Shown here: positions 1 through 37,626 of the stretch, one piece after another | Numbering within the stretch: position 1 is the stretch's first letter | Layout of the letters: each line of letters opens with the position of its first letter | IMG/VR virus record: IMGVR_UViG_3300011441_000117 | Location: 1-37,626 of that record | From: a virus | Taxonomy: Duplodnaviria > Caudoviricetes | DNA: 37,626 nucleotides | Strand: one strand, 5' to 3' | The notes under the pieces: model-generated | The model's input: the letters and a program-made list of their open reading frames with translations, nothing else | The model's database searches: none | What the model was told of the DNA's origin: nothing | Position numbers and translations under genes: made by a program

Positions 1-155
1 CGGCTCGGCGGTCGGCTCGGCGGTCGGCTCGGCGGTCGGCTCGGCGGTCGGCTGGGCGGTCGACTCGGCGGTCGGCTCGGCGGTCCGCTCGGCGGTCCAC
101 TCGGCGGTCGACTCGGCGGTCGGCTCGGCGGTCCGCTCGGCGGTCGGCTCGGCGG
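1..155 (+). repeat. 12-bp tandem repeat (consensus CGGCTCGGCGGT, ~13 visible units) encoding (G/D/R/H)SAV tetrapeptides
   Basis: Read directly. Variation falls almost only in the first codon of each unit (GGC/GAC/CGC/CAC), with one TCG>TGG change. Confidence 0.95.
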
Positions 156-790
156 GTTACAACGCCTCCTATTACTTATGGGGCGGTTCCCTGTGGGCAG
201 CTTACGCGGCGTGGGCGGATTACTTCAACGAGGTTCTCGGCATCGCGATCGATCGCCACTACCTCGACACCATTGAAAGCTGCGGCTACTACTGGACGCT
301 CGATAGCGTGTGCTTCGCCAGCGAACGCCCGTCAGCCATTCGACGCAACGCAGCCGGGCAACTGCACTGTGAAGACGATCTTGCGATCGCCTACCCGAGC
401 GGCTGGGGCCTGTATCGCCTGAACGGCGTCACGGTGCCCGAGTGGCTGGTGAAAACACCGGCCGCCAAGCTCGACGCCGGGAGGCTCCTGAAGGAAGACA
501 ACGCCGAAGTGCGCCGCGAGCTGGTGCGCAAGGTCGGCATCGAGCGGGTGTGCGCGGAGCTCGGCGCCAAGCCCATCGATCGCCAGGGCGACTACGAGCT
601 GCTGATGCTCAACCTGCGCGACGGCCGGCATCGGCCGTATTTGAAAATGCGAAATCCGAGTCTGGGGGTTTTCCACGTTGAAGGCGTGCACCCCGACTGC
701 AAGACCGTCCAGGACGCGATCAACTGGCGCGCGGCGCAAGTGCTGCGCGGCGTTCGCTCGACAAACTGGAACCCCAGCCAACTCACGTAA
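2..790 (+). CDS. DUF6745-like phage protein, 5'-truncated by the window edge
   Basis: The frame is open from position 2 and continues into the 308..790 ORF: (xSAV)n repeats, then ...SCGYYWTLDSVCFASERP...GQLHCEDDLAIAYPSGWGLYRLNGVTVP...NAEVRR...YLKMRNPS...EGVHPDCKTVQDAINW, the recognisable DUF6745-type pattern. Confidence 0.8.
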   Translation, partial: GSAVGSAVGSAVGSAVGWAVDSAVGSAVRSAVHSAVDSAVGSAVRSAVGSAGYNASYYLWGGSLWAAYAAWADYFNEVLGIAIDRHYLDTIESCGYYWTLDSVCFASERPSAIRRNAAGQLHCEDDLAIAYPSGWGLYRLNGVTVPEWLVKTPAAKLDAGRLLKEDNAEVRRELVRKVGIERVCAELGAKPIDRQGDYELLMLNLRDGRHRPYLKMRNPSLGVFHVEGVHPDCKTVQDAINWRAAQVLRGVRSTNWNPSQLT

Positions 791-811
791 ACCAACAGAT
801 CAGGAGACTCC

Positions 812-1144
812 ATGGACAAGCGCGCGAACCAGCTGCAACAAGGCGATGTGCTCATCACCAAGATTAACGCGATGCCGATCGGCGGCAAGCCCGTGAAGCC
901 GGCGGCGCGCGGCTTCGTGATCGCCGAGGGTGAGGCCACCGGCCACGCGCACACCCTCGAGCCCGGCGCCGTCGTGGCTATAACGGTCGACGAAGAAGGC
1001 GTCATCTACGCGCAGATCGCGCGCCAGGTGAACCTGCTCCACGAAGAGCACAACCCCGTCTCGCTCGATCCGGGCGTGTATCGCTTCGGCCGCGTCCAGG
1101 AATACGACCACTTCAGCGAAGAAGCGCGATCGGTCGCCGACTAG
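812..1144 (+). CDS. Conserved phage hypothetical protein, usual partner of DUF6745 genes (His-rich, possibly metal-binding)
   Basis: SD AGGAG upstream. Motifs QQGDVLI, AEGEATGHAH, HEEH...L.PGVY...QEYD. Confidence 0.8.
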   Translation: MDKRANQLQQGDVLITKINAMPIGGKPVKPAARGFVIAEGEATGHAHTLEPGAVVAITVDEEGVIYAQIARQVNLLHEEHNPVSLDPGVYRFGRVQEYDHFSEEARSVAD

Positions 1145-1505
1145 CAACATCTCCGGGGCTTGCCGCCGTTGCACCATCACGGCCATCGACGCGCTGAGCT
1201 GAAGCGGTGGATAACACCCGGCGCGGCGGCAGGCTCGGCCCCCGGATCTTAAGAGTTGATCGCGGCGCCGGACCGCCGGCAGTTTCGAGCGCATCGGATC
1301 GGAGCATCGCTAGTCACATGGCGATGGAAATCACCGATCAGGATCAGGCTGGTGAAGGTGAACTTCACCGCCGCGATCGCAAGTCCTCGACGGGCTGGCG
1401 CGTGTGGCCGCTGAAAGGCGATCCACGCGCCTGGGTAGCGCGAACGGCGTCCACGGTGCAAGGCCGAAGACGTAAGGAGATCGACCCTCGTGCCGACCCG
1501 TCGAG
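1145..1505 (+). ncRNA. Candidate large structured RNA (three nested multi-stem domains), family unknown
   Basis: Complementary arms read by eye: 1152-1158/1240-1246, 1158-1168/1224-1234 (one G-U), 1258-1267/1369-1378, 1297-1302/1334-1339, 1305-1312/1319-1326 (G-U), 1351-1357/1363-1369, 1386-1394/1497-1505, 1397-1404/1424-1431, with GAAA and GCAA loops. Confidence 0.5.
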
Positions 1506-1546
1506 TGTTGAGAGTTCAGAGTTGACAGTTTCGAGCGAGAGGTTTC

Positions 1547-2605
1547 ATGGCGCGCATTCGCACGATCAAGCCGGCGTTCTTCACGAGCGAGGACACGTGT
1601 CGCCTGTCACCATTGACGCGGCTGTTGTTCGTCGGGCTCTGGACCGAAGCCGACCGCGAGGGCCGGCTCCATGATCGGCCTGGTCAACTCAAGCATCGCT
1701 TACTACCAGGTGACGACTGCGAGATCGACGAACTCCTACAGGAGTTGCACTCGGCTGGTCGCATCCGGCGCTATCGCATTGGCGGAACACCGGTGATCGA
1801 AATCACTAAGTTTGCCGCGCACCAGAAGCCACACCCAAAGGAAGCGCCGTCAATTATTCCGGCGTTTGGGTCCGACGCCATCGAGATCAAGGCACGGCCG
1901 CAGCACGTCTATTTCATCCACAGCGCGTCTCAGCACCGAATTAAGATCGGCGTCTCGTCGGTGCCGCGGCACCGTATGTCGACCCTCCAAACGTCATTTT
2001 CGGACCCCCTAACACTACTCGGCGCCTGCGAGGGCGGAATCGAGCTCGAGTCCAGGCTTCATGACGAGTTGGCGTCATTCCGCAGGCAAGGCGAATGGTT
2101 CGACGACTGCCCCGAAGTGCGCGCTGTCGTCCAAAGACAAACCCAAACATGGCAGAGCCCGGAAAAGGGTATCGACCTTCCCGTCGAGAACCCGTCGAGT
2201 CCCGCTAGGAATGGATCTGGAGATCTTGGATCTGGAGTACAGGAAGGGAAGGGAAGGGAACCGACGCCCTCTCCTGTTCAGAAGTTTCCCCTGAAACCGC
2301 TGATCGCGAAACGGAACCTCCACGCGGCGTACGAACATCCTCGATTCGACGTCCCGCAGCGGTGGCACGACGACCAGACCCGCGCCCTGGCCGGCGGCGA
2401 GGCGCGCTTAATGAAGTTCTATCGTTGGCTGGGCGATCGCGTCGAGCGGACGGGCGAGGACACCGCGCCGCGCTTCAAATGGCTCGACGACAGCCTGGCT
2501 GTGTGGCTGGCCGAGTCGGCAGCGCCGCAGTTCATGGACGTGGACGATCCGAACCATCCGCACAACCGGCGACTCGCCGAGATGGCCGCGCGAGGCGTGC
2601 GGTGA
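1547..2605 (+). CDS. Phage replication initiator/replisome organiser with internal T5orf172 (GIY-YIG-like) domain
   Basis: The N-terminus MARIRTIKPAFF...RLLFVGLWTEADREGR...HQKPHPKE is typical of phage replication proteins. The internal VYFI...IKIGVS..PRHR..TLQT...ELESRLH...GEWF is T5orf172/MUG113-like. It lies directly upstream of and overlaps dnaB. Confidence 0.8.
   Translation: MARIRTIKPAFFTSEDTCRLSPLTRLLFVGLWTEADREGRLHDRPGQLKHRLLPGDDCEIDELLQELHSAGRIRRYRIGGTPVIEITKFAAHQKPHPKEAPSIIPAFGSDAIEIKARPQHVYFIHSASQHRIKIGVSSVPRHRMSTLQTSFSDPLTLLGACEGGIELESRLHDELASFRRQGEWFDDCPEVRAVVQRQTQTWQSPEKGIDLPVENPSSPARNGSGDLGSGVQEGKGREPTPSPVQKFPLKPLIAKRNLHAAYEHPRFDVPQRWHDDQTRALAGGEARLMKFYRWLGDRVERTGEDTAPRFKWLDDSLAVWLAESAAPQFMDVDDPNHPHNRRLAEMAARGVR
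2180..2260 (+). repeat. Short direct-repeat cluster inside the initiator gene (candidate replication origin)
   Basis: CCCGTCGAG at 2180 and 2191, GGATCTGGAG at 2213 and 2228, (GGAAG)n run at 2242-2260. Lambdoid origins lie within the initiator gene. Confidence 0.4.
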
Positions 2606-3948
2606 CGGAGCGCACCCTGCCGCATTCGCTCGACGCCGAGCGGTCCGTGCTCGGCGCGATCCTGATCGAAAACGCCGCGCTCAACGAGGCGGCCGTGGTG
2701 CTCACCGACCGGGCGTTCTACCGCGACGCGCACGGGATCATTTTCAAGCGCATGCTCGGGCTGTCCGAGCGCCACGAACCGATCGACCTGGTGGCGGTCA
2801 AGGAAGAACTCGACCGGCATGGCGAACTCGAGCAGGTCGGCGGCGCGGCCTACGTCGCCGCGCTCGTGGACGGGGTGCCGCGCTCGACCAACGTCGAGTA
2901 TTACGCCCGCGTCGTGCGCGAAAAGCACACGCTTCGGCAGCTGATTTTCGCGGGCAACCGGATCCTCGCCGACGCCTACGCCGGCACGGACGACGCCGAC
3001 CAGGTGCTCGATCGCGCCGAGCAGACGGTCATGGACGTCGGCAAAGCGTCCGTCACGGGCGACTTCGTCCTGGCCGATGACTGGATGAAAGACACGCACG
3101 TGCAGATCGCCAAGGCCGCGGAAACGAAGCGCGCCGTCACCGGCGTGCCGAGCGGCATCGAGAAGCTCGACATCTGGACGCGCGGCTGGCAACCCTCCGA
3201 CTTGATTTACCTGGGCGCCCGGCCGTCGGCCGGCAAGACCGCGATGGCGTTGCAGTTGGCGCTCACGGCCTCCCTCCATGTGATGACCGGGTTCGTCTCG
3301 ATGGAAATGTCCCGGCGCGTGCTGGGCATGCGCGCCGTGGCGCTGGAAGCGGGGGTCGATGCCTTTCGATTGATGACCGGGAGCCTGAGTGACTTCGAAC
3401 TCCAGCGCGCCGGCAAGGCCCTGGGGGACATCAGCGGCCGGCGCTTCGCGATCGATGACGCTTCCGGGGCCACGGCGACACAACTCCGGGCGAAGGTCCG
3501 CCGGCTCGCCTCGCGCCATGGGCTCGGGATCGTGTTCGTGGACTACATGCAGCTGCTGCATGAATCCGGCGACCAGGAAAACCGCAACCAGGAACTGTCG
3601 AAAATTTCAGCCGGGCTCAAGGCCCTCGCCCGCGAGCTCGACATGCCGGTGTTCGTGCTGTCGCAGTTGTCGCGCCAGTCGGCGAAGGAGAACGCGGTGC
3701 CGCAGGCCCACAGCTTGCGCGATTCCGGCTCGCTCGAGCAGGACGCGGATGTCGTGCTGCTGCTGCATCGGCCGCAACAGAACGCGACGTCTGGCAAGTT
3801 CGAGGACGGCGAGGAAGCGCAGCTCATCATCGCCAAGCAGCGCAACGGGCCGACCGGGATGATCCGGTTGCAGTGGATCGGCGCGCAGATGCGCTTCGGG
3901 CAAGTGGCCGACGACACGCCGGCGCCGAAGCAGGAGGCCCTGTTGTGA
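2602..3948 (+). CDS. dnaB: Replicative DNA helicase DnaB
   Basis: GTG start overlaps the upstream TGA. LPHSLDAERSVLGAIL, Walker A GARPSAGKT, SMEM, VFVDYMQL, LSQLSR, LRDSGSLEQDADVV, IIAKQRNGPTG. Confidence 0.97.
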   Translation: MTERTLPHSLDAERSVLGAILIENAALNEAAVVLTDRAFYRDAHGIIFKRMLGLSERHEPIDLVAVKEELDRHGELEQVGGAAYVAALVDGVPRSTNVEYYARVVREKHTLRQLIFAGNRILADAYAGTDDADQVLDRAEQTVMDVGKASVTGDFVLADDWMKDTHVQIAKAAETKRAVTGVPSGIEKLDIWTRGWQPSDLIYLGARPSAGKTAMALQLALTASLHVMTGFVSMEMSRRVLGMRAVALEAGVDAFRLMTGSLSDFELQRAGKALGDISGRRFAIDDASGATATQLRAKVRRLASRHGLGIVFVDYMQLLHESGDQENRNQELSKISAGLKALARELDMPVFVLSQLSRQSAKENAVPQAHSLRDSGSLEQDADVVLLLHRPQQNATSGKFEDGEEAQLIIAKQRNGPTGMIRLQWIGAQMRFGQVADDTPAPKQEALL

Positions 3949-4136
3949 CGTCGCAGCACATTCTCTTGATTGTCGATCGCCTCGAATTTTCCGCGGATCG
4001 GATGAAGGACTTGCTGCGGCCAGCCGAGAGCCTGTCGGACCAACGAGAGTATTTCGCGATGTGGTGGGCTCGGCGTGCAGGGCACTACGCTAACCAGTTA
4101 CTCGACCTCGCCGAGAAAGGCGAGTGCGCGAAATGA
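3945..4136 (+). CDS. Hypothetical protein (63 aa)
   Basis: GTGA overlap with the dnaB stop, ATGA overlap with the next gene, AGGAGG upstream. Confidence 0.65.
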   Translation: MTSQHILLIVDRLEFSADRMKDLLRPAESLSDQREYFAMWWARRAGHYANQLLDLAEKGECAK

Positions 4137-4612
4137 ACGGCCGCCCCGAACAGCAGGTGAGACTCTTCGACGCCAAGCCGTACGTTGGCCCGAAGACGAC
4201 GCCCGCCTATCAAAAGGAATGGCGGCTGAAGAACCCGGAGCGCGTGAAGCAGTACGAGGACGCGCGCCGCGGCAAGCGCCGCAAATACAAGAACGAGTGG
4301 GCCAAGCGCAACCCCGCGCGGATAGCGGCGAGCGAGATGCGCCGCGTGCTGAAACGGTATGGTCTAACCGTCGACGGATACAACCAACTCGTTACCGGAC
4401 AAAAAGGCCTCTGCGCCGTTTGTCAACGCCCACCAGACGTTCGCAGAAGCCCTAAAGGCAAGCCCTACTGGCGACTCGTCGTTGACCATTGCCACGCCAC
4501 GGGAAAGGTCCGCGCACTCCTCTGTTCAAGTTGCAACGGCCTACTCGGTCTGGCGCGCGACAGCATCAACGTTTTAGAGCAGGCCATTGAATACATCCGG
4601 AGGCACCAATGA
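4133..4612 (+). CDS. Endonuclease VII-like (His-Me finger) nuclease
   Basis: RYGLT..Y..L...Q.GLCAVC...LVVDHCHATGKVRALLCSSCNGLLG..RDS signature. Confidence 0.92.
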   Translation: MNGRPEQQVRLFDAKPYVGPKTTPAYQKEWRLKNPERVKQYEDARRGKRRKYKNEWAKRNPARIAASEMRRVLKRYGLTVDGYNQLVTGQKGLCAVCQRPPDVRRSPKGKPYWRLVVDHCHATGKVRALLCSSCNGLLGLARDSINVLEQAIEYIRRHQ

Positions 4613-5115
4613 GCCGGCCGGAGATCAAATTTACAGTATGGGGAACGGCGCGGCCGAAAGGCTCGGCCCGTGCGTTCGTGCCGAAAGGCTGGACGCGCCC
4701 GATCATCACCAGCGACAACCAGGGCCTCAAGGCGTGGGAAGACACGATCCGCGCCACCCTGCAGGACGTGATGAACACCACGCCGGCGGGCATTCGCGGC
4801 GAGATCTTCGACGCGCCGGTCGCGCTGATGCTGATCTTTCATCTCCCGCGGCCGAAGGCGGCGAAGCACCTCCGGTATTCCACGAAGAAGCCCGATCTCG
4901 ACAAGCTCGTGCGCGGGGCGATTGACGCCATGAACGGGATCCTCTTCCACGATGACGCGCAAGTCGTCGCCATCAGCGCGCGCAAGCTCTACGCCGACGG
5001 CGGCGCCAGGCTGGACGTGACGGCCGAAGCGTGGGTGGAGCCGACGTATCGAAAACCCCCGAAGGAAATCGGCGGCCTATTCAAGGAGCAGGCGGATGCC
5101 TCAGAGACTGTTTAG
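4609..5115 (+). CDS. rusA: RusA-family Holliday junction resolvase
   Basis: G.ARPKGS N-terminus and KPDLDKLVRGAIDAMNGILFHDDAQVV..ARKLY catalytic motifs. Confidence 0.93.
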   Translation: MSRPEIKFTVWGTARPKGSARAFVPKGWTRPIITSDNQGLKAWEDTIRATLQDVMNTTPAGIRGEIFDAPVALMLIFHLPRPKAAKHLRYSTKKPDLDKLVRGAIDAMNGILFHDDAQVVAISARKLYADGGARLDVTAEAWVEPTYRKPPKEIGGLFKEQADASETV

Positions 5116-5788
5116 CACGGGCAAGATCGGAATCTTCTGCGACACGTATACGCCGGGCGTCGAGAAGCGCAAGGGCGAGGTCGTGAAAATCATGACGGGC
5201 ACGTTTCGCGTGCAGCCGTTCGACGCCAAGCTGGCGACGTCGATCGATGACGGGCTGAACGACAACAGCGGCGTGCGCGCGGCGCTGTTCAAGTTGAACC
5301 ACCCGGACCCGAAGCCGCATCTCGATCGCGTGAACTTCACCCTGGCCTGCCCGCGGCAGAACCTGATCATCTTCGCGTCACCCGATACCGACACCTCCCG
5401 CGTCGGGTTCCTGCAGGTGAAGATCACCGGCATCTACGCCAGGACCCAGAAGGACGTCGACGGCTATGCCCTGGTCTTCCAGGGCAGCTTCGGCCCGCTC
5501 GGGCGCACCGAGCTCGAGTATCTCCACGCCTGGCACCGGACCCAGCGCTTCGTCACGTTCGAAGAAGCGGAGCCGAGCCTTGAACTGGAAGACGTCGACG
5601 ACGAAGGCGCCGACGAGCACGCGCCGGCGCCGCGGCCCAAGCCGATGTGGGACGAGGCCGACGATCAGCTCGTGGAGACCACCGGCCTGACCGACAAGCA
5701 GGCGGCGGCCAAGGCCAAGGACGTGCGTGAGAAAGCGCATCGCTATCCGAAGAAGGCGAAGAAGGCCAAGAAAGGCCGCGGCCGGTGA
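5096..5788 (+). CDS. Hypothetical protein (acidic then Lys-rich C-terminus)
   Basis: 230-aa ORF with AGGAG upstream, coupled to its neighbours, high-GC3 codon usage. Confidence 0.75.
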   Translation: MPQRLFSTGKIGIFCDTYTPGVEKRKGEVVKIMTGTFRVQPFDAKLATSIDDGLNDNSGVRAALFKLNHPDPKPHLDRVNFTLACPRQNLIIFASPDTDTSRVGFLQVKITGIYARTQKDVDGYALVFQGSFGPLGRTELEYLHAWHRTQRFVTFEEAEPSLELEDVDDEGADEHAPAPRPKPMWDEADDQLVETTGLTDKQAAAKAKDVREKAHRYPKKAKKAKKGRGR

Positions 5789-6012
5789 CCAAGCGCCGGA
5801 TCGCGTTGGAGCCGCGCAAGTACTGGACGGACGCCGAGAAGGCGGTCCTCCGGGCGCGGGCCGCGCCTGCCCTGTATGCGGCGCTGCACGCGTTGATTGC
5901 GGTCACGCAACAGCGTGATAACCCCTTCGATAAAGGCGTCAGTAGCGCTGCGCCAGAAGTAATCGCGGCCCTCGCTGCCCTCGCCTTGGCGGACGGGAAG
6001 ACGGAGAAATGA
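5785..6012 (+). CDS. Hypothetical protein
   Basis: GTGA/ATGA coupling at both ends. Contains an AAPALYAAL..L motif common in small phage proteins. Confidence 0.65.
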   Translation: MTKRRIALEPRKYWTDAEKAVLRARAAPALYAALHALIAVTQQRDNPFDKGVSSAAPEVIAALAALALADGKTEK

Positions 6013-6212
6013 GGACGACACAAAGCCCCGGCATTCTTCGTGAGCGTGCCGAAGCGTTATGGGAGGAACTCGGCGGCGATCTTTGTATCTGCCAGCGTTC
6101 CGACGTGCCGCATTGGTGTGAGAACTGTCAGCGGCGGATCGACACGATTCTCGCCGCGTTTCACCGGGCCGGCGCGGACGGTCGATCCGGTCAGGGGGAG
6201 ACACCACCATGA
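6009..6212 (+). CDS. Hypothetical Cys-rich small protein
   Basis: ATGA overlaps at both ends. CxC...HWCxxC pattern. Confidence 0.6.
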   Translation: MRTTQSPGILRERAEALWEELGGDLCICQRSDVPHWCENCQRRIDTILAAFHRAGADGRSGQGETPP

Positions 6213-6451
6213 ACTTCTGGAGTCCCTGCCTGTTTTCGCACAGTCGCGACTGGACGTACATCCGCGTCGGCGGGCAACTCACGAGGGCCTGCCAGCGTTG
6301 TTTGCAGCCCGTTGGGGCCATCTTAGTCAATTCCGAGTCCCAGGCCATCGTGCCGGCGAAGGTGCCGCCCATCGTCCCGCTGCGAGCCGTGAAGGCCAAG
6401 CGGAAGAAGTCGCCGTCGAAGAGTCTACGTTTCCCTCGGAGGTTGGCATGA
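6209..6451 (+). CDS. Hypothetical protein with C..H...CxRC Zn-binding-like motif
   Basis: GGGGAG SD, ATGA overlaps, PCLFSH...RACQRC. Confidence 0.65.
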   Translation: MNFWSPCLFSHSRDWTYIRVGGQLTRACQRCLQPVGAILVNSESQAIVPAKVPPIVPLRAVKAKRKKSPSKSLRFPRRLA

Positions 6452-6741
6452 CGAGTGATCCCCCCCTCCCGAACATGGCCGATGCCGCCGAAATGCTCTG
6501 GGTCGTGCTCGCCAACGTGAGCGGTGGCGACTGGACGCAGCAAACGCCAGAGTGGCAAGAGGCCGCGGCCCGCTGGAGAGATAACTACTTCGCCGCGCGC
6601 TCCTCGGATGCACCGAACACCGACGCCAATTGCGACATGGGAGCCGATCAAAGTCAGGTCGTCGACAAGGCCATCCTTGCGCGACGCGACATTCACAATC
6701 AGATCGTCTCGCGCATCGCCGAACTGAAAGGCCACGCGTGA
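6448..6741 (+). CDS. Hypothetical protein
   Basis: GGAGG SD, ATG overlapping the upstream TGA, stop overlapping the terminase small subunit start. Confidence 0.65.
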   Translation: MTSDPPLPNMADAAEMLWVVLANVSGGDWTQQTPEWQEAAARWRDNYFAARSSDAPNTDANCDMGADQSQVVDKAILARRDIHNQIVSRIAELKGHA

Positions 6742-7139
6742 AGACGTTGACCAAACTCACCCTCAAGGAGCGCCGTTTCGTTGACGCGTACTTGGGCAGC
6801 GCGGCCGGCAACGGCACCAAGGCGATCGTGGCCTCGGGTTACTCGACCACGAAAAACGCCAAGAGCGCCGGCGTGATGGCGACGAAATTGTTAGCGAAAG
6901 ATAGGATTCGCGCCGAAATTAAGCGGCGAGTGAACCGGGAGACGCAAGCCAGCATCCTCACGGCGGAACAGCGCGACGCCATTCTGTCGACGATCGCCAG
7001 CGGGAACAGGGAAGCCAGCAACGCGCGCATCCGAGCGATCGCGGAACTGAACAAGTGTGGCGGCCGGCACTCGATCAAGCACGTCGTGGATCTGAACTTC
7101 GACCCGATGAAGTATCTCGCGGAAAAGACACCCGAATAA
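6738..7139 (+). CDS. terS: Terminase small subunit
   Basis: LTLKERRFVDAYL...GNGTKAIVASGYS...A..LL...IRAEI helix-turn-helix pattern, upstream of terL. Confidence 0.9.
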   Translation: MKTLTKLTLKERRFVDAYLGSAAGNGTKAIVASGYSTTKNAKSAGVMATKLLAKDRIRAEIKRRVNRETQASILTAEQRDAILSTIASGNREASNARIRAIAELNKCGGRHSIKHVVDLNFDPMKYLAEKTPE

Positions 7140-7156
7140 GAGAAGAGGTAGAACGA

Positions 7157-7438
7157 ATGGCGGTCCCAGAGTTCACCCACGTCGACGTTACGCAGCTTTT
7201 GAAGATTCAAGAGGAGATCCGCCAACTGCTCCGCCAGTACGCGGATCGCACCCCGGCCATTGTGCCCGCCGTGGCGCTCATCCGTGTCGCCAAGGTGCTG
7301 CTCGATGTCTATCCGGAGCACGATCGGCAGGTGACGCTGACCGACATCATCATTCCGTTTCTCCGGGGGGAAGCGCAGCAACCGAGCAAGCGGAAGAAGT
7401 CCAACCTCATCTTACCGCCCGGGTTTTCGTTGAATTGA
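7157..7438 (+). CDS. Hypothetical protein between terS and terL
   Basis: GAGG SD before ATG 7157. Stops 1 nt before terL. Confidence 0.7.
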   Translation: MAVPEFTHVDVTQLLKIQEEIRQLLRQYADRTPAIVPAVALIRVAKVLLDVYPEHDRQVTLTDIIIPFLRGEAQQPSKRKKSNLILPPGFSLN

Positions 7439-7439
7439 C

Positions 7440-8891
7440 ATGACCGAAGACGAGCGGGTCTCCGCCACGCTGCGCCGCTGGAAGGAGCATCCCGAGCAGT
7501 TCGTCGCGGAGGAGTTTCAGGCGACCCCGGAGGCGTGGCAACTGGACGCCCTCCAGGCGTTCCCAAACGTCGATCGCTTGGCGCTCAAAGCCTGTAAGGG
7601 TCCTGGCAAAACATGCGTGCTGGCGTGGCTGATCTGGAACTTCCTCGCCACTCGGCCGAACTGTCGGATCGGCGTGACGTCGATCACTGGTGACAACCTA
7701 TCGAGCGCCCTCTGGCCCGAGCTGGCGAAATGGCAGCAGCGATCCGAATACCTCTCCTCGCAGTTCACGTGGACGAAGACGCAAATCTTCAGTAACCAGT
7801 ATCCAGGCACGTGGTGGGCGCAGGCGCGGTCTTGGCCGCGCTCGGCGAACTCGGAGCAGCAGGCGCACACCCTCGCCGGCCTGCACGAAGACTACGCGAT
7901 GGGCGTGCTCGACGAGAGCAGCGAGATCCCCCAAGCCGTGATGGCGACTGTCGAAGCGGTGCTCGGCTCCGGCATCGAAACCAAGGTGCTCCAAGCGGGC
8001 AACCCGACGCGGCTCGATGGCCCGCTCTATCGCGCCTGCACGCAGGAGCGGCATCTCTGGCACGTGGTGACGATCACCGGCGACCCCGATGACCCGAAAC
8101 GATCGACGCGCGTCAACCTTGAGTGGGCACGGCAGCAAATCGCGACGTACGGGGCGGACAATCCGTGGGTGCTCGTAAATGTGTACGGCCGCTTCCCTCC
8201 GCAGTCGATCGATTCGCTGTTGGGCGTGGATGATGTCGAGCAAGCGATGGCGCGGCAACTCAAGCCGTCCGCCTATGAATGGGCGCAGAAACGGCTCGGC
8301 ATTGACGTTGCCAGATTCGGGAACGATCGAACGGTTGTCTTCCCGCGGCAGGGGCTCGTCAGTTTCAAGCCGGTGGTCATGCGTCACCCGCGCGACTCCG
8401 CCGTCAGCGTGGACATTGCCAACCAGGTGATGGCCTCGAAACTGCGCTGGGGCTCTGAGTTGGAATTCTTCGACGCGACCGGGGGATGGGCGGCCGGTGC
8501 CGTGGACTTCATGCGCGCGAACGGGCTCGGCCCGATCAATGTCCAGTTCGCCGCGCCGGCCATCGATCCCCGGTACGCCAATCGTCGGGCTGAAATCTGG
8601 TTTGCCATGAGCGAATGGGTGAAGGGCGGCGGCGTGCTGCCCCAAGGGCTGACGGATCTGCCGGCCGAGCTGACGACACCGACCTACACGTTCCAGAAAG
8701 GGAAGTTCCTGATCGAAGAGAAGGATCAGATCAAAGCGCGGCTGGGCCGATCGTGTGACTTGGCCGATGCGCTGGCGCTGACCTTTGGGTTGCCCGATAT
8801 GCCGGGGCAGATCGCGGGACTGCCGCACTCCCGGACGAGCGGGACGCGCGGACGAGCCGTGACGCAAGATGATGTCGACGCGGATTCGTGA
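7440..8891 (+). CDS. terL: Terminase large subunit
   Basis: Walker A ACKGPGKT, Walker B VLDESS, GNPTR, and RNase H-like nuclease motifs GIDVARFGNDRTV and SCDLADALAL. Confidence 0.96.
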   Translation: MTEDERVSATLRRWKEHPEQFVAEEFQATPEAWQLDALQAFPNVDRLALKACKGPGKTCVLAWLIWNFLATRPNCRIGVTSITGDNLSSALWPELAKWQQRSEYLSSQFTWTKTQIFSNQYPGTWWAQARSWPRSANSEQQAHTLAGLHEDYAMGVLDESSEIPQAVMATVEAVLGSGIETKVLQAGNPTRLDGPLYRACTQERHLWHVVTITGDPDDPKRSTRVNLEWARQQIATYGADNPWVLVNVYGRFPPQSIDSLLGVDDVEQAMARQLKPSAYEWAQKRLGIDVARFGNDRTVVFPRQGLVSFKPVVMRHPRDSAVSVDIANQVMASKLRWGSELEFFDATGGWAAGAVDFMRANGLGPINVQFAAPAIDPRYANRRAEIWFAMSEWVKGGGVLPQGLTDLPAELTTPTYTFQKGKFLIEEKDQIKARLGRSCDLADALALTFGLPDMPGQIAGLPHSRTSGTRGRAVTQDDVDADS

Positions 8892-8938
8892 GCAATTAGG
8901 TGTCAAGGAAAAAATGCGGTTTCCTTTGGTGCGCTTCC

Positions 8939-8991
8939 GCGCGCAACCGACACTCTACCGACACCATACCGACACCCAACCGGCGCGCAAC
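8939..8991 (+). repeat. Phased 11-bp direct repeats (ACCGACAC x3 plus partial) flanked by GCGCGCAAC copies
   Basis: ACCGACAC at 8946, 8957 and 8968, ACCG at 8979, GCGCGCAAC at 8939 and 8983, ACCGACAG again at ~9067. Confidence 0.75.
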
Positions 8992-9088
8992 TGTATTTCA
9001 CGAAGCCAAACGTAACCAGACGGAATTGGTTGGGTGAAAACAGGGCATAGCATTGCCGAAACGCTAACCGACAGGAAGGGACAAACAC

Positions 9089-9619
9089 ATGGCACGCACA
9101 CCGAGGTCTCCGAAGGTTCGGCTCGAAGTGAGCGAAGAGATCATCAGTAAGAGTTTGGCGCGAGATTCAACGCACTGCATGATCGCCGAAACGCTGAAGG
9201 CGGCAATGCCGGAGGCCACGGGTATTTCGGTAGACCTGTCGACGATTCGGTTTACAGACCCCAAGAAGGGGCTCAGGTTCACGTATCTGACCCCGCGCAT
9301 CGCGCAGGTTCAGTTGGTCAATTTCGATCAGGGAAGGAAGCCGGAGCCGTTCAGTTTTGTGTTGCGCGGCGCACACATCACACGCAAAGGGCATGGACGC
9401 AAGTCGAAGGAAATGTCTGACAAGGAACGCACGCAACGTTCAGAGGCCGGGCGGAAACTGAACGAGAGCTTGGCCCGAACCAAACTGGTTCGTGCTGACG
9501 CCCAGAGCGGCGCCGTGCCCGATCGCGTTGGTGGTCAGACTCCTCCGCTCCAGCGAAGTCCCGACGGATTACCGTTCACTCGTCGGCGCGCGTTTGGATT
9601 GCGTGGCTTGGAGTACTAG
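9089..9619 (+). CDS. Hypothetical protein, moron-like insertion after terL
   Basis: Has its own AT-richer upstream region and SD (GGAAGGGA). 176 aa, basic, visibly less GC-biased codon usage. Confidence 0.75.
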   Translation: MARTPRSPKVRLEVSEEIISKSLARDSTHCMIAETLKAAMPEATGISVDLSTIRFTDPKKGLRFTYLTPRIAQVQLVNFDQGRKPEPFSFVLRGAHITRKGHGRKSKEMSDKERTQRSEAGRKLNESLARTKLVRADAQSGAVPDRVGGQTPPLQRSPDGLPFTRRRAFGLRGLEY

Positions 9620-9620
9620 C

Positions 9621-9803
9621 GTGGACAACTCAAAGGTCTTGCCGTTCGTGGATCGAGACCGCCTGAATCAGCAACTCGACGAGGAGATTGTTGACCGCGA
9701 GCGCGCCGTTGAACTGGAGGCGCTCGCGGACGAAAGGCTTCAGGAATTGGAGTGGTCGGGACCGCGCTCACATGGATCACGCAGAGCGCTGGGAGCCCAT
9801 TGA
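9621..9803 (+). CDS. Possible small acidic hypothetical protein
   Basis: GTG 1 nt after the upstream stop, GGAG upstream. The 3' end is ambiguous. Confidence 0.35.
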   Translation: MDNSKVLPFVDRDRLNQQLDEEIVDRERAVELEALADERLQELEWSGPRSHGSRRALGAH

Positions 9804-9843
9804 GTGAGGCGAACACGAACGACCTACTCGAGATGCTCGACGA

Positions 9844-10278
9844 ATGATCCGCCCCGCGACTGAAGCCGACACTCCACGCCTCGTCGAGATGACGACGCGG
9901 TTCTTGGAGACGACGCCCTACGGGACGATGTTCCAGGCCGATCCGGCGCAGATCGCCAAGCTCGTGGCGCTCGTGCTGAAGCACGGCGTCATTTTGTTGG
10001 CGGACGTGCCGCCCGTCGTCGGCATGATCGCCCTCGCGGCCCTCCCGCACCCGCTTTCAGGCCACATTTACGCCGATGAGCAGGTCTGGTGGGTGGAGCC
10101 CGAGCACCGGAAGGGCACCATTGGACCTCGGCTGTTGATGGCCGCCGAAGCATGGGCAAGGCAGCACGGCTGTCAAAGCGTCAAAATGGTGGCGCAGGCT
10201 GGTAGTTCGGTGGGTTGCCACTACCGCAGGTTGGGGTATCAGGAGGTCGAAACCGCATTCGTCAAAAAATTGGCGTAG
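9844..10278 (+). CDS. GNAT-family acetyltransferase
   Basis: MIRPATEAD N-terminus, WWVEPEHRKGTIGPRLL..AEAWAR (acetyl-CoA motif A), YRRLGY. Confidence 0.9.
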   Translation: MIRPATEADTPRLVEMTTRFLETTPYGTMFQADPAQIAKLVALVLKHGVILLADVPPVVGMIALAALPHPLSGHIYADEQVWWVEPEHRKGTIGPRLLMAAEAWARQHGCQSVKMVAQAGSSVGCHYRRLGYQEVETAFVKKLA

Positions 10279-10281
10279 TAT

Positions 10282-10301
10282 AGCGTCACGATGTTGACGC
10301 T
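10282..10301. promoter_or_regulatory. Perfect inverted repeat AGCGTCA-N6-TGACGCT immediately before the structural operon
   Basis: Read directly. Preceded by AT-rich AAAAAATT...TAGTATAG, ends 4 nt before ATG 10306, no SD. Confidence 0.45.
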
Positions 10302-10305
10302 CTGA

Positions 10306-10614
10306 ATGGGCCTATTCACCGGCCTGGCGATCGGCGCGCTCGCGGCAGCCAACGTAGTCCAAGGGCTCCGGAAGAAGAAGAACAGCCTCGCGACCGACCA
10401 ACCGCTGGCCCCGGCTCCAGTTGAAGCCCTCGCCCCCCCCAAGCCCCCGACCACCCTACCCGGTGCGGATGAAGCCGCCGCCCAGACCGCTGCGCTGAAG
10501 CAACGCAAGCGGGCCGCCCAAGGCTCCCTGCTCACCAAACCGATCGCGCCCAAGTCGAACGTGAAGCCGATGGCGCCACGTCTCGCGCCCAAGTCGTTGA
10601 TTGGGTACGCGTAA
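10306..10614 (+). CDS. Small virion-associated protein preceding the portal (position like T7 gp6.7/7.3)
   Basis: Gly/Ala hydrophobic N-terminus, Pro-rich middle, basic KQRKRAAQGSLLT. Stop overlaps the portal start. Confidence 0.7.
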   Translation: MGLFTGLAIGALAAANVVQGLRKKKNSLATDQPLAPAPVEALAPPKPPTTLPGADEAAAQTAALKQRKRAAQGSLLTKPIAPKSNVKPMAPRLAPKSLIGYA

Positions 10615-12344
10615 TGCGCGAATACGCCTTCGGCGGCGACGTTGCGGCCAAGCGGGATCGCTACATGAACCTCGCGGCCACCCTGTGGAGCGAACGGCAA
10701 TCGGGCTTCGATGCCCACTGGCAGGAACTCGACGAATATCTCCTTCCCCGTCGCACCCGATGGTGGGCTGGCGACAAGAACCGCGGCGACAAGCGCAACC
10801 AGAAGATCATCAACTCGACCGGGCGCTTTGCGGTGAGGACGCTCGCCAGTGGCCTCCATGCCGGGCTGACCTCACCCGCGAGGCCGTGGTTCAAGCTGAC
10901 CACACCCGATCCCGACCTGGCGAAGTTTGCGCCGGTCAAAGCCTGGCTGCATGAAGTCACGCAGCGCGTCTCGACGGTGTTCGCGCAGACGAATCTCTAC
11001 AACGTCTTCCCGATCATCTACGGCGATATTGGCGTCTTCGGGACGGCGGCGTGTGCGCTGCTCGAAGACAGCAAAGACTTGTTCCGCTGTTACCCGTTTG
11101 CGCTCGGGAGCTTTGCGATCGGGCTGAACACCCGTGGCCTCGTGTCGACGTTCGTCCGTGAATACAACCTCACGGTTCGGCAAGTCGTCGAGGAGTTCGC
11201 CGTGCAACCGAACGGCCGCGACATCGATTGGTCGGGCATCTCCTCGATCGTGCAACGCGCCTGGATGAACGGCCAGTATCAAGATGCCGTGACGGTCTGC
11301 TGGATCATCACGCCGAACCAAGAGGCCGATCCGCGCAAGCTCCTGCCGAAGTACCGACCCTTTGCCAGTTGCTGGTACGAGAAGGGCTCGACCGAAAAGA
11401 AGTTCCTGCGTGAAAGCGGCTTCCAGACCTTCCCCGTCATGTGCCCGCGCTGGGACATCACCGAGGGGGACAGTTACGGCACCGACTCGCCCGGCATGAC
11501 CGCGCTCGGTGACGTGAAGCAACTGCAGGTGATGGAGAAAAAGAAGGCGCAAGCGATCGCGAAGATGGTCGACCCGCCCTTGACTGGCCCGACCGCGCTG
11601 ATGACGCAGAAGACAAGCCTCCTCTCGGGCGACGTCACGTATGTGGACGATCAGCACAGGCAGCTCCGCTCGATCCACGACGTCAACCTGCGCGTCGATC
11701 ATCTGGCCGCCGACATCAGCAGCGTTGAGTACCGCATTCAGCGCGCGTGTTACGAGGATCTCTTCCTGATGCTGGCGCGCTCGGATCCCAACGCCGGATC
11801 GCAACGCCCGACCGCGCGCGAAGTCGAGGAGCGCCACGAAGAGAAGCTGATCGCGCTCGGGCCGGTGCTCGAACGCACCAACGACGAACTCCTCGATCCG
11901 ATCGTTGATCGCGTCTTCGATCTGATGGACAACGCGGGGTTGATTCCCCCGGCGCCGGAACAACTCCAAGGGATTGACCTCAAGGTCGAATACATCTCGA
12001 TCCTCGCGCAGGCGCAGAAGCTCGTCGGCGTCGTGGGGCTCGATCGCTTCATGCAGAACATGCTGACGATCGCGCCCATCTCGCCGGGCATCCTGTTCAA
12101 GGTCAACACCAACCGCGTCGCGGATGTCTACGGCGATCTGCTGGGCATCGATCCGAACATCCTCCGATCGGACGAAGAAGCAGACGGGTTGGCCGCGGAA
12201 CAGGCGAAGGCCCAACAGGCGCAAGCGGAAGCCGAGCAGGCCGCGAAGTTGGGCAGCGCCGTCAAGGATGCTGGCACGACGCCGATGGACGGTGACACGG
12301 CCTTGACCCGGTTGGCGCAGAGTGCCGCGGCGGGTGCCGCATGA
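10614..12344 (+). CDS. Portal / head-to-tail connector (T7 gp8 / BPP-1 Bbp21 type)
   Basis: LASGLHAGLTSPARPWFKL, PRW....SYGTDSPGM.ALGDVKQLQ, TAREVEERHEEKL..LGPVLER, EYISILAQAQK. Confidence 0.95.
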   Translation: MREYAFGGDVAAKRDRYMNLAATLWSERQSGFDAHWQELDEYLLPRRTRWWAGDKNRGDKRNQKIINSTGRFAVRTLASGLHAGLTSPARPWFKLTTPDPDLAKFAPVKAWLHEVTQRVSTVFAQTNLYNVFPIIYGDIGVFGTAACALLEDSKDLFRCYPFALGSFAIGLNTRGLVSTFVREYNLTVRQVVEEFAVQPNGRDIDWSGISSIVQRAWMNGQYQDAVTVCWIITPNQEADPRKLLPKYRPFASCWYEKGSTEKKFLRESGFQTFPVMCPRWDITEGDSYGTDSPGMTALGDVKQLQVMEKKKAQAIAKMVDPPLTGPTALMTQKTSLLSGDVTYVDDQHRQLRSIHDVNLRVDHLAADISSVEYRIQRACYEDLFLMLARSDPNAGSQRPTAREVEERHEEKLIALGPVLERTNDELLDPIVDRVFDLMDNAGLIPPAPEQLQGIDLKVEYISILAQAQKLVGVVGLDRFMQNMLTIAPISPGILFKVNTNRVADVYGDLLGIDPNILRSDEEADGLAAEQAKAQQAQAEAEQAAKLGSAVKDAGTTPMDGDTALTRLAQSAAAGAA

Positions 12345-12730
12345 CCCAGCGCGCCCTTGTGCGGAATGCCGCCTCACATCGCCAGATCACGCACGCCGAG
12401 CGGAAGGCCAAGGATCAGCGCGCGCGCGAACTCGCGGATCTCAAGGCCGTGCTCGACACGGAACCAGGCCGTCGGTTCCTGTTGGCCCTGATGAATAAGT
12501 GCGGCGTCGGGCGATCGGTGCTGAACGACAACGTGATCACGATGGCTGCCGCGGTCGGACAACAGGACGTTGGGCACTACTTGCGCGAACGGATCGCCGA
12601 GGTCGACCCGTTGATGTTGGTAACGATGCTGCGCGAGGAACAGCTCGCGCGCGACCGCGAGAACCGAGAACTGGACGCCGTGCACACGACCGGCGACGAG
12701 GAGATTCCTGATGGCGACGACGGCAACTGA
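12341..12730 (+). CDS. Bbp19-like phage protein
   Basis: DLKAVLDTEPGRRFL..L...CG motif. Position between portal and scaffold. Confidence 0.75.
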   Translation: MTQRALVRNAASHRQITHAERKAKDQRARELADLKAVLDTEPGRRFLLALMNKCGVGRSVLNDNVITMAAAVGQQDVGHYLRERIAEVDPLMLVTMLREEQLARDRENRELDAVHTTGDEEIPDGDDGN

Positions 12731-13400
12731 CACGACGGCCACCGACAAAGCCGCAACCGATCAAGCGGCCGCGGACAAAGCGACGAGCGATCAGGCCGCC
12801 GCAGACAAGGCCGTCGCCGATAAAACAGCGGCCGATAAAGCCGCGAGTGACAAGGCCGCCGCCGACAACACGGCAGCGGATGCAGCAGCAGCCGGTAAGA
12901 AGCCCGAGGGCGGCGAGGCCGCCAAGGACGGCGACAAGACAGGCACGGAGGGCGCTCCCGACAAGTATGCGCTGACACCGCCGAAGGACGGGCTGATCGA
13001 TGCGAGCGACCTCACGACGATCGAGAAGATCGCGCGCGAGCACAACCTCTCGAACGAGGCGGCGCAGACGCTCCTCGAACAGGAGAACGCCCGACGCATC
13101 GAGCAGAGCCAAACCCTCGCGGCGCAGTTAACGGCCGATGCGGAGTACGGCGGCGACAAGCTCCCCGAAACGCAGCGGTTGGCGCGGTCGATCATCGACC
13201 TCGTCAGGCCCGAAGGCCATCCACGACGTGCCGCATTTCAGCGCATCTTGGATCAATCCGGGTATGGCAATCACATCGAGATCGCGAGCTTCCTCGCGGA
13301 TCTCGGCAAGAAGGCGGCGGACGATACGACGGTGTTGGGTGGCGGGGGCGGGGGCAGAGACAAGCCCATCGCGAATCGCATGTACCCCAACATGAAGTAG
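12711..13400 (+). CDS. Capsid scaffolding protein
   Basis: Low-complexity D(K/Q)AAA repeats, APDKY, LS.EAAQ, GYGNH.E...F..LGK...DD, and a C-terminal MYPNM. Lies directly before the major capsid gene. Confidence 0.85.
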   Translation: MATTATDTTATDKAATDQAAADKATSDQAAADKAVADKTAADKAASDKAAADNTAADAAAAGKKPEGGEAAKDGDKTGTEGAPDKYALTPPKDGLIDASDLTTIEKIAREHNLSNEAAQTLLEQENARRIEQSQTLAAQLTADAEYGGDKLPETQRLARSIIDLVRPEGHPRRAAFQRILDQSGYGNHIEIASFLADLGKKAADDTTVLGGGGGGRDKPIANRMYPNMK

Positions 13401-13424
13401 GCCCGCCGTTCGCGGGGTGGAAGT

Positions 13425-14558
13425 ATGCGTGTAGTGGTAATGCTGGTGCTCACGGCGGTCTGCGTGGCGCTCTTTGGCGTCGACGTCGGCGCTGTCTCCC
13501 AGGCCAGTCGTGGGCCGGATCTGCCGGCGTGGCTGGCCGACCCGACGCTGATTCTCGTGTTCGGCGCGGCGCTCTCGACGGGTGCGTTGACCTTAGCGGA
13601 TTGGGCGAAACGGCTCGACCCAACCGGCAAGGTCTCGGACATCGTCGAGCTGCTCTCGCAGAGCAATGAACTCCTGACGGACATGGCGTGGATCGAAGGC
13701 AACCTGCCGACCGGACACCGGACCACCGTGCGGACCGGACTGCCGGCGGTCGCGTGGCGCTTGATCAATGCGGGCGTGGTCCCGAGCAAGTCGACCACGG
13801 CGCAGATCGACGAGCAAGCAGGCATCTTGGAAGCGTGGAGCGAAGTGGATGTCGCGCTCGCCAAACTGAACGGAAACACCGCGGCGTTCCGGCTCTCGGA
13901 AGCGCGCGCCTTCATCGAAGCCATGAATCAGGAGATGGCGCAGACCTTGATCTACGGCAATGGCGGGCTGGCCCCGGAAGAGTTCACCGGCCTGGCGCCG
14001 CGCTACTCGCTGCTCTCCGCCGGCAACGGTGGCAACATCATCGACTCCCTGGGGGTCGATGCGGCCGACTCGACAAGCATCTGGCTCGTGGCCTGGGGTG
14101 AGGAGACGGTGCACGGCATTTTCCCGAAGGGGAGCCAGGCCGGGCTCGAACACAACGACTACGGCGAGCAGACCATTCAGGTCACGGCCGGCGTGGCCGG
14201 GACACGGATGCGCGCGTTGCAGGAGCGCTGGGTGTGGAATGCCGGCATTGCGCTGAAGGACTGGCGCTATGTCGTCCGCATCGCGAACATCGACGTGAGC
14301 ACGCTGTCCTCGACGGTGCCCACGCTGGTCGACTTCATGGAAACGGCGCTCGAGCTGCTCCCCAACGGCCTCGGCCGGCCGGTGTTCTACATGAACCGGA
14401 CGATCCGTCGCATCTTGCGCCGGCAGGAGCGTGCGCAAGTCTCGGTCGGCGGCGGGCTCACCTACGAGAACGTCGACGGCAAGCGCGTCTATGACTTCGG
14501 CGGGGTGCCGGTGCGGCTCCTCGACGCCATCCTCAACACGGAAGCCCGCGTCGTTTAA
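13425..14558 (+). CDS. Major capsid protein (BPP-1 Bbp17-like, HK97 fold) with a hydrophobic N-terminal extension
   Basis: LTLADWAKRLDP, VELLSQSNELL.D..W.EGNLPTGHRTTVRTGLP, LEAWSEVD, FRLSEARAFIEAMNQ, WRYVVRIANID, DAILNTEARVV. Confidence 0.95.
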   Translation: MRVVVMLVLTAVCVALFGVDVGAVSQASRGPDLPAWLADPTLILVFGAALSTGALTLADWAKRLDPTGKVSDIVELLSQSNELLTDMAWIEGNLPTGHRTTVRTGLPAVAWRLINAGVVPSKSTTAQIDEQAGILEAWSEVDVALAKLNGNTAAFRLSEARAFIEAMNQEMAQTLIYGNGGLAPEEFTGLAPRYSLLSAGNGGNIIDSLGVDAADSTSIWLVAWGEETVHGIFPKGSQAGLEHNDYGEQTIQVTAGVAGTRMRALQERWVWNAGIALKDWRYVVRIANIDVSTLSSTVPTLVDFMETALELLPNGLGRPVFYMNRTIRRILRRQERAQVSVGGGLTYENVDGKRVYDFGGVPVRLLDAILNTEARVV

Positions 14559-14583
14559 ACGCAGAAAGGGAAGGGTTCACGAT

Positions 14584-15012
14584 ATGTATCTCGATGCTTT
14601 CCTGCGTGTCAGTAACGCGCAGGCGTTCGGAGCCGCCGCCGTCTCGACGGACTCCATCGATCTCGGCAACGTCACGCCCAAGCGGCGCATCGGCACGGGC
14701 GAAGCGATGGGCTTCGGCTTTGCAGTCACGACCGCGGGCACCGTCGCCGCCACGCTGTTGGAGGTCATCTCCGCGACGGACGCGGCGCTCACCGCCGGCA
14801 TTCTCGTCCACGCCTCGCGGTCGATTCCGCTGGCGGAGACGACCATCGGCTCCTTGCATTGGGTTGGCCTGCCGATGGGCCATCCGACGCAGCGCTATCT
14901 CGGCGTGCGCGCGACCACGGCGGGCGGGACCATCTCGCTCACCGCCTGGCTGACCGCGCATGACCTGTTCTCGATCGCGATGCAGTCCTACGCGAAGGGC
15001 TTCGTGAGCTAG
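14584..15012 (+). CDS. Capsid cement/decoration protein (Bbp16-like)
   Basis: MYLDAFL..S.AQA...AAVSTDSIDLG...RYLG.R pattern, strong purine-rich SD, directly after the major capsid gene. Confidence 0.85.
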   Translation: MYLDAFLRVSNAQAFGAAAVSTDSIDLGNVTPKRRIGTGEAMGFGFAVTTAGTVAATLLEVISATDAALTAGILVHASRSIPLAETTIGSLHWVGLPMGHPTQRYLGVRATTAGGTISLTAWLTAHDLFSIAMQSYAKGFVS

Positions 15013-15021
15013 ACCCGGATT

Positions 15022-15070
15022 GCCCGTCTCGCGGCGGCGCTCAATATCGAGTGCTGGCCGCGACACGGGC
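15022..15070 (+). terminator. Long GC-rich hairpin after the capsid genes (terminator/attenuator or mRNA stabiliser)
   Basis: GCCCGT/ACGGGC, TCGCGGC/GCCGCGA, GGCGCTC/GAGTGCT arms. Only a weak U-rich tail (CTTCTGTCTGTCT). Confidence 0.55.
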
Positions 15071-15095
15071 CGCTTCTGTCTGTCTGAGGTACCTC

Positions 15096-15512
15096 ATGTC
15101 GAAGAAGAAACCGGCCGCGGCTCCGCGCCCCTTTGCCCCGGAGGTGCCGGGGCCAACGCCCGAAGGGCGCATCGCCGCGGCGCCGCCGGCCCCGGCCACG
15201 AAACCGCCGCGCGCCAGGCCTCGCCGGTCGACCGACGAAGGTCCGCCGCGTGAGCTCGGCCCGCTGATCACCGTGCGCGCGCTCAAGACCGGCTTCGTCG
15301 ATAACGTCCGCCGCCGCGAAGGCGACGTGTTCGATGTCCACGAAGTCGAATTCTCCGAGAACTGGATGGTGGTGGTCGATGGCGACACGCCACGCCAGAC
15401 CACAGGGCCGGCGGCGGCGCTCAAGCGCATCCATGACGAGACGATCGCCGGGCGGCTGGGAACACCCGCGACCGACCCGCTCGGCGTGAACAGCACGACG
15501 TCTCGGGCCTGA
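15096..15512 (+). CDS. Small head-associated hypothetical protein
   Basis: GAGGT SD, Pro-rich N-terminus, ITVRALKTGF.DNVRRREGDVF motif often seen in ORFs after capsid genes. Confidence 0.7.
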   Translation: MSKKKPAAAPRPFAPEVPGPTPEGRIAAAPPAPATKPPRARPRRSTDEGPPRELGPLITVRALKTGFVDNVRRREGDVFDVHEVEFSENWMVVVDGDTPRQTTGPAAALKRIHDETIAGRLGTPATDPLGVNSTTSRA

Positions 15513-15562
15513 TCGCTGGAGGATACGAACACAACCGACAGCGATTATGCGCAGGGCGCTCC

Positions 15563-18500
15563 ATGGCAAAGACCAAATACCTGGAATATGGGATCTACCT
15601 GACCGACCGCGTCGCCGTGACGGCGTTGCAGGTGACGTATCCCAATGGCATCCGGGTCGCGCCCGCGACGGCCGCGGTGACGTATGCCGCCCCGCTCCAA
15701 GAATTCCTGACACCGTTCTCGGCCCCGTGCGTGCGCTCGCCGTGGTTCTGGTCTGGAGTGGACGAGAATTACCCGCGCGATCAGGACAGCTTTACGCGGA
15801 AGATCGGCGGCTGGTTCGGCCTGCCGTTCCTGTTCGGCACCAACACCCTGCATATCTGGGTCGGGCTGTTCGAGCTGGCGCCGGAGAGCACCGGGTCTAT
15901 TGACGGCGTGCCGACCGAAGTGGTCGCGATTGCGACGCGGCGCTGGGTGGACGGCTTCGAGCTGCCGCAATTCGGGGAAGGGGGGTCGGGCACCGCGAAG
16001 CAGGCCGTCTCGAAAGACGCCTCACGGCATCCGGACGGGTTTGGGTTTGCGTTCCGGGGCGATACCGGCGCCATTACGCACGCGAGCGCGGAGTTCGGCG
16101 CCATTAGCACCGTCTCGCATTGGGATCGATTCTATGTCCGCATCAGGAAGGCGCCCACGGCGGCGGCGCGGTTGTGGATCGCACTGGGCGGCAACCAGGG
16201 CGTTGAACTGCAACTGACGGTCGGGCTGGCGCTCGCGATTTCGAATGTCGTCTCGGGGGCGTCGGTGCTCCTCACCACGACGAGTGTGGCGCTGGTGCTC
16301 AATGAGTGGACGCGCGTCGACATCGTCTTGAGTTACGCGACTGGCGCGGGCGGCGCGGGCGCCTACGTCAAGGTCTATTTCAACGGCGTGAGTGTGGGGG
16401 TCGTGTCCGCGTTCCCCGCGTTGGGGCTCGGCACGGTCGGCGGGCATGTGGACTCACGGCTCGGGAGCGCGGCGGCGGCCGATTACGAGGCCGACTTTGA
16501 TGACTGGATCGGATCGGCGGAACCGAACAAAGAGACGGCGGCGCCGTTCCGCTACGTCGGGGTGGACTGGCTGAACGGGTCCAAGGTGCAGCGGTTGCGC
16601 GCAACCGCGTTCGGCGCCGGTCACGATGCGGTCAACTGGACGAATCAGAATTACTCGCTCCTGAACCAGCTCGCCGAAGCGCCCTCGAATGGGATGGTGA
16701 GCACGACGGCGGCGGCGGCGATCGTGGTCGAGACGGACGCCGCGGCGAAGATTGACGCCCAGGCCAACGCGCTCGGCATCGTCGCGCTGGTCGTCGGGGT
16801 GTATCACAACGCGGTCGGGCTCGGCCAAGCGTCGGTCGGGTTCATGCTACCCGGCGAGCCGCTGGATCTGCTCGTGCAGGCGTCCGATAGCGGGGCGGAT
16901 TGGGATCACCATCTGTATCACCCTGGCGGCGAGACCGTGGCGCTGACACCCGTGGCCCCGCTGACGTTGCACTACTTGAAAGACAACGATGCCACGAGCG
17001 ACACGGTGTATCAACTGAACGCCTGCGCCGAAGTCCTGGGGATCTTCGGCGCGGAAGATGTCGCGCCCGGCGCCGTGGTGCCGTCGACGATTCCGCCGCG
17101 GTCCCTCGGGGCGCACAATAACCCCTACCCCGAGTCGCCGTGGGCGCGGCTGCTGACGGCGGCCGGGCCGTATGTGATTCACTCCGGCACCATCGTCGAG
17201 ACCGGTGCCGGGCAGGACATCTTCTTCCGGGTGCCGGTGCATTGGTTCTACTTCCGGCGCGTGCTCAGCACGACCGATGATCCGGTGCTGTGGATGGCGG
17301 CGAATCTCGGGGGACACACGACGTCCCTTGACGCGGCGCCGATCAACGTGCCAGTGCAGGCCCTGATCGATCCGGCCTTCGTGGGGGCGGGGGCGGAGGA
17401 CGATCAGGAGCAACGCACGATTGTGCGGATTGGCGCGGGTCTCGCGGCGGCCACGTATCAATACGTGGCGGTCTGCGACCCGGCGGGCCGGTTCCTGTTG
17501 ACCGGCGGGCTGGCGCACGGCGGGGCCGATGCGCCCAATACCGACGCGCTCCCGAATGCCGACTTTGCGCCCGAGGCGGGCTTTTTCCAGTGGGAGGATT
17601 ACGCGGGCGGGGGCGGGGTGCCAGCCGGGTATTACAAAGGCCCGGGCCATGCGGCGAATGCGACCTCCATCCTCACGGGCGCGGAGGTCGCTGAGTTCCT
17701 GTCGTGGAGTGCGGGGGCACTGGCGCCGCTCGATGCGTCGACCGTTGGCGCGCGCGTCACGGTGGGTTATGGCCTCTGGCGCCGGGACGATGGCAGCGGC
17801 GATGCCGGGATTCCCAAGGTTGTGCAGATCGGCAGCTACATCGGCGACGGCACGGCCTCCCGAACGGTGACGTTTGGGCCGACCCTCGTCCGTCCGCTCT
17901 GGGTGATGGTCGTGCCGCACAACGCCGCCGCGATCGTGCGTGACCCTGGACACCTGACGACCAAAAGTTGTCCGTGGAACGGGACGGAGAACACCGCGAC
18001 CGGCATCACCGCCGGCGGAATTGACAGCTTCAGCGTCGGGTCGGTCCTGAACGCCAACGGCATCGTCTACGACTGGTTCGTCTTACCCGGCGGCGTCACG
18101 GCCTGCAATGGCGGGTTCTCGTGCGATGGGGAATTTCTCCCGGTCGATCCGGAGACCCCCGAGGAACTCTGCGACGACCCCGAGGCCACAAACTTCGGCG
18201 AGCTGGGCGTGTGTGTGTTCGACGGGGAGGTACCGGAGACGACCTGCACCGATCCGCTGGCGACCAACTACGGCGGGCTGCTGCCCTGCGTGTATGACAC
18301 CGGCCCGCCCCCGCCCGGGGAGTGTGTCGACGGCGTCACGGAATCGACCTGTATCACCGAGACGACGAACCTCGTGAATCTCGCGCTGTTTGAAATCGGC
18401 GTCTCGGAGATGCTGACCAACTACTGCACGCAGCTCACCCGCGAGGCCGTGATCGCGCGGACGGTGTTCAATGCGACGGTGCGAACGGTGCTCCATGCCT

Positions 18501-19675
18501 ACCCGTGGCCGTTCGCGACAAAGTACGCCGTCCTCGTGTTGGCGACGAACCAGCCGACCCATGCCGATTGGACCTACGCCTATCGCGTGCCGGAGGACTG
18601 TGTCTTCCCGCGCCGGCTGGTCGTGTCGCGAGGGACCGCGAAAGATCCGGAGCCCCCGGCCTTCATGTTGTCGAGCGAAGCGGGTGGCGGGCTGTTGTTC
18701 ACCAATCAAGCGTCTGCGGTCCTCGAATACACCTGTCGGCCGACGTGTGTCGCGGTTCTTGGGGATGCGCTGTTTATCGAAACGCTGAAGTGGAAACTCG
18801 GTGCGGTGCTGGCGCCACCGTTGACCCGGATGGACGCACCCGCGGCGCGCTGCCAGGCCGAGTATGTGAAATGCCTCGAGCTGGCGAACGCGATCAAGAA
18901 GCCGGGCGTGCCGGGCGTGCGGACGGCGCTGCCGTTAGTTGGTGATGAGTCCGCGGCCTGCAGTGCGGCCAATGTGCAAGTCGTGAATCGCGGACTCTTG
19001 CGGATCGGCTGTCCCACGATCGCCAATCTCTCGACCGATCAAAGCCCGCCCGCCGTGCTGGCGAATCTGATCCTCGAAGACGAGATCCGCGCGACGCTCC
19101 GCGATTACCCGTGGAAGTTCGCCAAACGGTACAACGCGGCCTTGACGGTTGTCGCTGGCACGTCCACCGTGGCGGCCAATCCCGACTGGCAATACACCTA
19201 CCGGCTGCCGACCGATTACGTGATGGTCCGCCGGTTGGTCGCGGAGGGCACCGGCCGAAAGTTTGAAGACAGCCCGCCGCCGTGGGAAGTCGGCACCGAT
19301 GTCACGGGCGATCTGCTGATGACCGCCGTGGTCGATCCGAACCTCGAATACACGGCCCGCATTCCCTGCGTCGTGGAGAAGGGTGACGACCTCTTCCGCG
19401 ATGCGCTGGCCTGGCGCATTGCCGCCGCCTTGGCGCCGTCGCTGGCGCAAGTCGATCCGGCGCAGCCGGAACAGGTCGGCCGCGGGCCGGATGCCCCGCC
19501 GGACCCACGACAGCGCATCAGCCACAAGCCGAACCAGGCGCAGATGCGCGCGCAGGCGACGCAGTTCGCGCACGCGATGTATCGCACCGTGCTCCGGCGC
19601 GCGCAGATTCAGGACGCCAACGAGGCCGAACCGGAAGATCCGCCCGACGCCGAATGGATTCGCGCTCGGGGGTAA
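15563..19675 (+). CDS. Giant tail adaptor (tail tubular protein A-like): ~900-aa beta-rich appendage, Cys-rich linker repeats, two tandem adaptor domains
   Basis: Two copies of the N.AL..IG...L..YPW.FA...DW.Y.YR.P.D...RRL...LEYT.R...D.LF...L.W..A..LAP motif set (~18362-18900 and ~18971-19675). Lies immediately before the nozzle gene. Confidence 0.85.
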   Translation: MAKTKYLEYGIYLTDRVAVTALQVTYPNGIRVAPATAAVTYAAPLQEFLTPFSAPCVRSPWFWSGVDENYPRDQDSFTRKIGGWFGLPFLFGTNTLHIWVGLFELAPESTGSIDGVPTEVVAIATRRWVDGFELPQFGEGGSGTAKQAVSKDASRHPDGFGFAFRGDTGAITHASAEFGAISTVSHWDRFYVRIRKAPTAAARLWIALGGNQGVELQLTVGLALAISNVVSGASVLLTTTSVALVLNEWTRVDIVLSYATGAGGAGAYVKVYFNGVSVGVVSAFPALGLGTVGGHVDSRLGSAAAADYEADFDDWIGSAEPNKETAAPFRYVGVDWLNGSKVQRLRATAFGAGHDAVNWTNQNYSLLNQLAEAPSNGMVSTTAAAAIVVETDAAAKIDAQANALGIVALVVGVYHNAVGLGQASVGFMLPGEPLDLLVQASDSGADWDHHLYHPGGETVALTPVAPLTLHYLKDNDATSDTVYQLNACAEVLGIFGAEDVAPGAVVPSTIPPRSLGAHNNPYPESPWARLLTAAGPYVIHSGTIVETGAGQDIFFRVPVHWFYFRRVLSTTDDPVLWMAANLGGHTTSLDAAPINVPVQALIDPAFVGAGAEDDQEQRTIVRIGAGLAAATYQYVAVCDPAGRFLLTGGLAHGGADAPNTDALPNADFAPEAGFFQWEDYAGGGGVPAGYYKGPGHAANATSILTGAEVAEFLSWSAGALAPLDASTVGARVTVGYGLWRRDDGSGDAGIPKVVQIGSYIGDGTASRTVTFGPTLVRPLWVMVVPHNAAAIVRDPGHLTTKSCPWNGTENTATGITAGGIDSFSVGSVLNANGIVYDWFVLPGGVTACNGGFSCDGEFLPVDPETPEELCDDPEATNFGELGVCVFDGEVPETTCTDPLATNYGGLLPCVYDTGPPPPGECVDGVTESTCITETTNLVNLALFEIGVSEMLTNYCTQLTREAVIARTVFNATVRTVLHAYPWPFATKYAVLVLATNQPTHADWTYAYRVPEDCVFPRRLVVSRGTAKDPEPPAFMLSSEAGGGLLFTNQASAVLEYTCRPTCVAVLGDALFIETLKWKLGAVLAPPLTRMDAPAARCQAEYVKCLELANAIKKPGVPGVRTALPLVGDESAACSAANVQVVNRGLLRIGCPTIANLSTDQSPPAVLANLILEDEIRATLRDYPWKFAKRYNAALTVVAGTSTVAANPDWQYTYRLPTDYVMVRRLVAEGTGRKFEDSPPPWEVGTDVTGDLLMTAVVDPNLEYTARIPCVVEKGDDLFRDALAWRIAAALAPSLAQVDPAQPEQVGRGPDAPPDPRQRISHKPNQAQMRAQATQFAHAMYRTVLRRAQIQDANEAEPEDPPDAEWIRARG

Positions 19676-19678
19676 GCC

Positions 19679-21871
19679 ATGCCCGAGAGCGTCATTCAGC
19701 GATCGATGTCGGCCGGCGAGCTTGCCCCGGTCCTGCACGCGCGGGCCGATCACGAAAAATACACATCAGGGTTGAAGACGTGCCGCAACTTCATGGTGCT
19801 CCGACATGGCGCGGTCGCCAATCGTCCCGGTTTCCGCTTTGTTGCCGAGTGCAAGACGACAAGCGCGAACGTGCGACTCCTGCGTTACGTCTCCGAGAAC
19901 CCGAACGAGAGCATCCTGATCGAAGCGGGCGTCAACTACTTCCGGTTCTACTTGAACGGCGCGCTGGTGAGTCTCGCGGGCGCGGCCACGGCCTGGAGCG
20001 GCGCGACGGCGTATGTCGAAGGCGATCTGGTCTCACGGCTCGGCGTCAATTACTACTGTGTTCTGGCCCACACGAATCAGCAACCGCCAAACGCGACCTA
20101 TTGGCATCCGCTGACCGGGTTGATCTACGAGATCCCCTCGCCCTATACGACCGGCGGATTGTTCAATTGGGTGCAGAGCGGCAACGTGATCACGCTCACG
20201 CACCGCTTACACGACCCGCGCGAATTGATTTACTTCGGGCTGACGAACTGGGTGCTCCGGCTGGCGACCACGGAGCCGGCCCAACCGGCGCCGCTGAACG
20301 TGGCGGCCACGGCCGGCGCCGCGGGCGCGCGCACCTACACCTACCTCGTGACGGCGGCGGCAGCGGAGACCTACGAGGAATCGCTCCCGAGCACGGCCTT
20401 TGTGCTGGCGTCCACCGCGGCGCCGACGCCGGATCTGCCGAACGTCGTGACTTGGGATGCGGTGATCGCGCCCGTGGACGAACCCGCTGAATGGTACGTC
20501 TACCTCGACCCCTACGGGAACGGGACGTTTGGATTCATCGGCACGGCGAGTGATGAGACCTTCAACGATGTCGGGTTCGTGCCGGATTTCGCGATTACGT
20601 CCCCGCTGCCGCGGACCCCGTTCGTGAGCGCGGAGACGCGCCCGCATGTCGCGACCTACTACCAGCAACGCCGGTTCTTCGCGGGCAGCACGGCAACGCC
20701 GGAGACGATTGAAGGGTCGCGGACGGGCTTCCCCAACAACTTCGGCATCAGTTCCCCGTTGCAGGATGACGACGCGCTCTCGTTCCGTATCTCGGGCGAT
20801 CAGCATCATCCGGTGCGGCACATGCTGGGGCTGAAGACGCTGCTCGTGTTGACCGACGGCGGCGGGTGGACGGTGGGCCAACCGAAGATCGCGCTCACGC
20901 CCTCAAACCTGCCGGCGGATCAGGAGACCTACGTCGGCGCGGCGCCGGATGTTCGGCCCGTCGTGATCGGGAACTCGGTCATTTACCTGCAGTCGCGCGG
21001 CAGCATCATCCGTGATCTGCGCTTCGAGATTGAGGTTGAAGGCTTGGCCGGGCGCGACCTCACGGTATTCGCCGCGCACCTGTTCGATGGGCATGAGATC
21101 GACCGGATGGACTACCAGCAAACGCCCCACTCGGTCGTGTGGGCCATTCGCGATGACGGCGTACTGCTCGGGCTCACCTACCTGCGTGAACAGGACATCT
21201 GGGGCTGGCACCGCCACGACACCGACGGGTTCTTCGAGCAAATCTGCGTCGTGCCGGAAGGGTCTGAAGATGCCGTCTACGTGATCGTGATGCGGACGAT
21301 CGGCGGGTCGAACAAGCGGTATATCGAACGGCTGGCGACCCGCGAGATTACGAGCTTCGATGTCGATAGCTTCTTCGTCGATAGCGGGCTGAGTTACAGC
21401 GGCGCTCCGGCGTCGAGCTTCGGCGGGCTCACCCATCTCGAAGGGGAAAGCGTCGTCGGGTTGGCGGACGGGGAGCCTGTCGGGCCGTTCACGGTCGCGG
21501 GCGGATCGGTGTCGCTGGGTGCCGCCGCAAGCAATGTGCATATCGGCCTGCCGATTCCCTCCGCGGACTTTGAAACGCTCAACCTCGATGTCGGGGGCAG
21601 CGCGATCCGGGACAAGAAGAAGCGCGTCGGTAGTCTCACCGTGATCGTCGACAAGTCGAGCCGCGTGTTTTTGGCGGGGCCGGATACGACGCATCTAACG
21701 CGCTACGAACTGAGTCAACTCTCAGGCGCGGCGGTGGACGAGCACACCGGCCATGTCGAGATGACGCTGAGTGCCACCTGGAATGAGCACGGCAGGGTAT
21801 TTATTCGGCAAGACAAACCTTTGCCCCTCACGGTGCTCGGCGTGCTTCCGAATCTAGTAATCGGCGGATAG
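19679..21871 (+). CDS. Tail tubular protein B / nozzle (T7 gp12, BPP-1 type)
   Basis: QRSMSAGELAP.L.AR.D..KY..GL..CRNF....G...RPG, YYQQRRFFAG, SRTG...NF, DLTVFAAHLF, GWHRHDTDG, FFVDSG, Q.KPLPLTVL. Confidence 0.92.
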   Translation: MPESVIQRSMSAGELAPVLHARADHEKYTSGLKTCRNFMVLRHGAVANRPGFRFVAECKTTSANVRLLRYVSENPNESILIEAGVNYFRFYLNGALVSLAGAATAWSGATAYVEGDLVSRLGVNYYCVLAHTNQQPPNATYWHPLTGLIYEIPSPYTTGGLFNWVQSGNVITLTHRLHDPRELIYFGLTNWVLRLATTEPAQPAPLNVAATAGAAGARTYTYLVTAAAAETYEESLPSTAFVLASTAAPTPDLPNVVTWDAVIAPVDEPAEWYVYLDPYGNGTFGFIGTASDETFNDVGFVPDFAITSPLPRTPFVSAETRPHVATYYQQRRFFAGSTATPETIEGSRTGFPNNFGISSPLQDDDALSFRISGDQHHPVRHMLGLKTLLVLTDGGGWTVGQPKIALTPSNLPADQETYVGAAPDVRPVVIGNSVIYLQSRGSIIRDLRFEIEVEGLAGRDLTVFAAHLFDGHEIDRMDYQQTPHSVVWAIRDDGVLLGLTYLREQDIWGWHRHDTDGFFEQICVVPEGSEDAVYVIVMRTIGGSNKRYIERLATREITSFDVDSFFVDSGLSYSGAPASSFGGLTHLEGESVVGLADGEPVGPFTVAGGSVSLGAAASNVHIGLPIPSADFETLNLDVGGSAIRDKKKRVGSLTVIVDKSSRVFLAGPDTTHLTRYELSQLSGAAVDEHTGHVEMTLSATWNEHGRVFIRQDKPLPLTVLGVLPNLVIGG

Positions 21872-21878
21872 GAGCGCA

Positions 21879-22382
21879 ATGAGCCGACCGCATCACATGA
21901 CGCCGGGCAGCATCAATCGCGGGACGTTGCGCGATCGGTTTTATGCGCGCGCCACTGTGCGGGACGGCTGTTGGGGCTGGCGTGGACACGTTGGCGTGAA
22001 GGGCTACACAACGATGCAAGTCGGAGGGCGTCCTCTTCGCGGACATCGTGTGTCATGGGAGGTTCATCACGGCCCCATTCCTGACGGGCTGAACGTGCTG
22101 CATCGGTGCGACAACCCGGCATGTGTGAACCCGGATCATCTGTTTCTCGGTACGCACGCCGACAACGTGCACGACATGGTCAACAAGGGCCGACTCGTGG
22201 TCTCGCGTGGCGAAGACTCAGGTGGCGCAAAACTCACCGCCGCTGACGTGTTAGCCATTCGTGCTCACAGTGGGCATCGGGGGCACGGCGTTGCCCTCGC
22301 GCGCCGGTATGGTGTCAGCCCTGCATTGATCTCGATGGTTCGATCGGGTCGGATTTGGACTCACGTACAGGGGGCGGCCTAA
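21879..22382 (+). CDS. HNH homing-type endonuclease with C-terminal HTH
   Basis: GCWGW.G....GY...HRVSWEVHHGPIPDGLNVLHRCDNPACVNPDHLFLGTHADNVHDM..KGR, then KLT..DV..IR...LARRYGVS...IS. Confidence 0.95.
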   Translation: MSRPHHMTPGSINRGTLRDRFYARATVRDGCWGWRGHVGVKGYTTMQVGGRPLRGHRVSWEVHHGPIPDGLNVLHRCDNPACVNPDHLFLGTHADNVHDMVNKGRLVVSRGEDSGGAKLTAADVLAIRAHSGHRGHGVALARRYGVSPALISMVRSGRIWTHVQGAA

Positions 22383-22940
22383 ATGGCGGCCTTCACCGCG
22401 ACCATGCTCGCGTTAGCGGTGGGAGGGGCGGCGCTGAACGCGGTCGGCTCGATCAAGGCGGGCAATGCCGCGAAGCGCGCCGGGCAGGCCCAGCAGGACG
22501 CAGCCAACGACGCCGGGGATCTCGCCGATTACAACGCGCAAGTGGCCGACCTCCAGGCCCAAGACGCGATCGCCCGCGGGGCCGATGAGGAGCACCGTTT
22601 CCGCACGCGCGTACGTGGGGCCATCGGAGCACAGCGGGCCGGGTTCGCGGCCAGCAATATCGACGTGGGCTACGGCTCGGCGGTGGATGTGCAGGCGGAT
22701 GCCGCGTATCTGGGCGAGCTCGACGCGCTGACCATCAAAACCAACGCCGCGCGTGAAGCGTGGGGGTACGAAGTGCAGGGCGAGGATCTGCGCCGTCGCG
22801 GCCAGATCGCCCGCAAGGAAGGCAAATACGCCCTCGAATCAGGCAAGGCGTATCAAACGGCGTCACGCTATCAGGCCGCGGGCTCGATCCTCGGGACCGG
22901 CGCCTCACTCCTTGAAGCGCGCTACGGGGGGAGGAAGTAA
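22383..22940 (+). CDS. Internal virion (ejection) protein, gp14-like
   Basis: Hydrophobic N-terminus, Ala/Gln coiled coil, G.QRA.FAASN.DV..GSA.DV..D motif. First of three ejection genes. Confidence 0.85.
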   Translation: MAAFTATMLALAVGGAALNAVGSIKAGNAAKRAGQAQQDAANDAGDLADYNAQVADLQAQDAIARGADEEHRFRTRVRGAIGAQRAGFAASNIDVGYGSAVDVQADAAYLGELDALTIKTNAAREAWGYEVQGEDLRRRGQIARKEGKYALESGKAYQTASRYQAAGSILGTGASLLEARYGGRK

Positions 22941-22943
22941 CCC

Positions 22944-24677
22944 ATGCCCGTGGTCCGCTCCCAGCGTGAAGTCAGCCAGGCGCCGATTCCCGGCGTGCGG
23001 AAGACGGCTGCGGAAACGGCGCTCTCCAGCGGGGCGGGACTGGCGCACGCGCAGGCGAACACGGCCGAGACGATCGCCAGCGTCGGCGGACTGGTCGCGC
23101 GGATCGGCGCGTCGAAGTATGCCCAGATCCAACAGGAGGAGCGCGACAAGGCCGATCAGATTGCGGCCCTCGCGATGGACAACGCCTTCGCCAAATGGGA
23201 AGCGTCGGCGCTCTACGATCCCCAGAATGGCGCGCTGACCAAGCAGGGCAAGGACGCGCTCCCGCTGCCGGAACAGACCGCCGAGGCGTTCACGAAAATC
23301 TCGGGCGAGATTGAAGCGACCGCGAGCACTGATCGCCAGCGCGCCCATTTCCAGACGATCAAGCTGCGGCGCCAGCAGGGGCTCGACCTCACGATCCGCC
23401 GGCACGTCTTCGGGGAGATGCAAGCCTACGGACGCGAAGAACTCGCGGGCACGCTGGAGAACGCCCGCAACGAAGCCGGCGCGGCGGCGCTCGACCCCGA
23501 ACAAAGCGCGGCCGCGATCGACCGTGGCGTGTCGGCGCTCAACGTGATGGCGCCGAAGCTCGGGCTCGGCCCGGAGGCACTCCAAAAGCAACGGCTCGCG
23601 TTTACGTCTGGCGCCCATAGCGACATCATCGAGCGGCTGCTCGCCAACAACAAGGATAGGGCGGCGCGGGTCTACTTCGAGGAACTCCCGAAGGGGCAAC
23701 TGACGAGCGACGCGCAGGCCCGCGTCGAGAAGGCGATCGAGGTCGGCTCGCTCCGGGGCGAGTCTCAGCGCCAGGCGGATGTCATTCTCGCCGCCGGCGG
23801 CACCTTGACCGAACAACGCGCCAAGGTGAAAGGCATCACCGATCCGGAACTGCGGGACGCGGTGCAGCAGCGCATCGAGCATGAAGCGGTCATCCGCGAT
23901 CGCGAGGAGCGCGAGGCCGAACAATCGACGATGCGGAGCGCCTACGACATCCTCGACAAAACGGCCAACGTGAACCGCATTCCGCCGGCGACGTGGTCGC
24001 AGTTCGACGGCGGCACCCGCTCCGCGATGCGCTCGTATGCCGAACACAAGGCCAAGGGCACGCCGGTGCAGACCGACCTGCCGACGTATTACGGACTTGT
24101 CCAGAAAGCGATGGACAGCCCGGAGGCGTTCGCGACGACGAACCTGTTGAAGTACCGCGCCCAGCTCGATGAAGTCGAGTTCAAGCAACTCGCGGGCCTG
24201 CAGCTGAACATCGTCAACGGCAACAAGAACGCGGCCGAGAAGGATCTCGGCGGGTTGCGGACCAACCTGCAAATCATCAACGACTCGCTCGTGCAATACG
24301 GCATCACGCCGGACGGGGCGAAGCAGACCAAGGAAGAAGCCGACGCCGTCGCGACCTTGCGGCGGATGCTCGACACGGCCGTCGAAGTCGAGAGCCAACG
24401 CACTGGCAAGAAACCCGACAACATCTTCATCCAGCGCGAGGCCGATCGGATCTTGTCGCAATCGGTGACGACGCCGGGCTCGTGGTGGAACATCTGGCCG
24501 GGCGGCAAGTCGGTCAGCGACGTCACAACGCGGTTAATCGATACCAAGGCCGCGGACATTCCGCCGACCGAGCGCCAGCAGGTCGAGGCCGCGCTCCGCG
24601 CCCGTCAGCAGCCGGTGAGTGATGCGACCGTGCTCGACCTCTGGCTCCGGACGAAGACGCGCACGGGGGGCCAGTAG
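22944..24677 (+). CDS. Internal virion (ejection) protein, gp15-like
   Basis: MP.V start, all-helical, LYDPQNGAL...GKDA motif. Second ejection-gene position. Confidence 0.8.
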   Translation: MPVVRSQREVSQAPIPGVRKTAAETALSSGAGLAHAQANTAETIASVGGLVARIGASKYAQIQQEERDKADQIAALAMDNAFAKWEASALYDPQNGALTKQGKDALPLPEQTAEAFTKISGEIEATASTDRQRAHFQTIKLRRQQGLDLTIRRHVFGEMQAYGREELAGTLENARNEAGAAALDPEQSAAAIDRGVSALNVMAPKLGLGPEALQKQRLAFTSGAHSDIIERLLANNKDRAARVYFEELPKGQLTSDAQARVEKAIEVGSLRGESQRQADVILAAGGTLTEQRAKVKGITDPELRDAVQQRIEHEAVIRDREEREAEQSTMRSAYDILDKTANVNRIPPATWSQFDGGTRSAMRSYAEHKAKGTPVQTDLPTYYGLVQKAMDSPEAFATTNLLKYRAQLDEVEFKQLAGLQLNIVNGNKNAAEKDLGGLRTNLQIINDSLVQYGITPDGAKQTKEEADAVATLRRMLDTAVEVESQRTGKKPDNIFIQREADRILSQSVTTPGSWWNIWPGGKSVSDVTTRLIDTKAADIPPTERQQVEAALRARQQPVSDATVLDLWLRTKTRTGGQ

Positions 24678-27600
24678 TGGCCGGCAACATCTACGACGAC
24701 GCGCTCGAGGAACTGGAGACCGAGCAGGCGCCGCCAGCCGCCAACCCGTTCGACGACACGCTCCGCTTGGACGAGACGGCCGGCAAGCAACGGCTCCGCG
24801 GCGCGATGGTGCAGGCGGCCGAGACAACGCCGGATCGTGCCGCCGATGTGCGCCGATTGTCTGCCCGTACCGGCGTCGCGCCAGAGGCCATCGAACGCGA
24901 CTACGACACGTTCAGCAAGCGCGGCACGGTGGATGCCGTGCCCTATCAACAGATTCAGGCGGAGACGCCGAAGCTCGCCGCATGGCTCGAGAAGCCAGAG
25001 AACGCCAAACTCGCGTCGGACGACATCGAACCGCTGCGGGTGCTGGCGAAGACGCTCGACGTCGGCACCAATGCCCTCCGGGCGCTCGCCGCGGGACCAC
25101 TGGCGCAGTTCACGGTCGGCGCGTGGGATACCGCGGCCACCGCAGCGGAATGGCTCGGCGCGGATTCGCTCGCCGGCTGGTTCACGAAGGCGTCAGTCTC
25201 TGCCGCGCGCGATGCCGAGTATGCCCGCGGCGCGCAAGCCAGAGCCGGGCCGAACGAACGAGCCTTCTACAGCGGGTTCGAGTCGGTCGGCGGCATGGCA
25301 CCGGGCGCGCTCTTGGGGGGGTTGTCGGGGAGCGCGAACGCGATGCTCACCGTCATGGGCATCCAGAGCGGCGGCACGGCCGCGCAGCAGGCGCGTAAAG
25401 GCGGGGCTGGGCTTGTCCAGGCGACCGGGTTCGGCGCGCTGCAGGGCACCGTCGAGGCGTTGACCGAGAAGATTCCGGCGGCGTGGTTCTTCGCGGATCT
25501 GGCGAAGGGCTCGCCGTTCTACAAGATCCTCCTCCATCAACTGGCGTCCGAACTGCCGGGCGAACAGGTCGCGACGCATGTGCAGGACTTCAACGAGTGG
25601 GCCATTCTGCACCCCGATCAATCGCCCAACGCCTACCTTGAGAGCCGGCCCGCCGCGTTCATGCAAACGCTGATCGCGTCGGTGACGATGGTCGGCACGA
25701 TGGCGACGGCCGGCAAGGTCGCGCAGAGTCTCGCGGGTGACGGCGGGCGGGCGAAGCGGGCCGAATTAGATCAGGAGTTTTTCAAGGAACTGGCTTCCGG
25801 CGTGAAGGGTTCGAAGACGTTCGAGCGGTCGCCCGAAGGTGTCCAGGCGCTCGTGGCCGACCTCACCAAAGACGGCCCGATCGCCAACGTCTACGCCCCC
25901 GTCGACACGTTTGAAACCTACTGGCAGGACAAGGAACTAGAGACCCCGCACGGCACGATCAAAGGTGCGGCGGCGATTGCCGGCGAGCTGACAGGGCGGG
26001 CAGATGCGCTGGAGGAGGCGCGTCGGTCGGGAGTAGACCTCGAGATTCCCACCGCGGTCTACGCCGTGCAGCTCGCCGGCACTCCGCATCACGCGTTCAT
26101 GGCAGAGGAGCTTCGGCTCGGCTCCCCCGATCGGATGAATGCGCGGGAACTGACGGCCTTCCGTGAGGCGGAAACGGCCAAGGCGGATGAACCGACCACC
26201 GAGGAACTGCCGGCACCCAACCCGATCCGGCAAGAGATCATCCGGAAGATCCAGGCGGCGGTGGCGGGCACCAAGATCAAACTCCCGCCCGGCGCGATCG
26301 AGGGCTACGCCGACGTGTTCGAAGCGTTGACGGCGACGTTCGAACGGGAGGGGCTGGACCCCGTTGAGACGTTGCAGCGGTATGGGTTGCTCGTCACCGG
26401 GCCGCAGGAGGGCCACCCAACCGCGCCACAGGCCGCAGGAGCCGCGATCGCCAGCCCTGCCCCGGTGGCCCAAGCGTCGCCCCCGGTGCCCCTGAAGGAG
26501 CGCATTGCGGCGCTGCGGGCTGAGCAGGACGCCATCCAGATCGCCAAGCTCAAAACGAACATGCGCGCGGTGACGCGGATGTCCGAGACGGACCCGTTTA
26601 CCGGCCTCGCGAACCTTCGGGCGCTCAACAAGGCCCTCCCGAAAGCCGAAGCGGACCCCGACACGCAGGTCATTGCGTTCGACGCGAACAATTTCGGTCA
26701 CGTCAACAAAACCGAGGGCGACCCGGCGGGCGATGCCGTGATCCTGCAGATCGCAGAGGCCATCCAGCAGGCCGCCAAGCAATTTGGCGTCGGGGAACGG
26801 GTGTTCCGCCGGCGTGAAGGCGGGGATGAGTTTGTCGTGCTGGCACCGAAGGCGCTCGGCGATCAGATCCAGCGGCGGGCGGCGACGATCTTTGGGCGCC
26901 GACCCGTCAAAACAATGGCCGGCGAGACGGTGTTCATCAGCCTGACCGGGACGTCCGGAAACACGTTCACCGAGGCGGACTCGATCCTCCAGGCCGCGAA
27001 GACGGCGGCGAAGGCGCTTGACACGAGCGGACTTAGTGGACAGACTGAGGGCGCTCCAGATGCCGCAGCCGAACCTCTCCCGAGTCGACGAGCTGATCAA
27101 GGCGGGTTGTCCCAAGGGCAGCGCGTTCCGGCAAGCGATCCGGGAACAAACCAGCAAGCCGGCGACAAGCACCTCGCCCGCGTCTTCGACGCCCTCCTCG
27201 CCAGCGCCCGCGCCCTCGACCCCGCAGTAGTCCAAGCCGCGCTCCAGGCGGAATTCGACTATCGGCTCGAGTTGTGGCTCGACCGTCAAACCCTCGAAGT
27301 CGAGAGCGGCCAGAATCAACATCTCATCCTCAAGGCGATCGCCCGACTTGGCGGCATTGCCATCAGCGCGGACACCGCTGGCGAACTCCGCGACCTGCAA
27401 GGGCGGTTCGGCACCGTCGTCGGCGTGCCCAGCGTGCGCGGCGTGTTCCGGACCAAGAACCTTGGCGGATCGGCCAACAAGAAACTCGCCGGGCACGGCA
27501 TCGACGTCATGCTGCAGATGCTGCAGGGCGATCCGCAATTCGCGTATTTGGCATCAATCGACCAACTCCGAGACGTCCTCGATGAAGTCTCCCGACATGG

Positions 27601-30600
27601 CGCGTCCACCGTCTCGAATACGGAACTGCCCGGCACCGAGGAGTTGCGCGACGTCGGCATTCGACAGGACCGCTCGTGGTGGACCGATGCCTGGCGGACC
27701 GTCACCGAGCCAAACGAGAACCCGGACGACCTCACGGCTGACGCCACCGGTGTCGCTGACTTTGACGTCTCGACGCTCGATCAAGTCGTCACGCTATTCC
27801 AGGACGCGCCCGAGGAACCAACTGCGGCCTACGTCGGTGAACAAGAGGACGGCGCGGGTGGGAGCGTGTCGCTCTACACCATCACCGGCGGGCCCCGGCA
27901 TCAGTCGACCGTCACCGAGGAGACGCTCACCGCGCTCGGCATCGCGACCCCGGCCAAGGAACTGGAGCCGGCGCTCCCTGGCATCGAAGGCTTCGGCGGC
28001 ACGGCGGCGGAACTAGGGGAAGTGCCGTTCCGATTGACCGCGCAGATCGTCCAGACGTCGAACGCGCGGAAGTTGCAGCGGACGCTCTTTCAGGAAGAGA
28101 CCCCGCCGGCCAAGAAGAAACTCGGGGGCATCACCGCGCGCAACAAGGGTGACTGGGAGCGCAATGCGTTCTTCGGCCCCGATCTCCAGTTCACGATCAA
28201 GCTGTTCGAGAACGCCGACGTGTCGACGTTCCTCCACGAGAGCGCGCATCTGTTCCTGAAGATCATGACGGACCTGGAAGCGCGCCCGGAGGCGACAGCG
28301 AGCCTGAAGAATGATCTGGCGATCATTCGCACACGCTACGGCCCCGACGGCGTGGAGCAGCACGAGAAGTTCGCGCGAGCGTTCGAGGCGTATCTGCTCG
28401 AAGGCAAAGCGCCGAGCCTCGCCCTCCGGACGGTGTTCGCCAACTTCCGCAAGTGGCTGGGCCGCGTGTATCGCACGTTGAACCGCTTGAACGCGGATCT
28501 GACCGATGACGTGCGCGACGTGTTCGATCGGATGCTCGCCAGCGATGCGGCGATTGCGGAAGCGCAAGCAGCCGTGACGGCGACGCCGATGTTCACGACG
28601 GCGGAATCGGCGCGCATGTCTCAAGAGGAATTCGCCGTCTACCAGGGCCAGATTGCCGACGCCGGGCGCCTCGCGCGCGAGGAACTCGAAGGCAAGTTGC
28701 TCCGCGATCTGCAGCGCCAGCAACGCGCGGACTACAAGGCCGAGAAGCAAGCCATCCGCGAAACGGTGGAGACCGAAGTCTACGCGATGCCGGTGTATCA
28801 AGCCTTGGCCGCCATGCGCAAGGGCACGCGCCCGGACGGCACGCCGCTGGTCGAAGGCGCCGAGAATGAACCGCTGAAGCTCTCGCGCGCGATCATTCGC
28901 GACCGCTACGGGAAGGAACGGCTGGCCGCGCTGCCCAGTTATCCGCCACCGATTCACACCGCCGATGGGGGCATGGACCCGGACACCGTCGCAGAGTTGT
29001 TCGGCTTCGCCAGCGGGGACGCGCTCCTGACGGCGGTGGCGGAAGCCTTGCCGATGCGCGGGTTGATCGAAGCCGAGACGACCAAACGCATGGACGCGCA
29101 GGCGGGCGATCTGATGGTCGAGACGACGCTGTCGGATCTCGCCAAGGCGGCCGTGGCGAATGAACATCGGGAAGCCATCGTCCGGATCGAGATGCAGACG
29201 CTCGGTCGGCTCCGACGGACGGCCCAAGCCGGCGCCGTCAAGGAACGTGACTACGAACGCCGCTGGTTCGAGGCGGAAGCGAAACTGCGGATCGCGATCG
29301 CCGAAGGGCGGAAGCAGAACGACATCACCGCGCTCGAAGCCGAAGTCGCAGACCTGAAAAAGCAAGCCCGCGGCGGCGCGGCCCGCATCAATGCGGCGCT
29401 CCCGAGTGAAGCGGATCTCCGCGACGTCGCCCGTGCGCGCATCGGACGGACCCGCATCAAGGATCTCAAGCCGATGCTGTTCTGGACGGCGGCACGGCGA
29501 GCCGGCGAGCAAGCGACCGCCCACGCGGCCCGGCAGGACTTCGACAAGGCGCTGGGCGCCAAGCAGCAGGAACTCGTCAGCCTGGCACTCTACCGCGAAG
29601 CGACGCGCGTGGTGGAGGACGTCGAGGCCCGTGTGAAGGCGGCGCAGAAGCTCGATCAGCCGTCCTCACGGCAGCGGATCGGCCTCGCCGGCGCGAGCTA
29701 CCAGGATCAGATCGACGCCATCCTCGACCGCTACGAGTTCGCGTCCATCTCCGGGAAGGCGCTCCGTAAGCGCCTCGCGATGCGCGCGTGGATCGTGGAA
29801 CTGGAAAAAGACGGCATGGCGCCCGACTTCCCCGAGGCCATGATCGACGACGCCCGGCAGGTGCATCACAAGGAGTTGACCGTTGACGAGTTGACCGACG
29901 TCAGCGACACGCTGAAATCGATCGTGCATCTGGCGCAGTTGAAAAACCGGCTGTTGGCGAACCTCGACGAACGGGAGTTTGCCGTCGAGCGCGACAAGCT
30001 CGTCACGTCGATTCGGGAGCACAACGAAGCCCGGCCGGTGCCGCTCGAATTCCGGCCGGCCGACGATCGCCGCCGGAGCTTCGGCGAATGGTTCGCCTCG
30101 CACGCGCGGATTGGCACCCTGGCGCAAGTCATGGACGGCCCTGGTGACGGCGGGGCCGCGTGGTCGGCGATCGTACGACCGATCAATACCGCGGCCGATG
30201 CCAAGCAGTCCCGCAACGCCGCGGAGGGGACGGCCTACGCCGCGATCATGGCGAAGCACTATCCCGGCCGCGAGCTCGGGCGCTGGCATGAGCAGATGCA
30301 CATTCCCGCCATCGGCGCCAGCTTGTCAAAGGAAGCCCGCCTCGCCGTCGCCCTGAATTCCGGCAACCAGACGAGCCGCGATCGGCTCGTGAACGACCCG
30401 CGCCGCAAGTGGAACCAGCAGCAGGTTGACGCCATCCTCGCGACGCTCGACGCGCGCGATTGGGCCTATGTCGTTGACACGTGGCGCTTCCTCGATCGGT
30501 TCTGGCCGGAGATTGCCGCGAAGACCAAGCGGCTGACCGGCGTCGAACCGGAGCGTGTCGAAGGCATCCCGGTCCTGACGAAGTTCGGCACGTTCCAGGG

Positions 30601-32047
30601 CGGCTATTACCCGCTCGCCTACGACGCGCGGATGAATATTCAATCGCAGCAGCACGAAGCGGTCACGGAGGCCAAGCTGCAAACCTCGGCGGCCTACGTC
30701 CGCACGACGACGCGCCGGGGACACCTCGAGGCCCGCGTCCAGAATGTGAAGCTCTCCGTCCGGCTCGACCTCGGGGTGATGTTCGCGCACTTGGAGCAGG
30801 TCATTCATGACCTGACGCACCACGAGATGCTAATCGACGTGACGCGGCTGCTGCGCGATCCGGCCGTGTCGAATGCGATCCTCGAAACCAAGGGCGACGT
30901 CGTTTACAAGCAGTTCACTAAGGCGCTTGAAGCGATCGCGGAAGGCAAACTTGATCCGGGCAAGAGTGGTGAGAATTGGGCCACGTTCGCGCGCACGAGC
31001 ACGCAGATCGCCTTGCTCGGGTTCAACTTCTGGACCGGCGTGCAGCAGCCGCTCGGGCTGTTCAATGGGATGGAGCGTGTCGGCGCGAAGTGGGTCGCGC
31101 GCGGGCTCGGGCGCTGGTTGAAAGATGCCGCCACGATGCAGAAGACGACGACGTGGATCGATAGCGTCAGTCCGTTCATGGCTGAGCGGGGTTCGACGGC
31201 GACGCAGGATCTCGCAGACTTGCGGGGCCAAATGCGGACCTCTGGCGGCTGGTTCGATACGCTGGTCAGAACCGTCACGCTCGATACCGTCACGCAGCAG
31301 CACGTCCTCGATTCCTTTCTCTGGCATATCGGGGTGATGCAGCGCGTCGCCGATGTGCCGACGTGGTTGGGTCAGTACGAAAAGTCGATGGCCGCTGGCG
31401 AACCAGAGGCGCGCGCGATCAGCCTGGCCGATCAAGCGGTGATCGATTCCCAAGGCTCTGGCCGGATCTCCGACCTCGCTCAAAAGCAACGAGGCGGCCC
31501 GATCGCCAAACTGTTCCTCATGTTCTACAGCTACGGCTCGGCGACCTACAACGCGACCTATCGCCGCGCCGGGCAAACCGACTTCAAAAGCCCGACGCAG
31601 GTCACGCGGTTTCTCGCGGCCATCTCACTGATCTACCTCGTCCCGTCAATGGCGAGTGTGGCTTTGAGTCGCGTGTTCGGTAAATCCGGCGACGATGATG
31701 ACGACGACGATTGGCAGGAATACATCGCGGACGTGGGCCGCGAAACGCTGGCGTCGGCCTTGAACGGCATGGTGGCGGTTCGCGAACTGTCCCAAATTGC
31801 GGCTGACGGGACGCGCGGGTATGCCGGGCCGGCTGGCACACGTGTGGCGCAGATGCTGCTTCAACTCGCCGGGCAGGCGAAACAGGGCGAACTTGACGAG
31901 GCGCTAGCGAAGGCGCTTTTGCAGGTTGGTGGGGTGTTCGCCCGTTTCCCGACCGCGCAGTTGCAACGCACCTATGACGGCTGGGCGGCCTTACAGGCGG
32001 ACGAGACGGACAACCCGGCGGCGCTGCTCGTTGGACCGCCGCGATGA
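24677..32047 (+). CDS. Large internal virion/ejection protein (gp16-like, polyvalent) with GGDEF and HExxH metallopeptidase-like domains
   Basis: 2456 aa, third ejection-gene position. GGDEF domain at ~26570-27020 (DPFTGLAN...FDANNF..VN...G...GD...GGDEF...ADSILQAAK). STFLHESAH...EQHEKFAR.FE.YL.EGKAP at ~28225-28415. C-terminal GGYYPL.YD, DSQGSG and LF.MFYSY motifs as in BPP-1-type large structural proteins. Confidence 0.88.
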   Translation: MAGNIYDDALEELETEQAPPAANPFDDTLRLDETAGKQRLRGAMVQAAETTPDRAADVRRLSARTGVAPEAIERDYDTFSKRGTVDAVPYQQIQAETPKLAAWLEKPENAKLASDDIEPLRVLAKTLDVGTNALRALAAGPLAQFTVGAWDTAATAAEWLGADSLAGWFTKASVSAARDAEYARGAQARAGPNERAFYSGFESVGGMAPGALLGGLSGSANAMLTVMGIQSGGTAAQQARKGGAGLVQATGFGALQGTVEALTEKIPAAWFFADLAKGSPFYKILLHQLASELPGEQVATHVQDFNEWAILHPDQSPNAYLESRPAAFMQTLIASVTMVGTMATAGKVAQSLAGDGGRAKRAELDQEFFKELASGVKGSKTFERSPEGVQALVADLTKDGPIANVYAPVDTFETYWQDKELETPHGTIKGAAAIAGELTGRADALEEARRSGVDLEIPTAVYAVQLAGTPHHAFMAEELRLGSPDRMNARELTAFREAETAKADEPTTEELPAPNPIRQEIIRKIQAAVAGTKIKLPPGAIEGYADVFEALTATFEREGLDPVETLQRYGLLVTGPQEGHPTAPQAAGAAIASPAPVAQASPPVPLKERIAALRAEQDAIQIAKLKTNMRAVTRMSETDPFTGLANLRALNKALPKAEADPDTQVIAFDANNFGHVNKTEGDPAGDAVILQIAEAIQQAAKQFGVGERVFRRREGGDEFVVLAPKALGDQIQRRAATIFGRRPVKTMAGETVFISLTGTSGNTFTEADSILQAAKTAAKALDTSGLSGQTEGAPDAAAEPLPSRRADQGGLSQGQRVPASDPGTNQQAGDKHLARVFDALLASARALDPAVVQAALQAEFDYRLELWLDRQTLEVESGQNQHLILKAIARLGGIAISADTAGELRDLQGRFGTVVGVPSVRGVFRTKNLGGSANKKLAGHGIDVMLQMLQGDPQFAYLASIDQLRDVLDEVSRHGASTVSNTELPGTEELRDVGIRQDRSWWTDAWRTVTEPNENPDDLTADATGVADFDVSTLDQVVTLFQDAPEEPTAAYVGEQEDGAGGSVSLYTITGGPRHQSTVTEETLTALGIATPAKELEPALPGIEGFGGTAAELGEVPFRLTAQIVQTSNARKLQRTLFQEETPPAKKKLGGITARNKGDWERNAFFGPDLQFTIKLFENADVSTFLHESAHLFLKIMTDLEARPEATASLKNDLAIIRTRYGPDGVEQHEKFARAFEAYLLEGKAPSLALRTVFANFRKWLGRVYRTLNRLNADLTDDVRDVFDRMLASDAAIAEAQAAVTATPMFTTAESARMSQEEFAVYQGQIADAGRLAREELEGKLLRDLQRQQRADYKAEKQAIRETVETEVYAMPVYQALAAMRKGTRPDGTPLVEGAENEPLKLSRAIIRDRYGKERLAALPSYPPPIHTADGGMDPDTVAELFGFASGDALLTAVAEALPMRGLIEAETTKRMDAQAGDLMVETTLSDLAKAAVANEHREAIVRIEMQTLGRLRRTAQAGAVKERDYERRWFEAEAKLRIAIAEGRKQNDITALEAEVADLKKQARGGAARINAALPSEADLRDVARARIGRTRIKDLKPMLFWTAARRAGEQATAHAARQDFDKALGAKQQELVSLALYREATRVVEDVEARVKAAQKLDQPSSRQRIGLAGASYQDQIDAILDRYEFASISGKALRKRLAMRAWIVELEKDGMAPDFPEAMIDDARQVHHKELTVDELTDVSDTLKSIVHLAQLKNRLLANLDEREFAVERDKLVTSIREHNEARPVPLEFRPADDRRRSFGEWFASHARIGTLAQVMDGPGDGGAAWSAIVRPINTAADAKQSRNAAEGTAYAAIMAKHYPGRELGRWHEQMHIPAIGASLSKEARLAVALNSGNQTSRDRLVNDPRRKWNQQQVDAILATLDARDWAYVVDTWRFLDRFWPEIAAKTKRLTGVEPERVEGIPVLTKFGTFQGGYYPLAYDARMNIQSQQHEAVTEAKLQTSAAYVRTTTRRGHLEARVQNVKLSVRLDLGVMFAHLEQVIHDLTHHEMLIDVTRLLRDPAVSNAILETKGDVVYKQFTKALEAIAEGKLDPGKSGENWATFARTSTQIALLGFNFWTGVQQPLGLFNGMERVGAKWVARGLGRWLKDAATMQKTTTWIDSVSPFMAERGSTATQDLADLRGQMRTSGGWFDTLVRTVTLDTVTQQHVLDSFLWHIGVMQRVADVPTWLGQYEKSMAAGEPEARAISLADQAVIDSQGSGRISDLAQKQRGGPIAKLFLMFYSYGSATYNATYRRAGQTDFKSPTQVTRFLAAISLIYLVPSMASVALSRVFGKSGDDDDDDDWQEYIADVGRETLASALNGMVAVRELSQIAADGTRGYAGPAGTRVAQMLLQLAGQAKQGELDEALAKALLQVGGVFARFPTAQLQRTYDGWAALQADETDNPAALLVGPPR

Positions 32048-32667
32048 TGAAACGCGGCCAGCACGTCATGGCCCCGGCGATCGGCAGCGTGGCGATGAAG
32101 CGCGGCCGAACCGGGAAGGTCACGGCCGAGTCGCCGCTCCGGCAGCAGGACGGCACGGCGGCGACGGGCTTGGGCGCCGCTGGGGCGACTGGACCGGCGG
32201 GGCCAGCGGGACCGACCGGGCCCACAGGGCCAACCGGGCCAGCCGGGGCCGATGGGGCCGATGGGGCCGCTGGGGCGACCGGCGCGACGGGCGCAGCGGG
32301 GGCGACCGGCCCGCCCGGCGTGACGCATCGGTCGTTCGGCGGCAGTCTGACTGAGTGGGTGCAGGACGCCACGCCGACCTGGACGCCCGCCAACGGGCGA
32401 CAGGTCAGCATCGACGGCGGGGCGGGCGGCGGGGCACTCACGTTGACGGTGCGTATCCGGGCGGCGAGCGGCACGGTGACGGCGCGACTACGGGACGTCA
32501 CCAACAACGTGACAGCCGGCACGAGTGGGGCGGTGGCGGCGCCGAACTACGGCACCGAAGTGATCGCGGTGACGCTCTCGGCGGGCGTGGCGGTCTACGA
32601 GGTGCAGCTCCTGCCGAGCGTCGCCGACGAGGACGTCAACCTCGGCTCGGCGTACATGGTGGGGTAA
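32044..32667 (+). CDS. Collagen-like (Gly-X-Y) fibre/whisker protein
   Basis: 16 consecutive G-X-Y triplets (~32173-32320) followed by a beta-rich C-terminal domain. Confidence 0.85.
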   Translation: MMKRGQHVMAPAIGSVAMKRGRTGKVTAESPLRQQDGTAATGLGAAGATGPAGPAGPTGPTGPTGPAGADGADGAAGATGATGAAGATGPPGVTHRSFGGSLTEWVQDATPTWTPANGRQVSIDGGAGGGALTLTVRIRAASGTVTARLRDVTNNVTAGTSGAVAAPNYGTEVIAVTLSAGVAVYEVQLLPSVADEDVNLGSAYMVG

Positions 32668-32668
32668 C

Positions 32669-34528
32669 GTGATGATGACACGACTCTCGCTCCTGCTCGG
32701 TGTGGTGATCGTGATCGGGTGCGCCTCGGCCTCGGCGCAGACGGTCGCGGCGGACCGGTTCCGGTTCAACACCGGGCCGTGCATGATTCGCAGCGGCAGC
32801 GGCTCGCCGGAAGGCGTGCAGGTCGGGAATGTGTGCGACCAGTGGCACAGAACTGACAGCCCTTACGGCGTGTACACGAAGCGCAGCGCGAGCGGCACGA
32901 GCACGGGGTGGTTGCTGCCCGCGTCCACCGATCTCACGGATACGACGAACCTGGCGCGGCTGGACGCGACGAACACTTTCAGTGCGACCCAAGACATCAC
33001 CGCGACGGCTAATACCGTTGGGGCGTTAGCAGCATTTAACAGTGGTGTTGGCAATGGCACGGCTGGCGTCCAGGGCATCGCCGATGCGAGCACGGCTGCC
33101 GGTGTCTCTGGTTCAAGTGTCAACGGCAGTGGAGTAAAAGGAACCAGCGCTAGTGGGTACGGCGTCGAAGGAGCTAGTACGTCAGGGTGGGATTTCTACG
33201 GAAACGGGCTGAAGACGTTTTTTTCAGGGAACGTCGGCATCGGGACTGAGACGGGGCTCTCCAAGCTCTCCATCAACGGCGGCCTGCACGTCGGCGGCGA
33301 CTCCGACGCAGGCGACAACAACGCGATCATCGACGGCACGCTCGGCGTGACGGGCGTGACGACGCTCACCGGCCTGCTGAACGCCAACGGCGGCATCGCG
33401 GTGGACACGAGCAACTTCACCGTGAGCGGGACGACCGGAGCGGTTGGACTCGGCAATCAGGCGACGGTGCAGTGGAACGCCAGCGCCGCGCAGAACGGTT
33501 ACGCCTTTCTTGGCACGACTGAAACAAGCACCGGCACTGGATCGATGATGCTCCAAGCAGGCGCTGGTAGCGGCAGCTCTGGCGGCGGTCTTACCTTATT
33601 CGGGCAGGCTCACGCGACCAGGATCGGGTCAGTGGTGGCGGGCATTGGGCTTGGATCTGGCGGGAGATTCGCCGTCAACACCACGGGGATAGCTGGCGCT
33701 ATCGGCACGGACATCTTCACAGTCCTGTCGGGCGGCAACGTCGGCATCGGGACGACTGCGCCGCAGGCACTGCTCGTGGTGTCCAACGTCGGCGCGGCCG
33801 GGATCGAGTTCGCCCCGGCGTCCGGTTCGATCTTTGGCTACAACCGCTCGACGGTCGCCTACGCGCCCCTCGTGATGAACGGCTCGACCCTGTCCTTCGG
33901 CATCGCAGGCTCTGCCAGGCTGACCATCGACGCCAGCGGCAATGTTGACGTCCCGAACGGCCCGATCCGCGCCAACACGACCGGAATAGTCGTCTCCAGC
34001 TTCGGCAACGGCCTGAACATCGGGACCTGGGACTCGGTCGGCTACCTCGCCTCATCCGGCAACTACCTGGCGCTCGGCGGCTACCGCGCCAGCCAGTGGA
34101 CCGGGGTGGAGTTCTACGGAGCGGCCGCCAAAACGGCCACCATCGACGCCACCGGCCTGGGGGTCAACGTCGTGCCGACCCGCCGCCTTCACATCGCCGG
34201 CACGACCATTACGCAGTTCATCGCCGCGCAGACGACGCCGCCGACCTGCGGCACCAACTGCGGCACGTCGCCCTCGATCACCGGCAGCGACACGTTCATG
34301 ACGGTCACGCTCGGGACGACGCCCGCCTCCGGGTTCGTCATCACGTTCTCGGGCGCGTGGCCCGCCGCCCCGGCCTGTGTCGGCGCGATGGCGACGACGG
34401 GCATGGTCGTCGGCAAACTCCCGCTGACGATCGTCACGACGACGACGACGATCACGGTCGTCACGAACGGCACGGCCCCTAGCACCGGCAACAAGTATCA
34501 CTTTCACTGCGGCGGCCCGACGGGCTGA
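32669..34528 (+). CDS. Tail-fibre-like Gly/Thr/Ser-rich beta protein with N-terminal signal peptide
   Basis: GNVGIGT repeats, G.GV.G.S repeats, ARLTIDASGNV. The N-terminus MTRLSLLLGVVIVIGCASASAQ looks like a Sec signal or lipobox. Confidence 0.75.
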   Translation: MMMTRLSLLLGVVIVIGCASASAQTVAADRFRFNTGPCMIRSGSGSPEGVQVGNVCDQWHRTDSPYGVYTKRSASGTSTGWLLPASTDLTDTTNLARLDATNTFSATQDITATANTVGALAAFNSGVGNGTAGVQGIADASTAAGVSGSSVNGSGVKGTSASGYGVEGASTSGWDFYGNGLKTFFSGNVGIGTETGLSKLSINGGLHVGGDSDAGDNNAIIDGTLGVTGVTTLTGLLNANGGIAVDTSNFTVSGTTGAVGLGNQATVQWNASAAQNGYAFLGTTETSTGTGSMMLQAGAGSGSSGGGLTLFGQAHATRIGSVVAGIGLGSGGRFAVNTTGIAGAIGTDIFTVLSGGNVGIGTTAPQALLVVSNVGAAGIEFAPASGSIFGYNRSTVAYAPLVMNGSTLSFGIAGSARLTIDASGNVDVPNGPIRANTTGIVVSSFGNGLNIGTWDSVGYLASSGNYLALGGYRASQWTGVEFYGAAAKTATIDATGLGVNVVPTRRLHIAGTTITQFIAAQTTPPTCGTNCGTSPSITGSDTFMTVTLGTTPASGFVITFSGAWPAAPACVGAMATTGMVVGKLPLTIVTTTTTITVVTNGTAPSTGNKYHFHCGGPTG

Positions 34529-34533
34529 GAAGG

Positions 34534-34887
34534 ATGGCAATTATGAAGTGGCTTCTCGTTCTGATGCTCGCGCAGGAAGCAATCACGCTCACCACGCCGA
34601 TCGCGAATCCGGCCAAGAGCACTTATGAGCCGGTGCGGCTCGCACTCTCCGTGCTGCCCCAACCGATGGTACAGGTGACGATCCGCGCGAACGATGGCGT
34701 CGAGGAGACATTCATGTATCCCTGTAAGCCTGGCGAGTGCTCGACGGATACGCCGGGTGAAGTGACGACGCTGATCACGGCTCTCAACACGGCGAATCTT
34801 ACGACGCGATCGCTCTGGCGGCGTGTCTTCGATCGGCTTGTCGCCGATTTCCCGTCGCGCTTTCCCGGCGGCGCGACGGTGCAGTAA
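34534..34887 (+). CDS. Hypothetical protein with short signal-peptide-like N-terminus
   Basis: MKWLLVLMLAQE start, directly after the fibre gene. Confidence 0.7.
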   Translation: MAIMKWLLVLMLAQEAITLTTPIANPAKSTYEPVRLALSVLPQPMVQVTIRANDGVEETFMYPCKPGECSTDTPGEVTTLITALNTANLTTRSLWRRVFDRLVADFPSRFPGGATVQ

Positions 34888-34903
34888 CGAAAGCCGTATC
34901 ACT

Positions 34904-35509
34904 ATGGCCGACGACCCGCGCCTCATCACGTTGTTAGAAGAGAATGCCGCCCTCAAGGCCGCCGCGCCCGCGCCCACGGCCGTCGGCCATAAGGCGGTGC
35001 AGTTCGTGTGGGCGGTGATCATTCTGTCGATCCTCGGCGTGGCCTCCGTCATCGTGCTGACGATCGTGCAGCCGGAGAAGGATAACTCGGCCGTCATCAA
35101 CTTGATCCTCGGGCTGCTCGTGCCCTCCGTCGTGGCACTGCTCGCGGCGGCCGTCCGCGAGAACCACCTGGCGATGAACTCGCGGATGACGGAGATGCTG
35201 AAGCTGCAACAGAAAGCCAGCCTCGCGGAGGGCGAACTCGTGGGCCGGGCCAAGGCGGACATCGTCAACGAACTGATGGCGGGGACGGGGCGCACGCTCA
35301 GCGATCACGACAGTTGGGAACGGGGCGAACGAGTGCAGACGCACGAGGCGATTGCCGAGAACACGCACCTCACGCGCAAGATTCTCGCGAAGGTGGACCC
35401 CACCGATCCGCGCGCCGGGGATGCGCCCGTCGTCGCCAAGCTCACGCAGATTGCGGAGAACACGGCGGCCACCGTGGAGGCTTTGAAGGAAGGCGACAAG
35501 GGTCCGTGA
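34904..35509 (+). CDS. Holin-like membrane protein (2 predicted TM helices)
   Basis: FVWAVIILSILGVASVIVLTIV and AVINLILGLLVPSVVALLAAAV. Stop overlaps the endolysin candidate start. Confidence 0.6.
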   Translation: MADDPRLITLLEENAALKAAAPAPTAVGHKAVQFVWAVIILSILGVASVIVLTIVQPEKDNSAVINLILGLLVPSVVALLAAAVRENHLAMNSRMTEMLKLQQKASLAEGELVGRAKADIVNELMAGTGRTLSDHDSWERGERVQTHEAIAENTHLTRKILAKVDPTDPRAGDAPVVAKLTQIAENTAATVEALKEGDKGP

Positions 35510-36003
35510 TCGACCTCTTCGCCCGCTACTTGATCCCGGCGGCCTATGCCGTGCTGCCCCCGGCGATGAACAGCCCGAGGGCGACGGCGATGCTGTTGAG
35601 TATCGGCGCTCAAGAGAGCGTCGGCTTTCGGCACCGACGTCAAATGGGCGGCGGGCCGGCACGAGGGTTCTTCCAGTTCGAGCGCGGGGGCGGCGTGAAG
35701 GGCGTCTGCACGCATCCCGAGACGCGCGATCATTTGCGTTCGGCGCTCGTGGCGCTGCGCTACGAAAAGGACATCGGGCAGACGGTGGCACTGTATCAGC
35801 ATCTCGAACATAACGACGTGTTGGCGGTCGTGTTCGCGCGGCTCCTCCTCTGGACCGTGAAAGCGCCGTTACCGGAGCCGGGCGCGTACGACGAGAGCTG
35901 GCGCAATTACATCGCGGGCTGGCGCCCCGGTAAACCGCATAGGGCTACCTGGAACGACTGGTACGATCAGGCGTGGGATCGCGTACAAGGTGAAGTGATA
36001 TGA
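35506..36003 (+). CDS. Endolysin candidate (lysozyme-like fold)
   Basis: LLSIGAQES...R.Q..GGPARGFFQFE...ARLLLW...WRPGKP pattern seen in phage lysis proteins (catalytic Glu in QES plus G..QF). Confidence 0.75.
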   Translation: MIDLFARYLIPAAYAVLPPAMNSPRATAMLLSIGAQESVGFRHRRQMGGGPARGFFQFERGGGVKGVCTHPETRDHLRSALVALRYEKDIGQTVALYQHLEHNDVLAVVFARLLLWTVKAPLPEPGAYDESWRNYIAGWRPGKPHRATWNDWYDQAWDRVQGEVI

Positions 36004-36710
36004 CGCCAGACATCCGGCCGTTCCTGCTGCGTGTGATTGAGCTACGGCCGCAACGCTGGGCCGAGAATACCTACCAGAGTTGCGCCGAGATCCTGACGCT
36101 CACCCTTTCGTTGGCGGGGCCGGAGTGGGCATTTGTCGGTAAGACCGCCGACGCCGATGGCCGCAGCGAGCAGCCGCCCGGCTTTGTCCCGTTCGACGTG
36201 TCGCTGATGCGGCCTGACGGGCAGTCGCAAACCATTCGCATTGTCGGAGTATCGCACGATGCGGCGTGGCATGTGCCGAGCGGCCGACAGGTGAAAGTGA
36301 TCGTGAACAGCGCGGCCAACAGCGACGATCGCCTGGAGATCCACGGCCCGGCCCGGATCGGCGGCGATGTCATTCCTGTCGCAGATTACCGCTGGCACAA
36401 TCCGCCCGTGCCACAGATGGGCGGCACGCCGCAGCCGGGGCCAACGCCGTCACGTATCCCGAGTTACGAAGCTATTGGCGGAGATGCGTTTTTTCGATCT
36501 GCTGTCGGCGTCCCGCTGGCGCAGGATGCGGCGCTGGCGAACGATCCACTCAATGACGGCACGGCCGTCTGGTTCTCGCGGCCGATTTACGATCTGATCG
36601 CCGCGCACCTGACGGGCGGCCCGGTGGACACGGCAGGGATCATCAAGCATCACCGACAAGACTGGCGAGCCGTGATGCCCAAGCCGCCGAACGGATGGCC
36701 GCCGCTGTGA
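36000..36710 (+). CDS. Hypothetical protein (two domains joined by a Pro-rich linker)
   Basis: 236-aa ORF with ATGA overlap and a PPVPQMGGTPQPGPTP linker. Confidence 0.7.
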   Translation: MTPDIRPFLLRVIELRPQRWAENTYQSCAEILTLTLSLAGPEWAFVGKTADADGRSEQPPGFVPFDVSLMRPDGQSQTIRIVGVSHDAAWHVPSGRQVKVIVNSAANSDDRLEIHGPARIGGDVIPVADYRWHNPPVPQMGGTPQPGPTPSRIPSYEAIGGDAFFRSAVGVPLAQDAALANDPLNDGTAVWFSRPIYDLIAAHLTGGPVDTAGIIKHHRQDWRAVMPKPPNGWPPL

Positions 36711-36859
36711 AGGCGACGCCGCGTCCGGAGAAAGGCGCCTGTTGGTGTTCGGCGGCGTGGCGTTCCACGCATCCGCGCAATCACCAAGATCGGTGCGTCG
36801 CGAAATGGAATCGGCTGCAGCGAGCGGCCGACGCCGCTGAACGGAAGGCGAAGCCATGA
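36707..36859 (+). CDS. Small hypothetical protein (50 aa; not in the ORF track)
   Basis: MKATPRPEKGACWCSAAWRSTHPRNHQDRCVAKWNRLQRAADAAERKAKP, with GTGA and ATGA overlaps at the two ends. Confidence 0.6.
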   Translation: MKATPRPEKGACWCSAAWRSTHPRNHQDRCVAKWNRLQRAADAAERKAKP

Positions 36860-37128
36860 GCGCGATCACGCCGTTATCAGCGGCACCCATGAGCGACAAG
36901 CCTCCGATCCTCGGTGACGGCCTGGCGCACATCAAAGCCCGCTTGGCAGAATTGCCGCTCGATAAGAAGGGCGCGCTCATTATTGCCGTCGAATGGCGCG
37001 CAGGCATTCCGATCATGCGGACAGGCGTGGCGGCGAAGATCGGGACGCACTGGACGCTCGCGGCGGACGTGCAGGCGAAGCTGAAAGAGAAACCAGACGC
37101 CCGGATCTTCGCCGCGTTCACGTGGTAA
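36856..37128 (+). CDS. Hypothetical protein ending in amphipathic beta-strands and terminal Trp
   Basis: ATGA coupling. C-terminus ARIFAAFTW. Confidence 0.6.
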   Translation: MSAITPLSAAPMSDKPPILGDGLAHIKARLAELPLDKKGALIIAVEWRAGIPIMRTGVAAKIGTHWTLAADVQAKLKEKPDARIFAAFTW

Positions 37129-37132
37129 GGCC

Positions 37133-37294
37133 ATGATCCCGAAAGTCATTCTGTGCCCCGCCTGCGGATCTGACGATACCGAACCGACGATCGGCAACGG
37201 CTACGTTTGCGAATCCTGCGGACACACGTTTCAAGTGATCGACGGGCGATCGCACGAGATCGAGGACGACGACGATGATCCCGAAGGACGATGA
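37133..37294 (+). CDS. Small Zn-ribbon protein (53 aa; not in the ORF track)
   Basis: MIPKVILCPACGSDD...YVCESCGHTF followed by an acidic tail. AAGG upstream. Confidence 0.65.
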   Translation: MIPKVILCPACGSDDTEPTIGNGYVCESCGHTFQVIDGRSHEIEDDDDDPEGR

Positions 37295-37613
37295 CGGCGA
37301 CATTAAGTACGACGACCTCGATGACGAGGACGAGGAAGAACGGAAGCCGACACGGCGCGCGCGATCGACGGCGGGTGTTTCCTCAGCGGAGACGCGGATG
37401 GTAGAGGAACCGCGCTGCCCGAGGTGTGGCGAAAGTGGCGACCTGATCGACGTGATGCAGCAGGGGTGGGCGTTCTGTAATGTCTGCGCCTGCCCCTTCA
37501 AAATTCGTGGTGAGGGTGTGTCCGTCCCGGCTGTGACTTCGGCACTCAGCCCCGACGAGGCCGGGAGCCCTCACCACGAACCGTCTAAGCCGCCGTCGGA
37601 TCGATCGGGCTGA
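37275..37613 (+). CDS. Acidic protein with Zn-ribbon
   Basis: Acidic N-terminus, then CPRCG...FCNVCACPF. Confidence 0.55.
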   Translation: MIPKDDDGDIKYDDLDDEDEEERKPTRRARSTAGVSSAETRMVEEPRCPRCGESGDLIDVMQQGWAFCNVCACPFKIRGEGVSVPAVTSALSPDEAGSPHHEPSKPPSDRSG

Positions 37614-37626
37614 AGCCGACAAGCCG

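What the first reader, a model, noticed from the sequence alone, without database searches (positions are those of the whole stretch)
26480..27020. GGDEF (diguanylate-cyclase-like) domain embedded in the giant ejection protein: a candidate virion-delivered c-di-GMP synthase
Seen: within the 2456-aa ORF there is a helical lead-in (LKERIAALRAEQ...MRAVTRMSE), the wide-turn DPFTGLAN (26591), FDANNFGHVNKTEGDPAGDAVI, an exact GGDEF (26819-26833, aa 715-719) and a terminal ADSILQAAK. The domain is flanked by Pro/Ala-rich linkers, as an inserted module would be. Established: the first Asp, the guanine-binding Asn and Asp, and the GGDEF are canonical DGC residues. The inhibitory RxxD I-site upstream of GGDEF is absent here (GERVFRRREGGDEF). 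DGCs need dimerisation, and gp16-like proteins are oligomeric and ejected into the cell with the DNA. The canonical DxDxFK lysine is replaced by Gly and GH by GD, so activity may differ. Inference: the virion may inject a pre-oligomerised, feedback-free cyclase that raises c-di-GMP (or a related nucleotide) before any phage transcription. This could reprogramme motility, pili, exopolysaccharide or receptor display (superinfection exclusion), or interfere with nucleotide-based immunity. I cannot confirm novelty without a search.
Basis: partly seen in the sequence, partly recalled or inferred. Interest (0 to 1): 0.93.

Follow-up and report, generated by a model that had tools for sequence, protein, structure and literature searches.

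The report
Remodelled cyclase in phage injection protein
An uncultured short-tailed phage carries a shortened, remodelled copy of the bacterial enzyme domain for the signal molecule c-di-GMP inside a giant protein that is likely injected with its DNA, where it is predicted to make the signal without feedback control; such fusions were catalogued by computer in 2017 and I found no bench test of them.

Summary
The GGDEF domain is real (Pfam 49.9 bits, cut-off 23.8; confident model, best fold matches are diguanylate cyclases). It lies in a variable cargo segment of a 2456-aa orthologue of BPP-1 Bbp10 (a T7 gp16-type internal virion protein) with LPD22 and an HExxH motif: a phage 'polyvalent protein', in which Iyer et al. 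2017 already reported GGDEF domains. This scan found the same theme on other genomes at least eight times. Added here: the domain belongs to a distinct shortened GGDEF group (223 clusters at E≤1e-30) found in giant proteins and as stand-alone 160–250-aa phage genes. All 166 domains examined lack the RxxD site. The 'lost' catalytic lysine appears moved one helix turn: Gly674 comes with Lys678 in 123 of 123, though independent origins are not shown. Only 9 of 120 orthologous giant proteins carry the module, scattered over the tree. Metal, guanine and phosphate residues are kept, so a constitutive, injected c-di-GMP synthase is most likely (0.4). This copy lacks the cross-dimer arginine, so another product or a non-catalytic role stays open. 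Host, activity and packaging are untested. New variant of a known kind; interest 0.5.

The parts
26495..26590 (+). Helical stalk leading into the wide turn (aa 607-638); likely dimerising helix; Arg634 kept in 155 of 165 group members
   Evidence: register compared with DgcR
26591..27013 (+). Shortened GGDEF domain (aa 639-779): D639 wide turn, D669/D717/E718 metal site, N677/D686 guanine site, K775/K779 phosphate site; G674+K678 swap; L647, D682, Q772 at cross-dimer positions; no RxxD; 2-aa RE insert before GGDEF; final strand apparently absent
24677..32047 (+). 2456-aa giant internal virion (IVP-D / T7 gp16-type) polyvalent protein, orthologue of BPP-1 Bbp10 and Carin-1 gp32; conserved N-part to about aa 580, variable cargo segment about aa 600-1135, conserved C-part from about aa 1135-1170
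   Evidence: (phrog_9880)
24797..25072 (+). LPD22 domain (aa 41-132)
   Evidence: 58.9 bits
28235..28249 (+). HESAH (HExxH) zincin-like metallopeptidase motif, aa 1187-1191; a matching motif in 117 of 120 orthologues and in Bbp10
   Evidence: MPTase role from PMC5512222
22944..24677 (+). 577-aa gp15-position internal virion protein (Bbp11 / Carin-1 gp33 homologue)
22383..22940 (+). T7 gp14-family internal virion protein (Bbp12 homologue)
19679..21871 (+). Tail nozzle (tubular tail B, Bbp13 homologue)

Best explanation
The phage's giant gp16-type protein carries a shortened GGDEF module with no RxxD brake that is likely packaged and injected with the DNA, likely pairs through its own short helix, and is predicted to make c-di-GMP from GTP in the first minutes of infection. 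Shown: fold, motifs, position in the ejection-protein gene block, orthology to Bbp10, mobility of the module, purifying selection in one pair of relatives. Inferred: packaging and cytoplasmic delivery (by homology to IVP-D proteins); catalysis with Lys678 taking over the phosphate-stabilising role of the canonical lysine (DgcR K179) from one helix turn away; possible release of the module by the HExxH peptidase; and the purpose, most plausibly pushing the host into a high-c-di-GMP state (less motility or pilus display, fewer rival infections) before phage genes are expressed. Rough estimate: four copies per virion (T7 gp16 stoichiometry) give two dimers; at 0.1-1 per second (0.1 per second is the lower bound reported for activated DgcR) they would make about 120-1200 molecules in 10 minutes, about 0.2-2 micromolar in a 1-femtolitre cell, within the range I recall for cellular c-di-GMP.
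For: GGDEF fold. Residues that bind metal, guanine and phosphates in DgcR are kept here and in the group: D669 164/165, N677 165/165, D686 158/165, D717 and E718 165/165, K775 160/165, K/R779 150/165. The Asp at the base-reading position gives GTP specificity in GacA mutants (PMC6456294). Lys or Arg at 674 or 678 in 165 of 166 domains; G674 always with K678, 123 of 123; both lie in helix 54-61 of the model, i and i+4. RxxD in 0 of 165 versus 32 of 48 cellular-type domains. dN/dS 0.04 between two relatives at pS 0.30 (L004/L005). Stand-alone genes of 161-250 aa with only a short N-terminal helix exist, and two proteins carry tandem copies (P0003, P0042). This copy's stalk has small or hydrophobic residues at the DgcR active-register positions (-3 S, -7 V, -10 M, -14 L, -17 I) and polar ones at -11 and -18. 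Host protein is 33% identical to Bbp10 over aa 1172-2453, which PMC4819975 lists as IVP-D, a family that hosts cytoplasm-bound domains such as N4 RNA polymerase. Other phages raise c-di-GMP through YfiN-binding peptides (PMC8085984).
Against: No member of the group has a measured activity that I could find. This copy has Leu647 where 112 of 165 relatives and 94% of predicted diguanylate cyclases have the cross-dimer Arg; three other proposed cross-dimer residues of DgcR (D183, H187, Y286) are changed, and the last strand appears to be missing. The G674/K678 link rests on only 2 independent pairs on well-supported branches (sign test p 0.5), so it may be few events. The group consensus has Arg, not a hydrophobic residue, at stalk position -10. 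GdpS shows that intact motifs need not mean working cyclase function (PMC10333796). Packaging of this protein is inferred; for the relative in phage Xacm4-11 the proteomics table was an image I could not read. Host unknown. In hosts whose STING-type defence senses c-di-GMP (recalled, no call), raising it would harm the phage.
Confidence: 0.4

Rival explanations
1. The module is an active nucleotidyltransferase whose remodelled dimer interface gives another product (linear pppGpG, 3',3'-cGAMP or a mixture) that jams or decoys nucleotide-based immunity.
For: Four cross-dimer positions differ from canonical enzymes (L647, K678, D682, Q772). The Arg147-equivalent tunes product ratio in GacA, and non-Arg residues go with cGAMP there. 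The changes are held across a large group under selection.
Against: The base-reading Asp686 is kept (158 of 165), and Asp at that position makes GacA a pure c-di-GMP enzyme. The model matches GGDEF far better than Panoptes OptS (Z 14.6 versus 9.2, rmsd 2.5, 101 aligned).
Confidence: 0.15
2. The module is catalytically dead and works by binding GTP or c-di-GMP, or by pairing with host cyclases as a dominant-negative partner that lowers c-di-GMP.
For: The canonical lysine is Gly; the second Asp of DxD is Asn; cross-dimer contacts are changed; the last strand appears lost.
Against: Both metal-binding acidic positions and the fourth-position Glu, required for catalysis in GacA, are kept in 164-165 of 165; a Lys or Arg is kept at 674 or 678 in 165 of 166.
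Confidence: 0.17
3. The enzyme is active but acts late in infection, when the structural gene is expressed, or is cut off by the HExxH peptidase before packaging; injection is incidental.
For: The same module works as stand-alone genes among non-structural genes in 4 of 12 group loci from viral contigs (L010-L013). P1 DdrB is processed before packaging (PMC5512222). Late expression gives far more copies than about four per virion.
Against: The module recurs at the same cargo position of the IVP-D protein where relatives carry ART, PBECR nuclease or GNAT domains, and 92 of 165 group domains sit in proteins of 800 aa or more. N4 virion RNA polymerase is packaged unprocessed.
Confidence: 0.16
4. 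The group is functional, but this particular copy is a decaying passenger.
For: End branch 0.43 versus 0.09-0.22 for its nearest neighbours; private changes L647, M629, N628, A778. The module is often absent in close relatives.
Against: It breaks 8 of 61 conserved columns, against a median of 6 (range 0-20) among 122 like domains; all core catalytic positions are intact; pairwise dN/dS to seven relatives is 0.22-0.40, though near saturation.
Confidence: 0.12

Closest known systems
GGDEF domains in phage and prophage polyvalent proteins (Iyer et al. 2017, PMC5512222; passages read, figures and FTP files not seen)
   Same: Giant virion-cassette protein with LPD22 and an HExxH MPTase motif, carrying a GGDEF domain as swappable cargo; same proposed role (injected, interferes with host nucleotide signalling).
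   Different: The passages I read give no residue-level analysis and no subfamily; the named example (Acetonema WP_004096050.1) has another architecture. The shortened G674/K678 group and its stand-alone forms are not in those passages; the unseen supplements could include members.
Canonical diguanylate cyclases (DgcR, PleD, WspR, PadC; Pfam PF00990)
   Same: Fold, DxLT-type wide turn, stalk helix, metal, guanine and phosphate residues, exact GGDEF.
   Different: No sensor domain, no RxxD; K179->G, D183->K, H187->D, Y286->Q, R147->L (DgcR numbering); GGDEF-to-terminal-Lys median 56 residues versus 72; final strand apparently missing.
Internal virion protein D family, epsilon15 group: BPP-1 Bbp10, Carin-1 gp32, Xacm4-11 gp35 (PMC4819975; bioRxiv 10.64898/2026.02.16.706137)
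   Same: Homologous N- and C-terminal parts, HExxH motif, synteny nozzle-gp14-gp15-gp16.
   Different: Bbp10 and Carin-1 gp32 have no GGDEF hit.
Stand-alone GGDEF genes of YuA-like phages (Yuavirus, Vojvodinavirus; PMC8471281, PMC10333796)
   Same: Short phage-encoded GGDEF-only proteins without a sensor.
   Different: Outside this group (CN2 protein scores 47 bits against 100 or more for members), keep the canonical Lys...Asn-Asp...Gly-His, not virion-fused; activity not shown in the passages read.
Hypr GGDEF (GacA) and Panoptes OptS (mCpol)
   Same: Show that GGDEF-like folds can make other cyclic dinucleotides; GacA also lacks the cross-dimer Arg.
   Different: This domain keeps the base-reading Asp (GacA has Ser) and matches GGDEF, not mCpol, by profile; OptS is a weaker fold match.

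Membership tests
GGDEF domain (PF00990) | Profile score above curated cut-off | tested here: met
   49.9 bits vs 23.8
GGDEF domain (PF00990) | GGDEF palm fold with wide turn and signature hairpin | tested here: met
Active canonical diguanylate cyclase | Metal-binding Asp and GG[DE]EF acids | tested here: met
   D669, D717, E718
Active canonical diguanylate cyclase | Guanine-reading Asn and Asp (DgcR N182, D191) | tested here: met
   N677, D686
Active canonical diguanylate cyclase | Gamma-phosphate Lys/Arg (DgcR K289, R293) | tested here: met
   K775, K779; model end aligns with DgcR 293 and PleD 446
Active canonical diguanylate cyclase | Lys over the alpha-phosphate (DgcR K179) at its canonical position | tested here: not met
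   Gly674; a Lys sits at 678, i+4 on the same helix; substitution of function is inferred
Active canonical diguanylate cyclase | Cross-dimer residues (DgcR R147, D183, H187, D282, Y286) | tested here: not met
   Only D768 kept; L647, K678, D682, Q772
Active canonical diguanylate cyclase | c-di-GMP synthesis by a dimer | not testable with these tools
   needs enzyme assay
Phage polyvalent protein (Iyer 2017) | Large protein joining unrelated domains, including LPD and MPTase | tested here: met
   LPD22, GGDEF, HExxH motif; the MPTase call rests on the motif, no Pfam hit
Phage polyvalent protein (Iyer 2017) | Encoded among virion genes of a portal-terminase phage | tested here: met
Phage polyvalent protein (Iyer 2017) | Packaged and injected | not testable with these tools
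   inferred from orthology to Bbp10/IVP-D
IVP-D (T7 gp16-type), epsilon15 group | Homology to a listed IVP-D member and synteny after gp14/gp15-like genes | tested here: met
   33% to Bbp10 over about 1280 aa, E 0; Table 2 of PMC4819975
Hypr GGDEF (cGAMP synthase) | Ser/Thr at the base-reading position | tested here: not met
   Asp686
mCpol / Panoptes OptS | mCpol profile or best fold match | tested here: inconclusive
   No mCpol Pfam row at E<=0.01; OptS listed at Z 9.2, well below GGDEF rows

The most novel reading that the evidence does not exclude
Phages have evolved their own minimal, always-on GGDEF family with a rebuilt active site (catalytic lysine moved one helix turn, new dimer interface), shuttle it between early genes and the cargo bay of the injected gp16-type protein, and use it to flood the cell with c-di-GMP or a non-canonical guanine dinucleotide before any phage transcription, to silence nucleotide-based defence or block rival phages.
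Probability: 0.25. Interest if true: 0.8.

Novelty: new variant of a known kind. Interest (0 to 1): 0.5.

Why it matters
If active, this is a second messenger made by an enzyme that arrives in the virion, a timing so far only predicted for GGDEF domains in the papers I could search. The group's natural stand-alone members of about 165-190 aa make the 2017 prediction cheap to test, and the G674/K678 pair is a natural experiment on the role of the conserved lysine in GGDEF catalysis. The concept itself is in print and recurs in this scan, which limits surprise.

Tried and rejected
Homodimer prediction with GTP and Mg gave no answer (score 0.00); not used as evidence. No cultured phage matched the window's domain by blastn or tblastn; a stand-alone member found only YuA-like and cellular-type domains at 38% or less among the 40 of 78 records listed. 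So 'phage-specific' is supported by the 12 viral loci and the giant-protein contexts, not shown for all 223 clusters. Independent-pairs test of the G674/K678 link was underpowered. Neighbours of stand-alone genes (13 proteins from L010-L013) showed no c-di-GMP receptor or phosphodiesterase family. Mis-assembly rejected. Hypr type rejected on Asp686. Ten literature searches found no experimental test of a phage-encoded or virion-borne GGDEF domain; the library lacks most subscription papers. Look-ups of earlier scan notes by sequence, by genome and by clade words were empty.

Full report
Observation. Pfam GGDEF covers aa 637-781 at 49.9 bits against a cut-off of 23.8. A model of aa 620-779 built on a 23-row alignment has mean pLDDT 91; Foldseek and VIA-align rank diguanylate cyclase domains first (Z 14.6, rmsd 4.4, 150 aligned for GCN4-WspR), and the model's last residue aligns with DgcR R293 and PleD R446. 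A separate contig record, L123, is identical over 16,480 of 16,480 bases.

The carrier. The window is a virus record, 82% complete, with terminase, portal, capsid, adaptor and nozzle genes followed by a gp14-family gene, a 577-aa gene and the giant ORF. The giant protein is 33% identical to BPP-1 Bbp10 over aa 1172-2453 and 30% over aa 22-412, and its three upstream neighbours match Bbp11, Bbp12 and Bbp13. Hardies et al. list Bbp10 as the IVP-D (T7 gp16) homologue of the epsilon15 group and note that IVP-D proteins host cytoplasm-bound domains (PMC4819975, passages and Table 2). The Xacm4-11 preprint names the syntenic gp35 as a core-protein candidate; its proteomics table is an image that I could not read (passages). 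The protein has LPD22 and an HExxH motif found in 117 of 120 orthologues, the marks of a polyvalent protein. Packaging and injection are therefore inferred, not shown.

An exchangeable cargo. Of 1056 orthologues found with aa 1560-2050, the best 120 were listed. They align to aa 1-580 and from about 1135-1170 onwards, but few align between. Nine of 120, including the window's own, carry the GGDEF domain; others carry ART, PBECR nuclease or GNAT domains. On a FastTree of the core, presence needs 8 changes, at least 6 forced by well-supported branches, against a shuffled mean of 8.8: repeated gain or loss. A few orthologues are fragments, so some absences may be truncations.

A distinct GGDEF group. 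A search with aa 600-790 gave 32 large proteins at 41-59% identity and 7 cellular signalling proteins at 28-34%. The profile found 223 clusters at E<=1e-30, of which the best 150 were listed. Pooling these with earlier hits gave 166 distinct domains at 100 bits or more; apart from the window's, 92 lie in proteins of 800 aa or more, 67 in proteins under 350 aa (a few may be fragments) and 6 between. They form one side of a 99% branch against 24 of the 48 weaker, cellular-type domains that I put in the tree; the set was chosen by a profile trained on this group, which biases it. Of 38 viral loci, 12 belong to the group: 8 in proteins of 844-4434 aa and 4 as stand-alone genes among replication and small genes. 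YuA-like phage GGDEF genes lie outside it. The host is unknown.

Residues. Using DgcR as reference (bioRxiv 10.1101/2020.08.28.271692, passages and section 8; profile offset of 500), the metal (D669, D717, E718), guanine (N677, D686) and phosphate (K775, K779) residues are kept in the window and in 150-165 of 165 relatives. RxxD is absent in 165 of 165 but present in 32 of 48 cellular-type domains. The domain is shorter (median 56 versus 72 residues from GGDEF to the terminal Lys) and stand-alone members end a median of about 11 residues after it, so the last strand appears lost. The lysine that DgcR places over the alpha-phosphate is Gly674; every one of 123 domains with that Gly has Lys at 678, where canonical enzymes have Asp, and 165 of 166 keep Lys or Arg at one of the two places. 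Both lie on helix alpha-1, four residues apart. I infer a moved catalytic lysine. Against over-reading: with the two columns removed from the tree only 2 independent pairs stand on supported branches (p 0.5). Cross-dimer positions are rebuilt: Y286 is Gln in most members, and this copy also has Leu for R147, which 112 of 165 keep and which affects product choice in GacA (PMC6456294, passages). The base-reading Asp argues for GTP. One close pair of relatives gives dN/dS 0.04; the window's own comparisons give 0.22-0.40 near saturation. It breaks 8 of 61 conserved columns, median 6, so it is somewhat divergent but not evidently decayed.

Dimerisation. Stand-alone members have at least 30 residues before the wide turn and a conserved helix with Arg at -5, so the module likely brings its own stalk; the gp16 oligomer would add local concentration. 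The window's stalk fits the DgcR active register, but the group consensus has Arg at -10. This is inference.

Mechanism and odds. Most likely (0.40): an injected, constitutive c-di-GMP synthase acting before phage transcription, to the phage's benefit through motility, pilus or receptor changes; other phages raise c-di-GMP via YfiN (PMC8085984 abstract start and passages; PMC11461919 passages). Rivals: non-catalytic binder or dominant-negative partner (0.17), late-acting or pre-cleaved enzyme (0.16), other product (0.15), decaying copy (0.12). The downstream purpose is the least supported step.

What is known. Iyer et al. 2017 state that GGDEF domains occur, 'not very widespread', in polyvalent proteins and may interfere with host nucleotide responses (PMC5512222, passages; Fig. 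1C and FTP files not seen and may hold members of this group). Short GGDEF-only genes are noted for YuA-like phages (PMC10333796, PMC8471281, passages). Panoptes OptS shows a related fold making another dinucleotide (PMC11974786, passages). PMC7824862 added nothing (passages). Ten searches found no experimental test and no description of the G674/K678 group. Eight earlier notes of this scan report the same theme on other genomes; they are not independent support.

Verdict. Real, a member of the GGDEF family and of the polyvalent proteins; not filed as a canonical diguanylate cyclase because two defining residue sets are not met, though it likely works like one. New variant of a known kind; interest 0.5.

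Noticed in passing
window 15563-19675 (+): The tail adaptor gene is 1370 aa: two phrog_394 tail-protein stretches at the C-terminus (best aa 933-1111) behind a roughly 900-aa N-terminal part with a weak laminin-G-like hit below cut-off. Long ORFs sit at the same place in L001, L003, L006 and L009.
   Followed up: no
window 22944-24677 (+): The gp15-position protein is 577 aa against 720 for Bbp11 and has no Pfam hit, so it may lack the lytic transglycosylase that Bbp11 is annotated with.
   Followed up: partly
window 21879-22382 (+): A 167-aa ORF that reads like an HNH endonuclease (by eye, not scanned) lies between the nozzle and gp14-like genes; L003 and L009 have no ORF there.
   Followed up: no
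P0003 aa 808-959 and 1018-1169; P0042: Two giant proteins carry tandem GGDEF copies; in P0003 the copies are sisters on the tree, which could form a dimer within one chain.
   Followed up: partly
L010:4911-5648, L011:9851-10441, L012:9872-10432, L013:1158-1685: Stand-alone genes of the same GGDEF group (175-245 aa) in phages of 40-61% GC, among helicase, Thy1, methylase or ParB genes; the easiest members to assay.
   Followed up: partly
window ORF 24677-32047, aa about 830-1135 (27164-28081): A second cargo segment without Pfam hit, shared with about a quarter of the 119 orthologues; function not examined.
   Followed up: no
window 9844-10278 (+): GNAT acetyltransferase (phrog_1249) just upstream of the portal block.
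   Followed up: no
window 1-100, 12711-12900 and 32044-32300: Low-complexity repeats: GSAV-type repeats at the window start, ADKA-type repeats in the probable scaffold protein, and collagen-like Gly-X-Y repeats in the gene after the giant ORF.
   Followed up: no
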